A stretch of DNA of 64,000 nt, taken from contig CAXXQS010000001.1 of NCBI GenBank assembly GCA_963674735.2, forward strand, positions 2,080,001 through 2,144,000, read 5' to 3'. Positions 1 through 64,000 of this stretch are shown here, piece by piece; positions within the stretch are counted from its first letter, which is position 1, and the number at the start of each line of letters is the position of its first letter. A program made the position numbers and the translations under genes. Origin of the DNA: Myxococcota bacterium (GTDB lineage Bacteria > Myxococcota_A > SURF-8). Under the pieces are notes generated by a model, which had not been told where the DNA came from, made no database searches, and saw only the letters and a program-made list of their open reading frames with translations.

Positions 1-1465
1 ATTCCAGGGTTGCAAAGGCGTCCAGAAATGCCAGCCCCACCAAGGCCGCGTACAACCAATGCGTCGTTTTCACCGGCTTTTTAAAGGACACCCAGGCGAA
101 AGCGACGGTCAGCCCCCCCAACACAAGCAACAATTGCAAACGTGCGCCGAAGGTGAAACGCAGCTCGGGAGCCTGATAGCGGTCAAAACAAACGGCCATG
201 GCCCCGATTCCCGCCGCCAGAAACAGGCCGGACAGAATCGGAAAACGCCTTTCCAAGCGCCTGGACTGAACACCGCGATTCAACTCCTTGAGCCCCCACA
301 GGGCCAGCACCGAAACGCAGATAAAATAGAAACTTTGAAACAACACGGGATTGCGCCAATAGCGGGTCGCCGCCACAGCGTCGTACAACCAACCCCGTAG
401 CGGCAAGGTGGTTCCGAGTGACAAGGCCGTAAACAGTGCCAGCATGCCCAGCACCCACCAGGAACGCCATGCTCGTTTACGACACACCGCCACCAGCGCC
501 AGAATCGGAATCAGTCCGCCCGCGTATTGAATGGCGAAAGACCAGTCGAGTCCTTTCCATATACCGGGGTTGTAAAAAGGTAACATCCCGAAAACCGGGT
601 TGAGAATTGTTACAAATGCACCCGGCACCATCGTGTTCGAACCGATCACCCAGTCCCGCGCCAACGGCTCACCCCGGTCGGAAAAGCCTTGCGTCTCGTA
701 GATCAACCCCAAGACTCCCGGTGCAAAGACGATCGCACACACGATTCCGGCGAGTGCAGTGGCAAGCACGGCATGCCACCATACGTCTTTTTCAAAGCCT
801 TTCGACACGGCATAGCCCAACGCCCAAAGCGCTAAAAACACCCCTCCCAGCATGGTGAGGATGGGATAACCGCCCAGCCCGCTCATGCCAAGCAAGGCTC
901 CGGCCTGCGTGACGGGCAGCCACGAACGTTTTTGCAATCCGACATCGAAGCGCCATAAAACCCAGGGGAAAACGCTCATCGTGTAGAGCAGCGGCGTATG
1001 CTGGGCTTGCCCGATGTACATCCCCGAAAACGCATATCCAAGCGCAACGGCCAAACTCCCCCAGGGGCCCGCCTGCCAGTGCCGCCCCAACAGGAGCACG
1101 CCCAAAGCCCCGGCCCCCCAGAACAGCAGCCAGATCAAACGGAAGCCGCCCTCGACACCCCCGACCAGCAATCCGACGGCGAGATGCAGCGGCGAAAAGG
1201 CTCCCGCCTGCGGATCGAAGCCGGTGGGTTCGCCCCCATGCATGTACAGATTCCAGGTCATCAAGCGACCCGCGCGAGCGTGGTCGGCGATGAGCGTGTA
1301 GTAAGGAATGAACTCCTGGTCGGCATCGAGAATGGCGGAGTAGTCGCCGCTCAACAGACGATGATTGAGAAGCAGAAACAGCATCACAAGCAGAAACGCG
1401 GCCACCCACCACAGGCGGGGGGTGTCGGAATCGGTGCCGGAATGAGGACGTTCGAAATCAGCCAT
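1..1465 (-). CDS. YfhO-like multi-pass membrane protein (GT-C fold glycosyltransferase-like), 3' end outside the window
   Basis: Not in the ORF track because it has no stop in the window. Hand translation from ATG 1465: MADFERPHSGTDSDTPRLWWVAAFLLVML...EFIPYY...LMTWNLYMHGGEPTGFDPQAGAFSPLHL. The WNxxxxxGxP...PQ...P pattern and many hydrophobic helices fit YfhO-like proteins. The frame was checked as open near positions 2-90 and 360-400. Confidence 0.7.
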   Translation of the reverse strand, partial: MADFERPHSGTDSDTPRLWWVAAFLLVMLFLLLNHRLLSGDYSAILDADQEFIPYYTLIADHARAGRLMTWNLYMHGGEPTGFDPQAGAFSPLHLAVGLLVGGVEGGFRLIWLLFWGAGALGVLLLGRHWQAGPWGSLAVALGYAFSGMYIGQAQHTPLLYTMSVFPWVLWRFDVGLQKRSWLPVTQAGALLGMSGLGGYPILTMLGGVFLALWALGYAVSKGFEKDVWWHAVLATALAGIVCAIVFAPGVLGLIYETQGFSDRGEPLARDWVIGSNTMVPGAFVTILNPVFGMLPFYNPGIWKGLDWSFAIQYAGGLIPILALVAVCRKRAWRSWWVLGMLALFTALSLGTTLPLRGWLYDAVAATRYWRNPVLFQSFYFICVSVLALWGLKELNRGVQSRRLERRFPILSGLFLAAGIGAMAVCFDRYQAPELRFTFGARLQLLLVLGGLTVAFAWVSFKKPVKTTHWLYAALVGLAFLDAFATLE

Positions 1466-1619
1466 GAATCGTATTATGCCCCGGTTGCGGATCGACAACA
1501 TGAAAAACGCCTGCCGGCGTTGCCCGACTATACACCATCCGGGGCGTCTGTGAAAATCGTCATTGCGCTTTTGCTTCGCGATTTTCCGCATTGATGTCGC
1601 GATGAGCCGAGAGCCTCGC

Positions 1620-2099
1620 TTAGTCTTTCACTCGCATCGAGAGGGTCAGATCGAAGGTGGCGATCGGCGCACCGGCTCCATCGGCGGCGGTGGTTGCAAC
1701 CACCCGCACACCTTGTTCGACACGCTGCCCGCTTTCCTCCGCCCGTCGGATCAAATCCATGATCGCGGCTCCCTGCAAGCAGGTAAACGTGACGTCGTCT
1801 TTGGCCTGACGCAGAAAACGCGCCTGAAAGTCTTTGAACACCAACGACACCCGGCGCTTGCTCAGTTGCACCTGGCGCATGGCAATCAGACCACCCGCCA
1901 GATCCGCCCCGATGCACAGGACGCCGAAATACATCACGCGCAGATGATTGCGCGAACGATGTCCCAGTGGAATGCGCACGACACACCGTTCGGTGGTCAA
2001 GGTTTCGATAACCGGCCGTAAAAAGAAGATAATCGGAATGCGCCAGAAGGTGAACCCGCGCAAAATCATATTCAGCTTCAACCGGTTCAGCGTATCGAT
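1620..2099 (-). CDS. DUF4442 / PaaI-like hot-dog thioesterase-fold protein
   Basis: RNHLRVMYFGVLCIGADLAGG and VFKDFQARFLRQAKDDV motifs. The ORF track starts at TTG 2081; a GGAGG RBS points instead to an in-frame ATC at 2099. Confidence 0.75.
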   Translation of the reverse strand: MDTLNRLKLNMILRGFTFWRIPIIFFLRPVIETLTTERCVVRIPLGHRSRNHLRVMYFGVLCIGADLAGGLIAMRQVQLSKRRVSLVFKDFQARFLRQAKDDVTFTCLQGAAIMDLIRRAEESGQRVEQGVRVVATTAADGAGAPIATFDLTLSMRVKD

Positions 2100-2155
2100 C
2101 GCCTTATCCTCCGGTTTGGGGTTCCTCGCTCCGAACGACCCCGACCAACCGTTGC

Positions 2156-3130
2156 TCAGCCACCGGCCAGCTTCGACATGCGTTGGTGTATGGCCTCGGC
2201 CTCGCCCATCATTTCAGCCACGATGTCTTTGGCAGGCATAATTTTCTTCATGAGTCCCACGGACTGCGAAACGGAGACAGTCCCGGCATCGAGGTCGCCG
2301 GTTTCATACATCTTGCGTGCCGCCTCGCCTGAAACGTAAGGCAGGATGTCTTCCAGTCCGCCGCCCTTGTTTTCGATTTCGATGGTTTTCTTCGCCGGTT
2401 CGTTCAACCACACGCGATGCGCGAAACCGATGGGGCGCATGATGATATCGGTATCGAGTTCGCTTGCTTCGATCATAGCTTGTTTCAGCTTGGGATGGAT
2501 CGGACACTCCTCCGACAGCATGAAGCGCGAACCCACGATCCCGGCCTCGGCCCCGAGCGACATCACGGCATACAAGCCCCGCCCGTCGGCGATACCGCCA
2601 CCGCCGACCACCGGCACATCTACGGCATCCACCACCGACGGAACCAGCACCAGGGTGGTGACGTTCAGGTTTCCGGTCGCACCGCCATTTTCATACCCGA
2701 CCAGCGTTACGGCATCCGCACCCATCTTGGCCGCTTTCTTCGCATAGCGCACACCCACACACTTGTGCATCCAGGTCATCCCGTAGTCTTTGAACATCTG
2801 CGCCAGCTCTTCGGGAATACCGAAACCGGAAGTCTCGACGATCCGCACGCCTTCAATGGCCAAAACATCGAGAAACGCCCCGTTATCCGGCGGCATCAGC
2901 ATCGGGAACAAATTGATGTTCACCGCGAAGGGCTTGTCGGTGAGGTCTTTGGTCTTCTTGATTTCGTCGCGAAAAACGTCGGTATCCTTGAAAATGGCCG
3001 ACGCGATGATCCCCAACGCTCCGGCATTGGAAATGGCGGCAACGAACGGGGCCTTGGACAAATCCATCATGGTCCCGCCGATAATGGGATACTCAATACC
3101 CAGCATCTCGGTTATGCGTGTTTTAAAAAT
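2156..3130 (-). CDS. Nitronate monooxygenase / FabK-like flavin oxidoreductase
   Basis: KTRITEMLGIEYPII, AAISNAGALG, PVVGGGGIADGRG, GSRF motifs. The ORF track ATG is at 3106; the RBS and the family N-terminus favour ATT at 3130. Confidence 0.85.
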   Translation of the reverse strand: MFKTRITEMLGIEYPIIGGTMMDLSKAPFVAAISNAGALGIIASAIFKDTDVFRDEIKKTKDLTDKPFAVNINLFPMLMPPDNGAFLDVLAIEGVRIVETSGFGIPEELAQMFKDYGMTWMHKCVGVRYAKKAAKMGADAVTLVGYENGGATGNLNVTTLVLVPSVVDAVDVPVVGGGGIADGRGLYAVMSLGAEAGIVGSRFMLSEECPIHPKLKQAMIEASELDTDIIMRPIGFAHRVWLNEPAKKTIEIENKGGGLEDILPYVSGEAARKMYETGDLDAGTVSVSQSVGLMKKIMPAKDIVAEMMGEAEAIHQRMSKLAGG

Positions 3131-3143
3131 GGCGGTCTCTCCT

Positions 3144-4838
3144 TCAGCGTAGGGCTTTTTTGTCTACCTTGCCGACGGCCGTCAGGGGAAGGTCATCGAC
3201 AAACTCCACGATTTTCGGCACTTTGTAGGGGGCCATATTCTCTCGGCAGAATGCCACGATCTCCGCCTTCAACGTATCGGTATCCCATTCTTTATACTCC
3301 GAAACAAGCTGCACGACAAGCTTTACCAATTCGCTGCCGGGCCGTTCGGGATTGGGAAGCCCGACAATCGCACACAGTTCGATGGCCGGATGCTGGTACA
3401 GCGTTTCCTCCACCTCGCGCGAAAAAACCTTGTAGCCCCCGACAATCAGCATGTCCTTGGCACGATCGACGATAAAAAGGAAGCCGTCGTCGTCCATACG
3501 CGCCACATCGCCCGTGTAAAGCCAGCGTTCACCTTCGAACTCGCGCAGGGTGTTGTTCGTTTCATCGGGTTTGTTGTGATAACCGCGCATCACGTTGGGT
3601 CCGCGTGCGATGATTTCCCCTTCCTCACCGATGGGAACCTCGCTCTGCCCGGTCTCCAGGTCCACCAGTTTGACTCGCATGCCCTGAATAGGAAGACCCA
3701 CTGAGCCGATTTTCTTCCGCCCTTTCACGGGATTGATACTCATAAAGGGGCTGGTCTCCGTCATTCCGTAAACCTCAACAACTTTGCCTTTACCGACGAT
3801 TTGTTCCAGAGCCTGGATGGATTCGACGGCGAAGGGAGCCGCCCCCGATCCGCATATTTTAAGCGTCGAAAAGTCGAGCGTTTTAAATTCGGGGGTCATC
3901 AGCAGCATTTGGTAAAGCGAGGGGACATTTCCCAAGCCGGTCGGCCGGTAGCGGGCGATTTCCCGGCAGATGTGTTTCGTGTCGCGGGGATTGGGAATCA
4001 GGATCTGCGTCGCCCCGATCACCACCGCCGCCATTCCCAGCGACAACCCGGCTAGGTGAAAGAACGGAAAGGCGAAGCAGAAGATTTCGTTGCCGCGCTC
4101 GAAATGCAACCATTCATCCGCCTGTTTGATATTGGCCACGATATTGCGATGCGTGATTTCCGCGCCTTTTGGCAAGCCGGTGGTGCCACCGGTATATTGA
4201 ATCAGCGACAAGTCCTCGGGGGTCAGCGCGACCGCCTCGAAACTCGGCGCATGGGTCTTCATCACGTCACGGAAGGTTTGGACGGATTTCCCCGCTACCG
4301 GGCAGATTTTCCCTGTCGGCACTTTTTTCAGCCACGTTCCCAATATCCGTTTATAGCTGGGCAGATCGTCCAGAATCCCCGCCGCCACGACGTGGGATAA
4401 GGCGGGAACTTTGTCCTGGATGCTTAAAAAGCGTCCCGCGAAGATGGCATCCAGCGTGACCAACACCTTGGCACCCGAATCGTTGAGTTGGTGCTCCATC
4501 TCTTTGGGCGTCAACAACGGAGACAATCCGGTGGACACGCAACCGGCTCGTAACGCTCCGACATGCGCAATCAGATACTGGGGAATGTTCGGCAGATTGA
4601 CGCCGACCACATCGCCCTTACGACATCCGGCCGCCTGAAGAAAATGGGCGAAGCGTCGTGTAGCCTCGTCGAATTGTCGAAAGCTCCGGGTCACACCGAG
4701 AAAATGATACGCCGCCCGATCGGCGAATGTGACCAAGCTTTCTTCCAACCAGTCAACATAGGTCCGGTCGGACGGAGCGATTTCGGCATGCACCCATTCG
4801 TCGTAGGATTTCAGCCACGGTCGGTCATCGTAACGCAT
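3144..4838 (-). CDS. fadD: Long-chain fatty acid-CoA ligase (AMP-binding)
   Basis: QYTGGTTGLPKG, YGMTETSP, YTGD and TAVGKVDKKALR motifs; GGGAGG RBS before ATG 4838 (MRYDDRPW). Confidence 0.9.
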   Translation of the reverse strand: MRYDDRPWLKSYDEWVHAEIAPSDRTYVDWLEESLVTFADRAAYHFLGVTRSFRQFDEATRRFAHFLQAAGCRKGDVVGVNLPNIPQYLIAHVGALRAGCVSTGLSPLLTPKEMEHQLNDSGAKVLVTLDAIFAGRFLSIQDKVPALSHVVAAGILDDLPSYKRILGTWLKKVPTGKICPVAGKSVQTFRDVMKTHAPSFEAVALTPEDLSLIQYTGGTTGLPKGAEITHRNIVANIKQADEWLHFERGNEIFCFAFPFFHLAGLSLGMAAVVIGATQILIPNPRDTKHICREIARYRPTGLGNVPSLYQMLLMTPEFKTLDFSTLKICGSGAAPFAVESIQALEQIVGKGKVVEVYGMTETSPFMSINPVKGRKKIGSVGLPIQGMRVKLVDLETGQSEVPIGEEGEIIARGPNVMRGYHNKPDETNNTLREFEGERWLYTGDVARMDDDGFLFIVDRAKDMLIVGGYKVFSREVEETLYQHPAIELCAIVGLPNPERPGSELVKLVVQLVSEYKEWDTDTLKAEIVAFCRENMAPYKVPKIVEFVDDLPLTAVGKVDKKALR

Positions 4839-4971
4839 CGGGCCCCTCCCCTTTCGTCGAGTCGTGTTCAAACCAATATCGAACAACACCGAACGTCCGG
4901 TCCGTGAGTCCTCAGCAAATACAGAGCAGCAAAACGAATCACCGGCGATTTGGATGGAAGCGGCGTGGACG

Positions 4972-6114
4972 CTAAAGACCCATAGTCTTCGCCGCAATGG
5001 TTTTCATGATCTCGTTGGTTCCCGCAAAAATCGAGAGCACCCGGATATCGCGCCAGGCACGAGCGATGGGATACTCCTCGCAATAACCATAGCCCCCGTG
5101 CAATTGCACGCACTGATCGGCCACACGCCGGGCCATTTCCGTGGTCCAGCACTTCGCCATTGAAACATCCGTCACGATGTTGCGGTGTTCCATGTGGTCG
5201 ACAATCAATTTATCCAGAAAGGTTCGCCCCAGTCTGACTTCGGTCGACATCTCCACGATTTTGAATTGGGTGTTCTGGAATTTCGAGAGGGGTTTGCCGA
5301 AAGCGCGCCGTTCCTTGCAATAGGCGATGGTCAGCTCCAGCATGAATTCCGCCGCCGCCACAGCCGCGATGGAACACATCAGGCGTTCCTGTTGCAGATT
5401 CTGCATCAACATGAGAAAGCCGCCGCCTTTGACGCCCAGCCGGTTTTCCAGCGGCACGCGGCAATCGTTGAAAAACAGCTCGGCGGTATCCTGGCTATGC
5501 CAACCGACTTTCTTGAGGCGCTGGCCTTTCTCGAATCCCGGCGTGTTCGCTTCCACCACGAAAAGGTCGATGGCCTGGTAGGGATCTTCCACTTTCGGAT
5601 CGCGGGCCGCCAGCACCAGCAGGTCGCAGTTGATGCCGTTGCTGATAAACGTCTTCGCACCGTTGATCACGACGCTATCGCCATCTTCCTCAGCCCGCGT
5701 TTTGATGGCCGACAGATCGCTGCCGGTATTGGGCTCGGTCATGGCAATGGCGCTGATGCAGGTACCCGACACGCAGCCCGGCAGGTACTTTCGCTTGATG
5801 GCCTCGGAACCGAAAGCGGTGATATACGGAACCACCACATCGCTGTGCAGCGGCGCGGCAAGACCGGAATGATTGGTGCGCGTCAATTCTTCCGTCAGGA
5901 TAACGGAATACAGAAAGTCCGCGCCCAGCCCTCCGTACTCCTCCGGAACATCCATGCACAAAAAGCCCTGTTCACCCATTTTGCGCCACATCTCACGAGG
6001 CACGATCCCGGCTTCCTCCCATTCCTCTACATGTGGAATCACTTCCTTTTCGAAGAACCTGCGCAGAGCATCGCGAAAAATCCGGTGTTCCTCGGAGTAA
6101 TGGATAATCTCCAT
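4972..6114 (-). CDS. Acyl-CoA dehydrogenase
   Basis: IAMTEPNTGSD, GAKTFISNG, QLHGGYGY and IFAGTNEIM motifs; GGAGG RBS before ATG 6114 (MEIIHYSEEH). Confidence 0.92.
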   Translation of the reverse strand: MEIIHYSEEHRIFRDALRRFFEKEVIPHVEEWEEAGIVPREMWRKMGEQGFLCMDVPEEYGGLGADFLYSVILTEELTRTNHSGLAAPLHSDVVVPYITAFGSEAIKRKYLPGCVSGTCISAIAMTEPNTGSDLSAIKTRAEEDGDSVVINGAKTFISNGINCDLLVLAARDPKVEDPYQAIDLFVVEANTPGFEKGQRLKKVGWHSQDTAELFFNDCRVPLENRLGVKGGGFLMLMQNLQQERLMCSIAAVAAAEFMLELTIAYCKERRAFGKPLSKFQNTQFKIVEMSTEVRLGRTFLDKLIVDHMEHRNIVTDVSMAKCWTTEMARRVADQCVQLHGGYGYCEEYPIARAWRDIRVLSIFAGTNEIMKTIAAKTMGL

Positions 6115-6383
6115 GGCATCCTCCAGGCAATCTGTATGTGGAATCGTCAATCGAGACCATAGCACGGGACAAGCATTTAAGGCCAGCCAAATTCCGCGTT
6201 GCATACTATCTTTTATTTTTTGCCGCAATGCGTCGTAACAGTCCGAGATCAGTCGCTATTTTCTTCACATTTTCCTAGGGGACACAAAGACCCTTGTGGT
6301 AATGTGAATGGGCGCATAGCTTGTTACAATAATAGACCAAATCCGTGCTTCAGTTATCTGAGATGCACGACCTGCGAGGTGCC

Positions 6384-8489
6384 ATGATTTATCGGATGCC
6401 ACCCCGAGGCGTCGGCTTTACGCTGCTCGCCGTTTTGTTGTCCTGCTTTCTGTCCGGCTGTTCCGATCTCACGAAATCCCCACCCGAATCCTTTTCTTAC
6501 GAAAGCACGCCGGTCGCCATCACCAACCCCGACTGGAATCTGGTCCCGCTGCCGACCAACCTGATGAACCCGGTTCAGCAGGCGACGATTCCCGTCAGCA
6601 TTCCCGGCGTCGAACCCGCAAGCGAAGCGCCGTGTTGCATGGATCTACGCCTCATCGATGAGGAAGCGGCCGAAATCTCGCGCGAGTTCGGATACCCGGT
6701 CGAAATCGATTCGGCCCTCACGCTCGATTTGAAGCAGGCCATGAACGGCCTCGATGGCTACATTCCCGGCTTCATTCCGGACATTCCGTTTTCGCGTCCA
6801 TTGGATTTAGCCTCGGTGGTTCCCTATGACGGCCAAAACGTGGAGGCGGCCAATTTCTTCCTGTTCGACATTACCGATCCGGATGCGCCACTCGTCATCG
6901 CTCCAGACGAGTATTTCCTCCTTTTCGATATCGAGGCGCGCACGAGCCTGCCTTACCGCCTCACCTTCCGCAAAAAACCGCAATCCAGCCTTATGCCCGA
7001 GCCCTTCGAGCCGGGGCACAGCTACCTGGTCGTCATCAGCGGCGTCAACGAAAAAGGCGTCACCGATACCGACGGCCAGCCCTTCGTCGCCGACACACCG
7101 TTTCTGCTGTTGGCTCACGACACGCCGTTTATCGCCATCGACGGCACTTCGCGTCTGAGCCTCTTCAGCGAGATCGAGTACATCCGCGAAATCGAAATGG
7201 CGCGTCAGGTCACCCATTACGGTCTATCCATATGGGAGCGGGAAGTCGCCGACACACGCACGCGCGGCGAAGTGGTTTCCGCCTTCAATTTCACCATCGC
7301 CACCAATCCGCGCGCCGCCTACCTCAACCCGGAAAACGTCGTGTTGTCGCAAAATCCGCTGCTTCCCGTCAAGGCCATGGGCCTGAAATACAACTGCGAA
7401 GACGAGCTGCTGGCCGTCTGCAACGAAAGCGGCGTGGACTTCACACCCTCTTTCCGGCTCTCCCAAGCCCTCGATCCAAGCACTGTAAACACGGCATCCG
7501 TCGCGCTGTTTCGGGTCACGGAGGAAGACAGCCTCGAACGTGTCGAGGCGGTTGAGGTCGCTGTCGAGCACACGGAGAACGGCGCACGCGTCACGATAAC
7601 GCCAGATGAGCCATTGGCGGAAAACAGCGAATACTGGGTCGCGGCCAGCGATGGATTGGCCGACGAAAACGGCCGTCGAGCGGTTGCGGATGAATATTTC
7701 ACCTTGGCGCGCGGCATCAACAAAGTCCTGTCGGACGGCGAGATGCAATCCCCCTACATCGACAGCCGCGCCGACACGCTGGTGGCACTGGGGAAGGCCG
7801 AGGAACCCAGTTCGGAAGACCTGGAGCAGGCCAATGACGTTCTGCTGCGGATTCTCTCACTGATCGAAACCATGCGCCGCGATCTGCAGACACCGATTTC
7901 GCAAATCGTCGACAGCGGTTTCGTTCAATCGCGCGAGTCGCTCATTCTCGCTTACCGTTTCCGCACGACGGGCTGCCCGGTCGTCGAAGATGATTCGTGT
8001 AAAGTCGATGCCAGCGAGATTGGCGACAAAGACCTGCAGGATGCCGACGTCAGCGGACTTTTCCTGATGAGCACGCGCCTCGAAAATCCCATCGCACCCG
8101 ACAAGCCCGTCGAACTCGACCTGCTCGGTCGTTTGATCCAGGAGGGCATCATCCTCGACGGCGGCGCAACCTTGTTTATCGAGCTCTTGTCCGAAGACAA
8201 CCCCGGCGACATCAGCGCCGTATCGGAAGCCAAAGCCCCCATCGACACCGACGGCTACGTGACCAGCGTCATCCGGGATGTCCCCATCCCCGCCCATTAC
8301 TCCGATCTGCTGGAAGGCGACGCCGTGGCGGATGTTACGCTGATCGGTGAAATTATCAACGAAGATGGGATAATGGGCGATATCGTGGCCGATCTGAAAG
8401 AGGCTCCGATATCCGGACTGGGAAATATCTCCCTCACACTGAGCGGTAGTTTCGTAGCCAAACGCCAGGCGTTGGGAGGTGCCCGATGA
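6384..8489 (+). CDS. Lipoprotein with Pla-1/VolA lipase N-terminal-like and Big_5 Ig-like domains
   Basis: Lipobox LSGC; VPLPTNL...MNGLDGY...IPFSRPLDLASV; second Ig-like unit LDPSTVNTASVALF...VTITPDEPLAENSEY. Overlaps the fadL start (ATGA). Confidence 0.55.
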   Translation: MIYRMPPRGVGFTLLAVLLSCFLSGCSDLTKSPPESFSYESTPVAITNPDWNLVPLPTNLMNPVQQATIPVSIPGVEPASEAPCCMDLRLIDEEAAEISREFGYPVEIDSALTLDLKQAMNGLDGYIPGFIPDIPFSRPLDLASVVPYDGQNVEAANFFLFDITDPDAPLVIAPDEYFLLFDIEARTSLPYRLTFRKKPQSSLMPEPFEPGHSYLVVISGVNEKGVTDTDGQPFVADTPFLLLAHDTPFIAIDGTSRLSLFSEIEYIREIEMARQVTHYGLSIWEREVADTRTRGEVVSAFNFTIATNPRAAYLNPENVVLSQNPLLPVKAMGLKYNCEDELLAVCNESGVDFTPSFRLSQALDPSTVNTASVALFRVTEEDSLERVEAVEVAVEHTENGARVTITPDEPLAENSEYWVAASDGLADENGRRAVADEYFTLARGINKVLSDGEMQSPYIDSRADTLVALGKAEEPSSEDLEQANDVLLRILSLIETMRRDLQTPISQIVDSGFVQSRESLILAYRFRTTGCPVVEDDSCKVDASEIGDKDLQDADVSGLFLMSTRLENPIAPDKPVELDLLGRLIQEGIILDGGATLFIELLSEDNPGDISAVSEAKAPIDTDGYVTSVIRDVPIPAHYSDLLEGDAVADVTLIGEIINEDGIMGDIVADLKEAPISGLGNISLTLSGSFVAKRQALGGAR

Positions 8490-9763
8490 AACGACGGATT
8501 CAAACCAGCCTGTGGACACTGGCGCTTCTCCTGACCGCATCGCTGGCCCTGCCCTCGACCGCTCACGCCGCGTTTCTGCTCATTCAAGAGGTCTCGGCGG
8601 AATCGACCGCCCAAGCCGGTGCGCAAACCGCCGCCGCCGGGCGTCCCTCGACGCAGTACCACAACGCCTCCAATCTTTCTTTCATTCCCGGCCTGCATTT
8701 CGAAGCGGCTTTCGGCGTCTATACCGCCGATACCTCCTTCACCGACACCCAGGGAAACACCACCGAAGTCGAGCTCCAACCCGAATTCGCACCGCATTTC
8801 TACGCCTCCGCCAAGGTACTCGATTGGCTGGCGATCGGCTTTGCCGCTTTCCCGAACTACGGCATTTCCCTGAAATGGCCCGACCAATGGGAAGGCGAAC
8901 ATCTGGTAGTACGCAACTTCGTCGAGTCGTTCACGCTCAATCCGAATCTTTCTTTCGGCCCCTTCGCCGGTTTCGCCATTGCGGTTGGCTTCGATGCCAC
9001 CTGGAGCGCCATCACCCTGAGCCGCGTTCTCACCCTCGGCGCCGCACCTATCGGAGAAGAGGATGTCTCGAACCGCATGGAGATGAAAGGCGATGGCTGG
9101 GGTTTCGGCGGCAACGCCGGTTTGAGCTATCAACCCACCGACTGGGTGCGTCTGGGCTTGGGCTACCGTAGCACCTTCGACCTCACCTTCGACGGCACGA
9201 TGGATTTCGATGTCACGTCCCCCTGGGCCTGGCGTTTTCCCGACCAGGATTTCTCGCTACGCATCGCCACCCCCCATCAAGTCAATTTCGGGGCGCGTTT
9301 CTGGCCGATACCCAATCTGTCGGTGGAACTGGATGCCTGGTACTTCTCCTGGTCGCTCTACACCACGCGCAGCGTCGATCTCAGCGACAAAGGCCTGTAC
9401 CTCGGGCCCGACAAGATCCGCTACGACGACACCACCCCGCAAGATTTACGCGACGGTTTCCAGATTGGCTTGGGAATGGAATATGCCTTCATCGAACATT
9501 TCGTGATGCGCGCCGGAATCGCCTTCGATTCCAACGTCGAGCCGGACAAGGCGGTCGATCCGCTCCAGCCCGACGGTCATCGCATCAAGTTCGCGGCGGG
9601 TTTCGGCACCGAGTGGTATGGATTCTATGCCGATGTGGCGTACAGCTTCGGCTACATCATTCCGCACGATGTGGATAACGGAGCCCCGTTACACGGCCAC
9701 TACGACACCTTCAAGCACGTGGCTGTTCTGTCGATCGGATATACGTTCGATCCATTTCAATGA
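8486..9763 (+). CDS. fadL: OmpP1/FadL outer-membrane long-chain fatty acid transporter
   Basis: Signal peptide, hatch motif (AAFLLIQEVSAESTAQAGA...STQYHNASNL), alternating beta-strands, C-terminal IGYTF. Confidence 0.85.
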   Translation: MKRRIQTSLWTLALLLTASLALPSTAHAAFLLIQEVSAESTAQAGAQTAAAGRPSTQYHNASNLSFIPGLHFEAAFGVYTADTSFTDTQGNTTEVELQPEFAPHFYASAKVLDWLAIGFAAFPNYGISLKWPDQWEGEHLVVRNFVESFTLNPNLSFGPFAGFAIAVGFDATWSAITLSRVLTLGAAPIGEEDVSNRMEMKGDGWGFGGNAGLSYQPTDWVRLGLGYRSTFDLTFDGTMDFDVTSPWAWRFPDQDFSLRIATPHQVNFGARFWPIPNLSVELDAWYFSWSLYTTRSVDLSDKGLYLGPDKIRYDDTTPQDLRDGFQIGLGMEYAFIEHFVMRAGIAFDSNVEPDKAVDPLQPDGHRIKFAAGFGTEWYGFYADVAYSFGYIIPHDVDNGAPLHGHYDTFKHVAVLSIGYTFDPFQ

Positions 9764-10340
9764 AGGAATCCTGCACGACTTCCTCTTCGCGTAAACGAAT
9801 CGGGCTGACCTTTTCCGGGTGCTTGCCTTTAACGCTTTCGTAGAAGGCCCGCACCACATCCATGTCGTCGCGAATATTTCCCGTCGGATGCAGAAAGCCG
9901 CCCAACCCGCAGCAACGGCGCTCATAGTCGAGATACCCGAATCCGACCGGCACTCCGGCGTTTAACGCGATGTGATAGAAACCCGACTTCCAGTAACCCA
10001 CCTTCGAGCGCGTTCCTTCCGGCGGCACGGCCAGAATCAAATCGGTGGACTCATGAAAACGCTCGGCAATCTGCGAAACCAGGTTTTGAGGCGAGCGCCG
10101 GTCGACGGGAATGCCTCCCAGCCAGCGGTAGAATCCGCCATACCAGGCCGTAAACAGCGTATGCTTCCCAAGGAAGCAGACGCGTGTCCGCAATACAAAG
10201 GCCGTCGCCAACATGAACGGAAAATCCCAATAGGAGGTATGCGGCGCAGCGATGAAAACGTACTTGGCCGGAGCCTCGGCCTTTCCTTCCAGCTTCCACC
10301 CAAACACCCAGAGCCACAGACGCCCGATCCAGTAAGACAT
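9711..10340 (-). CDS. Lysophospholipid acyltransferase (PlsC family)
   Basis: APHTSYWD (HX4D), PEGTRS and WKSGFYHIA motifs. Confidence 0.88.
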   Translation of the reverse strand: MSYWIGRLWLWVFGWKLEGKAEAPAKYVFIAAPHTSYWDFPFMLATAFVLRTRVCFLGKHTLFTAWYGGFYRWLGGIPVDRRSPQNLVSQIAERFHESTDLILAVPPEGTRSKVGYWKSGFYHIALNAGVPVGFGYLDYERRCCGLGGFLHPTGNIRDDMDVVRAFYESVKGKHPEKVSPIRLREEEVVQDSFIEMDRTYIRSTEQPRA

Positions 10341-10358
10341 AATGTTCCTTTTCCGGTA

Positions 10359-10781
10359 TTAGAGACCGAAAGATCCTTTCAATTCGGCCTGTAAGGCAGC
10401 GGCATCGCTAGCCGATAACGAGCTGGCGCTGACGCCCATGCGTAGAGAGATGGTTTCGCCGTTCCCCCAGGGCCACCAGGCTCCGAAAAGAACCAGTGAC
10501 GAATTCGGATCCGTCGTATAGAGTCGCTGGCCCGGATGCAGGCCGACGTCGGCGGCAATTTGCTGAACGATCGGAGAGGCCTGGCGGATACTCTTCGCGT
10601 CCCAGACAAAAGCAAACGTCGGCATAAGCAGGTCTTCCACCTGTTTGGAATCGATCGTAATGAAACTGGAAAGGGCCGTTTGAAAACGATCGTCCCACTG
10701 CCAAACAAGCAGTCCCGCACTGTTTTCACGCAGGGCACGACCCACTTCTTTTATTTGCGAAGTGTCCAAAACAACCATCAA
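10359..10781 (-). CDS. Hypothetical protein
   Basis: Strong AGGAGG RBS; globular-looking 140 aa with WQWDDRF and FGAWWPWG motifs; co-oriented with the acyltransferase. Confidence 0.7.
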   Translation of the reverse strand: MMVVLDTSQIKEVGRALRENSAGLLVWQWDDRFQTALSSFITIDSKQVEDLLMPTFAFVWDAKSIRQASPIVQQIAADVGLHPGQRLYTTDPNSSLVLFGAWWPWGNGETISLRMGVSASSLSASDAAALQAELKGSFGL

Positions 10782-11049
10782 TTCCTCCTGATCTACCTTC
10801 AGTCACCAGACGGATACATTATGTACAGCCGATGATAGTTTGCTCGCACTTTAGCACGGTATATGAGATTTCTCCAAGGTCTAATCGCAGGTCCGATCAA
10901 GCCACCCCACCTTACCTTGAGAAAATTGGAGACTCCAAAGTGAAGCACCGCCGGCAAACAAATAGGCGGTTCTGCCCTTGCAGACCCACAAAATAAGGTC
11001 ACCCCCATGCTAAGTTATGGTTATTGTTCGGTTACTTGCATTCGATTCG

Positions 11050-11844
11050 TCAGGTTCCGGTTCCGGCCTGCCGCCGCGCAATGACGGCCGCCCCCAGTGC
11101 CCCCATCAGCTGCGGATCATGGGACAACTCCGCGATATCCGTCCGTAATAAGCGTGAAAGGGCGAGCAGCAAGCCCTTGTTCTTGGCACAACCGCCCGTG
11201 ACGGTGAGGGTGGGTTGCAGGCCGACTTTGCGCACGAGCGTAAACACCCGTTTGGCAACAGAGGTCTGGATGCCCGCCGCAATGTCGGAGGGCGCGTTGC
11301 GCTTGCTGATGAGGCTTACCACCTCGGTTTCGGCGAAAACGCTGCATTGCGAGGTGATGGGAATCACCTTTTTGGCTTGAAGCGATAGCTCCGAGAATCC
11401 GGCGAGATCGAGATCGAACAAGCGGCTCATCATTTCGAAAAACCGCCCCGTACCGGCCGCGCATTTTTCGTTCATGGCGAATTCCAGCACACCGCCCGAG
11501 TCGTTTAGCGCGATGGCCTTTACATCCTGGCCGCCGATGTCGATGATAGTACGTACCTGCGGGTCGCTGAAATGCGTCCCGGCGGCATGACAGCTGATCT
11601 CCGAGATGTTGTCGTCGGCAAAGGGAATTTCGTTACGGCCGTATCCGGTTCCCACCAAACGGGTCAGATCCTCGATTTTCAGTCCTTCCACCGCCTCGCA
11701 GGCTTTCGCCAGCACGGTTTGCGCCGTTTCGGTGGGGTCGATGGTGCTTTTGACAATCGCGCTGGCAAGCAGCCCGTTTTCATTCAGGATAACCGCTTTT
11801 CCGGTGGTCGAGCCCACGTCGCATCCGGCGAAATACGCACTCAT
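11050..11844 (-). CDS. Acyl-CoA dehydratase activase (HgdC/BadFG ASKHA ATPase)
   Basis: GCDVGSTTGK, TGYGR, DIGGQD, NEKCAAGTGRF and SQCSVFAETE motifs. Confidence 0.92.
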   Translation of the reverse strand: MSAYFAGCDVGSTTGKAVILNENGLLASAIVKSTIDPTETAQTVLAKACEAVEGLKIEDLTRLVGTGYGRNEIPFADDNISEISCHAAGTHFSDPQVRTIIDIGGQDVKAIALNDSGGVLEFAMNEKCAAGTGRFFEMMSRLFDLDLAGFSELSLQAKKVIPITSQCSVFAETEVVSLISKRNAPSDIAAGIQTSVAKRVFTLVRKVGLQPTLTVTGGCAKNKGLLLALSRLLRTDIAELSHDPQLMGALGAAVIARRQAGTGT

Positions 11845-13289
11845 TCTGCCTCCCTCGGCGGATTGGGCGCATCGAGCGGTTGGGCGTTCATCACCGTCGT
11901 CATGAACTCATCCACCTGCTTGCGAATTCCGGCGGGCGGCACGATGCGCGTATCGGATAGATCGTAATTGATGATCAACAGCGGGATACCGCGGCGGCGG
12001 CATTTTTCGCGAAACATCCCCAGTAAAGCCTGCGTGTTCTTGCAACCGATATGCCCGGCCATCCAGATCATATCGCCGCTGAACTGCTCCACGATGCGCC
12101 ACAGGTCGCCGAAAAAATTTTCCGCCGGACCGCGCGTATGGCGCGCCATGGGGCCTTCCATCACCACCCGCGCCAGTCCGCGCAGCATGCTTTCAGGCGT
12201 GGAGGTATCGATCAGGGGATGCCGGTTGTAGGTCAGCATGTCCATCACCATCGAAACGCCGTACCTCTGCTCGGCCCAAGTGAACAGCTCGGGAAACATC
12301 ATCGTGGGAGGATTCCACAAGATGGTCCGATAGCGCTCATCGGGAACGGCCGAAGCCCCGCTTTGCGCGATGCGCTGGGTAATTTCCACGATCTCGCGCA
12401 TCGCGGCTGTCCCGCGCGGACGTCCCGGCATGGCGATACCGTAAAGCAGGTGAGTGAGGTAAATCGGTTCGGCCGCCATGGGTGCCGGTTTGCGGCAGAC
12501 GAGATCCCACAGTTCCAATTCCAACTCAACGAAGCGATTGCGCTCCTCGCAGACCTCTCGCAAACGGTCCCAGTCCATGCGGCCGGGCGTGTTTTCCTGC
12601 AACCAGGCAATCAGCCGCTTCAACTCACCCACGAAATACTCCACCGCCCGTTCGCTGTAGAAGTTGTGCGGAATATCCAAACGGAAGGCGGGCACATTCA
12701 GCTCGCGCTGCATGATCTCGTAGGAGGTCATACCGCCGTCACAGGGCATATTGGACGACACAATGGCCACCGGCGGCGGCATCTCGTTTTTCAAGGTCAG
12801 GCCAATGGTGCTTTTCGGCAGGCTGCAGACATCGGGTGGAATCCCGTTCTGCTCGGCCGCATCGATATACCCTTCAACGATGGCCGTGTCGATGAACGGC
12901 AGGACGATTCCGAGAAATTCCGCCATCCAGGGATTCAGCCCCATGCCGTATAAAATCTCGGGAGGAACGAGATCTTCATGCAGGACCGTCCGCTCGGGAG
13001 CGCTGTAGAGGCCGTCCACCATATCGACGATACTGCCGACGACGCTGCCCACCGCAACGGCGTTCGCGCTGCGGTACAGCCCGGAGCGGCTGCGCGTCAT
13101 CATGTCGAGGATGTCGTTGGCGCGTAGGAGCTTCTTCAGCCAGGGATAGCGGTTTAGTTCCCCCAGCATATGAAAGGGATTGTGCTTCATCCCCAACCAA
13201 CCGATGCGCAGTCGATTCTCCCAGCGGGTCCGGTTGTGGGCCTGACGGTCGTGAAAAGTAAGCTTTTCCAGATTGGCGGTGCCGTTCAT
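11841..13289 (-). CDS. 2-hydroxyacyl-CoA dehydratase / benzoyl-CoA reductase family subunit (HGD-D, 3-Cys type)
   Basis: PPDVCSLPK, NMPCDGG and GHIGCKN motifs; start overlaps the upstream stop (ATGA) at 13289. Confidence 0.85.
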   Translation of the reverse strand: MNGTANLEKLTFHDRQAHNRTRWENRLRIGWLGMKHNPFHMLGELNRYPWLKKLLRANDILDMMTRSRSGLYRSANAVAVGSVVGSIVDMVDGLYSAPERTVLHEDLVPPEILYGMGLNPWMAEFLGIVLPFIDTAIVEGYIDAAEQNGIPPDVCSLPKSTIGLTLKNEMPPPVAIVSSNMPCDGGMTSYEIMQRELNVPAFRLDIPHNFYSERAVEYFVGELKRLIAWLQENTPGRMDWDRLREVCEERNRFVELELELWDLVCRKPAPMAAEPIYLTHLLYGIAMPGRPRGTAAMREIVEITQRIAQSGASAVPDERYRTILWNPPTMMFPELFTWAEQRYGVSMVMDMLTYNRHPLIDTSTPESMLRGLARVVMEGPMARHTRGPAENFFGDLWRIVEQFSGDMIWMAGHIGCKNTQALLGMFREKCRRRGIPLLIINYDLSDTRIVPPAGIRKQVDEFMTTVMNAQPLDAPNPPREAE

Positions 13290-14410
13290 GTCTCCAAACT
13301 CTCCAAGAAAGCCTGAATACGGGTTTGCAACTGTCCCTCGCCCGCCTGGGCATACTCCCGTTCCACCCGCAACGCGGGCCACCCGGCTTCGCGTAGCGCC
13401 TTGACCAGCGGGACCGATTCCACCCCCCACATATCGCAGAACTTCATCGTTTCCACCACCACGCCATCCACGCGATAGCGTTCGGCGGCTTGAATAATCT
13501 CCGTCAGGCGGCCGCTGAAGTTTTCCATCATGCGCGGGCAGGCGGTGCGGCGCAGGGTGTGACGCGCCAGGCTTTCAAACGGTTCGCCCTCCTCGGGAAT
13601 CGCGTCCAGCCCGGGGATGGAGCCGGTGCAGAAGCGGTCGGCCACCACTCGCGCTCCCGACCCTTCGATGACGCGCAGGTAGCCGGGATCGTCGAGGGTA
13701 CTGCCCACCAGCATCAGACGTGCGCGCGGCAGCGGTGCGTCCTCGGCAGTCGACACCTGCTCGATGATCGCGCGTAACAACGGCAGTAGCGGCGCCTTGG
13801 GCGAAACGCGGAACGCCATTAAAATCGTATGGAATTCCGTCCCCGAGATGAGAGGCCGATCGTGCAGGCGCAACTCGCCCAGTTTTCGCAATAGCGCCAA
13901 GACTTCGTTGTGGCGGCGAATCGACACCGCCAGAGCCTCGGGACCGGTATCCACCTCGAAATGATCGGTCAGTGTCGCGGCCAAGCCGCGCAACTCTTCC
14001 ATATACCAGGCCACCTGTTCGTCCCCGGTTTTATGCGGCAGATCGAGCATATAACTGAAAGCCGGTTCCATCAGATAGCGCAAATTATCGTACAAACGGC
14101 GCAGGTGATCGCAATTGGCGGCGAACACCCAGCCGTCCAGATCCTCCATCCGTGATTCCAACACCGCTTCCATCAGGCTGCGGGTGTAGGAGCACAGCAC
14201 ACTCGACAGGTAAGTATCCGCCATGGGCGTGGAAACCACGTCGGGGGCTCGTAGACGAATAGGCAGCAAGCCCGACACTTCCAGCAGCGGCTCGGGAATA
14301 TAGCTGCAGGTCGTTCCGATGGCTTTGCTTCCGGTCGCACGCGCCTCGGCCACCCGGTCATTCACCGGCTGAGTCAAACAGGCCTGGAATTCGGTCAAAT
14401 CGAGCGCCAT
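13286..14410 (-). CDS. 2-hydroxyacyl-CoA dehydratase / BCR family subunit (HGD-D, 6-Cys type)
   Basis: GTTCSYIPE, VLCSY, ANCDHLRR, DRFCTG, TACPRM, KFCD and GQLQTRIQAFLE motifs. Confidence 0.87.
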   Translation of the reverse strand: MALDLTEFQACLTQPVNDRVAEARATGSKAIGTTCSYIPEPLLEVSGLLPIRLRAPDVVSTPMADTYLSSVLCSYTRSLMEAVLESRMEDLDGWVFAANCDHLRRLYDNLRYLMEPAFSYMLDLPHKTGDEQVAWYMEELRGLAATLTDHFEVDTGPEALAVSIRRHNEVLALLRKLGELRLHDRPLISGTEFHTILMAFRVSPKAPLLPLLRAIIEQVSTAEDAPLPRARLMLVGSTLDDPGYLRVIEGSGARVVADRFCTGSIPGLDAIPEEGEPFESLARHTLRRTACPRMMENFSGRLTEIIQAAERYRVDGVVVETMKFCDMWGVESVPLVKALREAGWPALRVEREYAQAGEGQLQTRIQAFLESLET

Positions 14411-14515
14411 CCGTCTCTTCCACGTACGCGTAAAAAATCGGAGAAAAACCGCCGATAAGCCGGATAGACAACGAGAGCGAAAAAAAGAAGTTGATTTTGA
14501 GCGGCGGATCGTCTA

Positions 14516-14550
14516 CAAGTAACCCATGGTTAGTAACCATTGGTTACTTG
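14516..14550. promoter_or_regulatory. Tandem palindromic operator, likely bound by the adjacent TetR
   Basis: CAAGTAACCCATGGTTAGTAACCATTGGTTACTTG contains two overlapping AGTAACC-N3-GGTTAST palindromes, in the divergent intergenic region 27 bp before the tetR ATG. Confidence 0.7.
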
Positions 14551-14577
14551 CATCACTCACACAATAGAGAAAAATCG

Positions 14578-15219
14578 ATGGCGCGTCAAGCACCGCTCGA
14601 AAAAAAAGTAAAACGCGATCGCCGCGAGGAAGTTCTGCAGGCGGCGCGCAGCCTGTTTTTTGAAAAAGGCTACCGCGGCACCACCATCGAGCAGATCGCC
14701 CGGCGCGCCGACTACAGCAAGCGCACCGTCTACCTCGACTTCGCCAACAAGGACGAAGTGTTCATCACCGTCTGCACCGAGGGCCTGCGCCGCTTGCGCG
14801 ACGACCTGCAATCCATCCCCTTCGAGGGCATCACGGTGGAGGAAAGCGTCGACCGCTTCCTGGACGTCTACCTCGCCTTTTCACACAAGCGACCGCAGCT
14901 TTTTCGCATGATCTTCGCCGAAGCCACCCCCGAAATCATCGCCAATTGTTCGCCCGAAGTCCGCGAACGCGTGGCGGAACTCGAACGCGCCTGTCTGGGA
15001 AGCGTCGTTGTGTGGGCGCAACGCGCCATCGACGACAAACGCATTCCCCCCATGGACCCCTGGCGTGTGGCGGGCATGGCGGTCGGCTCGGCGACCGGGA
15101 TTATTTTGCTGTCGATGGGCGGCAGCCAGACCGTCTTCACCCAGGAAACACTGGATTCCCTCGTTCGCCAGACCGTCTGGATGGTCTGGGAAGGTTTGAA
15201 AACAACCATGACTTCGTAA
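14578..15219 (+). CDS. TetR/AcrR family transcriptional regulator
   Basis: HTH signature AARSLFFEKGYRGTTIEQIARRADYSKRTVYLDFANKDEV. Confidence 0.92.
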   Translation: MARQAPLEKKVKRDRREEVLQAARSLFFEKGYRGTTIEQIARRADYSKRTVYLDFANKDEVFITVCTEGLRRLRDDLQSIPFEGITVEESVDRFLDVYLAFSHKRPQLFRMIFAEATPEIIANCSPEVRERVAELERACLGSVVVWAQRAIDDKRIPPMDPWRVAGMAVGSATGIILLSMGGSQTVFTQETLDSLVRQTVWMVWEGLKTTMTS

Positions 15220-15233
15220 CCCCGGAGCGTACC

Positions 15234-16406
15234 ATGGCACGCAACGACCTGTTCGACGATGTCACCGCGATTATTTCCGCTCCCGACAATCCGTACATCT
15301 CCCGCTGGAAAGCATCCGGCAAGCCGGTTATCGGCTACTTCTGTCAATATGCTCCGCCCGAACTGTTACTGGCGGCGGGGGCTCTGCCGGTTCGTCTACG
15401 CGGAGCCGGATCGGAGGACAGCGCCTCCGGCGACGCCCTGATGAGCAGCCGCGTCTGCACCTTCGTGCGCCACGTCATGAGCCTGGTGCTCGACGACGCC
15501 TACGATTTTCTCGACGGAGAAATCAGCGTCAACACCTGCGACCACGTGCGCCGCGCGGCCGACGTCTTCACCAAGAAATCCGCCCTGCCCTTCCACGGCT
15601 TCATATCCGTCCCGCGCACCCCGCGGGAGTCGCTTTTCGACTACTACCTCGGCGAATTGCGCAAATTGCAGGCGGCTTTGGCGGAGCACTTCAAGGTGGT
15701 AATCGACCGCGAGTCGCTCAACCGCGCCATCCGTCAGACCAACGGCACGCGCCGCCGTTTGAGCGCCCTCAATCAGCTTCGCCGCCTGGAACGTCCCAAG
15801 CTCAGCGGGGCCAAGGCCCTGTCGGTGCACATCGCGGCCCAGCTCATGCCGCCCGACGATTTCGCCGAACTGGCCGACAACCTGTTGGCTGAATTGGAAA
15901 GCTTCGAGGGCTACGACCCACCGACGGTGCGTCTGTTCGTTACCGGAGCGGAACTCGACGAGCCGGCCTACATCGCCGCCATCGAAAGCCAGGACGCCCT
16001 GGTCGTCGCCGACGACATCTGTTTCGGCGAACGCTCGGTCTTCGGCTCCATCGATGAGAATAGCGACGACCCCCTCGACGCCATCGCACGTGCCACCTTC
16101 TTCCGCACCTCCTGCGCCCGCATGATCGGCGATTTCCCCAATCGTTGGGAACGCTTGAACCGGCGAGTGGCGGAAACGAAGGCCGACGGGGTGATATTCC
16201 AACGCCTGATTTTCTGCGACCCCTGGGGGGCCGAGCAACATAACCTGCTTCATCGGCTGCAGTCCGACCCGGCCTTCCCCATTCTCAGCCTGCTGCGCGA
16301 GTATGGCGTGGTGCCGACCGGCCAATTGCGCACCCGCGTGCAGGCCTTCGTCGAAAAGATCGAAATCGCGCGTGTACGAAATGGCGCGGCGGGAGGTGGA
16401 GCATGA
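15234..16406 (+). CDS. 2-hydroxyacyl-CoA dehydratase / BCR family subunit (6-Cys type)
   Basis: GYFCQYAPPE, RVCTF, NTCDHVRR, DDICFG, TSCARM, IFCDPW and GQLRTRVQAFVE motifs; GGAG RBS before ATG 15234. Confidence 0.87.
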   Translation: MARNDLFDDVTAIISAPDNPYISRWKASGKPVIGYFCQYAPPELLLAAGALPVRLRGAGSEDSASGDALMSSRVCTFVRHVMSLVLDDAYDFLDGEISVNTCDHVRRAADVFTKKSALPFHGFISVPRTPRESLFDYYLGELRKLQAALAEHFKVVIDRESLNRAIRQTNGTRRRLSALNQLRRLERPKLSGAKALSVHIAAQLMPPDDFAELADNLLAELESFEGYDPPTVRLFVTGAELDEPAYIAAIESQDALVVADDICFGERSVFGSIDENSDDPLDAIARATFFRTSCARMIGDFPNRWERLNRRVAETKADGVIFQRLIFCDPWGAEQHNLLHRLQSDPAFPILSLLREYGVVPTGQLRTRVQAFVEKIEIARVRNGAAGGGA

Positions 16407-17713
16407 GCCGCAAACCCTTGCAGCAAGTCCCCGAGTGGTTGCAGCTTTTCCAAAGCATGCCAAACATCCAACGCTTTTTCGCGGGCGATTCAAACGCGCA
16501 CGGCATGAACAGCCTGCTCAAATCGTTGAACGTCTATCTCAAAAAGATGCTGCACCACAATGATTCGGACCATCCCTTCGTCTGGTACAATCTCGGTTTC
16601 AATTCCGAATTGATCTACGCGCTGGGGGACGTCTGCCCGGTGCCGGTGGAATCGCTGGGCGTGATGCACAGCCTGATCGGCAGCCACGATATCACGCTCG
16701 AATTCATCGACCACGCCCAGGCCTGCGGCGTGCCCAACGACTGCTGCTCGGCGGACAAGCTGGCCATCGGCGCGATGCACAAGCAGGTCTATCCGCAACC
16801 GGCCTGCACGGTGGGCATCAACACCCCCTGCGACGCCCAGGTGTTGAGCACGCAGGTGATCGCCGAATTGGGGCAAGCGCCCTTCTTCGCCATCGATGTT
16901 CCCTATTATCACAACGACGAAACCATCCGGCATGTGGCCAAACAACTGTGGGAACTGGTCCCCTTTTTGGAGGCCCATACCCGGCGCAAGCTGGATTACG
17001 ACCGCCTGCGGGAGGTCTGCGAGTTATCCAACCGCATGACCGAAACCATCTGGGAGTGGCTGGAGTGGCGCAAACGCGCGCCGCTGGCGCAATCAAGCAA
17101 GCTGGTGGCCTTCACCCTGATTCTACAAATTCTGTTTACGGGCTCGGAAGAAGGGCTGGCCATCGCCCAGGGGCTGCTGCGCGAGGCACGTGAACGCAGC
17201 GAACGCGACGAGCGTTTCTTCGAAGAGCGGGTGCGCGCGGTGTGGTACCAGGATCCGGTGTGGACCGACCTGCAGATTTACGACTGGTTCGAACGTGAAC
17301 TCGGGCTGACCGTCCCGGTGGACATCTTCGGTTTCTACGCCCACGAGGGCCTGATCGACACCCGCACGCCCGAAACCATGATGCTGGGTCTGGCCCGCAA
17401 GCTGGTGGCCTGTCACCCGATGGCGCGCCAGTTTCGCGGCAACATCGATGTCTACATTCGCGATTTCATGCACATGGTGGAGGCTTGGAACGCCGACTGC
17501 TGCATCTTCGCCGGACACATCGCCTGCAAGCACGCCTGGGGCGGGATCGGCCTGTTCAAGGAAGCGCTGCGCAAAGCCGATATCCCGCTTCTGATTTTCG
17601 AGTTCGATATGTTCGACCCGCGCGTCACCCCGTATCAGGACGTCTTTTTCGAGGTGGAGCGCTTCGTAAACGAAATCGTGTATCCCCGCAAACAACGAAA
17701 AGCCAGCGCATGA
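16403..17713 (+). CDS. 2-hydroxyacyl-CoA dehydratase / BCR family subunit (3-Cys type)
   Basis: PNDCCSADK, NTPCDAQ, GHIACKH and EFDMFDPR motifs; ATGA overlap with the previous gene. Confidence 0.85.
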   Translation: MSRKPLQQVPEWLQLFQSMPNIQRFFAGDSNAHGMNSLLKSLNVYLKKMLHHNDSDHPFVWYNLGFNSELIYALGDVCPVPVESLGVMHSLIGSHDITLEFIDHAQACGVPNDCCSADKLAIGAMHKQVYPQPACTVGINTPCDAQVLSTQVIAELGQAPFFAIDVPYYHNDETIRHVAKQLWELVPFLEAHTRRKLDYDRLREVCELSNRMTETIWEWLEWRKRAPLAQSSKLVAFTLILQILFTGSEEGLAIAQGLLREARERSERDERFFEERVRAVWYQDPVWTDLQIYDWFERELGLTVPVDIFGFYAHEGLIDTRTPETMMLGLARKLVACHPMARQFRGNIDVYIRDFMHMVEAWNADCCIFAGHIACKHAWGGIGLFKEALRKADIPLLIFEFDMFDPRVTPYQDVFFEVERFVNEIVYPRKQRKASA

Positions 17714-17726
17714 CGGAGGTGGCCCC

Positions 17727-18527
17727 ATGCTGATTACCGCCGGAGTGGATATTGGATCGACCGCCTCGAAGACGGTGGTGCTCGCGGATGGCCGCATGGT
17801 CTCGCAGATCATCGGTCCCAGCTCGACCAACCCCAAACGCACCGCCGCCGACATCTACCGCCAAGCGCTCGAACAGGCCCAGTTCGCGGCCTCCGATGTG
17901 GCCTTCGTGGTCGGCACCGGCTACGGTCGCACCCAGGTGGAATTCGCCGATAAGAACATCTCCGAAATCACCTGCCACGGTCGCGGCGCACACTTCCTGA
18001 TGCCGACGGCCCGCACCGTCATCGATATCGGCGGCCAAGATACCAAAGCCATCAGCATCGACGGCGACGGCAATCTGCTCGACTTCGTCATGAACGACAA
18101 ATGCGCAGCCGGTACGGGACGCTTTCTCGAAGCCATGGCGCGATCGATGGAAGTGCCTATCGAAGAGATGGAGAATCACTATTTCGGCGACGGCGACGCC
18201 TGCACCATCACCAGCATGTGCAGCGTCTTCGCCGAAAGCGAGGTCATCAACCTTATCAACGACGGCATCCCCCTGCCTTCGATCGTCAAGGGCTTGCTCT
18301 TGTCGTTGGCGGCGCGTGTTTCGGCACTTTCCCGTCGTTTGGGTTTGCAGGAAGACATTGTCATGACCGGCGGCGTGGCCAAGAATCGCGGCGTGCGCCA
18401 GGCCATCGAAAAGAAGCTGAAAATCGAGTTGAAAAACTTCGATAGCGTCGACCCGCAGATTGTCGGCGCTCTGGGGGCCGCTCTGGTGGCCGCCGATTTC
18501 GCCCGCACCGCCAAAGGAGAGGCATAA
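17727..18527 (+). CDS. Acyl-CoA dehydratase activase
   Basis: GVDIGSTASK, TGYGR, DIGGQD, NDKCAAGTGRF and SMCSVFAESE motifs. Confidence 0.92.
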   Translation: MLITAGVDIGSTASKTVVLADGRMVSQIIGPSSTNPKRTAADIYRQALEQAQFAASDVAFVVGTGYGRTQVEFADKNISEITCHGRGAHFLMPTARTVIDIGGQDTKAISIDGDGNLLDFVMNDKCAAGTGRFLEAMARSMEVPIEEMENHYFGDGDACTITSMCSVFAESEVINLINDGIPLPSIVKGLLLSLAARVSALSRRLGLQEDIVMTGGVAKNRGVRQAIEKKLKIELKNFDSVDPQIVGALGAALVAADFARTAKGEA

Positions 18528-18531
18528 GTCC

Positions 18532-19338
18532 GTGCATGCGAACCCCGACAACCCGCCCTCGCCCGAGGAGGCCCCGCGCTTTTTCGACATGTCCGCGCTG
18601 ATCACCCGATTGCGCAGCTTCGTCGACGCACGCGCCGAGCAAGCCGTTGCGCTCCCGGTGGAAGCCGACCGTGCCGCGCTTCTTCAGCGTTTCGACTTTC
18701 GTCCCCGCCGCCAAGGCTCGCCCGAGGTGGTACTGGCCGCGAATACCCAGGTGGAACTGGGCCATCCGGCGACGGCCTCCTGCACGCTGCTTCTGCTCAC
18801 CCACGACCCCGCACAGGTCGTATCCGGTCGCGTCACCCGCATCGGTCCCGACCTCGACGCCCTCGACCCGGACGCGCGGCATGCCTTCGCCCAGGTGGTG
18901 ATGCTGGCCGCCGACCCGGATGCGTCCCTCGATCCCTTCGAACTCGACAGCGCCCAGTATCTCTTCAATCGCCTGCCCGGCTACATGGTGCGTTCGGTGC
19001 CGGGCCGCTTGTGGGTACGCATCAGCCGCCGGGGCTTTGAAGCCGGTTTACGCCTGACGACGGTCGGAGCGGCGTTGATCGACACCTATCTAACCGAATT
19101 CGAAGGCGTACAGGCCTGCGAGGTGCTGTTCGTCACGGCCAGTGACGCCGATGTGGAGGCGCTCCTGCCGCTCCACACCGAAGCGGAAATTCTGGCCGGT
19201 AAACACAAAAAACTCGCCCTCGGCCTGGACGGCGAGGTCGAATGCCGTGAACTCGACTGCGACACCTGCGAGGAAAAACCCGTTTGCGACACCTTGCGGG
19301 ACGTGGTCATCAAGCGAAGGAGACAAACCCATGCCTGA
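18532..19338 (+). CDS. Short CODH/acetyl-CoA synthase beta-subunit-like protein with a C-terminal Cys cluster
   Basis: ELGHP, GRVTRIGPDL, LPGYMVRS...LWVRISR and EVLFVT resemble the ACS/CdhC middle domain; C-terminal CRELDCDTCEEKPVCD. Start uncertain (GTG 18532 or ATG 18589). Confidence 0.55.
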   Translation: MHANPDNPPSPEEAPRFFDMSALITRLRSFVDARAEQAVALPVEADRAALLQRFDFRPRRQGSPEVVLAANTQVELGHPATASCTLLLLTHDPAQVVSGRVTRIGPDLDALDPDARHAFAQVVMLAADPDASLDPFELDSAQYLFNRLPGYMVRSVPGRLWVRISRRGFEAGLRLTTVGAALIDTYLTEFEGVQACEVLFVTASDADVEALLPLHTEAEILAGKHKKLALGLDGEVECRELDCDTCEEKPVCDTLRDVVIKRRRQTHA

Positions 19339-20038
19339 CATCCATGCGCCCGATGCGGCGGTCCTGCTGCCGGGCTTCTTCAGGCGGCTCGATCGAATGG
19401 ACGCCATCTTGCGCGTCATCGTTTCCGAGGCGCGTTTCTCCCTGTCGATGGATTTTCGCGGCGACCCCGGCACGCAACTCTTTTTCGATTTCGCCAAACG
19501 GCCGACCCTCATCAGCGAAGACGTCAAGCGCGAGGGCGCAATCCACGCGGCGGTCCCCGCGACGGTCATGCACGACATTCTGCTAGGCCGCATCGAACCG
19601 GGTGTGGCGCTCGGTCGTCGTGAACTGTTGCTGCGCGGCAGTCCGAGCCATCTTGCCAAGGTGATTCCCCTGTTCGATTTCGGACCGCTGCTTTACCGCG
19701 AGCACCTGGCCGATATCGCGTATCCGGGCTTCGCCCGCACCATCCAACCGCCCTCCGCCAAGGAGACGACCATGAGCCAGCAAAACTATGACGGCACCCC
19801 CGTGGTGATCGACGAACGCAGCCCCTTTGAGAAAGCCCTTTCCAGCCTCTTTCGCACCCTCGCCTTCGGGTTGGGCTTCGTGATCGGCTGGCTGCGCTAC
19901 CGCGTGTTCAAACGCCTCAGCCTGTTCGATCTGCTTGGAGCCCTGTCGCGCGGACTCGAACGCGCCACCCCGGCCGCCCTGCTTGATGCGAATGCACCGG
20001 AAAGCCGCCCACCTGTTTCGCGAAAGGACGCCGCATGA
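19331..20038 (+). CDS. SCP2 sterol-carrier-like domain protein with C-terminal hydrophobic extension
   Basis: MHDILLGRIEPGVALGRRELLLRGS is SCP2-like; AAGGAG RBS before ATG 19331. Confidence 0.55.
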   Translation: MPDIHAPDAAVLLPGFFRRLDRMDAILRVIVSEARFSLSMDFRGDPGTQLFFDFAKRPTLISEDVKREGAIHAAVPATVMHDILLGRIEPGVALGRRELLLRGSPSHLAKVIPLFDFGPLLYREHLADIAYPGFARTIQPPSAKETTMSQQNYDGTPVVIDERSPFEKALSSLFRTLAFGLGFVIGWLRYRVFKRLSLFDLLGALSRGLERATPAALLDANAPESRPPVSRKDAA

Positions 20039-20808
20039 CCCCGCCCGTCCTGGCCGTTTGCGGAAAAGGGGGCGTGGGGAAAACGGCGCTGTCCGCTCTC
20101 TTGGCCCGTGCACTCATCGAACAGGGCCGCAACCCCTTGCTGCTGATCGACGCCGATCCGGCCGGGGGGCTCGTCTCCGCCGTCGGGGAGCGCGTCGTCG
20201 GCACCTTGTCGAGCGCACGACGCGAACTGGTCACGCAGGCGCGTCAAGCCGCCGCCGAATCCGACCGCGAGCAGCTGGCCGCCCGCATCGACTACCTCGT
20301 CATGCAAACCCTCGCGGAACGATCCGAGTATGCGCTTTTGGCCATGGGTCGCGATATCGAGAAGGGTTGCTTTTGTCCGGCCAACACGCTGTTGCGCTCG
20401 GCCATCGACGTTTTGGCCTCCGCCTACGCCGCCGTTTTGATCGACGCCGAAGCGGGTCTGGAACAGATCAACCGGCAGGTCACGCGGCGCGTGGAAACCT
20501 ACCTCGTGATCTGCGACGGCTCGAAGCGCAGTTTCGATACGCTGGCTACGATCGCGCAGATGATCGAAACGGGCACGCTGGCGGTCATCGCGAACCGCAG
20601 TCCGGCCGACACGCCGCCCCCGAACCTCGCCGACATGCAATGGCTGGGGACCGTCCCCGAAGACGCAGAACTGCGCCACTTCGACACCGAGGGACGCTCG
20701 CTGTGGGAACTGCCGCCCGCCAATCCGGCCTTTGCGGCCATGCGCGGGATCGCAAAGAAGCTTTCGCAAATCTGGACGAACGAAAGCGCCGGGGCCATCC
20801 GCGCTTGA
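20035..20808 (+). CDS. cooC: CooC/AcsF-like nickel-insertion ATPase (MinD/ParA family)
   Basis: GKGGVGKT, IDADP, GCFCPAN (metal-binding CxC) and DAEAGLEQ motifs. Confidence 0.78.
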   Translation: MTPPVLAVCGKGGVGKTALSALLARALIEQGRNPLLLIDADPAGGLVSAVGERVVGTLSSARRELVTQARQAAAESDREQLAARIDYLVMQTLAERSEYALLAMGRDIEKGCFCPANTLLRSAIDVLASAYAAVLIDAEAGLEQINRQVTRRVETYLVICDGSKRSFDTLATIAQMIETGTLAVIANRSPADTPPPNLADMQWLGTVPEDAELRHFDTEGRSLWELPPANPAFAAMRGIAKKLSQIWTNESAGAIRA

Positions 20809-20823
20809 CGGAAAGGGAGACCG

Positions 20824-22149
20824 ATGAAAACGATCCGAACGCAAACCGATGTGGTGGTGGCCGGCTCCGGTCCCGGCGGGGCCACGGTCGCGCGTCAACT
20901 CGCCCGAGCCGGAAAGAAAGTGGTGCTGCTCGAAAAGGGACGCGAACAGCGCATGATCGGCAATCACTTCGCCGCGCTGCTTTTCGCCGACCGCCTCGGA
21001 TTGTCGTTCAGCGAAGAAGGCATGAACATCGTGCGCGCCTTCATCTCCGGCGGCTCGACCATCATGTATTGCGGCGCGGCTTCCGAACCGCCCGAGTGGT
21101 TCAACAGCCGCTACGGGATCGACCTCGCCCCCTATTGCCGCGAGACCATCGAAGAACTCAAGCTCGAACCCTTGCCCGATGAAATCGTGGGCAGCGCCGG
21201 GTTGCGCATTCTGGAAGCGGGCAACGAGCTGGGCCACGGATTTCAAAAGCTGCCCAAGTTCATTTCGCCCGAACGTTGCCGCATGCGCTGCGGCGGCACC
21301 TGCATGCTGGGCTGCCCGCACAAAGCCAAGTGGACCGCCCGCGAATACATCCAGGACATGCGCGAGGCCGGAGGCGAGTTGATTGCTCGCGCCGACGTGC
21401 AGGAGGTCATCATCGAAGACGGCGTGGCGCGAGGACTTCGCGCACTCACCCCGCACGGCCTGCTGGAAGTCGCGGCCGAGACCGTCGTCATTGCGGCGGG
21501 CGGCATCGGAACGCCGTCGATTCTGCAACGCTCGGGATTGCATGAAGCAGGACAACGCATGTTCGTCGACCCGCTACTGTTCGTCACCGGCGTCTCGCGC
21601 TTTGCGGGCACCTGCCAAGGACCGCCCATGACCGTGGGCACCTACGACTACATCGAGGAAGGCATCCTGCTATCCGATCTGATCGACCCCTGGGGGATGT
21701 GGCTGATCATGACCTTGCTGCGCAACCCCTCCAAGCTTTTGAACTTTCTGTCCTACCGCCGTCAATTGAGCCTGATGGTGAAGATCGGCGACGAACACGA
21801 GGGCTTCATCACGATGGACGGCCGCATCTCCAAGCCGCTCAGCCTACGCGATCGGCAACGCCTCAACCGCGGGGCCTCCATGGCACGTCAGATTCTCATC
21901 AAGGCGGGCTGCCGTCCCGATTCCATCATGGTCGGCCCGGTGCGCGGCGCGCATCCCGGAGCCACAGCGCGTATCGGCGATGTGGTGGACCGCAACCTGC
22001 AAACGCGCATCCCCGGCCTCTACGTGTCCGACGCCTCGGTCATCCCCGAAGCACTCGACCGCCCGGTGGTTCTCACGCTCATCAGTCTGGCCAAACGCCT
22101 TTCAGAACATCTGCTGGCAGGCGGGAAAGAAAAGATGGGGCAGACGTGA
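20824..22149 (+). CDS. GMC family FAD-dependent oxidoreductase
   Basis: GSGPGG, LEKG, GGST, CRMRCGGTCMLGCP, AAGGIGTP, HPGATA and YVSDASVIP motifs. Confidence 0.85.
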   Translation: MKTIRTQTDVVVAGSGPGGATVARQLARAGKKVVLLEKGREQRMIGNHFAALLFADRLGLSFSEEGMNIVRAFISGGSTIMYCGAASEPPEWFNSRYGIDLAPYCRETIEELKLEPLPDEIVGSAGLRILEAGNELGHGFQKLPKFISPERCRMRCGGTCMLGCPHKAKWTAREYIQDMREAGGELIARADVQEVIIEDGVARGLRALTPHGLLEVAAETVVIAAGGIGTPSILQRSGLHEAGQRMFVDPLLFVTGVSRFAGTCQGPPMTVGTYDYIEEGILLSDLIDPWGMWLIMTLLRNPSKLLNFLSYRRQLSLMVKIGDEHEGFITMDGRISKPLSLRDRQRLNRGASMARQILIKAGCRPDSIMVGPVRGAHPGATARIGDVVDRNLQTRIPGLYVSDASVIPEALDRPVVLTLISLAKRLSEHLLAGGKEKMGQT

Positions 22150-22232
22150 GAGAGAGTGCCTGTTTAAGGAATGCCCCCTCACCATCTTTCAATTTGCATA
22201 TCTTGGGCATGAATGTTGTCCATTCCGCTCAT

Positions 22233-22283
22233 CCGTGTTGGAACGCGTCTCCGACGGGCTCCGGATGTTGCGTCATTCATCTT
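22233..22283 (+). repeat. REP-like repeat A, copy 1
   Basis: CCGTGTTGGAACGCGTCTCCGACGGGCTCCGGATGTTGCGTCATTCATCTT; 49/51 identical to 26483-26533; internal imperfect hairpin. Confidence 0.8.
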
Positions 22284-22425
22284 ATTCTTTGGCAGGAACA
22301 GGGCTCTGTCCTGTGCCGCAGGTTTGTCCAACCGAGTAGGACGGGAGCCCTTCGAACGGAAGGGGTCGACAAAGTAGGGAACGGCCAACCTGAAAACGAG
22401 GCGTTCTGGTGTGTGCATACACGAA

Positions 22426-22449
22426 GATGGGCAACAAGTTGCCCATCCT
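22426..22449 (-). repeat. GTAG-type REP (repeat B) interrupted by IS110
   Basis: Perfect hairpin GATGGGCAAC-AA-GTTGCCCATC. Removing the IS rebuilds GTAG-GATGGGCAAC-TT-GTTGCCCATC on the minus strand. Confidence 0.75.
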
Positions 22450-22463
22450 TGTATTATCCCTTT

Positions 22464-22665
22464 CAAGCGACTGTCATCGTTTGTGATGATAAGATGAAAC
22501 GACCTCCCGTAGCAAGCGGGAGGCCGTGGTGGGCGGCGAGATCGTCCCATCCTGGGGCCTGATGAGCCCGTTTTGTAGCCGGATCCGCCGTCCGTTTCGT
22601 CCGGGAAAACCCGAACAGTCGCAGGGGCCATTGTAATCGAAATGAGCCCGTATTGGCAAGGAAGG
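22464..22665 (+). ncRNA. IS110 bridge RNA (predicted; ends approximate)
   Basis: Target loop TCCCATCCT (22545-53) / GTAG (22575-78) matches the flanks GCCCATC-CT-AC. Donor loop ACAGTCGC (22615-22) / CAAG (22657-60) matches the junction ACAGTCG-CT-TG. Each guide pair flanks a GGGC...GCCC stem. Confidence 0.8.
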
Positions 22666-22672
22666 GTGCGCC

Positions 22673-23608
22673 ATGAAGAAATGGATCGGGATCGACGTCA
22701 GCAAAGCCGTTTTCGATGTCGCCGTCGACGGCGAAAGCACGTGCGTCCGCTACGCTTACACCAAAGCCGGCATGACACGCTTCGTCCGTTCGTTGAAGCG
22801 GATCGAGGTGGAGGGCGTCGTGATGGAAGCCACCGGCGGCTACGAACGGGAGCTGTGCAAACGTCTTCAGAAAGCGGGTTGGCCGGTGGCGGTGGTCAAT
22901 CCCCGGCGCATCCGGGATTATGCCCGCGCCGTCGGCGTGATGGCGAAAACGGATCGACTCGATGCGGGCATCATCGCACGCTACGCAGCCGCCATGCGTC
23001 CCGCACCGAACGAAACGCTCGGCGAAACCGCCCTCCTGTTAAAAGCCCTGTCTTCACGGAGGCGGCAGCTGGTCGCCATGCGCACGATGGAGAAAAACCG
23101 CACCGAACACGTGGGCGATCGGACGATCGGACAAAGCCTGCACCGCATTCTGGAGGTGATCGAACGGGAAATCGAGCGGCTGGATCGGGCCATCGCGGCG
23201 GCCATTGCATCGGATCGGGAGCGCAGCGACCGGGCCGCGCGGCTCCAAACGATGCCGGGCGTCGGCGCGTGCACGGCGAATCTTCTGGTGACGGATCTGC
23301 CGGAGCTGGGGATCTACAACCGGCGGCAGATCGCGGCGTTGATCGGCGTGGCGCCCATGAATCGGGACAGCGGAACGTTTCGGGGTAAACGCATGACCGG
23401 CGGCGGTCGTCATCGCCTGCGCACGGCGCTCTACATGCCGACGCTGGTGGCGATTCAACACAACCCGGTGATTCGCGGACACTACCAGCGGCTGGTCGGA
23501 CGCGGCAAACCGAAGATGACGGCGGTGGTGGCCTGCATGCGAAAATTGGTCCTCATTCTCAACACGATGATGCGGAAAAACGAAGCCTGGAACCCGAATT
23601 TCGCTTGA
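22673..23608 (+). CDS. IS110 family recombinase/transposase (DEDD RuvC + Transposase_20)
   Basis: GIDVSK, VMEATG, KTDRLDA (DEDD), MPGVG, GVAPMNRDSG (catalytic Ser) and ACMRKL motifs; intact 311 aa. Confidence 0.95.
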   Translation: MKKWIGIDVSKAVFDVAVDGESTCVRYAYTKAGMTRFVRSLKRIEVEGVVMEATGGYERELCKRLQKAGWPVAVVNPRRIRDYARAVGVMAKTDRLDAGIIARYAAAMRPAPNETLGETALLLKALSSRRRQLVAMRTMEKNRTEHVGDRTIGQSLHRILEVIEREIERLDRAIAAAIASDRERSDRAARLQTMPGVGACTANLLVTDLPELGIYNRRQIAALIGVAPMNRDSGTFRGKRMTGGGRHRLRTALYMPTLVAIQHNPVIRGHYQRLVGRGKPKMTAVVACMRKLVLILNTMMRKNEAWNPNFA

Positions 23609-23610
23609 CA
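23605..23610 (+). promoter_or_regulatory. -35 box of the IS110 circle-junction promoter
   Basis: TTGACA at the right end. On circularisation it lies exactly 17 bp from TATTAT (22452-22457). Confidence 0.8.
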
Positions 23611-23650
23611 CCGATAACAGTCGCTACTCACTACTCACTAATCATCATTC

Positions 23651-23679
23651 CCGTGTTGGAGCGTGTCTCCGACGGGCTC
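23651..23679 (+). repeat. REP-like repeat A, copy 2 (short)
   Basis: CCGTGTTGGAGCGTGTCTCCGACGGGCTC. Confidence 0.78.
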
Positions 23680-23695
23680 TCGCTATGCCCCGTTT

Positions 23696-24622
23696 TTAAT
23701 ATGCTTGATGAGGTTGCCTGGACATGTAAAGGATCACAAAGGACTCCATGGGTAGTTTACCGATATTCACGGCTTTTCCCCCCTTATTGCAGTTCGAATC
23801 AACGCAAAGCGATTTAGGCTCTATTGCACATCCTTCATTTCTTAGGAGAATCTGGAATTTGCAAATTAGAGGTTCGTACCCAAACGTAGAGAAAAAGAAT
23901 TCCGAGGTGTCTTCAGGAAACGCATTATATTTCCAGTAGGCTTTTTCCGAGGTAAAGCCTTCAACAGAGACATTGATCTCGGTGAATCCCATTTCCGTAC
24001 CTCTTACATGCTGAAGGCCGACTCCTTTAGGAATTCTCCAGCAATTGGTATTGTCATCCTGCACGGCAAATGAAAAAAAGACGTGTGGCTCAACATCGAA
24101 GGTGATTTCTGAAAGGTCCTGATTCAAAGGAGTTGCAAAAGGGTTCTGCGTAAAGTGGAGGGAGTTTTCCTTCAATTTATATTCCGCAGGAAAGGGAATT
24201 TTGTAACTCTGACATGTTTCCATCTCATTATTGAGATTATAGCTTGAAGGCAATTCATCCTCATCAATAACCCGAATCAACACTGCACTTTTTTCCGCAA
24301 TCCATACCCCATTTGAGGAGGTGAAATCGACTTTCGGCAATACCCCTTCAAACTTTACTCGTTTGCATCTATGTTGCTGTCCGTTCGAGATCCGAAAGGT
24401 TGCTATATCCGAATAATATGATTGGATATTCACTTTAATCGATACATATGCGCCCTCTGTTAATTCCGAGCTGAACTTCGGACACAGGTCTATCCTTCCT
24501 ACATTAACGGATTTGTTTTGGACTTCGCCCGGTCGTGGATGCCTTCCCCCACACACGATCAACAGAACGACAATCGTAGCCAGAGCGGTAACAATCAACA
24601 ACGTTCGCATAACCAATCTCAT
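23696..24622 (-). CDS. Hypothetical membrane-anchored or secreted Cys-containing protein (AT-rich)
   Basis: N-terminal hydrophobic helix MRLVMRTLLIVTALATIVVLLIVC; starts 5 bp after the stop of the SIR2-like gene. Confidence 0.65.
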   Translation of the reverse strand: MRLVMRTLLIVTALATIVVLLIVCGGRHPRPGEVQNKSVNVGRIDLCPKFSSELTEGAYVSIKVNIQSYYSDIATFRISNGQQHRCKRVKFEGVLPKVDFTSSNGVWIAEKSAVLIRVIDEDELPSSYNLNNEMETCQSYKIPFPAEYKLKENSLHFTQNPFATPLNQDLSEITFDVEPHVFFSFAVQDDNTNCWRIPKGVGLQHVRGTEMGFTEINVSVEGFTSEKAYWKYNAFPEDTSEFFFSTFGYEPLICKFQILLRNEGCAIEPKSLCVDSNCNKGGKAVNIGKLPMESFVILYMSRQPHQAY

Positions 24623-24627
24623 TTCGT

Positions 24628-26271
24628 CTACTTGCAGCTCTTTTCCCAATTGTCGATCTCTGATTGGGGAATGGGTGCGGTTTGATATATCCAGCAAATG
24701 ATCAGCTTCTCTTGCACGTCGTTCTGCAACAGGACGCTATCGATCTCCCGGGCATAGTCGTCATATATTTCGTCCTGTATCAATTGCAGGTTAGCCGTTT
24801 CTCGTTCTTCATCCGCCAACAACACCTGAATCAATCTTCGCAGCTGAACAGCAGCGTCTGTTGCATTCTTGACATTGAGCCGATTGAGGGAGAATCGTCT
24901 TTGAATAAGCTTGCGTATTCCCAACGCCTGCGCTCTATCGATTTCCTTGCAAAACTCTTTCAGCGCCTTACGGCTCTCACCGGTTGTCCCATCCTTGATG
25001 ATACGGTCGTATCGATCATTGAACTGTTTCAAATCTTTATACCCCAATTGCGGAGGATCAGGTTTCCCGGGTTTACTAGGTTCCTCAGGTTCGTCACCAT
25101 CAAGCGGTTCAAAATAGGGATCAGGTTCAGGCTTCGGGTACCTCTTTGGCTTCTCCTTGATTTCTTTGTCTTTTTCAGGATTCGGTAGATCCACGGGCGG
25201 CTCTTCATCCAGATCTAATTCATTTTCAATTCCAAAATCAATATCGCCATCTACAATTTTCTGTGGAGTATAATTTTTCGTTTCACTTTGTAGCAGCCAA
25301 ACAATGAATGGAACCAGTAAACCTATCAACATTATTGCGACTACTACTCTTTTATGCCTATCTTGGCTTTTTATAAATTTTTCAATGCTTGGATCTTCTT
25401 CTTTTTCTTCAACAACCAACAGCTGCAAAAAATAGTTGATATATTTCTGCCATGTCGGAAAATCAGACGGTTCTTCCCTGAAAGGAACGATCTTGACGCC
25501 AACATTTTTCCACCTATTGGTAATTTCTGAACTTAGATCGTTTTGATCGACAAACATAACGGCATTCAACACACCTTTGCCGCTATTTTGCGCATTTACA
25601 AAAAGCCGAAGTATTTGTTCCAGGTCGGGATCATCGATCTCGTACCCCATTATCAAACAAGGGTTATCTTGAATTAGTTTGACGGCATGCTTAAATAGTT
25701 CGGATTTTCGAACTCGATCGAACTCAGTGTTTGAAAACACGCCCTGTTTTTCATCTATTGGATGTCCATGTAAGTACAATAAGTCGACAGAGCCTTCTTT
25801 CTTTTTTGCAACCGTCGCACGTGCAGGCTCCATGACTCTCGTGCGTTTGTCATCTTCCAGAAGCGTATCGAACTGACTCGTGGTTATATACGCATCAATG
25901 GGGATTTTCTGTAACAGCTGATGACTATTTCCCGGGGAAAGATCGCTGGCGTTCGCCTTATCCCTGATTGCTTCTTTCAGACCTGTTGAGCCAATGCGCT
26001 GTTCAATCTCCTGAGCGACCGCTCTAATGTCCGTTTGTTCGAATTCATTCTTGTTTTCAACCCCGTAATCTCCAGCTCCTGAATATAATACATAATCCCA
26101 TCTGCGGTAATCTTTGGCCAACTGACCACTTACCCGGTGCGCCGCCATTGAAACTTGATGGCCAACAATAACCACAGGTTTATTGATTTTGGCACTTTGC
26201 ACCCAATTTTGCAGATCTTCTACGTAACTCGCTTCGAATGCCTTTTCCAACTTTTCGAAAGTTGCATCCAT
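24628..26271 (-). CDS. SIR2_2-like domain + TM helix + Pro/acidic linker + helical C-terminal domain
   Basis: VVIVGHQVS, YITTSQFDTLLE, LYLHGHP and LIMGYEIDDPDL echo the SIR2_2 motifs GAGxS, TTNYD, HG and GYSxxD; TM segment VVVAIMLIGLLVPFIVWLL. Confidence 0.7.
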   Translation of the reverse strand: MDATFEKLEKAFEASYVEDLQNWVQSAKINKPVVIVGHQVSMAAHRVSGQLAKDYRRWDYVLYSGAGDYGVENKNEFEQTDIRAVAQEIEQRIGSTGLKEAIRDKANASDLSPGNSHQLLQKIPIDAYITTSQFDTLLEDDKRTRVMEPARATVAKKKEGSVDLLYLHGHPIDEKQGVFSNTEFDRVRKSELFKHAVKLIQDNPCLIMGYEIDDPDLEQILRLFVNAQNSGKGVLNAVMFVDQNDLSSEITNRWKNVGVKIVPFREEPSDFPTWQKYINYFLQLLVVEEKEEDPSIEKFIKSQDRHKRVVVAIMLIGLLVPFIVWLLQSETKNYTPQKIVDGDIDFGIENELDLDEEPPVDLPNPEKDKEIKEKPKRYPKPEPDPYFEPLDGDEPEEPSKPGKPDPPQLGYKDLKQFNDRYDRIIKDGTTGESRKALKEFCKEIDRAQALGIRKLIQRRFSLNRLNVKNATDAAVQLRRLIQVLLADEERETANLQLIQDEIYDDYAREIDSVLLQNDVQEKLIICWIYQTAPIPQSEIDNWEKSCK

Positions 26272-26482
26272 GATACGGCCCCGCACCTATATTTAATACA
26301 ATTTGTCTGGTGATTCTGTTTGCTTGAACTGCATAGCACGTCATAATAGGTATAATCAAGTATTTTGGTGATTTTCTTGATACGATTGATATCTTGGATT
26401 TGGGTGAGATTTTTCTACTTTTTGGGGATGGCTTTGCGCAACATATTGAGCTTTTTTCTGCTAGTCAAATGGTTCCGATCCC

Positions 26483-26533
26483 CCGTGTTGGAGCGCGTCT
26501 CCGACGGGCTCCGGATGTTGCGTCGTTCATCTT
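26483..26533 (+). repeat. REP-like repeat A, copy 3
   Basis: CCGTGTTGGAGCGCGTCTCCGACGGGCTCCGGATGTTGCGTCGTTCATCTT; hairpin GGAGC-G-CGTC-TCC-GACG-G-GCTCC. Confidence 0.8.
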
Positions 26534-26578
26534 TCAGGGCAGATCTCTACCCCGAAAATCGGTACCATTCGCGCCCCT

Positions 26579-29485
26579 TCACTCACAGGTGAGGCGGACG
26601 ATCTCCAGCCCGTTGTTGCGGGTGGACACGTAGGCATAATCGCCGAAGATCGCCATCTTTTCGGGAGACGCGCCGTTGTTCTTCAAGACGCTGAAGGGCA
26701 CCGCGTCGCCGGGATTGGCGGGGTCGCGCAGGTCGACTGCGTAGAGGTCCAGCCAGTGGTTGATCACGTAGGCATTGTAAAACGCCCGTTGCAGATCGCC
26801 GGAAAACGTCCCCTGCCCCACCGGCAGTTGCACCCAGGCGATGTCGCCCGGCGCGTCGGGATCGCTCACGTCGAAGACGGCCATACGCCCGTCGTCGACC
26901 AGCAGCGAGGCCGAGTTCTCGAACAGGTCCACCGCAAACGCGTTGGCGGAATCGCTTAGCGATACGCTGATTGCCGCGTCCGGAGCAGCCCCGTCGGCGG
27001 CGTCGAGAATGGCCAAACCCGCATCCGTCGCAGCCACGTAAGCAATCCGGTTCGTTACCACGATATCCTCGCCCTTGCCGGGCAGGTTGCGCTGCGTCAC
27101 CTCACGCTCACGCGTGGTGGTCGGGTCGGCGATATCGATGACCTGCAGCCCGTCGGCACCGGCCAGGTAAGCGTAATCCCCGCGCAGCGCCATGGCGCGC
27201 GGCGAGCTGACGGGCGAGAGGTCCAGCAACTGCGTCCCCGCTTCCAGTTGCGTCATATCAAGCGCATACAAATGCCCTTCCGTGACGATGTACGCCCTGC
27301 CATCCCGAATCGCGATATCCACCACCAGCAGCGACAGATCGAAAAAGATCGGCGGGCTCGCCGTCCCTGCGTCCGCCACGTTCACCGCCGCCAACTGGTT
27401 TTTCTGTCCCACCAAGGCCCAGCCATCCGCCGCTGCCACCGCCCCGGCGTGCCCGATGGTACGTGCGCGGTAGAGTTGCGTCGTCACCGTTTCGCCGCGT
27501 TCGAGCACGACCAGCCCTTCCATGCCGTCGGCCACGTAAACCCGGTTGGTATCCAGCAACACATCGTTGGCCCACGCTCCCGTACTGACGGTTTCGGTTT
27601 CGCCCGGCGCGGCCGGATTGCCGATATCGGTTGCATGGATACCCTTGAACAGATCGGCGGTATACAGCATGTTATCGACGACAAACAGCTTCATCGGATA
27701 AAGCTCGGCATCGTCCAAGGTCGCCGAGCGGGTTAAGGTCGTACTGCTACGTGCATCGATGACGGCCACCAGCGGCCCGGCTCCGGCCAGCGCGACATAC
27801 ACCCAGCCGCCACTCACCTCCAGATCGTCGGGAAATTCCGACGCACTCAATTCGGCAATCGGCACGTTTCCAAGGGGCAGAGAATCCGGCAGAAGCCATT
27901 CCCATGATTTCAGTTCCGCACTGCCGTAAAGCACGCAATAAGCAAACGTGTCATCCAGCGTGCAGATATCGAACACGCTATTGCCGTATTCGTGGATCAG
28001 GCTGGGTGCGGCCGGGCTCGAAATGTCCCACAACTCGGAACCGAAGAACACCCGCTCGCCGCGCGCCTTCACCGATCCGATCCAACTCGGCGTCACCCGC
28101 ACGCGGTCTCCAAAGCGATTGGGGTTGCTGATATCGACGTGATAGCCGCCCATGCGCGTGGCGACGTAAAGGCGATCGTCGAGTGCTTGCATGTCCGCGA
28201 TGTTGCCGTCGAGCAAGATAGAATCCAACAAGGTGCTGTCCTGCCCTTCATCGGAATACAGGCGCAACCAGCGTCCGAACGACACGTACAGGCGACCGTT
28301 TGCGCGTTCCACATTCGTCGCGGCTCCGCCGACCACGGCTTCGGCTACATGTTGCATACAGGTTCCCGATTGCCACACGACATCGCCATCCGGGGCGTCT
28401 CCGTCCGGGTCGTCACCGTCCGGGTCATCGCCGTCGGGGTCATCGCCATCCGGCTCGTCGCCGTCGGGCTCGTCTCCGTCGGGCCATTCGCTCAACGCCC
28501 GGAATTCCCAGGGCACGTACAAACCGGTTCGTTCCTGACTATCCTGCAAGGCAAACAACACGACCAGCCGTGTGTCTTCCGGCACCAGTTCCGATACGCT
28601 GACCGCCACCGTCACCCGGTAGCCATCCTCGCCGATATCCGGCAGGCTGCCGGTGGCATGGGTCCGCGCCGAAACGGCGGACACCGGCTCGATCGTAAAC
28701 CCGTCGCTGCGTTTGTAGGCATCGTTGCCGGGCGTGCTGATGAGGATGTATTCCAGGGCGTCCGCTCTTTCAAGATTGAAGGTGAAGAGCTGCACCGAGC
28801 CATTGTCGTCGCCGATCAACACCTGCTCGGGACCGGCCAACCGCGTAATCTGGGGCGCGTCGGGATCGGCGCTGCCTTGCGGTCGTCCCGACAAAAAGCG
28901 GTCTTCCTCGCTGAGCGAAACGATGTCGATGGCCTCGCCTTCGACCTCCACCGGATCGTCGTCGCTGACGGACAAGTTCCAATCCCGATAAGCACCGACC
29001 GCGCCATCATCCGCTTTCAACGCCACCCGCAAGCGGAAGGTCTCGCCCTTCAAGCGCTCCTTCTTTTTAAGCGTACCGGCTAGCATCAGGCGCAGCAGAT
29101 CCGCATTGAGCGTCGGTGTTCCGCTCACCACCAAGTGACGTTGGGCCCCGCGCACATACACCACCGCTTCGGTGACGCGTTCCGGCTCTGCAAAGGCCGT
29201 TTCCAAGCCGACGGTGAAACTTTCGCCCAAGCGCAAGGTGTCGGGAACGGCCAGTTCGGGCGCGATCTGCGGAGCGGCGTTCGGATCGTCGTCGCCTTCC
29301 GGCGGTTCGCCTTCGATCGTCTCGACGTTCTCGAAGTCCAACGAGTCGGTCAGCAGGTCTTCCAACGCTTCCTCGATGCCTTCCGTATCGGAGGCCGAGC
29401 TACAGGCCGTCAGAAGACCGACCCATACGAGCAGCCCCAGAACCAGGGCATTTTCTATGCATGTCGGCGTTTTGCGACGCATCAT
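26579..29485 (-). CDS. LVIVD-repeat beta-propeller lipoprotein with internal PDGD linker
   Basis: AAGGAG RBS, lipobox LTAC, repeats such as YAYLAGADGLQVIDIADP and AYVAATDAGLAILDAAD. Confidence 0.8.
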   Translation of the reverse strand: MMRRKTPTCIENALVLGLLVWVGLLTACSSASDTEGIEEALEDLLTDSLDFENVETIEGEPPEGDDDPNAAPQIAPELAVPDTLRLGESFTVGLETAFAEPERVTEAVVYVRGAQRHLVVSGTPTLNADLLRLMLAGTLKKKERLKGETFRLRVALKADDGAVGAYRDWNLSVSDDDPVEVEGEAIDIVSLSEEDRFLSGRPQGSADPDAPQITRLAGPEQVLIGDDNGSVQLFTFNLERADALEYILISTPGNDAYKRSDGFTIEPVSAVSARTHATGSLPDIGEDGYRVTVAVSVSELVPEDTRLVVLFALQDSQERTGLYVPWEFRALSEWPDGDEPDGDEPDGDDPDGDDPDGDDPDGDAPDGDVVWQSGTCMQHVAEAVVGGAATNVERANGRLYVSFGRWLRLYSDEGQDSTLLDSILLDGNIADMQALDDRLYVATRMGGYHVDISNPNRFGDRVRVTPSWIGSVKARGERVFFGSELWDISSPAAPSLIHEYGNSVFDICTLDDTFAYCVLYGSAELKSWEWLLPDSLPLGNVPIAELSASEFPDDLEVSGGWVYVALAGAGPLVAVIDARSSTTLTRSATLDDAELYPMKLFVVDNMLYTADLFKGIHATDIGNPAAPGETETVSTGAWANDVLLDTNRVYVADGMEGLVVLERGETVTTQLYRARTIGHAGAVAAADGWALVGQKNQLAAVNVADAGTASPPIFFDLSLLVVDIAIRDGRAYIVTEGHLYALDMTQLEAGTQLLDLSPVSSPRAMALRGDYAYLAGADGLQVIDIADPTTTREREVTQRNLPGKGEDIVVTNRIAYVAATDAGLAILDAADGAAPDAAISVSLSDSANAFAVDLFENSASLLVDDGRMAVFDVSDPDAPGDIAWVQLPVGQGTFSGDLQRAFYNAYVINHWLDLYAVDLRDPANPGDAVPFSVLKNNGASPEKMAIFGDYAYVSTRNNGLEIVRLTCE
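28381..28484 (-). repeat. 15-bp coding tandem repeat (PDGDx)x7
   Basis: PDGDEPDGDEPDGDDPDGDDPDGDDPDGDAPDGD. Confidence 0.9.
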
Positions 29486-29532
29486 GGCGATTCTCCTTAT
29501 CCGTCCGATCCGACCGCCGCACGGGCAGGCGA

Positions 29533-30885
29533 TCAGTAATAGTAAAACAAGCCGACCATCACACCGATTCCGTGGTGCAGGCGTCGAATGGGCACGCGAT
29601 CCTCGAAGACCTCCCATTGCTCGTCGCCATGGCGCGTGGTGGCGACCGATTCCGAGGCGAAATCGTTCAGCTCTTCCGAAAGGTTCAACGCATAGGCCAG
29701 CGTGTAACGCGCCTCGACACCAAAGCCGAAATGTTGCGTGATCAGGTAGTCGAATCCGGCGGCCAGGGGCAATTGAATGTTGAAATAATCCACCGTTTCC
29801 GACTCCGGCATGAGCGTAAAGGTATCCTCCGTCTCGCGGAAACACGCCCCGGATTTCTCGGTCCAGCCATCCGGACACACGCCGTCGGTGAGTCCGCTGC
29901 GCGCATTTTCGACGAGGTTCAGCGTTTCATCGCCGAAGTGAACGCGCTGCCACGAAAACCCCAACCCCAGTTGAACGAAAGGCAAGAGGCGACCTTTGGG
30001 CGGCTGAAAACGCGCCAGTACCTGAAGCGGCACGCGCAGCGAGGAATAGTCGAGATCCTGAGTAATAACGTTGATTTCGTCGCCGAGCGGAGAAGCGGCC
30101 GAGGCGCTGGAATAGCGGGTGGAGACCGTGCGAATCTGGTTTTGATAGGTTTCGAGAATGGAAAATCCCACCCCGGTTTCGGCAATCACCTGCAACCAGG
30201 GCAACACATGAACGCCGGCATCGACGTTGAACGTCATCAAATCCGGCAACGCGTAAAGCAGGCTCGACGAATGATTGTAGGGTCCGACCGGGATTTCATA
30301 ACCGATATTCGCACGCAGAAACAGGGTTTTCTCCTTGCGTGCGATGGTGTAGTTTTCGACCAATTCCGCCGTCAGATCGGGGGCATAGCCTTTTTCCTCC
30401 AGCGCCAGGGCCACCACCGCCGAATGCAGGGAGCCGATGAGATCGTCGGCGCTACCGGCGAGGGTCTGGTTGATGCGCCGGACGGCTTTCGCCTGCTTCA
30501 CATCGATCATATTTAAGCTTAATAAATAAGTATTACCCACTCGTCCCAGGCTGCTGCGCAATAAATATTGGGCCTTGAGGCGCTCCCCGACGGCCGCCAG
30601 TTCGGCTTCGTCGTCTTCGCCAAGTAGCTGTTTCAACTCCACTTGCGACAGCAATACCCGTAAATCCTCCTGCGCCACGACGGTGAACAGCTGCGCGCGT
30701 TCCAGCTCGCCCACCAGCAGATCGTCCAGGCTGGCCGCGACTTCGCTGCTGACGGACAGCGGTTCGAGCGGCAAAACGATCAGGGTCGGTTTTTCCGCCT
30801 CTGCAGCCGCGCCATTCGGCGATGCGCCCCAAGCCACCGTGCCGCATAAAAACAGACAAAGTGTTAATATTACGAGTCTTTTCAT
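29533..30885 (-). CDS. Secreted protein with CsgG/FlgO-like N-terminal domain and outer-membrane beta-barrel-like C-terminus
   Basis: Signal peptide; LIVLPLE...AVGERLKAQYLLRSSLGRVGNTYLLSLNMIDV; amphipathic strands ending GLFYYY. Confidence 0.6.
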   Translation of the reverse strand: MKRLVILTLCLFLCGTVAWGASPNGAAAEAEKPTLIVLPLEPLSVSSEVAASLDDLLVGELERAQLFTVVAQEDLRVLLSQVELKQLLGEDDEAELAAVGERLKAQYLLRSSLGRVGNTYLLSLNMIDVKQAKAVRRINQTLAGSADDLIGSLHSAVVALALEEKGYAPDLTAELVENYTIARKEKTLFLRANIGYEIPVGPYNHSSSLLYALPDLMTFNVDAGVHVLPWLQVIAETGVGFSILETYQNQIRTVSTRYSSASAASPLGDEINVITQDLDYSSLRVPLQVLARFQPPKGRLLPFVQLGLGFSWQRVHFGDETLNLVENARSGLTDGVCPDGWTEKSGACFRETEDTFTLMPESETVDYFNIQLPLAAGFDYLITQHFGFGVEARYTLAYALNLSEELNDFASESVATTRHGDEQWEVFEDRVPIRRLHHGIGVMVGLFYYY

Positions 30886-32070
30886 GCGTTTTTACCCGTT
30901 TCTTTTCGTTCACGACGCCCCAACGCCGCGCTTTTCACCGCCCTCGCCTCGACGTCCATACCGCATCCGACGTTCATTTCACCTGTAATATTCAATTCCC
31001 TTGGAATCATAGCAAACTTAGCAGGTCGGTAACAGACAATTTTTCGTCCCTATCCCGATCAAATAAACCGGCCAGGCGAATTCCATTCACAGGCATCCAG
31101 TATATATTTAGTTATATATCCAGGCGACAACACAACTCACTTATCACTCGAAAACCCGCCCCAGACACTCGGATTGCCTCTATTTTTGCCCATGATTGGC
31201 TTTTTCGTGAGCCATCGCGACCCTGCAGACCTCCCCCCTTTCCACGGCTCGGATTGGGACCTCAATCCATTTGTTTTTTCTTCGTTTTTCGTATTTCCAC
31301 CTTACAATGAGCAACCAGGCCGCGCGATCGAAGCCGGTCGCCATTGATTTACTATCCAACTGTTATCACGACGTTTTCTCGCTATTTTGCACGCCTGTCC
31401 CACGGCCAATCAACAGTCGTTCGCCAATAAGGCTCAATGTTTAGTGATTTCCAATAGTTAGGACATCATATCCGAACCGCTAAATGGCTCGTTTTACTAT
31501 ATTATACTTACTATATTTTTCTTTGTTTGCTTATTTGCTTTCTTTATTACCTTATTAAGCCATTATGCTTCGTGGCGAGCACGCATCCAGACTTCCTCTA
31601 TCTAACCGGTATGTCGCGGTTTTTCCGACCGTTCACCGCCATTCTCGTCCATCGTTCATTTCGCTGTTTTTCATCTCGACCTGAAAACCTAGCCATCAGG
31701 TGTGACATTGTACGGCACTTTTTATTTCCGATCTGTTTTCCGGGTATTCGCAACTCCAAAACGCCCGATTTCGTCGCATCCGACCGATTTTTTCGGGTCT
31801 CCAGGGAGCGCAAACCGCGCATTTCGCGTCAGCTCCGACAATCGACGGCTCCCAGCTTTCCAAATCACCTGTCGACCGATTTTTGACGATTCGACCGAAT
31901 GCGTCGATCACGGCAACGAGACCGAACCGCGCAAAGCGCGCCCTCCTGCGCAAAGCTCGATTCCGTCGACGCGCCCTCAGGCGATTTTTCAAGAAAGGGT
32001 TGACGCCTCGTTCGTCATACGCGATAAATGGGATGGTTTGAAGCAGGCTTTAACTCGAAACGAGGTACCC

Positions 32071-33081
32071 ATGTCTTCCGATCTGATCACAAGCGACGGC
32101 CAAGCCGCCTTCGGTTTGTACAATGGCGAAATCAAAGATATCAACATGGACGCCTACCGCCATGCCGGAATCCCGCATTGGCTGCTGCCCTTTCGCTGCA
32201 AACGCTGGCGCTTCGTGGGCCTGTTCAGCCGCGAGGTCGTGGTGGGCGCCGCCGTGGTGGACGTGGGATATGTGGGCACCACCTTCGTTTACGCCTTCGA
32301 CATGAAAAGCGGCCGCATGCTGGAATTCCGCGCCCAGAGCATCGGCGCCCGGCATGTATCCATTTCCGACCATTCCATCGACGGACGCGCTGCGTATCAA
32401 AAAGGGCGCAACCGCGTGATCATCGATTACGGTCCCACCACCAATCTGGATGTCGACGTTGCGCTGCCGGACGGCGGCCGCCTGTCGGTCAAAGCCACCA
32501 TCGATGAGAGCCGCGAGGCGGCCATTCCGCATCAGATCGTGACCCCGACACCGGCCGACCGTTTCAGTTTTACGCATAAATCCGCGGGCTTGCCCGCCAC
32601 CGGTCAGATTCAAACCCCCGACGGCAGCTATACCCTCAGCGAAGGCCAGGCCTTTGCGGGCGTGGATCATACCGCCGGGGTGCAGGATTACCACTGGGAG
32701 TGGCGCTGGTCCAGCCTGGGCGGTCTGGCGACCGACGGAACCCGCGTCGGCCTCAACCTGGTCGAGCCGATCCACCATCCCACCTTCCAGGAAAACGCCT
32801 TGTGGATCGGAGGCGAACGCATCTGCCTCGGCGCGGCCAGCTTCACTTACGACCCGGCCGACATTCTCAAAGAGTGGATGATTTCAACCGCCGACGGCCT
32901 TGTCTCCCTGCGCTTCACGCCGCTGGGCGAGCGCCGGGAAACCCTCAATACCGGTCTGATCGTCAGCCGCTTCCACCAGCCGGTGGGCTTTTACAACGGC
33001 GAACTGCGCCACCCCGACGGCCAGGTTTTCACCCTCGAAAACGTTCCCGGCGTGGCCGAGGATCACGAGGCGCGCTGGTAG
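32071..33081 (+). CDS. DUF2804 family protein
   Basis: KRWRFVG, YHWEWRWSS, GLNL, ENALW, FHQPVGFYNG and GVAEDHEARW motifs; GAGG RBS. Confidence 0.75.
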   Translation: MSSDLITSDGQAAFGLYNGEIKDINMDAYRHAGIPHWLLPFRCKRWRFVGLFSREVVVGAAVVDVGYVGTTFVYAFDMKSGRMLEFRAQSIGARHVSISDHSIDGRAAYQKGRNRVIIDYGPTTNLDVDVALPDGGRLSVKATIDESREAAIPHQIVTPTPADRFSFTHKSAGLPATGQIQTPDGSYTLSEGQAFAGVDHTAGVQDYHWEWRWSSLGGLATDGTRVGLNLVEPIHHPTFQENALWIGGERICLGAASFTYDPADILKEWMISTADGLVSLRFTPLGERRETLNTGLIVSRFHQPVGFYNGELRHPDGQVFTLENVPGVAEDHEARW

Positions 33082-33264
33082 GGTCGTCTGCGCATTCCGG
33101 CTGCTTTTTCATTCGTTCACGCGTTGCCACACCTCCGCTCTGCGGAGCCGTTTCAAGCTGATCAAACGCATAGACTTTTTCCGGCCGCCATCCCAAACTG
33201 GATGCCTTGATGGTGCCGGTGCGTCTTCTGCACCGACGAGTTGTCACCCGCTACGGAGGTTACC

Positions 33265-34320
33265 GTGAACGCTCCCGAAATCCTGCTGAGACATCCGAAC
33301 GAATTTATGGAACGCATGGGCCAGTCCACCGCCTTTTCGCGCCTGAACGAAGAGGACGATGCCGTATTTTACGCCCGCGACCGTCTCGTCGACCACCTCG
33401 ACCGCACCGCGCTTGAGATCGTCGAAACCCTTATCGGCGGTCTGATTATCGAATCTCGCCCGGCGGTTCTCGATCTGATGGCGAGCTGCAATTCGCATCT
33501 GCCCGCCGCTCTCGATTGCGCCGAGGTGGTTGGCCTGGGAATGAATCGACGCGAGCTGGAAGCGAACCCACGCCTGACGGAGCACGTGATTCACGATCTC
33601 AACCGACAGCCCGAACTCCCCTTCGCCGACAATCGTTTCGATGTGGTGCTCAATGTGGTGTCGGTGGACTACCTCATCCACCCGGTCGAGGTGTTCAATC
33701 AGGCCGCCCGTGTACTCAAACCCGGCGGTTTGTTCCTCGTGGTGTTTTCCAACCGTTTCTTCCCGCAAAAAGTGGTGCGGCTGTGGACCGACAGCAGCGA
33801 AGACGAACGCAACAAGATCGTGCAAAGCTATTTCGCCCGGGTGGCCGCCTTCGAAGACGCGCAGAGCTTTGCCTGCCTGGGCCGCCCGCGCCCGGAAGAC
33901 GACCGCTACGCCGGACGCGGCCTTCCGAGCGACCCGATTTACGCCGTCTACGCCGAAAAATTCGGAGCGCCAGCGGACCGCGCCGCACGCCCGACGGTGA
34001 CGATTCCCTACGGCCGTCCGCTCGATGCCGACGAACTCGCAAGACGCGTGGCCGCCATTCCCCAAACCCACGCCTGCCCCTATTGCGGCGAGCGTCTGCG
34101 CCTGTGGGCCGTGACCGAAAACCCGTTCACCACCTACGAAAACGACCTGTACATCTGCGTCAACGATGCCTGCGGTTATCTGGTGCGCGGCTGGAACACC
34201 CTCTACTCTCAGGGTAATTCCGGGTCAAGCTATCGCTTGATGTACAATCCCCGCAGTGGTAATGTAGGGCCGATACCAGTGCCCAACTTGTTCGCCATCA
34301 TGGATGAATTGATCGACTGA
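33265..34320 (+). CDS. Class I SAM methyltransferase with C-terminal zinc-ribbon
   Basis: DDAVFYARDRLVDHLD, VLDLMAS, GLGMN and VSVDYL...FSNRFFP motifs; C-terminal CPYC...CVNDAC. Confidence 0.8.
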   Translation: MNAPEILLRHPNEFMERMGQSTAFSRLNEEDDAVFYARDRLVDHLDRTALEIVETLIGGLIIESRPAVLDLMASCNSHLPAALDCAEVVGLGMNRRELEANPRLTEHVIHDLNRQPELPFADNRFDVVLNVVSVDYLIHPVEVFNQAARVLKPGGLFLVVFSNRFFPQKVVRLWTDSSEDERNKIVQSYFARVAAFEDAQSFACLGRPRPEDDRYAGRGLPSDPIYAVYAEKFGAPADRAARPTVTIPYGRPLDADELARRVAAIPQTHACPYCGERLRLWAVTENPFTTYENDLYICVNDACGYLVRGWNTLYSQGNSGSSYRLMYNPRSGNVGPIPVPNLFAIMDELID

Positions 34321-34437
34321 CGGGCCTGCGACAGACAACGGTTTGCTTTGTCCGCCGTCCCGAACTCGCGGCGTTGCATGGGCACGGTCGTCACCAATCG
34401 CCCTTTTTATTGGTCGTGTTCCTTCAGCGGAGAGATC

Positions 34438-35427
34438 ATGTCCGACAAATCGCGCCCCCAGCTGTCGTTTCCCTGCCACTTTCAGCCGCCCAGCGGCACG
34501 GACAAACCCATCCCCCATGTGGAATCCGGAACCGCCGCCTGCGGTCTCAATTGCCAGGTCTGCCGTCTGCACATCCAGGGGGTGTGTTCGAGCTGCGGCA
34601 GCGGCACCAGCCAAGCCGCCCGCGACAAACTGGAAGCCCAGGTGCGCCTGTTCGGCCAAGGCTGTTCGGTCCTGGTCTGTGCGACGAATCGACAAGTGGC
34701 CTACTGCATGCGCGACTGCGACGACTTCCCCTGCGACGTTTTTCGAAGCGGTCCTTTCCCGCTTTCCGAAGGCTTTCTCACCATGCAGGCCCGCCGCCGC
34801 GAAAAAGCCGGGATCGAACAACAAGCCGGTTGGCCCGAAACCACGCCCGATTTCTGGGAGCGGCTCGACGAGCGCACGCCCGGCGATGTGATGGCCGCCA
34901 GCGGCGCGATCCGCAATCAAGCCGGTGGCTACACCCTGCAATGCCTCAACGAAACCTGGTCCATCGATCCCGCTTCCCGACAGATCCTCAAGCGCGAAGG
35001 CGCTTTCGGCGGCGAATGGGACCGCCAGGTGCCCTTTCTGATTTTGGTTTACCTGGCGCTGGCACGGGACGAAGCGCTCTCGGGCGAGTTGATCCCACCA
35101 CGCGATCTGCAACCCGGACAAGACTTCTTTCGGGGGAAATACAGCCTCAACACCACCGAGCTGGAGGCCCGTTTCGGTCGCGACAAAGCCGCGTTCGAAC
35201 GCGTCGGTCTAAGCCTGGGAGGCCGTCGTCTCGATCTGGCCGACGCCGCCTTCCGCCTGCACGTCTTCCCGCGTTTGGCTGTGGATTTTTTACTTTGGAC
35301 CGCCGACGAGGAATTCCCGGCGCGTGTCAACCTGCTGCTCGACCGCCGTCTACTGCGCCACTATCCCTTCGACGCCGCGGCGGTGGCGCTCAACCTGCTG
35401 ATTCAGCGACTGCTGGCGACAACCTGA
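34438..35427 (+). CDS. DUF3795 (Cys-rich) + DUF3786 domain protein
   Basis: AACGLNCQVC...CSSC...YCMRDCDDFPC, then ILVYL and LWTADEEFPARVNLLLD. Confidence 0.7.
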   Translation: MSDKSRPQLSFPCHFQPPSGTDKPIPHVESGTAACGLNCQVCRLHIQGVCSSCGSGTSQAARDKLEAQVRLFGQGCSVLVCATNRQVAYCMRDCDDFPCDVFRSGPFPLSEGFLTMQARRREKAGIEQQAGWPETTPDFWERLDERTPGDVMAASGAIRNQAGGYTLQCLNETWSIDPASRQILKREGAFGGEWDRQVPFLILVYLALARDEALSGELIPPRDLQPGQDFFRGKYSLNTTELEARFGRDKAAFERVGLSLGGRRLDLADAAFRLHVFPRLAVDFLLWTADEEFPARVNLLLDRRLLRHYPFDAAAVALNLLIQRLLATT

Positions 35428-35516
35428 TTTCGACGGCGGATTTTAATCGAATTTTCGTGAGACGAGAAGTCTGTCGCCGCGCCTCCACCGGTAAACCGAT
35501 CGCGGCATAACCCCCG

Positions 35517-37340
35517 TTACTTGGCGTCTAGCTCGCAAATAGCCGGAAAAGCGAAGCTGCAATATTTGTCGTTCCAGCCACCGTCGAGGTTTTCGCCCAG
35601 GACGACGCAGTTCTGGTTTTGATCGCCGTTGGGCTGGCCGGAGGCCCAAGCGGTGAATCCCAGCGTTTCCCCCGCCGGACCGGTAAACGTCCCGTCCGTT
35701 TCGCGATCGTTGACGCCGATCCACCAGTTTTCCTGCATGATTGCAAAGGCTTGCTCGACCAGAAAATCCTGTTCGGGCTGAGAGGTCGGCAGCGCCAGAT
35801 CACCGCCATGATATTCACAGTAGGCTTTCGCAAATTCCCAACTGCAGGTCGTCTGCGACAGCAAATAGTTTTTGCCGCCGAAGGTACGCGCCTGGGCCGG
35901 ACCGTCCATCGTCTGGCATTTCAACCAGTTCTGGGCGAATTCATGCCGATCCTCAATGAAGGCCTTCATTTCGGCCAGCTTTTGCGTGTGCAGATCCTGG
36001 GTGTAGGGCTTTCGCGTATCCGCCGCCATGTCGTCGGCGATCTGCGCGGCATAGGTGTCGACGCGCGCCTGTAGCGTGTCCACATCGTAATGAAAAAGCA
36101 CCTCGGCAATGACCTCCAGGTAACGGCTGCGCCAGGGATCGTCGGCCAGCAAAGTCAGAATATTCGCGGGCTTGCCGTTGTCGTACCCCACATCATAGGT
36201 GATCAGGTCGGCGCTGACGCTGCCGATTTCGAATGAGTAATCGATATCCCAGGGAATCATCACAATGCCGCGGCTCGGATGATTGTAGATGATCCAGTTC
36301 ATCCCCCCCACGAAATAGCCGTCGTATTGTGGGATGATCGATTCGGCCGCCCATTCGAGGATCACCTCCTCCACATCGAAAGACGCTTCCATCTCGCTGA
36401 CGCTGAGGTCGGAAATGAACAGTTCCAGATCCGATTTATCGGGATCGGATTCGTTGGTTTTTTTCTCGTGCCACTTGTACAGATTGCCTTCATCCTCATC
36501 CCCGAAATTGCGTTCCAGAAACTCCTGGTCCACATGCTCGATATGCGAATAAAAGCCGTAATATTCACCATTTACAACCAAACGCGCGTGATTGACGCAA
36601 GGAGCCGGCACGCCCGTCTCCCGCATGATTTCCATGCCCATCCGCTCGTGCAGCATGGTCTGGTCGTTATGCGGCGCATCGAGGTTGGTTTTGCGAACGC
36701 CGTGAAAACGATGCTTGTCGTTGATTTGCTTGAACGAAATATTGAACTGCATCTTGTCCGGACTCATCGCCCAATTCAGAGGGTTGCCCTTGAGGCGAAT
36801 CATGGCATCGTAAATCACTTCCTCTTGATATTTCAGGTGTCGAACAGGAAAATACGCCGATCGTTCTTCGTCCGAAATATCAAGTGTCTGCCAGTTGGCC
36901 CAGATATTCTCGATCTGCGCCCACACGGCGGAATCCACATCGATCTCGTAGGTGATGATCGGCGTCCGGTAGATATCCGAACAAGCTTTCGGCAGGCTGA
37001 CATCATCCTCCGAGTTTTCGCTTTCATCTGCGTCGCCATCGGGTGAGACATCCCCGTCGGGCGGCGTATCCCCATCGGGCGGCGTATCGCCGTCGGACGG
37101 CGTATCGCCATCCGGCAAGACATCCCCATCGGGTGTGTCGGCGAAATCGAACTCATAGGTTTCCTTATCCGTGTCGCCGTCCGGGGCCGGATCGGCATCC
37201 CCGTCGCTAAACGACGTGGACGAATCGGAACAGCCGACAGTGAAAAGCAGGATGCCGGACACGGCCAGCATCGAGAAAAAAACTCGCCACCTAAAACATT
37301 CAGCGGCTATCGTTCGTTCAGTCAACATAACCACACTCAC
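35517..37340 (-). CDS. CotH kinase family lipoprotein with C-terminal C-type lectin domain
   Basis: Lipobox TVGC, PDGD linker, RLKGN, MLHERMG, VNGEYYGFY, IPWDID; C-type lectin WWIGVND...WASGQPN...NC...WNDKYC. Confidence 0.85.
   Translation of the reverse strand: MSVVMLTERTIAAECFRWRVFFSMLAVSGILLFTVGCSDSSTSFSDGDADPAPDGDTDKETYEFDFADTPDGDVLPDGDTPSDGDTPPDGDTPPDGDVSPDGDADESENSEDDVSLPKACSDIYRTPIITYEIDVDSAVWAQIENIWANWQTLDISDEERSAYFPVRHLKYQEEVIYDAMIRLKGNPLNWAMSPDKMQFNISFKQINDKHRFHGVRKTNLDAPHNDQTMLHERMGMEIMRETGVPAPCVNHARLVVNGEYYGFYSHIEHVDQEFLERNFGDEDEGNLYKWHEKKTNESDPDKSDLELFISDLSVSEMEASFDVEEVILEWAAESIIPQYDGYFVGGMNWIIYNHPSRGIVMIPWDIDYSFEIGSVSADLITYDVGYDNGKPANILTLLADDPWRSRYLEVIAEVLFHYDVDTLQARVDTYAAQIADDMAADTRKPYTQDLHTQKLAEMKAFIEDRHEFAQNWLKCQTMDGPAQARTFGGKNYLLSQTTCSWEFAKAYCEYHGGDLALPTSQPEQDFLVEQAFAIMQENWWIGVNDRETDGTFTGPAGETLGFTAWASGQPNGDQNQNCVVLGENLDGGWNDKYCSFAFPAICELDAK
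37030..37140 (-). repeat. 18-bp coding tandem repeat (xxPDGD)
   Basis: TPDGDVLPDGDTPSDGDTPPDGDTPPDGDVSPDGD; boundaries approximate. Confidence 0.8.
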
Positions 37341-38939
37341 TTAGCGGTTCAAATAACTGGACGCGGCTTGCTGGCGGTCTTGCAGATAGCTGCGCACCAC
37401 GTCGACCTCATTCTCCACCTCTTCCACCGTATAGCCACGCTTGGGATCATCGGCGACATACGATTCAAGCGAGCTTTCCAAGTCGTCGATCCAGGCATCC
37501 AGCCCCAGCGCTTGAATACCGCTGACCACAAGTTCGAGTTGGTCCTCATAGCGGGATTGACAGGCCGGGAGTTCCAGGCAGCGCGCAAACAACACACTGG
37601 AACTGACTCCGAAGCTCACTTCCTGCACGAAGGTTTTATCCGTCCCCGCCGGCAACATGGTGAAGAAACCCTGTTTATCGCTATGCAGATAATAGTTGTT
37701 GGCGGCCAGCGTATAGCCATCCGCCTGGCCGATGTAATGTTCCACGGCCATCAGCCGAAGGGCGAGATCCAGATCGATCACGGAACCCACCGCCGCCGCC
37801 CAATCGTCATCCGAACCGGAGTTGATGGTGCTGATTAGAAGAGCCAGGTCGCTGATATCGTCATCATCGCCTTCATCGACCTCGAAATTCTCTTCCTGGC
37901 CGAGATACAGATCCACCATACCCTCATAGACGTGCTCCATGCTCTCGAAGGTGGAATCGGTGTATATATCGTCATAGGGTTCGATAACCGCATAGAGACC
38001 GTAATCTTCGCCGTTGACTCGCACCCAGGCGTATCCGGTTCGAGAAGCGGGAATATCCACCTCACGGAAAATGTAATAGGACAACGCCTCGTGCAGCATG
38101 GAAGTATCGTCCACCATGTTGTTCAAGGTCAGCTTTTTCAGCCCGGCGAAGCGCAGGTTGTCGTCGTATTTGTCGAAACGAATCTTGAACGACGCCTTCT
38201 GATCGATCGGCCGGAACGACAAGCCGCTCTTCAGACGCAGCCCCACCGATAAGGAGCCGGAGCTTTCCCCATCGGCTGTCATGGCAAAATCGGCTTCGGT
38301 ATACTCGTAGGGAGACGTCAACAGGCTCTGATAGGCTTCATCGGTCACCGTCAAGTCGATCTCGTAGACCGCCATCGTGTCGAACACCGACGCGGGCGAA
38401 TCCGCCTGCAAGCGATTCGGCTCTTCCTTGGTGGGATAGGTGGCTTGCCACGAACCGGTCAGGTCGGGATAGCGTCCCCAGCTTTCGCCGTCCTTGAGCT
38501 CTCCGATTTTCACGTAATCCAGAATGGTTCCGGTAGGATCGATCAGGTAAGCGGTATCGCCCGATTTCACTCCGAAGCCGAAGCCCGCTTCATCATCTTC
38601 CTCCTGCTTAACCACCAGATGTCCGCCGGGGGGAATTTCGGCCGGGCCGGGAATCAGATATTGATGGCCCGACTTTTCCAGATCGTCCGCCACGATCCAA
38701 CCCGCCACATCGATCGTGTCTTCAGACGATCGATTGGCCAGTTCCAGCCAATCGCGCCCCTGCACGTCGATCTCATTGAGCACCAGATCCGTCGGGGGAA
38801 TGAATTCTTCGCCGGAGTCCAGATCGCCATCCGGGCTTTCGTTCCCATTATCTCCCGAGCAGGCGGATAGCAGCGAGAAGGCCAGCAGGCTCCCGAGTAA
38901 CAGCAGCCGGAAAAGGCTTGGTTTCATGTTTGATTTCAT
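37341..38939 (-). CDS. Lamin-tail domain + CotH kinase lipoprotein
   Basis: Lipobox LSAC; LTD LVLNEI...DWLELAN...SWGRYPD; CotH GLRLK, KLTLNNMVDDTSMLHE, VNGEDYGLY. Confidence 0.85.
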   Translation of the reverse strand: MKSNMKPSLFRLLLLGSLLAFSLLSACSGDNGNESPDGDLDSGEEFIPPTDLVLNEIDVQGRDWLELANRSSEDTIDVAGWIVADDLEKSGHQYLIPGPAEIPPGGHLVVKQEEDDEAGFGFGVKSGDTAYLIDPTGTILDYVKIGELKDGESWGRYPDLTGSWQATYPTKEEPNRLQADSPASVFDTMAVYEIDLTVTDEAYQSLLTSPYEYTEADFAMTADGESSGSLSVGLRLKSGLSFRPIDQKASFKIRFDKYDDNLRFAGLKKLTLNNMVDDTSMLHEALSYYIFREVDIPASRTGYAWVRVNGEDYGLYAVIEPYDDIYTDSTFESMEHVYEGMVDLYLGQEENFEVDEGDDDDISDLALLISTINSGSDDDWAAAVGSVIDLDLALRLMAVEHYIGQADGYTLAANNYYLHSDKQGFFTMLPAGTDKTFVQEVSFGVSSSVLFARCLELPACQSRYEDQLELVVSGIQALGLDAWIDDLESSLESYVADDPKRGYTVEEVENEVDVVRSYLQDRQQAASSYLNR

Positions 38940-39009
38940 GTGCACTTCCAGATTTTCAACAAAAGATGAATGTTTCGTGCCAGCGCAGCCGTGAATTGTT
39001 AAGGCAGTA

Positions 39010-39780
39010 TTATAGCGCAGGATAATCCCGAGCGCCAGACGTGCCCTCCATAATTCTATCAACTGCATAACAATACTTGGAAAATCCGCGTTGGAGCAAG
39101 CCGAACTGTCGAATCATGTTCAGCATCCATAAGGGGACGCTCTGGGTGGTCTTCACTTCCAGAATCACCGGGGAATCGTCGTTTCTCGTGCTGATGGGAT
39201 CGTCATAATACAACATGGAGTGCTCGTCGGCTTCGAGTTGGGTGGACCCATGCGCCTTTTGGTAACACAAACGACGATCGAAGGTCACACGCCCGTACTC
39301 TTCGATCTCGCTGACGTAGGGTTCCCGGAAATAGCGTACGTGCAGAAGCGGACGCGCCCCGAAAACCCCTAGGATTTCCTCAAAGGTCTCCGGCCGTTCC
39401 TTGCACAGAGTCGGGCCCGGCGGCTGCGGCTCACGTTCGAGAATCGCGGGCCACTGGGCCAGGGGAATCATGTTGCGGCGTTTCCAGATGACGTTGTTGA
39501 ATTTGTGCTTGAGTTCCAACCAACAGAAATCTTCGGCTTTTTTGCCGTAAAAACGCACGCGCGGTTTGACTCGCATGAGCCGACGAAACTTGACATCGTA
39601 ATAAAAGCGCAGATCGGGGGTTTCGAAATAGAGGTTGTTGACCGTATAGCCGCGCGTCTCGGGCGAAGCATGCCGGTCGAGCGAGCAAATCGGCCGAATA
39701 TACTCACGAATTTGTCTGGCGAGAGACTCCGTAATGGTATACTTCAGTTCGTATCGTTGAATGATCTGAATATCGGCCAT
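39010..39780 (-). CDS. VTC domain (polyphosphate polymerase, CYTH/TTM-like) protein
   Basis: RYELKY, YTVNNLYFET, KPRVRFY, LELKHK, RVTFD, ILEVK and FSKY motifs. Confidence 0.9.
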   Translation of the reverse strand: MADIQIIQRYELKYTITESLARQIREYIRPICSLDRHASPETRGYTVNNLYFETPDLRFYYDVKFRRLMRVKPRVRFYGKKAEDFCWLELKHKFNNVIWKRRNMIPLAQWPAILEREPQPPGPTLCKERPETFEEILGVFGARPLLHVRYFREPYVSEIEEYGRVTFDRRLCYQKAHGSTQLEADEHSMLYYDDPISTRNDDSPVILEVKTTQSVPLWMLNMIRQFGLLQRGFSKYCYAVDRIMEGTSGARDYPAL

Positions 39781-39782
39781 GA

Positions 39783-41054
39783 CTAAGGCTGAATGTCCTC
39801 CGGGCCGTCGAGACCCAACGCAAGAGTCAGATCGAAGAGCGCGACGACCAGTTCCTTGCGCTTTTGCGCCTTGATCCGCAACGTCTCGTTGATGGTCAAG
39901 TTCAGTTCCAAGACCTCGTCACGCGGCAAGGTGTCGTGTTGCTTGGCGCTTTCGATGATGGTTTGGGCGTTTCGAACCAGTTCCCCGGCCGTTTCGCAAA
40001 ACATGTTCCAATCGAGCAGGGAATCGCGATAGATGTTATAGCGATTGCGCACCTGCGATTCGATGCGCTCCCGCACCGCATCGACCTGGGTTTCCTTACG
40101 CTCCACCGCTTGCCGCGTAGCCCGGATGTTGCCGAGATTCCAGTTGAATAACGGGAGATCGAATCCCATCATCAACTCGCCGTAATCGTCCTTGTCGTCC
40201 CGAAGATGATAGGAAAGCTGAACATAGCTGAACCAGGGGACATTCTTCAGCCTTTCCAGCGTATACTGCCTTTCGGCCAGATGCCGTCTCGCTTCAACGA
40301 CTTTCACCTCAGGACGATTCTCATAGGCGATACGCGTAAGCGTTTCCAGATCGAGTTCGACGACCGGCACGTCCATTTCCACCAGTTCAACATTCGCCGC
40401 AGCTCCCGTGAGACGCTTTAAGCGCCGCCGGGCACTGGCCTGCCGCTCCTTGGCGCGGGTACGATCGTTAAGCGATTCCGCCGACCACAAGCGCGCCTTG
40501 GTGAAATACACCACGGAGCGCCGTCCCAATTCGACCATCCGCTCGATAATGGCGATGCGCTCGCGTTCCAGTTCGACGCGTTCATTGGCCAAACGGGCCA
40601 GTTCGTCTTCCCGGATGACATCGGCATAGGTTTGAATCACACGCGCGATCAATTCCTGACGCTCGATCTGCTGCGTCAACTGCCGTTCCCACAGCTCGAC
40701 CCGCGCCTGCTGTTTGTCCTCGTCCAACTCTCCGATACGCGGCGGCCGCCAGCGCAAACCGAACTCGATATCATCGAATTCATCGGTAAAGTAGCTTGTT
40801 TTAATGTCGCTGATACGAAATTCCGGATTGCGGATCCAGCCCGCCGAATCCAGCCGCCCTTTGGCGATTTCGACGTTGGCCTCGTTGGCCTCGATCTCGC
40901 GGCTGCGCTCCAGCGCCAGTTCGACGGCCTGCTTCTCGGTCAAAGGCGGACCTGCTTCTGCCTGCGCCGACGCCTGCGCCGTCCAAGCGGCTGCACAACC
41001 GATCGCCAGACTCAGCAGGATTTTCATCAGCGATGGCCCTAATCGGCGTCTCAT
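39783..41054 (-). CDS. TolC family outer-membrane efflux protein
   Basis: Signal peptide, LTEKQAVELALE, AYENRPEV, FDLPLFNWNLG, coiled-coil helices; ATGA overlap at 41054. Confidence 0.82.
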   Translation of the reverse strand: MRRRLGPSLMKILLSLAIGCAAAWTAQASAQAEAGPPLTEKQAVELALERSREIEANEANVEIAKGRLDSAGWIRNPEFRISDIKTSYFTDEFDDIEFGLRWRPPRIGELDEDKQQARVELWERQLTQQIERQELIARVIQTYADVIREDELARLANERVELERERIAIIERMVELGRRSVVYFTKARLWSAESLNDRTRAKERQASARRRLKRLTGAAANVELVEMDVPVVELDLETLTRIAYENRPEVKVVEARRHLAERQYTLERLKNVPWFSYVQLSYHLRDDKDDYGELMMGFDLPLFNWNLGNIRATRQAVERKETQVDAVRERIESQVRNRYNIYRDSLLDWNMFCETAGELVRNAQTIIESAKQHDTLPRDEVLELNLTINETLRIKAQKRKELVVALFDLTLALGLDGPEDIQP

Positions 41055-43120
41055 CGGTTCTCCTGTTCGGTCGAGATCCGAACCATGGACGGAGCGCGTT
41101 GATCCGAATCGAAGACCACGAGCAAGCCGTCCTCGGCGTCGCGGCACACCCCTTCCGGTTTCAGCTTCGGAAACCAGTACAGCGCCTTTTGTTTTTGTTC
41201 CGCTTGGCCGGGTTGGGTGATCATATGGACACCCCCCATTTGCTTGTCCCGCCCGACCCCCGGTGTCGTCGACAACACGATCAGCCGCCCATCCGCATCG
41301 AAAAGGAGGTCGGAAATCCCCGAGTTGCGCCCTTGCGGGTTGCGCAGATCGAAGTCGGCGAACAGCGTCAACTGACCCGGCAGCAGACGTTTGGTTTCGA
41401 ACAAGGCCAACGGATCGTTCAGCCGCCAAACCCGCGCCCCAGCCTCCGACAACGGTTGCTTCAAGCCGAGATAGAGAACGTTGTCGCGATAGGCCGCCCC
41501 TTCGATATTGAGAATTAGTTGCCGGTTGTGATCGTTTTCCCCGAGTCCCAATTGTTGGCGCTGAGCCTCATCGAGCGACGTCATCAGCAGATCGAAGAAA
41601 TTCACCCGTTTTTCCACCGACAAGCTGCGTCCGGAGCGTTTGACCAGCAACAGCGAGCAGCGGTCGTTACGGCGCTTGCCCTTGCGACTACTCGTCTGCG
41701 AACTGAGCAGCAATAGATGCTCGCCATCCACGGCCGTCACGGCCTCCAGGTCGTTGAGGCTCTCCACTCCCGATAACACCAGTGGTTCCGGCTCGATACG
41801 CCCTTCGCGATCCATAAGGAACAGCCAGGGTGCGTGCTCGTTGCGACTCGGATAGCCGGTATCGTCGCTGACGATCAGGTAGCGTTCGATGTCCGCCAGC
41901 CACAGGATTCCGGAGGGCTCGAAGCGGGTGCGCCGGATCAATTCGTCCGGGACTTGCAGCCCGCGTACACGCGGCGTTGTGAGGATCGGTGTACCGGCGG
42001 ATTCCCCCGCACCGGCGTTGGCTGACTTTGCAAGCGGCGGATCGTCGAGCGGGACGCGTTCGCTCGTCAGACGAATGTCCACGGCCTCGCCGGGCAACAG
42101 CCGGTGTCCTTCGTCCAATCGGATCTGAACGCGCCGCGACCAAAACACCTGCCCACGAAATTCAAGCCGCCCGACCATCGGCGAGAAACCGGGATGGAGA
42201 AACATCACGGTTCCCATCGCATCGTAGCCCCCCGAACGTTTCGACAGAACCCGCACGCGCATACCCGTTTCGATCACGGCATCCGACAATTCGGGCAGAT
42301 ACATCTCGACCAGCGAAACCTGACGTTCCTGAACTTCGATGATCGGCAGGAAGGCGTCGACGGTATCGCCGCGCCGTGCCAGAATCTTCACCACGTCGCC
42401 ATCACACGGCGCGATGACGGCCCGCATTTCCATGCGAGCCTCCAGCAACGCAACCATCCGTTCCAACTCATAAACCTGTTGGATACGATTACCAAGCATG
42501 GAGTTCAAAACCGGGTTGTCGGTCCCGGAAAGCGGCCGGAACTGTCCGGGCGACGCTTTTCGGGAGGCGCGGCTCCGCAACTCTCGGCGCAATTCGTCGA
42601 TATAACGCGCCAAGGCATCCCGGCGCACGATCAACCCGCCCAAGTCGGGCGAATGTCCCAGGCCATCTTCTTCGGCACGCTCCCAACGCCCGATCTCGCG
42701 GTTCAAACCTTCCAACTCCACGGATTTGGACCCGAGTTCGGCTTTCAGGACCATCAACGAGGAATTGTCGCTTTCAAGCTGCATGCGCAAGCGCTCATAT
42801 TCCAGCGAGTACCGTTCGCGATCCGCCGTGATGATTGTCTGGAGAACCGCCAGTTCCTCGTTAAGGGCATCACGCTCGGCTTTCAGATCGCTGGAATCGA
42901 GCACGGCGAGCACCTGTCCATGATGGACGCGATCCCCGCTCGCCACATACATCTCGGCAATCAGGCCCGGCTCGCGTGCGCCGACCGTGTGGGAGCGCGT
43001 TTCGACCAGACCGAGAAAGGTGCGGTCCACGTGCCAATTCAAATAGATCCAAACGCCGATGGCCACCGCCACCAGCCATAACACCAATAACCAATTACGT
43101 CGGGAAGGCATCCGAATCAT
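41051..43120 (-). CDS. HlyD-type membrane fusion protein fused to a DUF3616/phytase-like beta-propeller
   Basis: N-terminal TM; lipoyl halves (GLIAEMYVASGDRV; VIAPCDGDVV); coiled coil; C-terminal FEPSG, DLEAV, NIEG and KPEGV blades. Confidence 0.75.
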   Translation of the reverse strand: MIRMPSRRNWLLVLWLVAVAIGVWIYLNWHVDRTFLGLVETRSHTVGAREPGLIAEMYVASGDRVHHGQVLAVLDSSDLKAERDALNEELAVLQTIITADRERYSLEYERLRMQLESDNSSLMVLKAELGSKSVELEGLNREIGRWERAEEDGLGHSPDLGGLIVRRDALARYIDELRRELRSRASRKASPGQFRPLSGTDNPVLNSMLGNRIQQVYELERMVALLEARMEMRAVIAPCDGDVVKILARRGDTVDAFLPIIEVQERQVSLVEMYLPELSDAVIETGMRVRVLSKRSGGYDAMGTVMFLHPGFSPMVGRLEFRGQVFWSRRVQIRLDEGHRLLPGEAVDIRLTSERVPLDDPPLAKSANAGAGESAGTPILTTPRVRGLQVPDELIRRTRFEPSGILWLADIERYLIVSDDTGYPSRNEHAPWLFLMDREGRIEPEPLVLSGVESLNDLEAVTAVDGEHLLLLSSQTSSRKGKRRNDRCSLLLVKRSGRSLSVEKRVNFFDLLMTSLDEAQRQQLGLGENDHNRQLILNIEGAAYRDNVLYLGLKQPLSEAGARVWRLNDPLALFETKRLLPGQLTLFADFDLRNPQGRNSGISDLLFDADGRLIVLSTTPGVGRDKQMGGVHMITQPGQAEQKQKALYWFPKLKPEGVCRDAEDGLLVVFDSDQRAPSMVRISTEQENR

Positions 43121-43797
43121 ACCTCCACCGTGGTTTGTTGGTTCATATACGTCAAGCCCCGCAGGCCTTCCACCGCTTCCAGTTCGCGGATCAGGCGTAT
43201 CCCGTCATCGGGTTTGGCGAGCTTGACCTGGTAGGCATACTCGACCTGTTCGCCCTGGGCGATGCTGCGCATGGTCACCAACGCGAAATGGCGGGGAATG
43301 CGTCCCATGATGGAGACGATCAGCTCGGAGGTCGCCGCTCCCGACGAAGCCTGAAAGCGGATCAGTCCGTCGTGGGGACGCTGAGTACCGAAGGGCGAGT
43401 GATGCATGGCATAGGCGATGACACAGAAAACAATGCAGCCGATGATGGCCGCATCATAGCTCTGCACGCCCGACGCGACCCCCACACCGAAAGCGGCGAA
43501 CAAGAAGATCAAATCGCGTGGATCGCGCAGATTAGTGCGGAAACGAATCACGGCCAGAGAACCGACGATACCGATGCCGCGGGCGACGTTGTCGCCGATG
43601 GCGATCATCAACAGACAGCAGATCATGCTGCCCAGAATCATGGAGTGCAAAAGTCCACGCGACCACGACAAGCCTTGAAACGTCTTTTCGTACACCGTCG
43701 CAACGGCCGTTGACAGAATGAAAGCCAACAAAAACGACAGCAGAACCGAATGCCACTCAAGCTTGATCGATCCGAAACTGAACAGCAGATTTTCCAA
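43117..43797 (-). CDS. DUF4956 membrane protein (MgtC-like)
   Basis: About 4 TM helices, GIVGSLAVIRFRTNLRDPRDL, and a small soluble C-terminal domain. Confidence 0.85.
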   Translation of the reverse strand: MENLLFSFGSIKLEWHSVLLSFLLAFILSTAVATVYEKTFQGLSWSRGLLHSMILGSMICCLLMIAIGDNVARGIGIVGSLAVIRFRTNLRDPRDLIFLFAAFGVGVASGVQSYDAAIIGCIVFCVIAYAMHHSPFGTQRPHDGLIRFQASSGAATSELIVSIMGRIPRHFALVTMRSIAQGEQVEYAYQVKLAKPDDGIRLIRELEAVEGLRGLTYMNQQTTVEV

Positions 43798-44017
43798 AAC
43801 CCACCTCGCTGACCCTGAGGAATCCCCGCTTCCCGCCGTTTACGGGAACCATCGGAAGGTAACGCAGTCGACCTGCGCCTCACAAACGCCAAAATCGAAA
43901 CGACCATCGAAAACCTGAGTTAATTCCGGTCGCTTCATCCATCCATATACTGAGAATAATACCATGAAAGGTGGGTTGTTACAACAACTGAATTGTATGC
44001 AAATGTTCGGATAACAC

Positions 44018-44043
44018 AAAGGCCGGCCCCGCAGGACCGGCCT
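44018..44043 (-). terminator. Probable intrinsic terminator after the matrixin gene
   Basis: AGGCCGGcCC-cgca-GGaCCGGCCT hairpin followed by TTTGTGTT on the minus strand. Confidence 0.55.
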
Positions 44044-44066
44044 CGTTGAATGAAATCCGCGTAAGC

Positions 44067-47000
44067 CTACTCGGGATAGATGAAGGCCACACCGTTGCTG
44101 TCCGAAGGTTCGAGGGTGACCTGATCGGCATTGCAGGGACCGGTTGCGTAATACATGGTGGCATCGGCCACGTCCGGATGGTCCAACCCGAGCATGTGAC
44201 CGATTTCATGCACCGCGATACCCCGAATGTCGAACTCGTCATAACAACCCGGAGCCAGCGCATCGGCGTGGGTGCAGAAATCGACGGCGTTATTGAAGAC
44301 GATATCCGTATCGACCAGACGCTTGAAGGTAAGGCCGCTGGTCTGCATGGTCTGGCTGTTCCAGATCGGCATGGCCGCCGCCAACACGCCGCTATCGAGA
44401 TCGTTGTCCGGGTCGTCCCAACTGACGGTGTTGTATCCGTCGTAGGTAAAACCTTCGCGCGTGGTACTGCCGCTGTAGGTGAAGGCGAGCGTCGCATCCG
44501 CCACGTCTTCCCACACCTGGAAAGCCGCTTCGACCTCATCGAATTCGGCATCGCCCGCAATGGAATCCTCACCCGACGGATTCATGCTGTAGGGAACCGG
44601 GACATCGGCCGGGAACCACTTCACGGCCGGATCGAGCAGGACGAAGGTGTCGTCACCGATGCTGAAGCTTTCCGGGCCCGCGATGTTGTTGTTCTCGACG
44701 CCCTCGCTCACCAGTTCCGTGGTATCAACCTGGAAATAGGAGGCGTAATTGCCTTGAGCCAACGCGGCACTGTCCAGAGTGAAGCTGTAGTCCTCACCCG
44801 CCGCCAGTCCGAGCAAGGTGCCGGTCCAATTGCTGCTAACCTGTCCGGGACTGGGGGGATTTTCGAGATCCATATAGAGGTCCATACGGAATTCGCTCAG
44901 GACGTCGACCGTCCCCAGGTTACTGACCGTGATGTCGTAGGTCACGTTGGACCCGGCCAGGTTGGCCGTGAATTCGGTGACCGCCAGGTCATAGGTGCCG
45001 CCGTTGAGAATGATGTAAAAGCGATCCGTCCAACTACGCCCGTTGCCGTCCTCGATCACGAGATCGAGGGGATACTGATAGGCGGAAGCTCCGGCTGCAA
45101 TCTGGATGGTGAAGGGATCGGTGGCCGCCTTGCTGCCGCTGGCCGTTACCGAGCCGAAATCGGCCGTGCTGTCCGTCACCGACACATCGCCGTTTGAAGA
45201 TGACAACTCGCCGGTGACGCCGGTCACCGCCAATGCCCCTTCATTCTGGATCGTCACGGTGAGGTTGACCGTGTCGCCGGGATCGATGCCGTCGCCCGAA
45301 TTGTCGATGTGGGAGGCATAGCTCAGCCGCGTGCCTTCACAGCCTTTGGGGAACAGATAGAGCATGGGGGAAACATAGTCGCCCTCGCCGTTCTGCCACC
45401 ACTCCGAGAACCACGAATCGCCGCTGTCGACACTGACCAGACCGTAGTTCAACGACGGTGAAGCCCCGTCGTCTTGGAACGGCAGCATCCAGTCGGTCCC
45501 GCTCTGATCGTCGAGCACCTCGACGGAAATCCAGAAAATCTCACCGATGGGGAAGGTCAACGGCGGATCCACGGTTTGGGTATAGCTGATGATACCGGTG
45601 CCGGATACGCTGCGAGATCCGCTTTCCCACAACACCTCTCCAGGCGCGCCCGCGCCGTGACGATGGACACGGAAGAAGAAGTTGGAGCTGTGCGTGCTGG
45701 TGGCGTTGGTGTAGAATTCGACATCGAATTCATGCAGCGTGAAATCGGCTTCAACCGGATAGGGATTGGCGTACATCGTCCCGACATCGGCTCCGAAAAG
45801 TTTCGCGGTAGCGTAAGTGTCGTCGTAATGGATATAATCCCCACTGATATCGCTATACGGCGCATCGCAGTCGACGGGCGTGGCATGCACGAAGACTTCC
45901 AGCCACTCGTACCAGATGTTGGTCCCGTCTTCGATCTGCAGAACCAGGTAATAGGAGCCGCCCGCCAGTTCGTCGAAAGTCAACGCAAAGGCTTGATCGG
46001 CCTGCCCGGTGGCACTCACCGCAATCCCCGACACATTCGCCGTATCGTTCCCGAGCGTGATGTCGTCGGTGTTGGACAAAAGCGTGACGACGAGGTCGAG
46101 GCTCGTATCGAAGCCGACATTCTCCAGGGTGACGGTAATAGCCGCGCTGTCACCGGCTTCGTAGATACCGCCGACGTTGTCCGTGCGGCTATGATAGCGG
46201 ATATCCGCCCCTTCACCGCAACCGATGGGATCGATGAACCAACTGGCCGAGAGGGCATACCAGCCCTCTTCGTAGTCGTTGGGGTCAGCCGTCTCGGGCC
46301 AGTAGAGATAACCGTTCCGTTCACTGGCCATGGCGCCGTCGTCGGCAAGCAGCGAGACGTAGTCCGCGCTATCGGTTTGGTCGTCTTCGTACACGAATCC
46401 CAGCCAGTAATAATCGGCGTTTTTCAATGCGACCGCCTGCTGGAAGTCGAAACGCACTTTCGACGGATAGAAGGCCGTGACCGCCTGCGAATCGGATTGC
46501 GCCAGCAACTCGCCCGGCCCGCCGTCCTCGTCGCGATAAAGCACGGCATGGAAATTACCACTGCCCACATCGCCTGAATCCTGCAACCAAACGGCCTCGA
46601 CGGCGAACAGGTTGACGCTGGCGGGAGTGACCATGTAACGGTTGAGCGCCAGAGCTCCGGCCGGCATGAGATAGGTTGTGTACGGAGTTCCGTAGCTTTG
46701 GGTCTGATAGGTTTCGTCCGTGCAGACCGCGCAGCCTTCGTCGATGCCGTACAGGCAGTTGTTGTCCTTGCCGTCGCACCATTCCACGTGCCCCGGATAG
46801 ACTTCGTCGTCTTCGTCCTGGCAATCGTTGCCGCCGCAAACCACGTCCACGTAGGTATCCTGATCAACATCTTTCGGTTCGCCCACGCACACGCCGCCCT
46901 GGCAGGCGTCGTTGAGGGTGCAGGTGTCGTCTTCGTCCTGACAGGCGGTATCGTCCGGCTTGTTGGTCGCTTCGCAGGCACCGGATACGCTGTTGCAGGT

Positions 47001-49352
47001 TACCGCCGCCTCGCATTGTTCGGGATCGCGACAGACGACCGGGTCGGAGCCATCGCACTGACCGCTCTGGCATTCGTCGTGCTGGGTGCAGGCATCCGCG
47101 TCGTCGCAGTCCGTACCGTCGGGTTCGTCGGCATAATCGCAGGTTCCGGTTGTGTCGTTGCAGATTCCGGCCTCCTTGCATTCCGCCGGAGCGGCGCAGA
47201 CCACATCATCGGAGCCGACGCAGTCGCCGGTAGCGCACTCGTCGGTTTGCGTGCAGGCATTGCCGTCGTTGCAATCGGTGCCATCCGCTTTGTTGACGGC
47301 ATCGCAGTTGCCGGTGGCCGAATTGCAGGCCACGCTCTGCTCGCACTGGCGCGGCGCAGGACATTGCACCGGATTGCCACCCACGCACTGGCCATTGTCG
47401 CAGGCATCGCTTTGGCTACAGGCATCGCTGTCGTCGCAGGGGTAGCCGTCGCTCTGGTTCTCGTACTCACAGGTGCCGGTTGCGGAATTGCATTCCCCGG
47501 CTTTCTTACACATTTCGGGATCGGCGCAGACAACCGGGTCTTCGCCACGGCAGCTCCCGTTGTAGCATTCATCCACCTGGGTACAGGCATCGCTGTCATC
47601 GCAATCGCTGCCGTTGGCTTTGCTGCGCCAGTGGCTCTGATCGAACACGGTGTCGCAGTATTGGCACTCGTTTCCGGGATTCTCCCAGGCATCTTCCAGG
47701 CACAATCCATCGATGTAGCAGAAATTCGCGATCGGCGGATGGGTGCACGTCCCGGCATCGCAGACATCGTCGGTACAGGCCACCTGGTCGTCGCTGCAAG
47801 CGCCGCCATTGTTTATCGGCAGACAGCCGTCGCAACAAGCGTCGTCGGTTCCGCAGGTGCAGCCATCTCCCAAGCACTGACCGCCCTGGCAGGCGTCATT
47901 GCCGGTATTGGGATTGCCGTCATCGCAAGCGGTGTCGTCATCCTTGTTGGCCACGTCGCACAGGCCGGTTTCTTCATTGCAGGTGATGCTTTCCTGGCAC
48001 TGGTTGGGATCGTCGCATTCCTTGAGATTACCGCCCAGGCACTGCCCCGTGTCGCAGAGGTCGGTCTGCGTACAGGCATTCCCGTCATCGCAGGGCGAAT
48101 CGTCCGCCGCGTCGGCATACTCGCAGAGACCGGACTCGCTATTGCAAACGCCCTCTTGTTTGCAGGCCTCCGGATCGGCGCAAACCACCGGATTTTCGCC
48201 GCGGCACGCTCCGTTGTAACAGGCATCGCTTTGCGTACAGGCATCGTCATCATCGCAGGCCGTGCTGTTGGCTTTGCTGCGCCAGCGGGTTTGTGAAATG
48301 GAGATATCGCAATACTGGCAATCGTTCTGGGGGTTATCCCAGGTATCCTCGTAACACTGACCATCGATGGCACAGAAGCCGCTTTGGGGGGTGTGCACGC
48401 ATATCCCCTCGTCGCAGACATCGTCCGTGCAGCTAAGGCTGTCGCTGGTGCAGGGCGTATCATCCTCCTCGAATGCGAAGAAGCAGACCCCCGTATTCGG
48501 GTTGCACACGCCGTCCTTTTTGCAGACATCCGCAGCCCCGCACACGACCGGGTTGGCGCCGACACAGATGCCGCTTTGGCAGCTATCGCTCTGGGTGCAG
48601 GCATTTTCGTCATCGCAAACCGTGTCATCCGCCACGTCGGCGTAATCGCATACACCCGTATCCGGGTTACAAATCCCCGTTTCCTTGCAGACCGCCGGAT
48701 CGGCGCACACGACCGGGTTGGTGCCGACACAGATGCCGCTCTGGCAACTATCGCTCTGGGTACAGGCATCCGCGTCGTCGCAAACCGTGTCATCCGCCAC
48801 GTCCGCGTAGTCGCACACACCCGTATTCGGGTTACAAATTCCCGCTTCCTTGCAAACGTCCGGATCGGCACAGACAACCGGGTTGGAGCCGATGCACGTG
48901 CCGCTCTGGCAACTATCGCTCTGAGTGCAGGCGTCCGCATCGTCGCAGAGCGTGCCATCGCTGACGTCGTTGTAATCGCAATTGCCCGTTACCGTGTTGT
49001 ACACATCGTCGGTACAGGGATTGCCATCGTCGCAGACGGTATCCACATCGCCGTCCGTATCGCCATCGACATCGCCATCGACATCGCCGTCGGTGGGATC
49101 GTCGCCATCGGCGGGTTTGTCACCGTCGGTGGGTGTGTCGCCATCGGTGGGATCGTCGCCGTCGGTCGGATCATCGCCATCGGTGGGATCGTCGCCGTCG
49201 GCGGGTTTGTCGCCATCGGTGGGGGTGTCGCCGTCCATGGGCAGATCGCCGTCTTCGGCGTTTTCGTCGTCACCACCGCAGGCGGACAGAACGAACAGGG
49301 AAAGAAATAAGACCAACAGCAGCTTGAATGTACTCGTATTCGCGGTTTTCAT
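44067..49352 (-). CDS. Giant surface lipoprotein: DGD repeats, Cys-rich repeats, putative metal-binding motif, CARDB-like domains, C-terminal matrixin (M10) metalloprotease
   Basis: Lipobox LSAC; repeated CDDxDACTQSDxCxxGxC units; DCQDEDDEVYPGHVEWCDGKDNNC; metzincin HEIGHMLGLDH with Met-turn ATMY. Confidence 0.88.
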   Translation of the reverse strand: MKTANTSTFKLLLVLFLSLFVLSACGGDDENAEDGDLPMDGDTPTDGDKPADGDDPTDGDDPTDGDDPTDGDTPTDGDKPADGDDPTDGDVDGDVDGDTDGDVDTVCDDGNPCTDDVYNTVTGNCDYNDVSDGTLCDDADACTQSDSCQSGTCIGSNPVVCADPDVCKEAGICNPNTGVCDYADVADDTVCDDADACTQSDSCQSGICVGTNPVVCADPAVCKETGICNPDTGVCDYADVADDTVCDDENACTQSDSCQSGICVGANPVVCGAADVCKKDGVCNPNTGVCFFAFEEDDTPCTSDSLSCTDDVCDEGICVHTPQSGFCAIDGQCYEDTWDNPQNDCQYCDISISQTRWRSKANSTACDDDDACTQSDACYNGACRGENPVVCADPEACKQEGVCNSESGLCEYADAADDSPCDDGNACTQTDLCDTGQCLGGNLKECDDPNQCQESITCNEETGLCDVANKDDDTACDDGNPNTGNDACQGGQCLGDGCTCGTDDACCDGCLPINNGGACSDDQVACTDDVCDAGTCTHPPIANFCYIDGLCLEDAWENPGNECQYCDTVFDQSHWRSKANGSDCDDSDACTQVDECYNGSCRGEDPVVCADPEMCKKAGECNSATGTCEYENQSDGYPCDDSDACSQSDACDNGQCVGGNPVQCPAPRQCEQSVACNSATGNCDAVNKADGTDCNDGNACTQTDECATGDCVGSDDVVCAAPAECKEAGICNDTTGTCDYADEPDGTDCDDADACTQHDECQSGQCDGSDPVVCRDPEQCEAAVTCNSVSGACEATNKPDDTACQDEDDTCTLNDACQGGVCVGEPKDVDQDTYVDVVCGGNDCQDEDDEVYPGHVEWCDGKDNNCLYGIDEGCAVCTDETYQTQSYGTPYTTYLMPAGALALNRYMVTPASVNLFAVEAVWLQDSGDVGSGNFHAVLYRDEDGGPGELLAQSDSQAVTAFYPSKVRFDFQQAVALKNADYYWLGFVYEDDQTDSADYVSLLADDGAMASERNGYLYWPETADPNDYEEGWYALSASWFIDPIGCGEGADIRYHSRTDNVGGIYEAGDSAAITVTLENVGFDTSLDLVVTLLSNTDDITLGNDTANVSGIAVSATGQADQAFALTFDELAGGSYYLVLQIEDGTNIWYEWLEVFVHATPVDCDAPYSDISGDYIHYDDTYATAKLFGADVGTMYANPYPVEADFTLHEFDVEFYTNATSTHSSNFFFRVHRHGAGAPGEVLWESGSRSVSGTGIISYTQTVDPPLTFPIGEIFWISVEVLDDQSGTDWMLPFQDDGASPSLNYGLVSVDSGDSWFSEWWQNGEGDYVSPMLYLFPKGCEGTRLSYASHIDNSGDGIDPGDTVNLTVTIQNEGALAVTGVTGELSSSNGDVSVTDSTADFGSVTASGSKAATDPFTIQIAAGASAYQYPLDLVIEDGNGRSWTDRFYIILNGGTYDLAVTEFTANLAGSNVTYDITVSNLGTVDVLSEFRMDLYMDLENPPSPGQVSSNWTGTLLGLAAGEDYSFTLDSAALAQGNYASYFQVDTTELVSEGVENNNIAGPESFSIGDDTFVLLDPAVKWFPADVPVPYSMNPSGEDSIAGDAEFDEVEAAFQVWEDVADATLAFTYSGSTTREGFTYDGYNTVSWDDPDNDLDSGVLAAAMPIWNSQTMQTSGLTFKRLVDTDIVFNNAVDFCTHADALAPGCYDEFDIRGIAVHEIGHMLGLDHPDVADATMYYATGPCNADQVTLEPSDSNGVAFIYPE
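46900..49045 (-). repeat. About 44-aa Cys-rich tandem repeats inside the matrixin lipoprotein
   Basis: Near-identical 132-bp units around 48530-48960 (CDDADACTQSDSCQSGICVGTNPVVCADP...), more diverged units further on; boundaries approximate. Confidence 0.85.
49045..49260 (-). repeat. 18-bp and 12-bp DGD repeats (PTDGDD, DGDV)
   Basis: PMDGDTPTDGDKPADGDDPTDGDDPTDGDD...DVDGDVDGDTDGD. Confidence 0.85.
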
Positions 49353-49363
49353 TTCGTCCCCCC

Positions 49364-49936
49364 TTACTTGGCCTGATGCCGTTCAATGATGCCGAGCAGA
49401 TCGCTCATGGGAATCACGCGCAGGTTTTCCGGCTTCTCCGGTTTTTGCGACGAGCGCTTGACCACGTGCACGCCCTGAGCGAATTCCGTCCGCTCCACCA
49501 AGCGCGCACCCGATTTTCCATCGCGCAGCAAGCGGCATTTTCCCTGGCTCAATCCTACCGTAACGAACGCGCCATCGGGTCGGCTTTCGAGGAAGACCAC
49601 CACATCTTCACCCGCCTCATATTTCGGCGCACCCAGAAGCCGCGCGCCCACGCCATCCACTTCACCGCCAAGTTGGCGGATCAGGACGGTCTTGCCCGCC
49701 TGCCCTTTCAGCACCTCGGATACCTCCACGGCAGAGGTGGTGTAGATCTTGGTTTTATCCGCATTCCAGTGGGAATGGCTCTCGACGACCGTCCCCGTCA
49801 CGATAATGGATGATCGCTCGACCATCTCTTGCCAGTTCAAACCAAGCACGGTGGTCGCCCAGGCACTGGATCCCAACCCAATGAGTATCCCGGCGATCAA
49901 CAGAACCGGCATAACGTTCATAGCTCTGCGCAACAT
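49364..49936 (-). CDS. Secreted protein, possible TIMP/OB-fold-like partner of the matrixin
   Basis: GAGGAG RBS; signal peptide; EMVERSSIIVTGTV...IYT...EVLKG...QLGG...GAPKYEAGEDVVVFL...GLSQGK. Confidence 0.7.
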   Translation of the reverse strand: MLRRAMNVMPVLLIAGILIGLGSSAWATTVLGLNWQEMVERSSIIVTGTVVESHSHWNADKTKIYTTSAVEVSEVLKGQAGKTVLIRQLGGEVDGVGARLLGAPKYEAGEDVVVFLESRPDGAFVTVGLSQGKCRLLRDGKSGARLVERTEFAQGVHVVKRSSQKPEKPENLRVIPMSDLLGIIERHQAK

Positions 49937-50188
49937 AATATCTCCTCTTTCTCGCTTGGAAATTGGTGTATAATAATATTCCGCTATAAGCGAAAATCGG
50001 CTTTCGAATTTGGCTCGGTACGGCTTAATGGCCAGCGCCATTATGCAAAGGATGGACGGGAGCGTCAAGCACTTTCCCGTATTTTTACACACGTCCGCAG
50101 ACACGCGATGAAAGCGCCTTACCTGCGGTTATCACTAACTTTTTAAGCCTTACCGAAAAGGCGGGAGTCCTGGCGAAGTTTTCCAGAA

Positions 50189-51124
50189 TTAATGAGAACG
50201 CACGTCGCCTCTCCCGACATTCCGCTCCGCGTCCGGGTTGATGATCTGCTTGCGCACCCTCGGAAGAATTTTCTCGATGTTTTCCATGTACAAGCGATGG
50301 GCAGTGACATCCCGCGCTTTGCGGTATTGCTTCCAATTGGCCAGAAAACGCGCCGCATCGCCACGGGCGATTTGCACCATCTCGCCCGCCACCGCTTCCG
50401 ATTCGCGCGTCATACGTTCGGCATCGGCCCGCGCTTCGGGAAGACGGCGATTGCGCTCGCCATTGGCTTCCTGCAATAGTTTATGGGCATCTTCCCGCGC
50501 CGAAGCCACATCCTTGAAGGCCCGCGCCACCCCTTGGGGAGGCTCGACCTGCTTGATCTGCATGGAGACGATGCGCAGCCCCAAGTGCAGTTCATCGGTT
50601 TTTTTCTGCACGATCCTGCGCAAGTCCTGCTGAATACGGTTACGAGCGGTGGTCAGGGCGTCTTCAATGAGCATTCCGGCAAAAATCCGCATGCAGGACG
50701 ACTGAATATAGCGTTCGAGCAACGCCACCGGATCTTCCGAAGCGGTGAAATACTCTTTCGGACGCTCGATGGTGTATTGGGTCATCAAGGTCAGCAGGAG
50801 AAGGTTCTCGTCACCGGTTAAAAGCGCCCCGCCGCTCGGGTCTCCGCCCGTGGCGCTCGTGCGATCGAAAGTCAGCGTCAGGCTGCGTACTTCCTTGGTG
50901 TTCGGCACAGTGACACTTTCGATCGGCCAGGGCCAATGGTAATGAATACCCGGCGACACGTCGTCGACGATGATTTCACCGAAACGCTTGACGATACCGG
51001 TCTGTTCCGGTTTGACCGAGTAAATGCCGCTGGCCAGATAGACCAGCAGCAGCAAGAAGACGGCACCCGCCACAATCTTGCGGGTGTTACGAAATATGCG
51101 TTGATTGATGGTTGGTTGGCTCAT
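50189..51124 (-). CDS. hflK: HflK (SPFH) protein
   Basis: SGIYSVKPEQTGIVKRFG, PGIHYHWPWPIE, LTGDEN, VARAFKDVASARED and RLYME motifs. Confidence 0.88.
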   Translation of the reverse strand: MSQPTINQRIFRNTRKIVAGAVFLLLLVYLASGIYSVKPEQTGIVKRFGEIIVDDVSPGIHYHWPWPIESVTVPNTKEVRSLTLTFDRTSATGGDPSGGALLTGDENLLLLTLMTQYTIERPKEYFTASEDPVALLERYIQSSCMRIFAGMLIEDALTTARNRIQQDLRRIVQKKTDELHLGLRIVSMQIKQVEPPQGVARAFKDVASAREDAHKLLQEANGERNRRLPEARADAERMTRESEAVAGEMVQIARGDAARFLANWKQYRKARDVTAHRLYMENIEKILPRVRKQIINPDAERNVGRGDVRSH

Positions 51125-51126
51125 GA

Positions 51127-52011
51127 CTAGCGTCCTTGCGGGGGCGTTTCGAGGTAACGGAACAAGGGAGAATCCGCCGATAAAATCAAGGTCGTGTTCT
51201 CATCCAGCACTTTCTGATAGGCTTCCAAAGTACGGGTGAACTTGAAAAAGCGGGCGTCCTTCGAGAAGGCGTCGGCGTAGATGCGAATCGCGTCCGCCTC
51301 ACCCTTTCCCGTGGTAATCTGCGCGTTTCGATAGGCCTCCGCCAGCAATTCACGCACTTCCTTGTCGGTCTGCGAACGAATCTTGGAAGCCTCTTCCTCG
51401 CCCTCCGCGCGATATTTTTTGGCGATACGCTCACGCTCGGCACGCATACGGTCGTAAACGGAACGCAGGTTCTGGGTGGGGAAGCCCAGTCGCCTGAGTT
51501 GGACGTCCAACAGGTTCACACCGAAATCATTGGCGGCATGTTCCCGCGTTCTCTGAAGAACGGTCTCGGCAATCGCACCGATTTGCGACCCTTCCTCTCC
51601 GGCTGTGAGAAAATCATGCAACGGATGCTCGCCGATGGATATACCCAATTCGGACCCGACCAGGTCGGCGATGCGTTTCTCGGCATTGGACTTGTTGCGC
51701 ACACTCTGAATAAAGCGCTGCGGATCTTCGATTTTCCACAAAATGAAACTGCTGGCCACAACATTTTTCTTGTCGCGGGTGAGGTACTCACTGAGATTGG
51801 AATCCAAGGCCTGCAGGCGTCGATCCAGGCGAATGACGGTTTGCACCGGGTCGGGCCACTTCGCTTGCAGCCCCGCCTCGGTCACCACGCGGGTGGGCCG
51901 GTTGAAGAGCGTGATAATGGCGATTTCCGTTTCGTCCACAACCACCAGGGAGCTGCTGACCAGATAACCGCAAACAACCAGAAAACCGAGTAAAGCCAGG
52001 ATTTTCTTCAT
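51127..52011 (-). CDS. hflC: HflC (SPFH) protein
   Basis: LTRDKKNV, VYDRMRAERERIAKKYRAEGEEEA and FFKFTRTLEAY motifs. Confidence 0.9.
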   Translation of the reverse strand: MKKILALLGFLVVCGYLVSSSLVVVDETEIAIITLFNRPTRVVTEAGLQAKWPDPVQTVIRLDRRLQALDSNLSEYLTRDKKNVVASSFILWKIEDPQRFIQSVRNKSNAEKRIADLVGSELGISIGEHPLHDFLTAGEEGSQIGAIAETVLQRTREHAANDFGVNLLDVQLRRLGFPTQNLRSVYDRMRAERERIAKKYRAEGEEEASKIRSQTDKEVRELLAEAYRNAQITTGKGEADAIRIYADAFSKDARFFKFTRTLEAYQKVLDENTTLILSADSPLFRYLETPPQGR

Positions 52012-53873
52012 TTTACTGCTCCTTCGGCGTTTTTCATTCCAAACGGAAACCCGCCCTTTTCAGGGGCGAAGAGCCAGAGTTTGTAGCCGCCGCGATTGAC
52101 GGCGGGATCAGCGATGATTTTACGTTTTCCCTGTAAACCCCGTTCGGCCATTTCGATGAACAGGCGATAGTGGGTGACATCCGGATTCCTGCGTGCAGCC
52201 GCCGAGGTCAAGGCGAAACGTCCGGCATCCCCGGTGGCGCGCTCGCGACGTTCCGTGGCATCGGCGGTGGCGTCGAGCAACTTCTGCAAGCTGTCCGAAC
52301 GAGCCTGCGGCAAAGAGGTGTTGCGGTAGGTCTCCGCTTCATTGAGCATTTGCGCCCGACTTTCTCGCGCGGAAAAAACATCGCGAAAAGCGTCCACTAC
52401 TTCGACCGGCGGATGCAGATCGTGACAGAAGACATCGAGGATCTCAACACCCAAGCCTAAGGCTGCCTGCTTTTCGCGAACCAGGACGGCAATGCTTTCA
52501 AGCACCCCCTTGCGATTTTCGACCAACAGTTGGTCGGCTTTCTGGGTGGCCAACACCTGGCGCACGGAGGCTTCGAGCAATCCGTTCAACACCCGTTTGA
52601 TCCCGTTGACGCGAAACAAGGCGGTGACGGGATCCGTTAACCGGTAATGCAGCACCAGGCTGATATCGATGATGTTTTCATCACCCGAGAGAGAAATCGA
52701 CTCCTTTTTGACCTTGCGGTAGCCCTTGACGACATGAGACGACTCCCACAAACTCGGGGAAATACTGCCCACGATCTTGCTATCCGTACGAAAGCCGAGT
52801 TCGACTCGCTGGATATCCTGCAGGCGCACCCGTTTGACCTCCCCCAACGGCCACGGATACGACCAGGTCAACCCGCTGGACAGGTCGGTCGCCACAATCC
52901 GGCCACAAAACAGGCGCACTCCGGTTTCACCGAGTCGGATCATCGTCACTCCGCTACCCGCATAGACAATCAGAACCAGCCCCAGCAAGACTGCCAGACG
53001 TCGATGGCTGTACCAACGGCGCAAGGACAGGCGTTCGGCCAGACGCAGATCGGCCAGCCCCAGATCGCGTCCAAGCAGTTTCATGGCCAGGTAAGCAAAG
53101 CCGACCTCGGCCTGCTTGTTGAGCCAGGTGAACAGCGATTGCCTCCGTAAGGGGCTGCCATTTATGAAGCCGATGATGGACGTCACGAACAGCTCCAGGC
53201 CGATCATCCCGATCATCACGGCGATCACGACCGCCACCAACGGGTCCAGCCGAATCCCGATCATCTGCCCCATCAGCGAGGCCAATACGGCCAGCGAGGT
53301 GAACATGTCCATGCGACTGTGATAGCCATCGGCCACCAAAGCCGGAGATTCGACTTCCCGCCCCATAATCAGCTTATAGCGCGAAAGGAAATAGGCGATG
53401 ACGATGCAGATGATCACACCCAGCACGGCCACCCAGGCATACTTCAGATCGTTGTTCTTGTTTTCCCTGACACCCGAAATAATTACGTAAGGAATGTAAA
53501 GAATCACCAACGAAATCACGTAGGCGATGGCAGCCTCGATCCAGTAGCCGGGCTTGCGCTCCGGAAAGATTTTCCCCTCCGGACCCGCTTTGGCAGGACT
53601 CTCCTCGCTTGGTGGCTCGTTTTCGTCCATATCTTCCGGCAACACCTGCGTTCCCGCTTCGGCGGCCTTGCGTTCCTCACGTTTCTCAAGCCAGGTGCGG
53701 GCGGATGCACCCAACAGCACGGCCAAAGAGACGAACAGATCACTCAGGCTGTGATAAGCATCGGCCAGAAGCGCCGCGCTTCCTGACAGAAAAGCCAGGA
53801 TGATTTTCACCCCGATCAAAAATCCGTCGGCCCCGATGGAAATCACCGAAGCCTTGATTCGTCGATTCATCAT
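52008..53873 (-). CDS. Cation diffusion facilitator TM domain fused to an HflK-like SPFH domain
   Basis: SGSAALLADAYHSLSD and SPALVADGYHSRMD (CDF HxxxD sites), then GETGVRLFCG, LSGDENII, HPPVEVVDAFRDVFSARE. Confidence 0.85.
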   Translation of the reverse strand: MMNRRIKASVISIGADGFLIGVKIILAFLSGSAALLADAYHSLSDLFVSLAVLLGASARTWLEKREERKAAEAGTQVLPEDMDENEPPSEESPAKAGPEGKIFPERKPGYWIEAAIAYVISLVILYIPYVIISGVRENKNNDLKYAWVAVLGVIICIVIAYFLSRYKLIMGREVESPALVADGYHSRMDMFTSLAVLASLMGQMIGIRLDPLVAVVIAVMIGMIGLELFVTSIIGFINGSPLRRQSLFTWLNKQAEVGFAYLAMKLLGRDLGLADLRLAERLSLRRWYSHRRLAVLLGLVLIVYAGSGVTMIRLGETGVRLFCGRIVATDLSSGLTWSYPWPLGEVKRVRLQDIQRVELGFRTDSKIVGSISPSLWESSHVVKGYRKVKKESISLSGDENIIDISLVLHYRLTDPVTALFRVNGIKRVLNGLLEASVRQVLATQKADQLLVENRKGVLESIAVLVREKQAALGLGVEILDVFCHDLHPPVEVVDAFRDVFSARESRAQMLNEAETYRNTSLPQARSDSLQKLLDATADATERRERATGDAGRFALTSAAARRNPDVTHYRLFIEMAERGLQGKRKIIADPAVNRGGYKLWLFAPEKGGFPFGMKNAEGAVK

Positions 53874-53887
53874 ACTGCTCCGCTTCT

Positions 53888-54379
53888 TCAGTCCATTCGA
53901 TTTCGGCGGATCAGATCCCCGCCCGGACTATAAGTTCTGATTTCGACCTGCAAATTATCTTCGAATTCCACTTCGCTCATCACCGTTCCCGTCGGATAAT
54001 AGGCCCGCCAGACTCCGGCCGGACGCCCTTCCTGGAAATGTTTGATCAGCTTCGGCTGCCCATAGGCTTCCTTGGGATTTTCTTCCTCCCCGGCCGGATA
54101 CCACTGCACCATCGTTCCACTCCAGGGACGACCGTCTTTCTCGATCCAACAACCCACGAACGAGCCATCGGGTGTATACGCGCAGTAATGCGAATGACGG
54201 ACACCGCCATCGCGCCAGTTGCAGGCATCAAGCTTCACCTGCCCGTTACGCCAATGAGAATGGGGGGAAAGCGTGCAACCGGGTTCGAGATCGCCTTCCG
54301 GCCACAACACCCACAAAGCGATTCCAAGAGGTATCGCAACCAGCAGTCCCCCCAGGGCCCACATTGCAGGTTTAGTCAT
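53888..54379 (-). CDS. Membrane-anchored MORN-variant (YwqK-like) repeat protein
   Basis: N-terminal TM; WRNGQVK, WYPAG and FQEGRPAGVWRAYYPTG repeats. Confidence 0.65.
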   Translation of the reverse strand: MTKPAMWALGGLLVAIPLGIALWVLWPEGDLEPGCTLSPHSHWRNGQVKLDACNWRDGGVRHSHYCAYTPDGSFVGCWIEKDGRPWSGTMVQWYPAGEEENPKEAYGQPKLIKHFQEGRPAGVWRAYYPTGTVMSEVEFEDNLQVEIRTYSPGGDLIRRNRMD

Positions 54380-54462
54380 TGACCATCCATTATGTACATC
54401 ATCAATCCGCGCCTTTTCGCACGGAGACTTGTCTTCGGAATTATAGTTGTAATTTTGAGTCG

Positions 54463-54861
54463 TTACACAACTGGAGGAGATTGTTTGGGAGCAAGCAGGA
54501 GGGGAGAAACGTCGTTGGAAGCGGGATAATCGGGAACCTGTCCCCGGCTTGGCGAATCGCACCGGACAGAGCTGTGATCGCCATCCTCGCACCAGGCCTG
54601 CGAATGACGTAGCAACCACGCAATCGGACAGACTTCCAGGCGCCCCGTACCGCCAACGGACAGGTCGCTAAAGGTATCGCTCGTTTCCGCTTGGTGTAGC
54701 AGCGGGCTGGAGAAATGGGGGAAATGCAGGTAGGCTTGAACCTGCGGGTTCCAGCGATGTTCGAAGAAAAAAACGTCCGCCGTCGCCGCCAGGCCGGTAA
54801 CAAACAGGGCGGTTAGGATGAAGAGAGTCAAGCGGCGATATGTACGATTTCTGGCGGTCAT
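54463..54861 (-). CDS. Small hypothetical secreted/membrane protein, His/Cys-containing
   Basis: Signal-like N-terminus; HRW..HFPH..H and CPIAWLLRH; first gene of the co-oriented run leading to CDF-hflC-hflK. Confidence 0.5.
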   Translation of the reverse strand: MTARNRTYRRLTLFILTALFVTGLAATADVFFFEHRWNPQVQAYLHFPHFSSPLLHQAETSDTFSDLSVGGTGRLEVCPIAWLLRHSQAWCEDGDHSSVRCDSPSRGQVPDYPASNDVSPLLLAPKQSPPVV

Positions 54862-54955
54862 TTTCTACAATCCGGCAAACAAATTAGGTGGACTTTACCG
54901 CGTGCCTACCGTCCAGCCAAATGATTTTTTCGTGAAATCACCTCTCGAAATGGAA

Positions 54956-54986
54956 ACGGCCCCCGCATCGAATCAGCGGGGGCCGT
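54956..54986 (-). terminator. Probable intrinsic terminator
   Basis: 11-bp perfect stem ACGGCCCCCGC/GCGGGGGCCGT downstream of the DUF1566 gene; short T tract. Confidence 0.6.
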
Positions 54987-55080
54987 CTATTAACCCTAAC
55001 GTTATTTAATGCATCGGCGAAAAAGACCTCTACTCGCACAATAACGGGTCTCTTGCAGCCGTGCACTGGATGTCGGCGAT

Positions 55081-55773
55081 CTATTCCAGTCCTGGCCTGG
55101 ATTGGCGCACGCAGCGGACATTGGCCTGGCCGCCTTTTTGATTCCAGCCAAGGTCGGGCCTGTAAAAGCCGATGAACCACGCTTTTTCAGTCTCGGTAAA
55201 ATTAAGAACGATTGACGAAGACCAGAAATAAGCGCCAGCTTCGCAGCTTCCTTCCAATTCCTCCGGCCAATGGCAGCCTCCGCCGGCATCGGGACAAAGG
55301 CAGGAGTCGGTCTCGCTGCACGATGGATAGCCGAGGCAGTTGTCTGTAACCTGACAGCTTCCGCCGATTTCCAATTGGGGACAATTGCGAACCAACGACC
55401 GCAGCTCGCTGATCGTCGGCAAGCGCCAGTCATCATAGCCTCCAATATCCCGTTCGTAACAATAGTTCCAGGCGGCGCCCCAGTTCATCGTTTTGGGAGG
55501 GGATGGCGACTCCCAGGTCAGGCCGGTGGCGGGATCAAACCATACACCATCGGGTGTCTCGGCATCTGCCGTCTCGCCATCGCCATCGGGTGCCTCGGCA
55601 TCCACCGTTTCGCCATCGCCGTCGGGCACCTCGGCATCCGCCGTTTCGCCGTCGCCGTCGCATTCGCAGACCGCTCCATCGTTCGAGCCTTCAGCGCAGC
55701 CGAGAATCGACAGCACCATGGCTAGAACCCAAACCCATCGAAAACAAAACTCTACGTTGACACTGATTTTCAT
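55081..55773 (-). CDS. DUF1566 (Lcl C-terminal) lipoprotein with 33-bp DGDGETxDAExP repeats
   Basis: Lipobox ILGC; DPATGLTWE, MNWGAAWNYC, GGYDDWRLPTISELRSL, FWSSS and VRCVR motifs. Confidence 0.88.
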   Translation of the reverse strand: MKISVNVEFCFRWVWVLAMVLSILGCAEGSNDGAVCECDGDGETADAEVPDGDGETVDAEAPDGDGETADAETPDGVWFDPATGLTWESPSPPKTMNWGAAWNYCYERDIGGYDDWRLPTISELRSLVRNCPQLEIGGSCQVTDNCLGYPSCSETDSCLCPDAGGGCHWPEELEGSCEAGAYFWSSSIVLNFTETEKAWFIGFYRPDLGWNQKGGQANVRCVRQSRPGLE

Positions 55774-55807
55774 GGTTTCACCGACCTTGTACTTCACTGT
55801 TCGTCCT

Positions 55808-57268
55808 TCATTCGACAATGTATCTCGCCACGACCATCTCGTCGCCTTCGTCCTCGCCGATAACGACCCTTTGGTCCGACGCTTCGACGCCGACCACGAT
55901 CAGCTTGCCGTCCGGCTGCGTGGCCAGACCCAGAATACGAAAATCGGAAGTGAAAACACCATTCTCGCCGAAGGACTCGTCGAATTCACTGCCGGGATCA
56001 AGGCGCACGAGGAAATCAAAGGCGGGATCGCCGAACGTGGTGCTGAAGGAGCCCGCTACCAGCGCCCGGTCTTTATCGTCGAGGATAAGCGCCGTCATTC
56101 CGCCGGTCTGGCCCAGATCAAATTTCAAGACGCCGCCCTCTCCGTAACCGGAATCCGGCTGGCCATCGACCGTGAAGCGAACTACCGTAGCATCCCGGAG
56201 GTCTGAAAAATCATCGCTCCAGGCATTGCCGGAGGCGATCAGCTTGCCGTCTTGCTGTTCGGCCGGATTCGACAGCCCCTCCCCGCCGGTTGAAGGACCG
56301 ATGGCGACGCCGACACCATCCTCGCCGAAGGCCGTATCCAGAGAGCCATCGGGATTATAACGAGCCAGAGCGTAATTACTGGGCGGTATTGGTTCTCCAG
56401 TAGCTTTGGAGCTGACGGTGACGATTTTGCCATCCACTTGCAACAAGGCACCGGAGCATGACCGGGTCGCATCCGAAACAACCACACCACCTTCGCCAAA
56501 GGTTTCATCCAGGGTGCCGTTTGGGGTCAGACCGACCAGTATCGAGCCCGCGTTATTGATCCCGCCTACAAGTAGGAGGTCATCGTCAGAGCGAACCAGC
56601 ACCGATGAAACGAATCGCACTAGATCGGTTTGGGCGGGAAGGATGAACACTCCCTCTTCGGCGAAATGGGAATCCAGAGTTCCGTCCAGATTGAAGCGGC
56701 TCACGATTAAACGTCCACTTCCTTCCACGCCTGCGGCAACCACTTTCCCGTCGGGCTGAACAGTCAAGGCGAAGCTCTGTCCGTATTCTGCCGAGAAGGG
56801 AAGCACCAACCCATTTTCCGAGCCGAAAGTGTCATCCAGGGTTCCATCTTGAGAAAGACGTTGGATGAACAAGAAAGCGTCACCCTCTTCCGGCTGACGC
56901 GAACCAGCCACGTAAAGCCATCCTTCGGCATCGACAGCAACGCTTTTTGCGCGAGTGATTCCCGAGCCATAACGGCTTTTCATGATTCCGCAGACCCCGA
57001 ACTCCGGATCCAACCGGGGAATGGAATCGCTGGATTGGATGGCGCAGCCTGCTTCGGCGTCGCCGTCGTGGTCGCCATCATTATCGTCGGCGTCGGTCAT
57101 GTCACCATCAGTAATATCGCCGTCGCTTGCGTCGGCGTCGGCTCCGGAAGGTTCGGCAATGTCGGAACCGCCTCCATTTCCAGAGCAAGCGAAGACCAGC
57201 AGCCCAAAGACGAGACTGGTAGCCGACAGACGCAATAGGCGCAACAGCGACAAAACCGGGGATTTCAT
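55808..57268 (-). CDS. Delta-60 (DUF5122) repeat beta-propeller lipoprotein
   Basis: Lipobox VFAC; QPDGKVVAAG...RFNLDGTLDSHF and RYNPDGSLDTAFGEDG repeats. Confidence 0.88.
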   Translation of the reverse strand: MKSPVLSLLRLLRLSATSLVFGLLVFACSGNGGGSDIAEPSGADADASDGDITDGDMTDADDNDGDHDGDAEAGCAIQSSDSIPRLDPEFGVCGIMKSRYGSGITRAKSVAVDAEGWLYVAGSRQPEEGDAFLFIQRLSQDGTLDDTFGSENGLVLPFSAEYGQSFALTVQPDGKVVAAGVEGSGRLIVSRFNLDGTLDSHFAEEGVFILPAQTDLVRFVSSVLVRSDDDLLLVGGINNAGSILVGLTPNGTLDETFGEGGVVVSDATRSCSGALLQVDGKIVTVSSKATGEPIPPSNYALARYNPDGSLDTAFGEDGVGVAIGPSTGGEGLSNPAEQQDGKLIASGNAWSDDFSDLRDATVVRFTVDGQPDSGYGEGGVLKFDLGQTGGMTALILDDKDRALVAGSFSTTFGDPAFDFLVRLDPGSEFDESFGENGVFTSDFRILGLATQPDGKLIVVGVEASDQRVVIGEDEGDEMVVARYIVE

Positions 57269-57440
57269 TTTTTCGCTCCAACGTTAGGCGCTTCGGAAGC
57301 AAATTAAGTACAGCTTAGCCAATCCACGCAAGTTGATCAATCAAAAGCAGAGAAAGTCAATCCTAACGTTGCTAAAACACCGGCGAAAAGCGCTATGCTC
57401 ACGCGATAGCACGCCGTTTGCGGTCCTGCTTGCTTTAAGA

Positions 57441-58775
57441 CTAGCCCATATCCACGCAAATTCCTTCAATGCACTGGGCCGTCCCGTCGCAGTCGTCATC
57501 GGAATCGCAAGTGGTGATACTGCCGTCATCCTCAATGCAGTAATTGACCACGCAAATATAATTCGCGTCGCAGTCGTCGTCGCTTTCGCAGGTATCCATT
57601 CCCGAATCTTCAACACAATATCCCGAGTTGCAGATTTCTCCCACACCACAGTCGGCATCGCTTTGGCAGGTATCAGGAATATCGCTTTCATCGAAGCAGA
57701 AACCTTCCGAGCAGACTTCGCCCGCCCCGCAATCCGCGTCACTACTGCAGGTATCGGGGATGAAGTCTTCATCCACACAATACGTTTCGTAGCAGATTTC
57801 GCCCGCGTCGCAATCGGCATCGCTGTCGCAGGGAGCCATACTTTCATCGATACACAGGCCACTCAAACAGACCTCACCGACGGCACAATCGGAGTCGCTC
57901 GCACAGGTATCCGGCATGGGGATATCACCTTCCATGCAGATTCCGTAAACGCAGCTTTCGTTGCTCTCGCAATCGGCGTCGCTTTCGCACATGCTGACAT
58001 CGGGTTGGCAGTAGCCGTCCCGGCAAACGAAATCGCCTTCGCAGTCGGCATCGACGGTGCAGGTTCCACCGGTACTATCGGCCTCCATGGCGCAATAGCC
58101 GAGCACACAAATCGTCCCACCCGAACAATCCGCATCCGAGCTACAAGTGGCCGATTGATCGGGTGCCACGGCGCAGGCTTCAGTGTCGCCGGAAGTGTTG
58201 AAGATCGTACCGCAGGCAGCGAGATCCGCTTCGGTGTATTGTTCGGTACTGCCATCCGGACAGGTAACGTTCAACGCGGTCATTTCGGCAGAGGTATTCA
58301 CGGTAACGGTATACTCGAAATGTCCGCTGGCGTTATCGACTTCCACATCCGCCGTACTCGCGTCGTCCGTTTGGTGCACACGCTCCGTATTGCACAGCGT
58401 CCCATCGCTGCTGTAGTATTCGCCAACCGCCCAATCGTCGTCGGTTATCGATAAGACGATGTAAAATCCGTTCTCCCACTTCACGATGACATCGTCGGCT
58501 TGCTCGTCGATCACCACCACACAGGCCATTTCCGGCGTCGCCGAACAGTTGGGCTGCGCGATATCCGCCATACACGACTGATCAGCATCCAAGAGAGGAC
58601 AATCACCGAGATCATCGCCATCCGGATCATCACCATCCGGATCATCGCCATCCGAGTCGTCGCCGTCACTCGAGTCGCCATCCTCATCCGTTTCGAGACA
58701 GCCGTACATGATCAATGAACAAACAACCAGCAAACTGACCATACCCAACAACACCCACCTTAATGAACGCTTCAT
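57441..58775 (-). CDS. Cys-rich repeat lipoprotein
   Basis: Lipobox MYGC; PDGD linker; nine CxSDADCxxGExCxxGxC-type repeats. Confidence 0.82.
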   Translation of the reverse strand: MKRSLRWVLLGMVSLLVVCSLIMYGCLETDEDGDSSDGDDSDGDDPDGDDPDGDDLGDCPLLDADQSCMADIAQPNCSATPEMACVVVIDEQADDVIVKWENGFYIVLSITDDDWAVGEYYSSDGTLCNTERVHQTDDASTADVEVDNASGHFEYTVTVNTSAEMTALNVTCPDGSTEQYTEADLAACGTIFNTSGDTEACAVAPDQSATCSSDADCSGGTICVLGYCAMEADSTGGTCTVDADCEGDFVCRDGYCQPDVSMCESDADCESNESCVYGICMEGDIPMPDTCASDSDCAVGEVCLSGLCIDESMAPCDSDADCDAGEICYETYCVDEDFIPDTCSSDADCGAGEVCSEGFCFDESDIPDTCQSDADCGVGEICNSGYCVEDSGMDTCESDDDCDANYICVVNYCIEDDGSITTCDSDDDCDGTAQCIEGICVDMG

Positions 58776-59324
58776 CGTACCCCTTCCTTTCACCGACATT
58801 CATTACAACTTAGTCGAAAATAGTCACAATTCGGAATTCCACTTGTGCGACATCCGCCCCGTTCACCAAGCCTCAATCCGTCCTCACCGGCATTGAAACT
58901 CAGCCAAAGCAGCCGCGCCTTCTTTGCTTACTTATTTTCGGTCGTTTCTGTTTGTTACCCTGTGGAACATAGTATGCCGGATCGAAACGAAAGAATCAAC
59001 ACGAATAATTGAATTTCGCCACCCCGGTGCGACTCAATGGAAACCGGCCGGACAAGCGAAAGATGCCGTACCGACAACACCCTACTGCTTGTTTTCAAGC
59101 TGGTGCACAACGGCTTGTACACGGCCGCCGCCGCCACCCTGACCTGGATACCAGAATCGCAGGCCCCCAGACTGTTTGAGGAAACCGCCGGGATGGCCTG
59201 GTTATATTACCGGAATGATTCCGAAAGCTTTTCCATCTAGCAAACAACGTTCCAGTACCGAACTTTTCCGGTAGTGGACTTACGAAAACAAACGAACCCG
59301 ACACCGAACAGAGGAGGGAAGCTT

Positions 59325-59936
59325 ATGAAAAAGCTTGCACTATTCAGCGTTTTACTTCTGGTATTGGTCCTGCAGATCTCGCCGGTTTCGGCCGAAGACG
59401 CCAAGCCATCCGCCTGGCAGCTGGACACCTATCACAGCACGGTCGCCTTCACGGTTCGCCACCTCGGTATTTCCAAGGTCAAGGGCAGTTTCGGAACCTT
59501 CACGGGCACGGTTACAACTGCCGATCCGGACGGCAAGCTGTCGGCTTTCGAAGGATCGGTGACCATCGACGCCATTGACACCGGCATCGAAAAGCGCGAT
59601 GCACATCTCAAAGCCCCCGATTTCTTTGACGCCGCCAAATTCCCCAAGGGAACGCTGAAATCGAAATCCATCACCTGGGACGGGGACAAAATCACCGTTT
59701 TGGCAGCCCTGACACTGAAGGGTGTCACCAAGGATATTACCTTGACGGGTGAATATCTGGGCAAGCAGAAAGCCAATTTCGGCCAGGGCGACCAACTACG
59801 TGCGGGCTACAGCCTTGAAGGCAAGATCAATCGCCAGGATTTCGGCTTGAATTTCAATAAGTTGGTTGAAGGCGTTTCCATCGTCTCGGACGAAATCACC
59901 ATCCAAATCGACGTGGAAATCTACCGCGTTTTGTAA
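59325..59936 (+). CDS. yceI: YceI family lipid/polyisoprenoid-binding protein
   Basis: LDTYHSTVAFTVRHLG, RDAHLKAPDFFD, LTLKGVTK and INRQDFGL motifs; GAGGAGG RBS. Confidence 0.92.
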   Translation: MKKLALFSVLLLVLVLQISPVSAEDAKPSAWQLDTYHSTVAFTVRHLGISKVKGSFGTFTGTVTTADPDGKLSAFEGSVTIDAIDTGIEKRDAHLKAPDFFDAAKFPKGTLKSKSITWDGDKITVLAALTLKGVTKDITLTGEYLGKQKANFGQGDQLRAGYSLEGKINRQDFGLNFNKLVEGVSIVSDEITIQIDVEIYRVL

Positions 59937-59959
59937 CGTTCTCGATACAACCGCATTCG

Positions 59960-59991
59960 AACGAAAGCCGGTTTTTTAATCGGCTTTCGTT
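59960..59991 (+). terminator. Intrinsic terminator after yceI
   Basis: AACGAAAGCCG...CGGCTTTCGTT stem followed by AGTTT. Confidence 0.7.
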
Positions 59992-60266
59992 AGTTTATGC
60001 CCCTATAAGCAACACAGCCAGCCATCACTTCGCCATTATGGGAACAACTCGGCTGGAGCCGTCCAAGCCCGCCCTTTTGGGGCAATTATCCATGCCATAT
60101 TTAATTATTACCATGTAATAACAGCTGCTTGCACTTTTCATATGTAATTTATGATTTTCTCGATTTATCTGTTGCGCTAGGCTACCCGGGCTGCTAGACT
60201 ATCCATACATCACCAGTTTCATTACTATTGTGTAGCACACAAATCTTCACCAAAGGGGGCCCGCGA

Positions 60267-61946
60267 ATGAAGATCTATATCCTTACTTTCACATTTGTGT
60301 TGCTTGTCTTACTGGCAGCAGGCTGCAACGATGATTCAGATAACATCGACGGTGACACGTCCGACGGCGACAGGTCCGATGGCGACAATCCCGATGGCGA
60401 CGAGCCCGACGGCGACGAGCCCGATGGCGACGAGCCCGATGGCGACGAGCCCGACGGCGACGATCCCGATGGCGACGATCCCGATGGTGACATGGAAAGG
60501 GAGATTGAGCAGGAAAACGATAGCGACGATCCCGACGGCGATATGGAAATGGAGATTGAGCAGGAAAACGATGGCGATACGGATTTCGAAGAAGAACTCG
60601 AAGTCGACGATGCTGAAGGCGAAACCGATGGGGACCTATCCGAAGCGGAATCCGATGAAATGGATTCGGAGTCAGCGGAAGCGGAGTTGGAAGAAGAGGC
60701 TCCTGAGCTCAAAGGTTATGGCGACATCGTAGTTGGCGTGCCCGGACATTCCTGGACGGGCTTGGCAATGGCCTTTCACGGATCCGCCACCGGCCCGTCG
60801 ACCACGGCCGACTGGTCGAGTACCGGACCCGATTATTCGGACTACGGCTACGTAGTTGCCTCGGCGGGCGATGTGAACGACGACGGCTACGACGATGTCA
60901 TTGTTGGAATGAATGACAATGATGGAACCGCGTATGTCTATCACGGTTCCGCATCCGGCTTGTCGGCAAACGAAGATTGGTCCGATGCGGCTGCAAACGG
61001 CGACTGGTTTGGCAGTTCGGTTGCCTCGGCGGGCGACATCAACAAAGACGGCTATGCCGATGTGGTCATCGGAGCTCCAGGCACTGACGGATCGAAAGGA
61101 AAAGCCTACGCCTATTACGGATCGAGTACGGGGTTATCCGATACGGCCGACTGGGCTCTGAGCAACCCCAGCCTATACAACGGCTTTGGAATTTCCGTCA
61201 GTGGGGCGGGCGACGTGAACAATGACGGCTATGACGATGTCGTCATCGCGGGTGAATACTACACGGGCTTTGCCTACCTGTACCTAGGATCGGCAAGCGG
61301 TCTGGCAACGACCGCATCCTGGACCGCCAGCGCGTCCTCGGAAGCGAGCTACCTTGGCACTGCAATCGCATCCGCAGGAGACGTAAACAAAGACGGCTAC
61401 GACGATGTGATCGTCGGCGCGAAAGGCTATGGCACCGATCAAGGCATTGTCTATGTTTATTTAGGAGGAAGCGGAGGCCTATCCGCTACAGCCAGCTGGA
61501 CAATAATGGGAGAAGGAAACAATGACTTCTTCGGCTGTAGTGTGGCAAGCGCCGGCGACGTCAACGGCGACGGCTACGACGATGTCATCGTCGGCGCAAG
61601 CCTCATCAACTCAGACAAGGGTAAAGCCTATGTCTACTACGGTTCGGCCTCGGGTTTGAGCAACTCTCCCGACTGGGTAGTCGACGGCGAAAATGCCTAT
61701 GACAGATTTGGGCACAGTGTCGCCTCGGCCGGTGACGTCAACGGTGACGGCTACGACGATGTGATTGTCGGAGCGAAAAACTACACATTCAGCACTTCCA
61801 GTAAAGGAAAAGCCTACCTGTATCTCGGGTCGGAATCGGGCCTGAGCACAACGGCGACCTGGACCATCGAAGGAACCAGTTCAAGCGGAAACCTCGGCAA
61901 TTCGGTTGCGGCCGCCGGAAATGTCAACGGCGATGTTGTCCCATAG
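60267..61946 (+). CDS. FG-GAP (integrin-alpha-like) beta-propeller lipoprotein with acidic PDGD linker
   Basis: Lipobox AAGC; repeated FGxSVASAGDVNGDGYDDVIVGA...GKAYVYYGS blades. Confidence 0.9.
   Translation: MKIYILTFTFVLLVLLAAGCNDDSDNIDGDTSDGDRSDGDNPDGDEPDGDEPDGDEPDGDEPDGDDPDGDDPDGDMEREIEQENDSDDPDGDMEMEIEQENDGDTDFEEELEVDDAEGETDGDLSEAESDEMDSESAEAELEEEAPELKGYGDIVVGVPGHSWTGLAMAFHGSATGPSTTADWSSTGPDYSDYGYVVASAGDVNDDGYDDVIVGMNDNDGTAYVYHGSASGLSANEDWSDAAANGDWFGSSVASAGDINKDGYADVVIGAPGTDGSKGKAYAYYGSSTGLSDTADWALSNPSLYNGFGISVSGAGDVNNDGYDDVVIAGEYYTGFAYLYLGSASGLATTASWTASASSEASYLGTAIASAGDVNKDGYDDVIVGAKGYGTDQGIVYVYLGGSGGLSATASWTIMGEGNNDFFGCSVASAGDVNGDGYDDVIVGASLINSDKGKAYVYYGSASGLSNSPDWVVDGENAYDRFGHSVASAGDVNGDGYDDVIVGAKNYTFSTSSKGKAYLYLGSESGLSTTATWTIEGTSSSGNLGNSVAAAGNVNGDVVP
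60347..60490 (+). repeat. 15-bp coding tandem repeat (PDGDx)
   Basis: CCCGAYGGCGACGAG-type units, about 10 copies. Confidence 0.88.
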
Positions 61947-62010
61947 CATTCGGAATTTCGTATCGCACAGATAGGCTCATCGAGAAGCCAGCCATGCCTC
62001 AGGAGGCCTT

Positions 62011-63585
62011 ATGTTGAAGTATACATTACAATCGCTGTTATTGATCGTCACTCTCGTTTTGCTCTTCGGCTGTGGTTCGGATAGCGATTCCGATCCCGAT
62101 GGGGATGAACTTGACGGCGACAGCCAGGAAAACCCGGACGGTGACGATCCTGACGGCGACAGCCCCGACGGCGACAGCCCCGACGGCGACAGCCCCGACG
62201 GCGACAGCCCCGACGGCGACAATCCAGACGGCGACAACCCGGATGGCGACACCGACCGCGATAGCGATAGTGATGGTGACAACGATAACGTTGAATACGA
62301 CAGCGATGGCGACCTTGAACCCGACATCGACACTTCGCCTGACGGCGATACCGAGGCGGAAAACGAGGGCGACCAAGACCTCGATGTGGAGGAAAATGAG
62401 GAAGAGGGAGATACGGAAGCGGAAAATCTCGATTCGGCCTGCGTGCGGCGGGTCGATGTCACGGTTTCGCCCGTGCCTGCCCAGCCGGACGGACTAAGCT
62501 GGGAAACCGCATTCACAAAGCTTCAAGCCGGTATAGACGCCGCTTCGGCAGCCCTGGACACACGGAACTGCTCCAGCGCTGAAGTTTGGGTTGCGGCTGG
62601 CACCTACACCATCCGCGGTAACACCGGAGTTTCGGGAGATATGTCCAATAGCCTTTCACTGAAAATAGGAGTGGCCGTTTACGGCGGTTTCTCCGGCAGT
62701 GAATCGCTGCGTGATGATCGGCAATGGTGGACAAATGAATGCGTAATCGATGGCGAAGATCTGGTCTACCATGTTGTCTCCTGTTTGGAAAACATCTGCG
62801 GTGAAGAACAAAACGACGACCATGCAACCCTTGACGGATTCACCATCACGGGGGGAATGGCGCGCAAGGGGGCTCTCGATACACCGGGTGACACTTCCGA
62901 CGATGGCTATACTATCGAAGGAAACTGCGGCGGCGGACTGTTCGTCGAAAAACATAACCCGATCATCTCCAACTGCACCTTTACGGGAAACAGCGCCATC
63001 AGCGGAGGCGGCGCCTGCGTCGAAGGCTGGGCACCGGTTTTCACCAACTGCCTGTTCGTCGACAACTCGGCCGACTGGCACGGCGGAGGTTTGTTCGCTT
63101 ATGAATTTGCACAGCCGGTAATCCACAACAGTACCTTCGTCGCCAACACGGCAGGAGGTGACGGAGGCGGCATCTCCACCTACAATACCAACTTCATGGG
63201 AACATGCTACCAGCCAACCATGGCCAATTGTATTGTCTGGGGTAATACACCGGCTCTTTCCACCGACAACCAAATCTTTTCCCAAACCTATTGTGAGCCA
63301 TTGGTAAGTTACTCCAACGTGCAGTGGGGTTGGGGCGACTTCGGAACTAACGGCAACATCGGCCACAACCCTGCCATTCACGATCCTCAATTCGTCGCAA
63401 CAACGGGAGATGTGGACTATCGTCTGCAATCGTCATCACCCAGCATCGATACGGGCGACAACGAGACCGTCACCATAGATCATGATCTTGACGGGCAATC
63501 CCGTACCATCGATGGCAACGCCATTCCCGGTGCGGTTGTCGATATGGGCGCCTACGAATACCAGCCACCCGTTAGCAAGAACTAG
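62011..63585 (+). CDS. Right-handed beta-helix (PMP-like / choice-of-anchor Q) lipoprotein with PDGD linker
   Basis: Lipobox LFGC; DGLSWETAF, VWVAAGTY, LDGFTITGG, FxxN-GGG repeats, YRLQSSSPSIDTG and VDMGAYE motifs. Confidence 0.87.
   Translation: MLKYTLQSLLLIVTLVLLFGCGSDSDSDPDGDELDGDSQENPDGDDPDGDSPDGDSPDGDSPDGDSPDGDNPDGDNPDGDTDRDSDSDGDNDNVEYDSDGDLEPDIDTSPDGDTEAENEGDQDLDVEENEEEGDTEAENLDSACVRRVDVTVSPVPAQPDGLSWETAFTKLQAGIDAASAALDTRNCSSAEVWVAAGTYTIRGNTGVSGDMSNSLSLKIGVAVYGGFSGSESLRDDRQWWTNECVIDGEDLVYHVVSCLENICGEEQNDDHATLDGFTITGGMARKGALDTPGDTSDDGYTIEGNCGGGLFVEKHNPIISNCTFTGNSAISGGGACVEGWAPVFTNCLFVDNSADWHGGGLFAYEFAQPVIHNSTFVANTAGGDGGGISTYNTNFMGTCYQPTMANCIVWGNTPALSTDNQIFSQTYCEPLVSYSNVQWGWGDFGTNGNIGHNPAIHDPQFVATTGDVDYRLQSSSPSIDTGDNETVTIDHDLDGQSRTIDGNAIPGAVVDMGAYEYQPPVSKN
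62134..62250 (+). repeat. 15-bp coding tandem repeat (PDGDS/N)
   Basis: AGCCCCGACGGCGAC four times perfect, plus diverged units. Confidence 0.9.
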
Positions 63586-63609
63586 GTCTCAAACTACAGG
63601 GAGCCTGAC

Positions 63610-64000
63610 ATGCGTAAATTCCTGTTTGTTTTACTTCTTTCAATCGCCCTGTTTACTTGTGTTGCTTGCGCGGGTGGAAGCGATTCAGATGCGGATGGCG
63701 ACAGCGGAACCGATGGCGACAGTTCCGACCCGGACGGCGACAATCCAGATGGCGACAATCCAGATGGCGACGACCCCGACGGTGACAATCCGGACGGCGA
63801 TGAACCCGATGGCGACAATGACAGCGATAATGACAGCGACGGCGATATGGACGATACCGAAAACGAGGAAGACACCGAGGAAGTCGAACAAGATCCCATC
63901 ATCGATTGTATTTTTTATGTCGATGCCACAATCAGCAGTCCAGGAAACGGGGCCAATCCAGCTTCGGCCTTCGCCAGCATTCAACCGGCTTTGAATGCCG
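63610..64000 (+). CDS. PDGD-linker lipoprotein, probably another beta-helix paralog (runs off the window end)
   Basis: GGGAG RBS; MRKFLFVLLLSIALFTCVAC; PDGDN repeats; then CIFYVDATISSPGNGANPASAFASIQPALNA, resembling the start of the previous gene's domain. Confidence 0.8.
   Translation, partial: MRKFLFVLLLSIALFTCVACAGGSDSDADGDSGTDGDSSDPDGDNPDGDNPDGDDPDGDNPDGDEPDGDNDSDNDSDGDMDDTENEEDTEEVEQDPIIDCIFYVDATISSPGNGANPASAFASIQPALNA

What the first reader, a model, noticed from the sequence alone, without database searches (positions are those of the whole stretch)
22448..23627. Complete IS110 bridge-recombinase element with readable guides, programmed against a host REP
Seen: all four guide segments match their DNA partners. 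Left target guide TCCCATCCT vs flank GCCCATCCT (8/9); right target guide GTAG vs CTAC; left donor guide (A)ACAGTCGC vs right end AACAGTCGCT; right donor guide CAAG vs CTTG. The CT core is at both ends, the circle junction makes TTGACA-N17-TATTAT, and the DEDD+Ser recombinase is intact. Known: IS621 bridge RNA works this way and also targets REPs. Inference: an active, compact 311-aa ortholog from a distant lineage with a different donor (ACAGTCG-CT-TG) and target specificity, a candidate orthogonal programmable recombinase.
Basis: partly seen in the sequence, partly recalled or inferred. Interest (0 to 1): 0.8.

Follow-up and report, generated by a model that had tools for sequence, protein, structure and literature searches.

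The report
REP-targeting IS110 bridge-RNA insertion sequence
This is an intact jumping gene of the IS110 family that carries its own two-loop guide ("bridge") RNA aimed at a repeated hairpin of its host genome; it is a genuine new example of a system first described in 2024, not a new kind of system.

Summary
Window 22450-23625 is a 1176-bp IS110-group insertion sequence. It has a 223-nt left end, a 311-aa DEDD+Ser recombinase gene and a 17-nt right end. The genome holds 8 identical copies. Each sits at the 3' foot of the same REP hairpin (…GTTGCCCATC-CT|AC), and 17 further exact sites are still empty. The left end folds into two stem/internal-loop modules laid out like the IS621 bridge RNA. 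The left target guide, right target guide and both donor guides, plus the first handshake-guide bases, match their DNA partners. Across 22 related left ends the stems covary (16 of 25 pairs compensatory; 0/500 shuffles reach the observed values). The 8-nt left target guide follows each element's own flank (18 of 22 at 8/8; 0/20000 permutations). The right target guide switches GUAG to UCAG where the flank switches AC to GA. A covariance model built here finds the RNA upstream of the recombinase in 60 of 71 held-out loci. Transcription, circle formation and recombination were not tested. "Compact", "distant" and "orthogonal" are overstated: thousands of 311-aa relatives exist, and the donor differs from IS621's at 2 of the 9 positions I could verify. 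It is a new member of a known kind, of modest interest.

The parts
22426..22447 (+). REP hairpin GATGGGCAAC-AA-GTTGCCCATC. Its 3' arm is the left target. The last 6 nt (22442-22447, CCCATC) plus the core are read by the left target guide.
   Evidence: The identical left flank occurs at all 8 copies. GTTGCCCATC occurs 75 times in the genome against about 10 expected. All 17 empty CCCATCCTAC sites lie in this hairpin context.
22448..22449 (+). Core dinucleotide CT, left copy (crossover site).
   Evidence: CT is present at both junctions in 8 of 8 copies. A CT core is described for IS621.
22450..22672 (+). Left non-coding end (223 nt) encoding the bridge RNA. It starts TG-TAT (right donor plus the TAT half of the short subterminal inverted repeat).
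   Evidence: MFE -93.9 kcal/mol, z = -4.1 against shuffles. Consensus structure and covariation. The model R1 hit spans 22528-22670.
22452..22457 (+). -10 box TATTAT of the promoter that forms only across the joined right end and left end.
   Evidence: Read. A 17-nt spacing to a right-end TTGA.. hexamer is kept in 34 of 38 distinct ortholog junctions.
22464..22474 (+). CAAGCGACTGT, an exact inverted copy of the 11-bp donor site (left donor + CT + TG). As RNA it is complementary to the left donor guide. Role unknown.
   Evidence: Significant complementarity only in 3 of 44 left ends tested. Pairing probabilities are inconsistent among relatives.
22503..22523 (+). 5' stem-loop CCUCCCG-uagcaa-GCGGGAGG.
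   Evidence: Paired in the MFE fold. Relatives have a hairpin at the same place with unrelated sequences (read by eye).
22530..22594 (+). Target-binding loop module: basal stem 22530-22543 with 22582-22594, and inner hairpin 22554-22570.
   Evidence: Helix 1: 13 pairs, 10 with compensatory changes, 96% of cells paired. Helix 2: 3 pairs, 2 compensatory.
22546..22553 (+). Left target guide CCCAUCCU, preceded by the conserved linker CGU at 22543-22545.
   Evidence: 8/8 identical to the flank 22442-22449. In 18 of 22 aligned relatives the same columns equal that element's own flank 8/8. 12 distinct guide 6-mers occur. 0 of 20000 permutations reach the observed matches.
22575..22580 (+). Right target guide GUAG (22575-78), followed by handshake-guide positions CC (22579-80).
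   Evidence: GUAG is the reverse complement of CT-AC. Guide and flank are complementary in 20 of 20 rows with a readable right flank, including 2 rows that changed to UCAG / CT-GA. L036 has GCAG with CT-GC. The first C can pair with donor position 7 (G23623).
22609..22667 (+). Donor-binding loop module: basal stem 22609-22612 with 22664-22667, and inner hairpin 22624-22649.
   Evidence: Helix 3: 4 pairs, 3 compensatory. Helix 5: 3 pairs, 1 compensatory.
22615..22622 (+). Left donor guide ACAGUCGC, followed by A22623. It ends at the core C, as the IS621 left donor guide A123-C130 does before A131.
   Evidence: Identical to right end 23616-23623. Equal to the element's own right end in 17 of 20 rows and 7/8 in the other 3. 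IS621 layout.
22652..22662 (+). Right donor guide AUUGGCAAG (CAAG at 22657-60 pairs CT-TG; AU can pair the A-T of TGTAT discontiguously), followed by handshake-guide positions GA (22661-62).
   Evidence: The same 9-over-7 discontiguous layout is described for IS621. G22661 can pair with target position 7 (C22447) and A22662 with T22446.
22673..23608 (+). Recombinase gene, 311 aa (RuvC-like DEDD domain, coiled coil, Tnp domain with the catalytic Ser).
   Evidence: PF01548 and PF02371. ISCro4 (9t56) E 3e-37 and IS621 (8wt6) E 1e-34 over residues 4-300. D8, E52, D94, D97, S233 and G234 are invariant in 39 homologues.
23605..23610 (+). -35 box TTGACA of the junction promoter; it overlaps the stop codon.
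23614..23625 (+). Right-end tip: ATA (subterminal repeat half), left donor ACAGTCG (23617-23623) and core CT (23624-25).
   Evidence: An ATA…TAT pattern flanking the donor is described for the IS110 group (legend of Extended Data Fig. 10).
23626..23627 (+). Right target AC (host DNA).
   Evidence: AC follows the element in 8 of 8 copies, followed by T in 7 and G in 1.

Best explanation
Window 22450-23625 is a functional-looking IS110-group insertion sequence that moves by bridge-RNA-guided recombination, as IS621 does.

**Proposed cycle**
1. The element is cut out as a circle by recombination at the CT cores.
2. Joining right end to left end creates the promoter TTGACA-N17-TATTAT. This promoter transcribes the left end and the recombinase gene.
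3. The left-end RNA folds into a 5' hairpin and two stem/internal-loop modules.
4. [quoted passage not shown] GUAG pairs with the top strand CT-AC.
5. [quoted passage not shown] AU..CAAG pairs with the top strand CT-TG..AT (the element's left tip).
6. A tetramer of the 311-aa recombinase joins the two loops. The composite active site is D8/E52/D94/D97 with Ser233 as nucleophile. It exchanges top strands next to CT, helped by the handshake bases C22579 and G22661, and then resolves the Holliday junction.
7. The result is insertion without target duplication at …GTTGCCCATC-CT|AC….

**Shown here**
- The anatomy, and the identity of all four guides with their DNA partners.
- 8 identical copies in 8 different loci, all in the same site.
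- Covariation of the stems.
- Covariation of the left and right target guides with the flanks among relatives.

**Inferred from the IS621 literature**
- Transcription, RNA-protein binding, the chemistry, and present-day activity.
For: **Copies and target**
- There are 8 full-length copies at 100% identity. Their left flank GATGGGCAACAAGTTGCCCATC-CT is identical, the right flank is AC, and the DNA further out differs between loci.
- The exact 10-mer CCCATCCTAC occurs at 17 empty sites, and 17 of 17 lie in the REP hairpin.
- Only these 8 IS110-type genes and 8 model-R1 RNA hits occur in the genome.
- A 1202-bp unitig (22426-23627) lies at about 8 times the depth of the flanking contigs, with no variant letters, in 3 runs of one study. 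That study may be the source sample.

**Protein**
- Both Pfam domains are present.
- The best solved relatives are the ISCro4 and IS621 transposases.
- The five catalytic residues are invariant in 39 homologues.

**RNA structure**
- RNAalifold on 22 left ends predicts two stem/internal-loop modules. 16 of 25 pairs show compensatory change.
- 95.5% of cells are paired, against 81.5% in shuffles. 0 of 500 shuffles reach the observed value on any of the 5 measures. Slid controls pair only 29-46%.
- Model R1, built from those 22 sequences, finds a match at E <= 0.01 on the recombinase strand in 60 of 71 held-out loci. These include elements with IS621-like right ends (L122, L139) and an E. coli plasmid element.

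**Guides**
- The left target guide equals the element's own flank 8/8 in 18 of 22 rows. 12 different guide 6-mers occur. 68 of 78 non-core positions match in 13 distinct rows, and 0 of 20000 permutations reach that.
- In the held-out set of 25 loci, the mean longest common stretch between loop and flank is 5.84 against 3.60 permuted (0 of 5000).
- The right target guide is complementary to the flank in 20 of 20 readable rows, including the change UCAG / CT-GA.
- Sister elements in other families of the same order carry CCCGACCU and sit in …CCCGAC-CT|AC hairpins.
- The motif matching this element's guide is enriched only in the host's own family (G000 16, G001 30, G002 34, G004 28; 0 in four genomes of three other families).

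**Agreement with published IS621 anatomy**
- 9-nt left and 4-nt right target guides, an 8-nt left donor guide ending at the core C, a discontiguous right donor guide, handshake guides, the junction promoter, the ATA/TAT repeat, and REP targets ending …CT-AC.
Against: - No direct evidence of function was obtained. No RNA run holds the stretch, and the DNA runs are kept only as contigs. Those contigs showed no circle junction and no empty-site joint.
- Identity of the 8 copies rests on one assembly plus runs that may be its own source.
- Rfam has no bridge-RNA family. The only Rfam hit (sX15) is below threshold and on the opposite strand.
- I could not fetch IS621 itself, so the likeness to its RNA rests on the published description and not on an alignment.
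- The handshake bases and the donor guides are nearly invariant in the aligned set. Their match is therefore consistent with pairing but not tested by covariation.
- Some relatives match their flank imperfectly. L044 is 6/8. The two Terriglobia rows are 4/8 and 3/8 in this register, and one of them fits only when shifted by one base.
Confidence: 0.93

Rival explanations
1. The element is a recently silenced or host-tamed IS. The anatomy is intact but it no longer moves, for example because the bridge RNA is not made from integrated copies or excision is too rare.
For: No circle junction or empty-site joint was seen in the contigs laid. The strong promoter exists only in the circle. IS621 excises less efficiently than it inserts and depends on read-through transcription (abstract and section 5 of PMC13626964).
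Against: 8 copies are identical over 1176 bp, with all ORFs open (stops inside: none) and all guides intact. 17 perfect target sites are still free. Contigs cannot show rare molecules, so the blank carries no weight.
Confidence: 0.2
2. Site choice is made mainly by the protein recognising the REP hairpin (shape or sequence). The RNA-DNA complementarity is secondary or accidental.
For: Every insertion lies at the foot of a perfect 10-bp hairpin. A 2026 preprint on ISPpu10 (abstract only read) reports that a target stem-loop 5' of the site is an added specificity determinant.
Against: The guide follows the flank base for base through 12 different sequences in relatives, and permutations never reach this. 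The right target guide changes with the flank outside the hairpin. In IS621, reprogramming the loop redirects insertion (passages of PMC11208160). The hairpin may add to base pairing but cannot replace it.
Confidence: 0.05
3. The left-end RNA is a regulatory small RNA, or the target of an antisense RNA that controls the recombinase. It would not be a guide.
For: The Rfam small-RNA family sX15 matches the minus strand of the left end below threshold: the window at 23.5 bits, and 4 of 16 other loci at 30-40 bits (gathering score 55). A minus-strand promoter-like site TTGCCA-N18-TACAAT lies at 22659-22630.
Against: Regulation alone does not explain why two internal loops carry the target and donor sequences and covary with them. 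All sX15 hits are sub-threshold. An antisense RNA could exist alongside the guide function.
Confidence: 0.02

Closest known systems
IS621 of Escherichia coli (IS110 group): recombinase plus 177-nt bridge RNA (Durrant et al. 2024, PMC11208160; Hiraizumi et al. 2024, PMC11208158)
   Same: - Domain pair PF01548+PF02371, with DEDD and Ser aligned.
- Long left end, short right end, CT core, and a junction promoter with the -35 box in the right end and the -10 box in the left end.
- ATA/TAT repeat around the donor.
- RNA with a 5' hairpin and two internal-loop modules.
- Left target guide on the 5' side and 4-nt right target guide GUAG on the 3' side.
- 8-nt left donor guide ending at the core C followed by A.
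- Discontiguous 9-nt right donor guide ending CAAG.
- Handshake positions.
- Target at the 3' foot of a REP hairpin ending CT-AC. IS621's natural site is ATCAGGC-CT-AC.
- Donor positions 8-14 (C,T,T,G,T,A,T as named) are the same.
   Different: - The recombinase is related only at E 1e-34 and is 311 aa, not 326 aa.
- The left end is 223 nt, not 191 nt. This leaves about 35 extra nt of leader between the junction -10 box and the 5' hairpin.
- The left target is CCCATC, not ATCAGGC. The guide proper is 8 nt because the ninth position is a fixed U.
- Donor positions 6-7 are C,G, not A,T.
- The host belongs to an unnamed, sparsely sampled class (10 species genomes).
- No experiment exists for this element.
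ISCro4 / IS622 of Citrobacter rodentium (Perry et al. 2025 preprint, 10.1101/2025.05.14.653916; PDB 9t56)
   Same: It is the best-scoring solved relative (E 3e-37) and has the same two-component system.
   Different: It is 88% identical to IS621, so it is as distant from this element as IS621 is. It was found active in human cells. In that screen 18 of 72 orthologues gave a detectable product and only this one gave a quantifiable signal. Sequence features alone therefore do not predict usefulness.
ISPpu10 / ISPpu9 of Pseudomonas putida (REP-targeting IS110 elements)
   Same: Multiple copies sit in identical intergenic palindromes. A GC-rich stem-loop lies immediately 5' of the insertion point (abstract of 10.64898/2026.03.19.712850; search listing of PMC12288879).
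   Different: I did not compare the sequences. The stem-loop requirement has been tested there and not here.
The unnamed 311-aa clade to which this element belongs (metagenomes, Terriglobia, Gemmatimonadales, Chloroflexota and Latescibacterota MAGs)
   Same: - Recombinases are 43-64% identical.
- The same RNA model fits.
- The same donor ACAGTCG-CT-TGTAT occurs in all 20 aligned relatives whose right end could be read, and the right target AC in 18 of those 20.
- Seven aligned relatives (six metagenomic, plus G001 of the host's own family) even share the left target guide CCCAUCCU.
   Different: The nearest protein found is only 64% identical. The left target guide differs between hosts in step with their REPs.
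Rfam RF02234 sX15 (Xanthomonadaceae sRNA)
   Same: It is the only Rfam family that aligns to the left end, over the span of both loops.
   Different: All hits are below the gathering score and lie on the strand opposite to the recombinase. This is not a membership. It may mean that the family was built on the other strand of an IS110 left end, which I did not test.

Membership tests
IS110 family, IS110 group (insertion sequence) | [quoted passage not shown] | tested here: met
   (3e-22 and 8e-19, both above cut-off). D8, E52, D94, D97 and S233 are aligned to the IS621 residues and invariant in 39 homologues.
IS110 family, IS110 group (insertion sequence) | No terminal inverted repeats of the usual kind and no target duplication beyond the shared core dinucleotide | tested here: met
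   The flanks of 8 copies read …CCCATC-CT[IS]…CT-AC…. Only CT is common to both junctions.
IS110 family, IS110 group (insertion sequence) | Long left end, short right end, and a short ATA…TAT subterminal repeat (distinguishes it from the IS1111 group) | tested here: met
   Left end 223 nt. The right end is 17 nt after the stop codon. ATA at 23614-16 and TAT at 22452-54 (criterion).
IS110 family, IS110 group (insertion sequence) | A promoter assembled across the joined ends of the circular form | tested here: met
   TTGACA-N17-TATTAT by sequence. The 17-nt spacing is conserved in 34 of 38 distinct ortholog junctions. Promoter activity was not tested.
IS110 family, IS110 group (insertion sequence) | Excision as a double-stranded circle | not testable with these tools
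   Only contigs of 3 runs were available, and no joint was seen. This is no evidence either way.
IS621-type bridge RNA | Encoded in the left end on the recombinase strand, with a 5' hairpin and two stem/internal-loop modules | tested here: met
   (stem covariation beyond shuffled and slid controls). Model R1 hits lie on the plus strand upstream of the gene in 60 of 71 held-out loci.
IS621-type bridge RNA | First loop: the 5' side has the sequence of the target's left top strand including the core, and the 3' side is complementary to the core plus right target | tested here: met
   8/8 and 4/4 in the window. Both covary with the flanks in relatives.
IS621-type bridge RNA | Second loop: the 5' side has the sequence of the donor's left top strand, and the 3' side is complementary to the core plus right donor | tested here: met
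   8/8 (9/9 counting A22614) and CAAG plus AU in the window. The donor hardly varies in the aligned set, so covariation is weak. L036 shows ACAGUUGC with right end CAGTTGCT.
IS621-type bridge RNA | Handshake guides: the base after the right target guide pairs with donor position 7, and the base after the right donor guide pairs with target position 7 | tested here: inconclusive
   C22579 with G23623 and G22661 with C22447 fit. The same fit holds in all rows, but these positions never vary there.
IS621-type bridge RNA | The RNA is transcribed, binds the recombinase and directs recombination; changing the guides redirects it | not testable with these tools
   No RNA run was listed.
IS621-type bridge RNA | Alignable to the IS621 bridge RNA itself | not tested
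   The IS621 sequence could not be fetched. The comparison rests on the nucleotide numbering and bases given in PMC11208158.
REP (repetitive extragenic palindrome) as target | A short imperfect palindrome repeated many times in the genome | tested here: met
   75 half-sites against about 10 expected. 42 strand-views show the full 10-bp palindrome. The motif with its CT-AC tail is enriched in 4 of the 5 other genomes of the host's family.
REP (repetitive extragenic palindrome) as target | Located between genes | tested here: inconclusive
   The window copy lies between ORF 20824-22149 and ORF 23696-24697. The other sites were not checked against genes.

The most novel reading that the evidence does not exclude
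This element and its closest sisters add a control layer that IS621 lacks. The extra ~35-nt leader made from the junction promoter begins with CAAGCGACUGU (22464-22474). That is an exact RNA copy of the donor's bottom strand. It can pair with the left donor guide and mask the donor-binding loop. An extended -10-like box (TGATAAGAT, 22487-22495) just upstream of the 5' hairpin could give a second, leaderless and unmasked bridge RNA from integrated copies. Two transcripts of one locus would then separate the state with an open donor loop from the state with a closed one. This would tune insertion against excision.
Probability: 0.08. Interest if true: 0.55.

Novelty: new member of a known kind. 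Interest (0 to 1): 0.3.

Why it matters
It adds one well-documented natural bridge-recombinase system. The documentation includes element limits, all guide segments, 25 natural target sites (8 filled, 17 empty) and sister elements with a retargeted loop. The host lineage is poorly sampled, and the element belongs to a large 311-aa clade that shares one donor sequence.

The sister elements form a natural reprogramming series. The scaffold and donor stay the same, while the left target guide reads CCCAUC, CCCGAC, CCUGCC, CCCACC and so on, each matching its host's palindrome. This series could help in choosing scaffolds and in learning which loop positions tolerate change.

It does not change what is known about the mechanism. 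Published screening found few orthologues useful outside bacteria (18 of 72 detectable, 1 quantifiable).

Tried and rejected
**Rfam.** Rfam release 15 has no family above threshold on the region. The only hit is sX15 on the minus strand (23.5 bits against a gathering score of 55). The same hit recurs sub-threshold in 4 of 16 other loci.

**Fetching IS621 for a direct RNA alignment.**
- tblastn of the plasmid collection gave E. coli hits at 42% identity.
- The one I fetched (L146) is not IS621 (E 4.7e-36 to 8wt6).
- blastn of the IS621-like metagenome locus L122 against the E. coli genomes found nothing.
- I dropped the direct alignment and used the published numbering.

**More orthologues.** The class-level search for more orthologues covered the same 10 genomes and added nothing.

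**Sequencing runs.** No RNA holder is listed. Three DNA runs of one study are kept as contigs only. Laying them showed no joint, no circle junction and no empty site. I draw no conclusion on expression or mobility from this.

**Leader masking the donor guide.**
- Complementarity between the leader and the left donor guide is significant (p <= 0.05 against shuffles) in 3 of 44 distinct left ends. These are the window, G001 and G004; G008 reaches 7/8.
- The predicted pairing probability is high in the window, partial in G008 and G004, and nil in G001.
- It is therefore not a family feature, and I keep it only as a low-odds idea.

**Other blanks.**
- A full-text search for the donor and target motifs returned 490 papers. 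The 15 listed were unrelated, judging by their titles. This says nothing on whether the element is in print.
I did not use the look-up of encoding contigs because it is marked closed.
- Supplementary files were not opened (closed). The supplementary tables of Durrant et al. 2024 and Perry et al. 2025 list their orthologues, so I cannot say whether this element or a near relative is among them.
- I considered a structure prediction and a complex prediction but did not run them.
- RNAalifold's helix 4 (2 pairs inside the donor guide) shows no covariation. I regard it as spurious.
Full report
**What is there**

The sequence of 22200-23900 and the ORF list show one long ORF, 22673-23608 on the plus strand (311 aa). 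A 223-nt non-coding stretch precedes it, and only 17 nt follow it before the host sequence resumes.

The protein carries the two Pfam domains of IS110-family recombinases: PF01548 at 3e-22 and PF02371 at 8e-19. Its best solved relatives are the ISCro4 transposase (9t56, E 3e-37) and the IS621 transposase (8wt6, E 1e-34), aligned over residues 4-300. In those alignments D8, E52, D94, D97 and S233 stand at the IS621 residues D11, E60, D102, D105 and S241. The structure paper names these as the composite active site (PMC11208158, passages read). All five, and G234, are invariant in an alignment of 39 homologues.

**Limits, copies and target**

- The window's genome (5.26 Mb, 3 contigs) holds 8 full-length copies at 100% identity.
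- Cutting them out with flanks shows the same left flank in all 8, GATGGGCAACAAGTTGCCCATC-CT. The right flank is AC, followed by T in 7 copies and G in 1. Further out the DNA differs from locus to locus.
- Two copies share 52 bp of right flank and two share a left-flank module. In each pair the opposite flank differs, so all 8 are separate loci.
- Only the dinucleotide CT is common to both junctions. The element is therefore 22450-23625 (1176 bp with one core), and it makes no target duplication.
- The left flank is a perfect 10-bp hairpin. Its half-site GTTGCCCATC occurs 75 times against about 10 expected. It is followed by CTAC 16 times and by CTTG 8 times, the latter being the 8 insertions.
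- The exact 10-mer CCCATCCTAC occurs 17 times, and all 17 lie in the hairpin context. The genome therefore offers 25 such sites, of which 8 are filled.
- There are no other IS110-type genes in the genome and no solitary copies of the left-end RNA.
- Contigs of three public runs of one study, possibly the source sample, contain a 1202-bp unitig spanning exactly 22426-23627. Its depth is about 8 times that of the flanking contigs, and it has no variant letters.

**The RNA**

The left end folds far better than shuffles (-93.9 kcal/mol, z = -4.1).

I collected relatives from three sources:
- sister genomes of the same class: G008 with 8 copies at 62% protein identity, G001 at 59%, G004 at 57%, and G009 with 4 full copies at 54%;
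- named MAGs, such as a Terriglobia chromosome with 5 copies at 45%;
- 80 metagenome contigs.

An alignment of 22 distinct left ends gives an RNAalifold consensus of a long basal stem enclosing a small hairpin, followed by a second basal stem enclosing a second hairpin. This amounts to two stem/internal-loop modules.

- 16 of 25 pairs keep pairing through changes on both sides.
- On the named structure, 95.5% of cells pair against 81.5% in shuffles.
- None of 500 shuffles reaches the observed value on any of five measures.
- Sliding the partners by 1-3 columns drops pairing to 29-46%.
- A 5' hairpin (22503-22523) is present in the relatives with unrelated sequences (read by eye).

A covariance model built from the 22 sequences finds a match at E <= 0.01 in 60 of 71 loci that were not used to build it. 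Every match is on the recombinase strand just upstream of the gene. The hits include two elements whose right ends resemble IS621's and an E. coli plasmid element.

**The guides**

The published layout of IS621 is as follows:
- a 9-nt left target guide on the 5' side of the first loop, pairing with the bottom strand;
- a 4-nt right target guide on the 3' side, pairing with the top strand CT-AC;
- an 8-nt left donor guide ending at the core C, followed by an A;
- a 9-nt right donor guide that pairs discontiguously with 7 donor bases;
- two handshake positions after each right guide.

The window has the same layout (coordinates):

| Feature | Sequence and position | DNA partner |
|---|---|---|
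| Left target guide | CCCAUCCU, 22546-22553 | flank 22442-22449 |
| Right target guide | GUAG, 22575-22578 | CT-AC |
| Left donor guide | ACAGUCGC, 22615-22622, then A | right tip 23616-23623 |
| Right donor guide | AUUGGCAAG, 22652-22660 | CT-TG and the A-T of TGTAT |
| Handshake base | C22579 | donor position 7 (G) |
| Handshake base | G22661 | target position 7 (C) |

That linker is conserved in all 22 sequences whatever the flank.

**Guide-target covariation**

This is the strongest evidence, because it does not depend on this element alone.

- In the 22 aligned left ends, the 8 guide columns equal that element's own left flank 8/8 in 18 rows. One row is 7/8, one is 6/8, and the two Terriglobia rows are 4/8 and 3/8. 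One of the Terriglobia rows fits if shifted by one base.
- There are 12 different guide 6-mers. In 13 distinct rows 68 of 78 non-core positions match, and no permutation of 20000 reaches that.
- The right target guide is complementary to the right flank in all 20 rows where the flank could be read. Two of these rows have changed together to UCAG and CT-GA. A Chloroflexota MAG element has GCAG with CT-GC.
- In 25 held-out, more distant loci, the longest common stretch between the loop's 5' side and the flank averages 5.84 nt against 3.60 nt for permuted pairs (0 of 5000).

The sister elements form a natural retargeting series. G008 and G009 carry CCCGACCU and sit in …CCCGAC-CT|AC hairpins, whereas G000 and G001 carry CCCAUCCU. 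The motif GCCCATCCTAC is enriched only in the host's own family. Counts there are 16, 30, 34 and 28 in four of six genomes, with controls of 0-4, and it is absent from the four genomes of the other three families. CCCGACCTAC is abundant in G006 and G009 (122 and 133) but not in G000 (4). G008 is an exception, with 13 sites against a control of 37.

**Promoter**

Joining the right end to the left end gives TTGACA-N17-TATTAT. The 17-nt spacing between a right-end TTGA.. hexamer and a left-end TAT..T hexamer holds in 34 of 38 distinct ortholog junctions. Two of the four exceptions are artefacts of my pattern hitting inside the donor. In IS621 this junction promoter drives the bridge RNA, while integrated copies rely on weak read-through.

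**What it most likely does**

It moves as IS621 does:
1. excision to a circle;
2. expression from the junction promoter;
3. a bridge RNA that holds the REP target in one loop and the joined ends in the other;
4. a recombinase tetramer with Ser233 as nucleophile;
5. top-strand exchange next to CT, then Holliday-junction resolution.

The anatomy, the copy pattern and the covariation are shown here. Transcription, binding, chemistry and present activity are inferred from the family. I put 0.93 on 'genuine IS110-group element with an IS621-type bridge RNA aimed at the host REP'. I put about 0.75 on its being mobile today.

**How it compares**

By every feature I could test it is a member of the IS110 group, and its RNA is of the IS621 type (see the membership table). 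It differs from IS621 in these ways:
- a distant protein (E 1e-34);
- 311 aa, not 326 aa;
- a left end 32 nt longer;
- an 8-nt left target guide;
- a different left target;
- donor positions 6-7 (C,G, not A,T), while positions 8-14 and the right target AC are the same.

It is not exceptional within its own clade. The protein database returns 7955 relatives among 8000 scored candidates, and most of the best 120 are 311 aa and 50-64% identical. All 20 aligned relatives whose right end could be read share the donor ACAGTCG-CT, and seven share the same left target guide. Since 2024 thousands of such RNAs have been catalogued, and 72 orthologues have been screened in human cells, of which 18 were detectable and 1 was quantifiable. 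The finding is correct and cleanly documented, but it is a new member of a known kind.

**Unexplained or incidental**

- The leader contains an exact inverted copy of the 11-bp donor site (22464-22474). As RNA it could mask the left donor guide. This is conserved only in the closest relatives (3 of 44 left ends), and the predicted pairing is inconsistent.
- An extended -10-like box lies just upstream of the 5' hairpin in this subgroup (by eye).
- In the integrated state the REP supplies a weak -35-like hexamer, TGGGCA-N18-TATTAT.
- Rfam's sX15 model repeatedly touches the left end on the opposite strand, below threshold.
- Immediately downstream of the element lies a low-GC islet (42-45% GC against about 60%) with a SIR2_2-domain protein.

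**Limits of this work**

- There are no RNA data and no raw reads.
- IS621 itself was not aligned.
- Related genomes are kin, so the permutation figures overstate independence. The 12 different guide sequences are the fairer count.

Noticed in passing
window 22464-22474: CAAGCGACTGT is an exact inverted copy of the element's 11-bp donor site (left donor + CT + TG), 15 nt inside the left end. As RNA it is complementary to the left donor guide, and the MFE fold pairs the two. It is well conserved only in G001 and G004 (8/8 allowing G-U) and partly in G008 (7/8).
   Followed up: partly
window 22487-22495: TGATAAGAT is an extended -10-like box, with TAAGAT ending about 7 nt before the 5' hairpin. 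Similar boxes occur at the same place in G008 (TGTATAAT), G009 (TGGTAAAAT), G004 (TGTTATGAT) and L066 (TGGTAGAAT), but not in another subgroup of relatives. It may be an internal promoter giving a ~172-nt RNA from integrated copies.
   Followed up: no
window 22428-22457: In the integrated state the REP hairpin supplies a -35-like hexamer: TGGGCA-N18-TATTAT (9 of 12 matches). The same flank is present at all 8 copies.
   Followed up: no
window 22527-22659 (minus strand); also L032, L031, L045, L066: The Rfam family sX15 (RF02234, Xanthomonadaceae sRNA) aligns below threshold (23.5-40.4 bits; gathering score 55) to the strand opposite the bridge RNA, over both loops, in the window and in 4 of 16 other loci. 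The family may have been built on IS110 left ends read on the other strand.
   Followed up: partly
window 22659-22630 (minus strand): A promoter-like site TTGCCA-N18-TACAAT (10 of 12 matches) points antisense through the donor-binding loop.
   Followed up: no
window 22236-22262 and 23654-23680: A second repeat family (…GTGTTGGA(A/G)CG(C/T)GTCTCCGACGGGCTC) flanks the insertion on both sides. Its 15-nt core GTCTCCGACGGGCTC occurs 18 times in the genome. The window copy and the copy at C1:316 kb share 52 bp of right flank containing it.
   Followed up: partly
window 23696-26286: A low-GC islet (42-45% GC against about 60% around it) lies directly downstream of the element. It encodes a 552-aa protein with a SIR2_2 domain (24628-26286, minus strand; E 2.6e-8) and a 333-aa protein with no Pfam match (23696-24697, minus strand). 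It may be an acquired defence-type module.
   Followed up: partly
genomes G000-G009 (class of the host): The REP sites often come as convergent pairs 55-70 bp apart. Several IS copies have an empty partner site close to their left end. The target motif is enriched only in the host's family, while the CCCGAC variant dominates in family f2.
   Followed up: partly
L031 (Gemmatimonadales MAG contig), downstream of the right end: The right end of this relative is followed directly by a sequence that repeats its own left end. This suggests a head-to-tail second (possibly partial) copy.
   Followed up: no

What the first reader, a model, noticed from the sequence alone, without database searches (positions are those of the whole stretch)
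22448..22479. IS110 left end carries a 16-nt antisense copy of its own circle junction
Seen: CAAGCGACTGTCATCG (22464-79) is the reverse complement (15/16) of CGATAACAGTCGCTTG, a sequence that exists in full only after circularisation. In the circle this forms a 16-bp inverted repeat whose 12-nt loop (TATTATCCCTTT) holds the -10 box. It also sits at the predicted transcript 5' end and is complementary to the left donor guide ACAGUCGC. I do not recall this in IS621. Inference: an autoregulatory device (anti-guide masking the donor loop, cruciform-controlled promoter, or a second inverted donor-like site), or an intermediate toward IS1111-type subterminal inverted repeats.
Basis: partly seen in the sequence, partly recalled or inferred. 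Interest (0 to 1): 0.7.

Follow-up and report, generated by a model that had tools for sequence, protein, structure and literature searches.

The report
Junction-spanning inverted repeat in IS110
A small RNA-guided jumping gene carries, just inside its left end, a near-perfect backwards copy of the joint formed when it closes into a circle, so the joint can fold into a hairpin; related elements often have the same thing, and no published work we could find explains it.

Summary
Window 22464-22479 is the reverse complement, 15 of 16, of the circle joint (23612-23625 followed by 22450-22451). The next best match inside the element is 10/16, and 0 of 3000 shuffles reached 15.

The element (22450-23625) is an IS621-like IS110 insertion sequence:
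- It has 8 identical copies, each inserted after the same REP hairpin at a CT core.
- It encodes a canonical bridge RNA.
- Circularisation would build a TTGACA-N17-TATTAT promoter.

The inverted copy is not a one-off:
- It sits at the same place in 2 of 4 related Myxococcota lineages, in another register in a third, and is absent in the fourth.
- Across 88 distinct family members, joint-leader inverted complementarity is enriched: 13 at p<=0.05 against 3-4 in three orientation controls.

The arms extend into sequence that only the joint has, not the donor-guide flanks. The pairing partner is therefore the joint itself.

Best reading (about 0.35): a fold-back hairpin that restores a duplex crossover site, chiefly the left-donor side, in the single-stranded circular intermediate. 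In this copy the same segment is also predicted to mask the donor guide in the long transcript (P 0.93). That prediction does not hold in its closest relatives. Function is untested.

The parts
22426..22447 (+). REP hairpin that carries the left target. All 8 copies of the element are inserted directly after it plus CT.
   Evidence: flags it, with the T-rich start of the element, as terminator-like.
22448..22449 (+). Left copy of the CT core dinucleotide.
   Evidence: occupied sites read ...CCATC-CT-element, empty sites ...CCATC-CT-AC.
22450..23625 (+). IS621-like IS110-family insertion sequence, 1176 bp including the right CT core (23624-23625).
   Evidence: 8 identical copies with unrelated flanks.
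22452..22463 (+). Loop between the two arms. Its first 6 nt (TATTAT, 22452-22457) are the -10 box of the joint promoter.
   Evidence: Read directly. TTGACA at 23605-23610 gives a 17-nt spacer across the joint.
22464..22479 (+). Left-end arm: the inverted copy (15/16) of the circle joint.
   Evidence: In a single-stranded fold of the joined ends, the core and its neighbours pair with this arm at P>=0.98.
23612..23625 (+). Right-end arm: the last 14 nt of the element (7-nt left donor, 5 nt of flank, CT core). In the circle it is completed by 22450-22451.
22487..22495 (+). Putative internal extended -10 (TGATAAGAT). It would start a 170-175-nt bridge RNA near 22501 that lacks the arm.
   Evidence: Inference from the sequence. 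A TAnnAT-type box stands at the aligned place in all 5 related lineages. Not mapped, and not flagged by the scan, which requires a -35.
22503..22523 (+). 5' stem-loop of the bridge RNA.
   Evidence: An equivalent element is described for IS621 (passages of PMC11208158).
22533..22593 (+). Target-binding loop. The left target guide is 22546-22553 (same sense as ...CCCATC-CT). The right target guide is GTAG at 22575-22578.
   Evidence: Consensus fold with compensatory changes. Guides were read against the insertion sites.
22610..22668 (+). Donor-binding loop. The left donor guide ACAGTCGC is at 22615-22622. The right donor guide is AT at 22652-22653 plus CAAG at 22657-22660. GA at 22661-22662 would match the last two bases of the left target.
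   Evidence: for the fold. Guides were read against the ends. The guide scheme is taken from passages of PMC11208158.
22673..23608 (+). Recombinase gene, 311 aa.
   Evidence: PF01548 E 3e-22 and PF02371 E 8e-19.
23605..23610 (+). TTGACA, the -35 box of the joint promoter. It overlaps the stop codon.
   Evidence: Read directly. TTGA at the stop is conserved across relatives.

Best explanation
What it is (confidence about 0.9). It is a selected inverted repeat between the right-end terminus (the circle joint) and a leader segment 14 nt inside the left end of an IS621-like bridge-RNA element. When the two ends are joined on one strand, the crossover site sits in a 16-bp stem closed by a 12-nt loop. 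That stem covers the left donor, the CT core and the first 2 nt of the right donor.

How it most likely works (inferred, about 0.35). Published work on IS621 and CazIS110-1 reports that these elements are copied out as a single-stranded top-strand circle. In such a circle the left donor guide has no bottom strand to pair with.

The fold-back arm supplies that strand in cis. It has exactly the bottom-strand sequence of left donor, core and 2 nt. The excised strand therefore regains a duplex, full-match donor site. The same arm can also act as a splint that holds the left-donor 3' end next to the right-donor 5' end.

It would be an accessory enhancer of excision and/or of direct use of the single-stranded circle, not an essential part of the element.

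Shown here: the repeat, its significance, its recurrence, its partner, and the predicted hairpin.
Inferred: the single-stranded stage in this element, and any effect on recombination.
For: 1. The repeat is real. It is 15/16, and 0 of 3000 shuffles reach that.

2. It is kept in related lineages at only 57-62% protein identity, where the rest of the leader has diverged:
- L066 has CAGGCGACTGTT at the same place, plus a bulge and 3 more pairs that fit its own, different right-end flank.
- L065 has CAAGCGATTGTT, 12 pairs with one G-T.
- L058 has GTATAATCGAGCGAC, an inverted copy of core plus left-end terminus, further in.

3. The signal holds family-wide. Inverted complementarity between joint and leader reaches p<=0.01 in 6/88 and p<=0.05 in 13/88. 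The direct, reversed and complement controls give 1/3, 0/4 and 1/4. An exact antisense match of 6 nt or more covering the core occurs in 16/88.

4. The partner is the joint, not the guide:
- The flank 5' of the donor guide is constant (CCCGA) in the 5 close lineages, while the right-end flank varies and the arm follows it.
- In L058, L079, L167, L159 and L077 the arm runs into the left-end terminus, which the guide loop lacks.

5. Folded as single-stranded DNA, the joined ends give a hairpin of -13.5 kcal/mol. The core pairs at P>=0.98, and z is -5.27 against shuffled leaders, the lowest of the 88.

6. Literature:
- IS621 excision yields a single-stranded circle (bioRxiv 10.64898/2026.08.31.748434, sections read).
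- For CazIS110-1, top-strand ssDNA donors integrate, but the LD-RT junction forms about 20-fold less well than with dsDNA (bioRxiv 10.1101/2025.10.25.684509, passages). That is the side this arm would repair.
Against: - No experiment and no read evidence exists for circles, strandedness or expression in this organism. The runs were contigs only and showed no joints.
- The repeat is dispensable. L067 lacks it yet has several copies. The Marinobacter clade and an E. coli plasmid element (L218, p 0.8-0.99) lack it. According to passages of PMC11208160, IS621 recombines with a 22-bp donor.
- In several lineages the arm covers only 4 nt of the left donor plus the core and then runs into the right donor, so 'repairing the LD side' does not fit all of them.
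- L180 keeps AGCGAC although its donor changed.
- The one mismatch in this copy is A-C on the top strand. It would be a T-G wobble on the bottom strand.
- Internal mismatches in other stems lean towards top-strand G-T, but only weakly: 13 against 4 A-C, or 10 against 4 after collapsing near relatives.
- At p<=0.05, about 4 of the 13 positives are expected by chance.
- The labelled elements are scattered on the tree (16 changes; 97 of 500 shuffles are as low; quick tree). One origin with many losses cannot be told apart from repeated gains.
Confidence: 0.35

Rival explanations
1. RNA anti-guide. Transcripts from the joint promoter start at about 22465, so they begin with the arm. The arm pairs with the left donor guide (22615-22622) and keeps the donor-binding loop closed. 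Transcripts from an internal promoter (start about 22501) lack it and are active. The result would be two isoforms with different competence.
For: - MFE and centroid structures of 22465-22680 pair the two 8-mers. z is -3.19, against -1.49 for 22501-22680.
- The mean pairing probability of the guide with the leader is 0.93.
- The same is predicted for L174 (0.89) and L058 (0.60).
Against: - It is not predicted in the relatives that keep the repeat at the same place: L065 0.00 and L066 0.09. L167 gives 0.01.
- Only 8 of the 16 nt can pair with the guide region. The other 7 matched positions fit the right-end flank and the first 2 nt of the left end instead.
- In L079, L167, L145, L149, L159 and L180 the arm starts at left-end position 9-12, partly upstream of the expected start.
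- Masking the donor loop in the very RNA made by the donor circle seems counter-productive.
- The start site is not mapped.
Confidence: 0.15
2. DNA-level control of the joint promoter in the double-stranded circle. The arms flank the region melted in the open complex (-10 box to start site). Cruciform extrusion, or a factor binding the palindrome, would tune promoter activity.
For: - The loop coincides with the -10 box and discriminator.
- In many relatives the arm sits at left-end position 9-25, around the expected start site.
- The loop is AT-rich.
Against: - The distance between the arms varies from 3 to more than 30 nt across lineages. This argues against a fixed protein site.
- A 12-nt loop disfavours extrusion.
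- There is no evidence of any binding factor.
- It does not explain why the arm follows the right-end flank.
Confidence: 0.12
3. Hairpin in RNA that reads across the joint. It would act as a terminator or processing site that stops transcription running round the small circle, or that trims the long transcript.
For: - The RNA hairpin is -20.8 kcal/mol.
- It is followed by TTTGTGAT, 5 T in 8.
- Processing of a long transcript into the bridge RNA is assumed in the literature (passages of PMC12288879).
Against: - The loop of 12 nt is longer than usual for terminators.
- No T-run follows the stem in L065, L066, L079 or L167.
- Nothing shows that transcripts cross the joint.
Confidence: 0.08
4. Second, inverted donor-like site. 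The bottom strand of 22464-22479 reads left donor, CT and 2 nt. The donor-binding loop could engage it as a decoy that competes with the true joint, or as a partner for inversion of the element's interior.
For: - There is a full 8-nt match to the left donor guide, plus the CAAG part of the right donor guide.
- Half-matches are reported to be enough for recombination (abstract and discussion of 10.64898/2026.08.31.748434).
Against: - All 8 copies have the same internal orientation.
- No alternative joints were seen in the contigs laid, although contigs drop rare forms.
- In many relatives the arm is too short on the left-donor side.
Confidence: 0.07
5. Relic without function. An old inverted duplication of the right end inside the left end is decaying neutrally. 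Here it happens to be well preserved.
For: - It is absent or degenerate in many active relatives.
- Its distribution on the tree is scattered.
Against: - It is kept at the same place in lineages with 57-59% protein identity, while the neighbouring leader is unalignable.
- The distal part differs between this copy and L066, yet fits each one's own right end.
- Enrichment is specific to the inverted orientation.
Confidence: 0.13

Closest known systems
IS621 and related IS110-type bridge-RNA elements
   Same: - The same two Pfam domains.
- A CT core, REP-hairpin targets and no duplication.
- An upstream non-coding left end that encodes a 5' stem-loop, a target-binding loop and a donor-binding loop, with guides that fit target and donor (and direct reading).
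- A promoter rebuilt across the joint.
- The same left-end start (TGTAT) and a similar right end.
   Different: - The left end here is 223 nt. It is 178 nt in an E. coli plasmid relative (L218), and the IS621 RNA is reported as 177 nt (passages of PMC11208160).
- The extra roughly 40 nt hold the inverted copy of the joint and a second -10-like box.
- L218 has no such copy (p 0.8-0.99). I could not examine IS621 itself.
Subterminal inverted repeats (sTIR) of the IS1111 group
   Same: A near-perfect inverted repeat of more than 11 bp near both ends of a DEDD-recombinase element. In the circle it brackets the joint.
   Different: - In IS1111 types the repeats are 11-13 bp, with 7 bp of extension on the left and 3 bp on the right. 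The joint therefore lies between the arms, and the long non-coding region is downstream of the gene (passages of PMC11187229).
- Here the right arm reaches the very end and crosses the joint by 2 nt, and the left arm starts 14 nt in. The crossover lies inside the stem, and the non-coding region is upstream.
[quoted passage not shown]
Folded single-stranded recombination sites (integron attC; CTX phage attP)
   Same: A works-like comparison only. Two inverted half-copies on one strand fold to rebuild a duplex crossover site, which a recombinase can then use with single-strand exchange. This comparison rests on my own knowledge and comes from no call.
   Different: - Those recombinases are tyrosine recombinases that recognise protein-binding arms. 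Here recognition is by RNA guides.
- Use of the folded form here is a hypothesis, not a result.
Target stem-loop 'structural gate' of ISPpu10
   Same: A DNA stem-loop next to the crossover acts as an extra recognition determinant for an IS110 recombinase (abstract of bioRxiv 10.64898/2026.03.19.712850). This element also targets a REP hairpin.
   Different: That stem-loop is in the target, 5' of the core, and does not include the core. The repeat here is in the donor and includes the core.

Membership tests
IS110 family, IS110/IS621 type (bridge recombinase element) | Recombinase with a DEDD RuvC-like domain and a Tnp domain. | tested here: met
   PF01548 E 3e-22 and PF02371 E 8e-19.
IS110 family, IS110/IS621 type (bridge recombinase element) | Long non-coding region upstream of the gene, folding into a target-binding and a donor-binding loop. 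| tested here: met
   The left end is 223 nt. The consensus fold of 32 relatives has 27 pairs, 14 of them with compensatory changes. No Rfam family reached its threshold.
IS110 family, IS110/IS621 type (bridge recombinase element) | Guides complementary to target and donor around a CT core; site-specific insertion without duplication. | tested here: met
   8 copies sit at the same REP site. Empty sites read ...CCATC-CT-AC. The guides are at 22546-53, 22575-78, 22615-22 and 22657-60, read directly.
IS110 family, IS110/IS621 type (bridge recombinase element) | Circular intermediate with a promoter formed across the joint. | tested here: inconclusive
   The promoter follows from the sequence (TTGACA-N17-TATTAT). 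No circle joints appeared in the 3 runs laid, which were contigs only.
IS1111-type subterminal inverted repeats | Near-perfect inverted repeat of 11-13 bp. | tested here: met
   15/16.
IS1111-type subterminal inverted repeats | Terminal extensions of about 7 bp (left) and 3 bp (right) beyond the repeats. | tested here: not met
   The left extension is 14 nt. The right arm ends at the terminus and needs 2 nt of the left end. The criterion comes from passages of PMC11187229.
IS1111-type subterminal inverted repeats | Long non-coding region downstream of the gene. | tested here: not met
   Only 17 nt follow the stop codon. The non-coding region is upstream.
Folded single-stranded recombination site (works-like only) | The element passes through a single-stranded stage. 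| not testable with these tools
   Reported for IS621 and CazIS110-1 in two preprints. Nothing is known for this element.
Folded single-stranded recombination site (works-like only) | Intrastrand pairing rebuilds a duplex across the crossover. | tested here: met
   In silico only. The DNA hairpin is -13.5 kcal/mol, and the core pairs at P>=0.98.
Intrinsic terminator | GC-rich stem, loop of 3-8 nt, T-run after the stem, conserved in relatives. | tested here: not met
   The loop is 12 nt. The T-run (5 of 8) is present here but not in L065, L066, L079 or L167.

The most novel reading that the evidence does not exclude
IS110-type elements can carry, in cis, a surrogate bottom strand for their left donor. 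In the copied-out single-stranded circle, the leader arm folds onto the joint and rebuilds a duplex, full-match donor site. It can also splint the two ends during strand joining. The single strand could then be inserted directly by top-strand exchange, without waiting for the host to make the second strand. This would be an RNA-guided counterpart of folded attC and CTX attP sites.
Probability: 0.3. Interest if true: 0.85.

Novelty: new variant of a known kind. Interest (0 to 1): 0.62.

Why it matters
Bridge recombinases are being developed as programmable genome-writing tools, and their natural life cycle is under revision. Two recent preprints argue for single-stranded, copy-out intermediates. 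One of them reports that single-stranded donors are poor on the left-donor side specifically.

A natural cis element that folds the joint into a duplex would matter in three ways:
- It would explain how some elements cope with that weakness.
- It would give a simple design rule for single-stranded donors: add an inverted copy of left donor plus core.
- It would show that the 'IS110 type has no inverted repeats' rule has exceptions with a distinct geometry.

If the segment turns out to mask the donor guide instead, it would be the first built-in off-switch of a bridge RNA. Either outcome can be tested with a handful of constructs.

Tried and rejected
- Rfam scan of 21800-24200 at E<=1. It gave only a weak minus-strand match to sX15 (23.5 bits against a gathering score of 55) and a microRNA model. 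No bridge-RNA family reached its threshold.
- Search for closer relatives:
  - The phylum search covered 401 genomes and gave only the 4 lineages already known.
  - Distal-arm covariation therefore rests on very few lineages.
- Sequencing runs. No RNA holder was listed. The 3 DNA runs are kept as contigs. The element is collapsed into one 1202-nt unitig and no joints are listed. This says nothing for or against circles, inversion or expression.
- First Smith-Waterman pass. It mis-set the left end of L058 at an internal second TGTAT box. I redid it with corrected ends, so the figures (9/90 and 14/90) are superseded.
- Count of 'cross pairs' in MFE folds. Its null values were too high (means of 3-8) to be useful, so I used z-scores and alignment scores instead. 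Of the 13 elements with z<-2, two (L114, L144) owe it to hairpins inside the leader, not to the joint.
- Wobble bias as a test of strand or RNA. The count is 13 G-T against 4 A-C internal mismatches, or 10 against 4 after collapsing relatives. That is too weak to decide.
- Rows dropped on the way to the 88 elements:
  - I examined 161 loci (L038 plus L058-L217).
  - 5 had no recognisable frame and 6 lacked the N-terminal motif.
  - 124 were distinct and had enough flank.
  - 102 had a recognisable right-end motif and a YTGTAT left end within 262 nt of the start codon, and 88 of these were distinct.
  - Elements with other ends, such as L096, L113, L115 and L135, were therefore left out.
- Careful tree. 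It did not finish in 300 s, so the quick tree was used.
- IS621 itself was not examined. I looked at two E. coli plasmid relatives (L218, L219) as stand-ins. L219's left end is cut.
- Literature. Searches, plus reading of the passages named in the report, found no description of an inverted copy of the joint, an anti-guide or a fold-back donor in IS110-type elements. The supplements of these papers were not seen, and their ortholog tables could bear on this.

Full report
THE ELEMENT

Window 22450-23625 is an insertion sequence of 1176 bp. The genome holds 8 copies that are 100% identical over the whole element and have unrelated flanks. Each copy lies directly after the same REP hairpin (22426-22447 in the window) plus CT and is followed by AC. 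In the fetched loci, 14 unoccupied copies of that REP read ...CCATCCT followed by AC (13) or AT (1). The target is therefore ...CCATC-CT-AC, the core is CT, and nothing is duplicated.

The only long frame (22673-23608, 311 aa) has the two IS110 domains, PF01548 and PF02371.

The 223-nt left end encodes a bridge RNA of the IS621 kind.
- A consensus fold of the last 150 nt before the start codon, from 32 relatives, gives the two stem / internal loop / stem-loop modules. It has 27 pairs, 14 of them with compensatory changes.
- The guide segments fit this element's own target and ends: 22546-22553 for the left target, GTAG at 22575-22578 for the right target, ACAGTCGC at 22615-22622 for the left donor, and CAAG at 22657-22660 for core plus right donor.
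- The guide scheme (left guides pair the bottom strand, right guides the top strand) is taken from passages of PMC11208158.

Joining the ends places TTGACA (23605-23610, overlapping the stop codon) 17 nt from TATTAT (22452-22457).

THE OBSERVATION

22464-22479 pairs with 23612-23625 followed by 22450-22451 at 15 of 16 positions. The mismatch is A23616 against C22475. Inside the element the next best inverted match is 10/16, 0 of 3000 dinucleotide shuffles reach 15, and the analytic expectation is 1.3e-5. The 12-nt loop begins with the -10 box. The description is correct in every checkable point. Only the transcript start is inferred.

IS IT PECULIAR TO THIS COPY?

Relatives of the recombinase were collected as follows:
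- from 41 and then 401 genomes of the phylum, which gave 4 further lineages at 54-62% identity;
- from genome contigs (80 loci);
- from metagenome contigs (80 loci).

After filtering (see Tried and rejected), 88 distinct elements with recognisable ends remained. Nearly all share the left-end start TGTAT and a right end of the ACAGTCGCT type.

The four closest lineages compare as follows:
- L066 and L065 have the inverted copy at the same position, left-end nt 15 onward.
- L066 has 12 pairs with a T-G at the core T. After a one-base bulge, 3 more pairs fit its own right-end flank, which differs from the window's.
- L065 has 12 pairs with one G-T.
- L058 has an inverted copy in another register. 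Its 15 nt at left-end positions 29-43 mirror core plus left-end terminus.
- L067 has none.

Across all 88 elements I aligned the reverse complement of the joint (16 nt of right end plus 12 nt of left end) locally against the leader:

| Orientation | p<=0.01 | p<=0.05 |
|---|---|---|
| Inverted | 6/88 | 13/88 |
| Direct | 1/88 | 3/88 |
| Reversed | 0/88 | 4/88 |
| Complement only | 1/88 | 4/88 |

Further results:
- An exact antisense match of 6 nt or more that covers both core bases occurs in 16/88. In 11 of these p<=0.05, against 4.4 expected.
- Folded as single-stranded DNA, the joined ends are more stable than with shuffled leaders (z<-2) in 13/88. This element is the most extreme at z -5.27.
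- On a quick tree the 19 elements positive in either test are scattered: 16 changes, and 97 of 500 shuffles are as low.

The feature is thus recurrent but held by a minority, and it is dispensable. Active multi-copy relatives lack it, and so does an E. coli plasmid element with a 178-nt left end.

Most relatives have the same left donor, so the test has little power. Among the 8 lineages with a changed donor:
- L130 has AGTAGA in its leader, which fits its donor.
- L199 has AGCGATT, which fits its donor.
- L190 has AGTGA, a match of only 5 nt.
- L180 keeps AGCGAC, which does not fit its changed donor.
- L188, L215, the Marinobacter clade and the ACAGTTGCT clade have nothing.

This is support, but it is patchy.

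WHAT DOES THE ARM PAIR WITH?

The left donor guide has the same 8 nt as the right end, so any antisense copy matches both. The extensions decide between them.
- In the five close lineages the RNA flank 5' of the guide is constant (CCCGA). The right-end flank varies, and in the window and in L066 the arm follows the right-end flank.
- In L058, L079, L167, L159 and L077 the arm continues into the left-end terminus, which the donor-binding loop does not contain.
- In six lineages the arm begins at left-end position 9-12, which is partly upstream of where the joint promoter would start.

The common denominator is that the crossover region of the joined ends (the GTCGCT-TG region) sits in a stem. 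The partner is the joint itself.

THE RNA-LEVEL CONSEQUENCE IN THIS COPY

If transcription starts near 22465, the RNA begins with the arm. Folding then pairs the arm with the donor guide at P 0.93, with z -3.19 against -1.49 for an RNA starting at 22501. However, the same calculation gives 0.00 and 0.09 for L065 and L066, which keep the repeat at the same place, so it is unlikely to be what selection maintains.

A second -10-like box stands 6-13 nt before the 5' stem-loop in all five close lineages (TGATAAGAT at 22487-22495 here). It would give a 170-175-nt RNA of IS621 size without the arm.

MECHANISM

Recent work changes what a joint hairpin could mean.
- One preprint reports that IS621 excises mainly one strand, giving a single-stranded circle that the host must convert (10.64898/2026.08.31.748434; abstract and sections 6 and 9 read).
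- Another reports copy-out of the top strand for CazIS110-1. Top-strand single-stranded donors integrate, but the LD-RT junction forms about 20-fold less well than with double-stranded donors (10.1101/2025.10.25.684509; abstract and passages).

In a top-strand circle the left donor guide has no partner, because it pairs with the bottom strand. The arm at 22464-22479 has exactly the bottom-strand sequence of 12 nt of right end (left donor plus flank), the core and 2 nt. It lies on the same strand 12 nt away, and it is predicted to pair with the joint at P>=0.98 (-13.5 kcal/mol as DNA).

I therefore favour a fold-back that rebuilds a duplex donor site on the excised strand and/or splints the two ends while they are joined. 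I put this at about 0.35.

It does not fit every lineage equally, because some arms lean to the right-donor side. Nothing here shows a single-stranded stage for this element.

The rivals, with my odds:

| Rival | Odds |
|---|---|
| Anti-guide | 0.15 |
| Relic without function | 0.13 |
| Promoter or cruciform control | 0.12 |
| Hairpin in read-through RNA | 0.08 |
| Inverted pseudo-donor site | 0.07 |

COMPARISON WITH WHAT IS KNOWN

The element is a member of the IS110/IS621 type. All sequence-level criteria are met, and the circle itself was not observed.

The repeat resembles IS1111 subterminal repeats in length but fails their geometry. Those have 7- and 3-bp extensions with the joint between the arms, and their non-coding region is downstream (passages of PMC11187229).

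That paper and PMC12288879 (passages) both state that the IS110 type lacks such repeats. Four full-text searches found no description of an inverted copy of the joint or of an anti-guide. Supplements were closed.

VERDICT

This is a real, statistically solid and recurrent cis feature of a subset of IS621-like elements, most perfectly developed in this copy. Its function is open, and there is a concrete, testable hypothesis tied to a current debate. Novelty: new variant of a known kind. Interest: 0.62.

Noticed in passing
window 23613-23616 with 22455-22458, and the same positions in 88 related elements: A second, nested palindrome brackets the 14-nt donor site recognised by the RNA. Right-end position -10 is Watson-Crick complementary to left-end position +6 in 73/88 elements, with all 4 pair types and no G-T. 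For -11/+7 the figure is 81/88, and for -12/+8 it is 63/88. Registers slid by 1-2 positions do much worse. These positions lie just outside the guides. The pattern could reflect symmetric protein contacts or DNA pairing. I found no mention of it in the passages I read.
   Followed up: partly
window 22487-22495 and the aligned positions in L058, L065, L066, L067: A second -10-like box (TAnnAT type, often with TG upstream) stands 6-13 nt before the 5' stem-loop in all five close lineages. It suggests an internal promoter that lets integrated copies make a bridge RNA of IS621 size. It is not mapped.
   Followed up: partly
window 22659-22630 and 22515-22486 (minus strand); 22527-22499 (minus strand): There are two promoter-like sites on the minus strand inside the bridge-RNA region (10/12 and 9/12 matches). 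There is also a minus-strand terminator-like hairpin, the complement of the 5' stem-loop. Together they could give antisense RNAs like Asr9 of ISPpu9 (passages of PMC12288879). The second promoter would start about at the last base of the arm.
   Followed up: no
window 22426-22457: The REP hairpin plus the T-rich start of the element is flagged as terminator-like on the plus strand. Insertion behind it may shield the element from read-through transcription.
   Followed up: no
window 22527-22659, minus strand: There is a weak Rfam match to the Xanthomonas sRNA family sX15 (23.5 bits, gathering score 55, E 0.42) over the bridge-RNA region, on the opposite strand. That family may be related to IS110 left ends.
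   Followed up: no
window 22233-22262 and 23651-23679: A second repeat family of about 30 nt flanks this copy on both sides and recurs many times in the genome. It is part of the mosaic in which the target REP sits, not of the element.
   Followed up: no
L150 and L146, left-end positions about 60-95: [quoted passage not shown] L146 carries compensatory changes.
   Followed up: no
L058 (and its 6 sister copies), left-end positions 27-35: A second TGTATAAT box lies 28 nt inside the left end. It is the top-strand reading of an inverted copy of the joint's -10 region, so an inverted joint copy can itself create an internal -10 box.
   Followed up: partly

Follow-up and report, generated by a model that had tools for sequence, protein, structure and literature searches.

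A cluster of six genes in a Myxococcota bacterium probably delivers, judging from its sequence, phosphate-bond energy (polyphosphate, possibly ATP) to kinases located outside the cytoplasm. The best of the readings considered here, which we favour with a little less than even confidence, is synthase-coupled polyphosphate export that feeds surface phosphotransferases. The proposal, as regards activity, binding, transport and donor use, runs as follows: (i) a cytoplasmic VTC enzyme would make polyphosphate from ATP, as its active site suggests; (ii) VTC would dock on an oligomer of the membrane protein DUF4956, with the invariant residues R85 and R87 as cytoplasmic entrance; (iii) the driving force may be polymerisation instead of a pump, by analogy with yeast VTC; (iv) an adaptor would span the periplasm and, in this organism, pass the product to TolC; (v) more speculatively, a metal/phosphate site in the propeller of the adaptor might bind or trim the chain; and (vi) on the outside, the product would be used, directly or via regenerated ATP, by CotH kinases with a lipid anchor and by related enzymes that are exported.

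Organization of the gene cluster

The anatomy of the cluster, its conservation and its co-occurrence across genomes are matters of observation. Within the window (the whole stretch of 64,000 nucleotides that was analysed), all six open reading frames lie on the minus strand at 35517..43797, as read from the sequence, and their coordinates agree with the co-orientation, the ATGA overlaps and the gaps of 2, 70 and 0 bp given in the preliminary description. Likewise, hydropathy (four segments over threshold) bears out that DUF4956 is the only polytopic protein of the six. Upstream of DUF4956, a sigma-70-like promoter match is present (43956..43984, minus strand), which is a consensus match only, the promoter scan having found four promoter-like sites versus 4.5 expected by chance. 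The upstream gene has a terminator-like hairpin (44044-44019), with a putative sigma-70-like promoter directly after it. No pel families were detected by Pfam among the 24 ORFs of the window scanned, both flanks included.

The predicted polymerase and its membrane partner

The VTC gene (39010..39780, minus strand; 256 amino acids; 2-bp gap after TolC; Pfam VTC, E 6e-29) encodes a stand-alone triphosphate tunnel enzyme that contains only PF09359, with no signal or membrane helix. Its profile matches the yeast Vtc4 structure 3g3q (E 7e-6); a single-sequence search of the PDB gave no match. The nine Vtc4 active-site residues are all kept (9/9), K13, R74, R76, K91, Y150, R152, E208, S234 and K235 being aligned with K200, R264, R266, K281, Y359, R361, E426, S457 and K458 of Vtc4, respectively. 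Across 198 aligned VTC rows, seven of them are conserved in 196-198, Y150 in 183 and S234 in 187; the polymerase-specific lysine equivalent to K458 is found in 198/198. According to the available text of one source, most triphosphate tunnel enzymes act as triphosphate hydrolases, with the basic tunnel residues in common (PMC9582702).

The DUF4956 protein (43117..43797, minus strand; 226 amino acids; Pfam DUF4956, E 1e-10) is predicted to consist of five helices plus an ACT domain at its C-terminus. Its IRFRTNLRDPRD motif corresponds to residues 84-95, and both R85 and R87, where helix 3 ends, are kept in 219/219 aligned rows. MgtC was matched by 116/120 DUF4956 homologs at E<=1 (best E 4.7e-6), while DUF202 was not among the best 25 of the 45 families matched; the score of DUF4956 with PF02308 (MgtC/SapB) is 17.7 bits, below the curated cut-off of 31.4. 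Fold matches of the ACT part include the MgtC C-domain. Such ACT-domain matches dominate the fold searches, which thus probed the membrane part little, and the structure-atlas matches of the latter all scored under 0.8; a DUF4956 profile search of the PDB gave no match. The predicted complex of two DUF4956 with VTC scored 0.21 versus a mark of 0.32. DUF4956 thus appears, at the level of sequence, to have a distant likeness to MgtC and nothing that points to kinship with the Vtc1 channel, and it is here a candidate translocase or exporter subunit. The idea that VTC and DUF4956 form a polyphosphate synthase-translocase consequently stands in part: the full Vtc4 active site and the co-occurrence described below speak for it, whereas an MgtC-like, not Vtc1-like, DUF4956 speaks against it.

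Distribution and the nature of the donor

The survey comprised 251 genomes of this phylum, 121 genomes of a second phylum and 140 loci from four phyla, the loci being searched with six-frame profile searches. Within this phylum, DUF4956 and VTC were both present in 123 genomes, alone in six and one, and both lacking in 121; CotH was found in 114/123 genomes with this core versus 23/128 others, and the core in 96 of the 103 genomes with at least two CotH, counts that are overstated because related genomes are not independent. PPK1 is independent of the core (73/123 core genomes vs 85/128 others). Hence, the co-occurrence of DUF4956, VTC and CotH that the preliminary description had proposed to look for does exist across genomes, independently of PPK1. 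The candidate role of VTC as a PPK1 replacement found no support across the phylum; given this independence, VTC is no simple substitute for PPK1.

Regarding gene neighbourhood, in 80 loci retrieved by means of the adaptor-propeller profile, DUF4956 (74), TolC (69), VTC (63) and CotH (38) were each located within 1.5 kb of the adaptor; the clustering is not due to chance. Tree-distance correlations among DUF4956, VTC and adaptor (0.79-0.86; 137 loci) were set aside, since neighbouring genes share descent. All three families, DUF4956, VTC and CotH, also gave matches in B. thetaiotaomicron, C. glutamicum and M. acetivorans, whose genomes served as controls.

In the second phylum, VTC always occurs with DUF4956 (21/21 genomes), and 16/37 DUF4956 genomes have no VTC match. 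DUF4956-adaptor-TolC is intact in several genomes without a VTC match, and both catalytic aspartates were present in 20/20 CotH sampled from DUF4956 genomes without VTC (a one-sided view of Gly-type CotH by VTC status, only this VTC-less set of 20 having been sampled). The donor, therefore, need not be VTC-made polyphosphate.

These genomes lead to the main rival explanation, unlikely in our judgement: DUF4956, with the adaptor and TolC, would provide the exported kinases with ATP, or else with a different small nucleotide or a phosphoanhydride, by exporting it. VTC, as a cytoplasmic partner that is usual but dispensable, would either gate the exporter or produce a donor that is short or capped by a nucleotide, in place of long polyphosphate. 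Indeed, in the second phylum CotH follows DUF4956 better than VTC (34/37 DUF4956 genomes vs 6/84 others; 13 genomes have DUF4956 and CotH without VTC); CotH and the PPDK_N lipoprotein, as consumers, both have nucleotide-binding folds; and the propeller resembles, among others, the fold of human calcium-activated nucleotidase (Z 17.6). In S. intermedius, aggregation persisted after deletion of VTC, and the available text of PMC12345266 reports reduced aggregation only for the DUF4956 and CotH deletions. However, hardly any DUF4956 genome of this phylum is without VTC (123/129 have it), the polymerase lysine of VTC is invariant, and the energy source for nucleotide export is not evident. Besides, PPK1 was found in 5/5 VTC-less genomes tested, so these genomes could export PPK1-made polyphosphate.

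Adaptor, duct and missing pump

The adaptor-propeller gene (41051..43120, minus strand; 689 amino acids; ATGA overlap with DUF4956; Pfam HlyD_D23, E 7e-9) encodes one N-terminal membrane helix, an EmrA-like body (about 32-355) and a five-bladed beta-propeller (380-689). EmrA is matched by the body both in profile (E 1.7e-26) and as best fold match. The protein also has weak Pfam matches (DUF6910/DUF6929/phytase-like); the propeller matches the folds of YjiK (Z 21.2, rmsd 3.1 over 222) and glutaminyl cyclase (Z 18.8), and in the structure atlas it neighbours DUF3616/DUF6910/DUF6929 and clusters without a name. Invariant in the propeller, across 76 rows, are E401, D419, D420, D457, E459, R483, R487, E540, K554, E656 and D671. 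The TolC/OEP gene (39783..41054, minus strand; 423 amino acids; ATGA overlap with the adaptor; Pfam OEP, E 2e-22) matches CusC (E 1.5e-23), then MtrE and OprM. In TolC and adaptor, the charges that are conserved are of both signs and each protein is net acidic, for which reason the continuous cationic channel once envisaged finds no support here.

The Pfam scan found no ABC, RND or MFS transporter in the operon, as previously described, and this layout is conserved across loci. Of the polytopic neighbours from 147 loci, 31/46 were scanned; they comprise one MMPL gene at a distance of 3.9 kb, nine without family and neither ABC nor MFS; no ABC ATPase motif pair occurs within 4 kb in 162 DUF4956-adaptor loci. 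In L219-type loci, the genes downstream of TolC that looked like ABC partners are actually a short-chain dehydrogenase and a sugar dehydrogenase. In locus L225, an AcrB gene is located upstream of its own TolC and a propeller gene of 1159 amino acids. In a genome-wide count of RND pumps, 7/7 come with an adaptor of their own, which weighs against a pump elsewhere as partner, although a pump in trans may still exist.

The envelope partners of DUF4956 and VTC would be interchangeable exits. In the 140 loci, they can be divided into: (i) adaptor and TolC (40); (ii) adaptor alone (45); (iii) DUF2490 barrel (10); (iv) membrane-anchored large CotH (28); (v) porin (2); and (vi) none (15). Four monoderm loci have VTC and DUF4956 with no adaptor or TolC match, and recurrent phosphate-related neighbours include Porin_O_P, PHO4 with DUF47, and metallophosphoesterases. 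That HlyD and TolC carry the polymer across the envelope is, accordingly, half sustained: the pump-less layout is conserved, but TolC is missing in 45/85 adaptor-bearing loci.

The same evidence bears on a second, distinctly unlikely alternative that involves no export: DUF4956 would act as a regulator in the membrane, MgtC-like and with ACT as its sensor, VTC would be a polyphosphate synthase or a triphosphatase in the cytoplasm, and adaptor and TolC would serve a pump elsewhere or themselves form a scaffold in the envelope. It draws on the likeness to MgtC, the loci with adaptor but without TolC, the restriction of the pump count to RND, and the fact that this genome (94% complete) has no PPK1/PPK2 match, so that VTC could be its only polyphosphate synthase; moreover, the available text of the S. 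intermedius authors suggests that polyphosphate stays cytoplasmic (10.1101/2024.04.20.589940). Nevertheless, the adaptor adjoins DUF4956 or VTC in 85/140 loci from four phyla, the RND pumps here have adaptors of their own, PPK1 is also present in 73 core genomes, and the tie to exported kinases would be left unexplained.

Predicted exported phosphotransferases

CotH1 (37341..38939, minus strand; 70-bp gap after VTC; Pfam CotH, E 1e-42, and LTD) is a predicted lipoprotein with a lamin-tail domain and a CotH kinase, and CotH2 (35517..37340, minus strand; 0-bp gap after CotH1; Pfam CotH, E 5e-36, and C-type lectin) is another, with an Asp/Gly/Pro linker, a CotH kinase and a C-terminal C-type lectin; their lipoboxes (LSAC and TVGC, respectively) were read by eye, with no signal-peptide prediction. 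To our knowledge, no kinase-fold enzyme uses polyphosphate. B. subtilis CotH used ATP as donor in vitro and has the catalytic residues D228 and D251, according to the available text of 10.1101/469122. By alignment to 5JD9, CotH1 keeps D407 (equivalent to D228) and has Gly432 at the D251 position, whereas CotH2 has both (D340, D365).

Among 105 aligned CotH rows, gaps included, the first aspartate is present in 80/105 and the second in 57/105, with Gly at the D251 position in 33/105 (28/66 in adaptor loci vs 4/27 elsewhere); the Gly-type CotH are possibly adapted to exported polyphosphate. Exported dikinases take the place of CotH in some loci: in two genomes of the second phylum (G300 and G316), DUF4956 adjoins a secreted ATP-grasp dikinase, without VTC and CotH, which counts against the favoured reading. 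The PPDK_N lipoprotein has a TPLSH phospho-His-type motif in 26/37 rows; searches of the present genome for this exported PPDK-like lipoprotein gave weak hits only, and it is therefore no part of this copy.

The least probable reading, that secreted polyphosphate serves as a polyanion of the cell surface (as cross-linker of the matrix, metal sink or phosphate store) and is bound or degraded, not used as donor, by the CotH, LTD, beta-helix and phosphoesterase proteins, can appeal to recurrent Cthe_2159, beta-helix, LTD-only and metallophosphoesterase neighbours, to ties with pel and glycosyltransferase loci (L116 among them) and to Gly-type CotH as perhaps binding-only domains, but most CotH domains keep the catalytic set and exported dikinases stand in for CotH.

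Comparison with known systems

The eukaryotic VTC complex (yeast Vtc4/Vtc3/Vtc1; 3g3q, 7ytj, 8i6v) shares the homologous tunnel domain with the 9/9 listed active-site residues, and both systems link the enzyme to a small membrane protein (here by a gene link). By contrast, the eukaryotic complex has an SPX and a three-helix membrane domain, while the bacterial VTC has neither; the membrane part of the eukaryotic complex consists of three-helix subunits in a 15-helix pentamer (available text of PMC9911596), instead of the five-helix MgtC-like protein with ACT modelled here; and the present cluster adds adaptor, TolC and predicted exported kinases.

The VTC-DUF4956-CotH trio is already published as accessory genes of pel operons: the same three families are contiguous in Gram-positive pel loci (cotH/polyphosphate polymerase/DUF4956; 10.1101/768473; SIR_1592-1594 in the available text of PMC12345266) and in C. 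perfringens NELoc-2 (PMC2879425), and the available text of these three papers proposes no export function. Here, there are no pel genes, and the adaptor-propeller and TolC are inserted. The trio is common outside pel loci in the sampled loci, contrary to the available text of PMC12345266, which reports it as not found there. The adaptor-TolC form was not found in the literature searched; for the known range of the trio, the supplements of 10.1101/768473 and of PMC12345266 (Tables S2, S3) may be relevant.

Tripartite efflux and type I secretion systems (EmrAB-TolC, MacAB-TolC, HlyBD-TolC, RND) share the EmrA/MacA-like anchored adaptor and the CusC/OprM-like duct, but here there is no ABC, RND or MFS in or conserved beside the operon, the propeller is fused and TolC is often missing. 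The MgtC/SapB family likewise has a membrane domain with a C-terminal ACT-like domain; DUF4956 differs in its sub-cut-off score, its gene partners and its invariant RFR motif. Synthase-dependent polysaccharide secretion (alginate, Alg8/Alg44) would be similar in layout, being polymerase-driven, with an adaptor-like periplasmic protein, a variable outer-membrane exit and a periplasmic hydrolase; no glycosyltransferase is present in the operon.

Significance

The broader proposal, for which we claim less assurance than for polyphosphate export by this cluster, is that DUF4956 may lie at the heart of a secretion class not described so far, which sends phosphoanhydride energy across the envelope. 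In this class, a triphosphate tunnel polymerase would take the place of the pump, the destination would depend on which of the interchangeable exits is present, be it adaptor-TolC, adaptor alone, DUF2490 barrel or phosphate porin, and CotH and exported dikinases would run on exported polyphosphate. A donor-export module of this sort, if true, would add another class, the fourth, to the inner-membrane partners of adaptor-TolC ducts, and would give bacteria a path to extracellular polyphosphate that does not depend on PPK. The available text of 10.64898/2026.08.04.742738 reports extracellular polyphosphate, made by an unknown enzyme, in B. cereus; as this species, according to its authors, has no VTC4 homolog, the case illustrates the open question and not this system. 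Tractable hosts exist, since the three control genomes carry DUF4956, VTC and CotH. The periplasm and the cell surface are thought to lack ATP, and CotH genes are present in 137/251 genomes of this phylum and 40/121 of the second. A dedicated donor-export module, if true, would explain the source of the donor for exported kinases, whichever donor is carried.

Operon and Host Genome

The operon (window 35517..43797, minus strand) consists of six ORFs whose coordinates bear out the strand, overlaps and gaps given in the preliminary description, and DUF4956 is indeed its sole polytopic protein. In order, the products match the following Pfam families: (i) DUF4956; (ii) HlyD-type adaptor; (iii) OEP (TolC); (iv) VTC; (v) LTD plus CotH (CotH1); and (vi) CotH plus C-type lectin (CotH2). 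The host genome (G000; 5.26 Mb, 94% complete), which shares its phylum with Sorangium, holds a single DUF4956, a single VTC and three CotH by genome search. No match to PPK1 or PPK2 was found in this 94% complete genome, of which VTC may be the sole polyphosphate (polyP) synthase; a PPK1 match is likewise absent from 7 of the 8 searched genomes of its family and order.

The third CotH (L227:403-2529, G000 C1), located outside the operon, is an LTD plus CotH lipoprotein with an intact WDLN motif, neighbored by other lipoproteins with Asp-Gly-Asp linkers. A gene for a 1761 aa lipoprotein (window 44067-49352, minus strand) stops 270 bp short of the operon on its upstream side, and a terminator-like hairpin lies between the two. 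The protein combines long Cys-rich repeats with choice-of-anchor R-like and CARDB domains and ends in a matrixin metalloprotease. Beyond this gene lie three SPFH/Band 7 genes in a row (window 50189-53873, minus strand), the first carrying an unusual fused cation-efflux (CDF) domain. Window 22673-26286, where an IS110 transposase adjoins a low-GC stretch (43% at 24-26 kb) with a SIR2-like gene and a 333 aa ORF of no assigned family, is a possible defence island.

Co-occurrence and Gene Order

Across 251 genomes from this phylum, DUF4956 occurs in 129, VTC in 124 and both in 123, counts which, like those below, include related genomes that are not independent, and hence no p-values are given. 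CotH is present in 114/123 genomes with the pair vs 23/128 others, and 96 of the 103 genomes with at least two CotH hold the pair; for PPK1, the figures are 73/123 vs 85/128. In a second phylum (121 genomes), DUF4956 occurs in 37 genomes and VTC in 21, always with DUF4956, while CotH is found in 34/37 DUF4956 genomes vs 6/84 others. Sixteen DUF4956 genomes of this second phylum have no VTC match; CotH is present in 13 of them, several VTC-less genomes contain DUF4956-adaptor-TolC, and PPK1 was found in 5/5 tested. In 14 control genomes, DUF4956 and VTC match in the same three (Bacteroides thetaiotaomicron, Corynebacterium glutamicum and Methanosarcina acetivorans), and CotH in those three plus Bacillus subtilis, whose CotH acts in the mother-cell cytoplasm.

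A GTDB search gave 147 adaptor-propeller relatives; in the best 80 loci, DUF4956 is present in 75 (in 74 within 1.5 kb of the adaptor), TolC in 69, VTC in 63, CotH in 38 and a PPDK_N protein in 23. A second set, free of adaptor selection, comprised 140 DUF4956 loci picked by distance from the contig start: this phylum supplied 80 (of 152 matches) and three further phyla 60 (of 137). Some are shared with the adaptor set and some are close kin. Custom profiles classed the 140 as adaptor plus TolC (40), adaptor only (45), large membrane-anchored CotH (28), DUF2490 barrel (10, of which 3 are Pfam-confirmed), porin (2) and none (15, of which Pfam moves 2 to DUF2490). The adaptor-only class is a genuine adaptor (MacA, E 7.5e-13, 12-row profile), and VTC plus DUF4956 lacks an adaptor or TolC match in four monoderm loci.

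Several loci show further arrangements. In L125:5377-11340, VTC-DUF4956-adaptor is directly followed by a phosphate-selective porin, a PHO4 transporter and DUF47. In the diderm locus L116:6292-14844, pelF/pelG-like genes lie upstream of VTC-DUF4956; after it come a beta-helix protein, a porin-like ORF that matches no Pfam family and an LTD lipoprotein. Cthe_2159 beta-helix proteins adjoin VTC-DUF4956 in L166, L169, L208 and L224 (one monoderm, three diderm). Five Sorangium loci (L055, L050, L059, L066, L068) have DUF4956-adaptor-TolC-CotH with no VTC within 10 kb, and 5/5 of their genomes carry VTC elsewhere.

The VTC Enzyme

A 120-row VTC profile matches yeast Vtc4 (3g3q, E 7e-6), and VTC residues K13, R74, R76, K91, Y150, R152, E208, S234 and K235 align with Vtc4 K200, R264, R266, K281, Y359, R361, E426, S457 and K458, respectively. 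These nine are described as critical, K458 being the residue missing from inactive Vtc2/Vtc3 (10.1101/2023.01.27.525886). With all loci pooled (198 rows), six of the nine are invariant, with K13 conserved in 196, S234 in 187 and Y150 in 183. The motifs (RYELK N-terminally, EVK later) resemble Vtc4 more than the ExExK hydrolases, with which E11 is shared (PMC9582702). As judged from these residues, the enzyme is intact and Vtc4-like; its polymerase activity is inferred, since hydrolases make up most TTM enzymes (PMC9582702). VTC as the polyP source, as first proposed, agrees with the 9/9 aligned active-site residues and is weakened by the 16/37 DUF4956 genomes of the second phylum that have no VTC match.

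The Membrane Protein and the Candidate Envelope Conduit

DUF4956 is modeled as five helices plus an ACT domain (mean pLDDT 81). MgtC is matched weakly by 116/120 homologs, DUF202 is absent among the matches listed (25 families) for these 120, and compared with the yeast VTC channel there is no sign of kinship. Both R85 and R87 are present in 219/219 aligned rows; if ACT is cytoplasmic, the model would place them where helix 3 ends on the cytoplasmic side, a position suited to a candidate anion entrance or docking site. A nine-helix membrane protein (about 310 aa) is encoded immediately after DUF4956 in six loci of one lineage (L209:8565-9551 and five related), with no Pfam family in the four scanned and no opposite-strand ORF.

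Full-length adaptor-propeller fusions number 83 in the search. The adaptor of the operon is EmrA-like by profile and fold match. The five-bladed propeller is closest in fold to YjiK (Z 21.2, rmsd 3.1, 222 aligned), followed by glutaminyl cyclase and human calcium-activated nucleotidase, and its invariant acidic and basic residues look like a putative metal/phosphate site. TolC is CusC/MtrE/OprM-like. The continuous cationic channel envisaged earlier finds no support here: conserved charges of TolC and adaptor-propeller are mixed, and both proteins are net acidic.

The operon has no ABC, RND or MFS pump, as the preliminary description held. Within 5 kb, 147 loci contain 46 co-oriented polytopic ORFs; the 31 scanned for families include no ABC or MFS member, one MMPL gene 3.9 kb away, nine ORFs without assigned family and otherwise unrelated proteins with no recurrence between lineages. 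A search of 162 loci out to 4 kb yielded no ABC ATPase motif pair, and 7/7 RND pumps of G000 (a count of RND pumps only) have their own adaptor.

Exported Phosphotransferases and the Proposed Phosphoryl Donor

B. subtilis CotH requires D228 and D251 (10.1101/469122). CotH2 retains both Asp; in CotH1 the second position is Gly, which is also the case for 33/105 aligned CotH rows (28/66 in adaptor loci vs 4/27 elsewhere). Both Asp are kept in 20/20 CotH sampled from VTC-less DUF4956 genomes.

Two genomes (G300, G316) have DUF4956 without VTC or CotH; opposite it lies a gene for a secreted PPDK_N protein that carries a TPLSH motif. Dikinases of this type, frequently lipoproteins, are found beside many myxobacterial loci. 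In these exported dikinase-like proteins, a TPLSH phospho-His-type motif is followed by PPDK_N, the order seen in glucan water dikinase. Examples at L044:5320-7368, L175:10275-12170 and L178:10320-12221 adjoin DUF4956, whether VTC and CotH are present or not. What stays constant is DUF4956 together with an exported phosphotransferase; VTC is the usual, not obligatory, partner.

Since DUF4956 is tied to CotH or dikinase in VTC-less genomes, donor supply as the role of the module is strengthened; the same genomes weaken VTC-made polyP as that donor. Some form of export via DUF4956 is judged likely. The leading candidate, held tentatively, is that polyP made by VTC would pass through DUF4956, then adaptor, then TolC, to be received by surface kinases, direct polyP use by CotH being the weakest step. 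Export of nucleotides instead of polyP is an unlikely alternative that would keep the donor role; that nothing is exported is less probable still, and a structural polyanion is the most doubtful reading.

Relation to Known Systems

VTC-DUF4956-CotH is already known as accessory genes of Gram-positive pel loci (10.1101/768473; 10.1101/2024.04.20.589940; PMC12345266) and is tabulated in Clostridium perfringens NELoc-2 (PMC2879425); in artificial sputum medium, the DUF4956 and CotH deletions of Streptococcus intermedius more than halved aggregation (PMC12345266). In the accessible text on this trio, we found neither an adaptor-TolC form nor an export role, and in the literature no report of a VTC domain with HlyD/TolC in polyP secretion, subscription journals being mostly outside both searches. 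To this extent, the envelope module is undescribed. It is a real and widely conserved module of envelope type, belonging neither to the VTC complex nor to the known tripartite pumps; by analogy, this candidate module probably works like the VTC complex, built with tripartite-pump parts.
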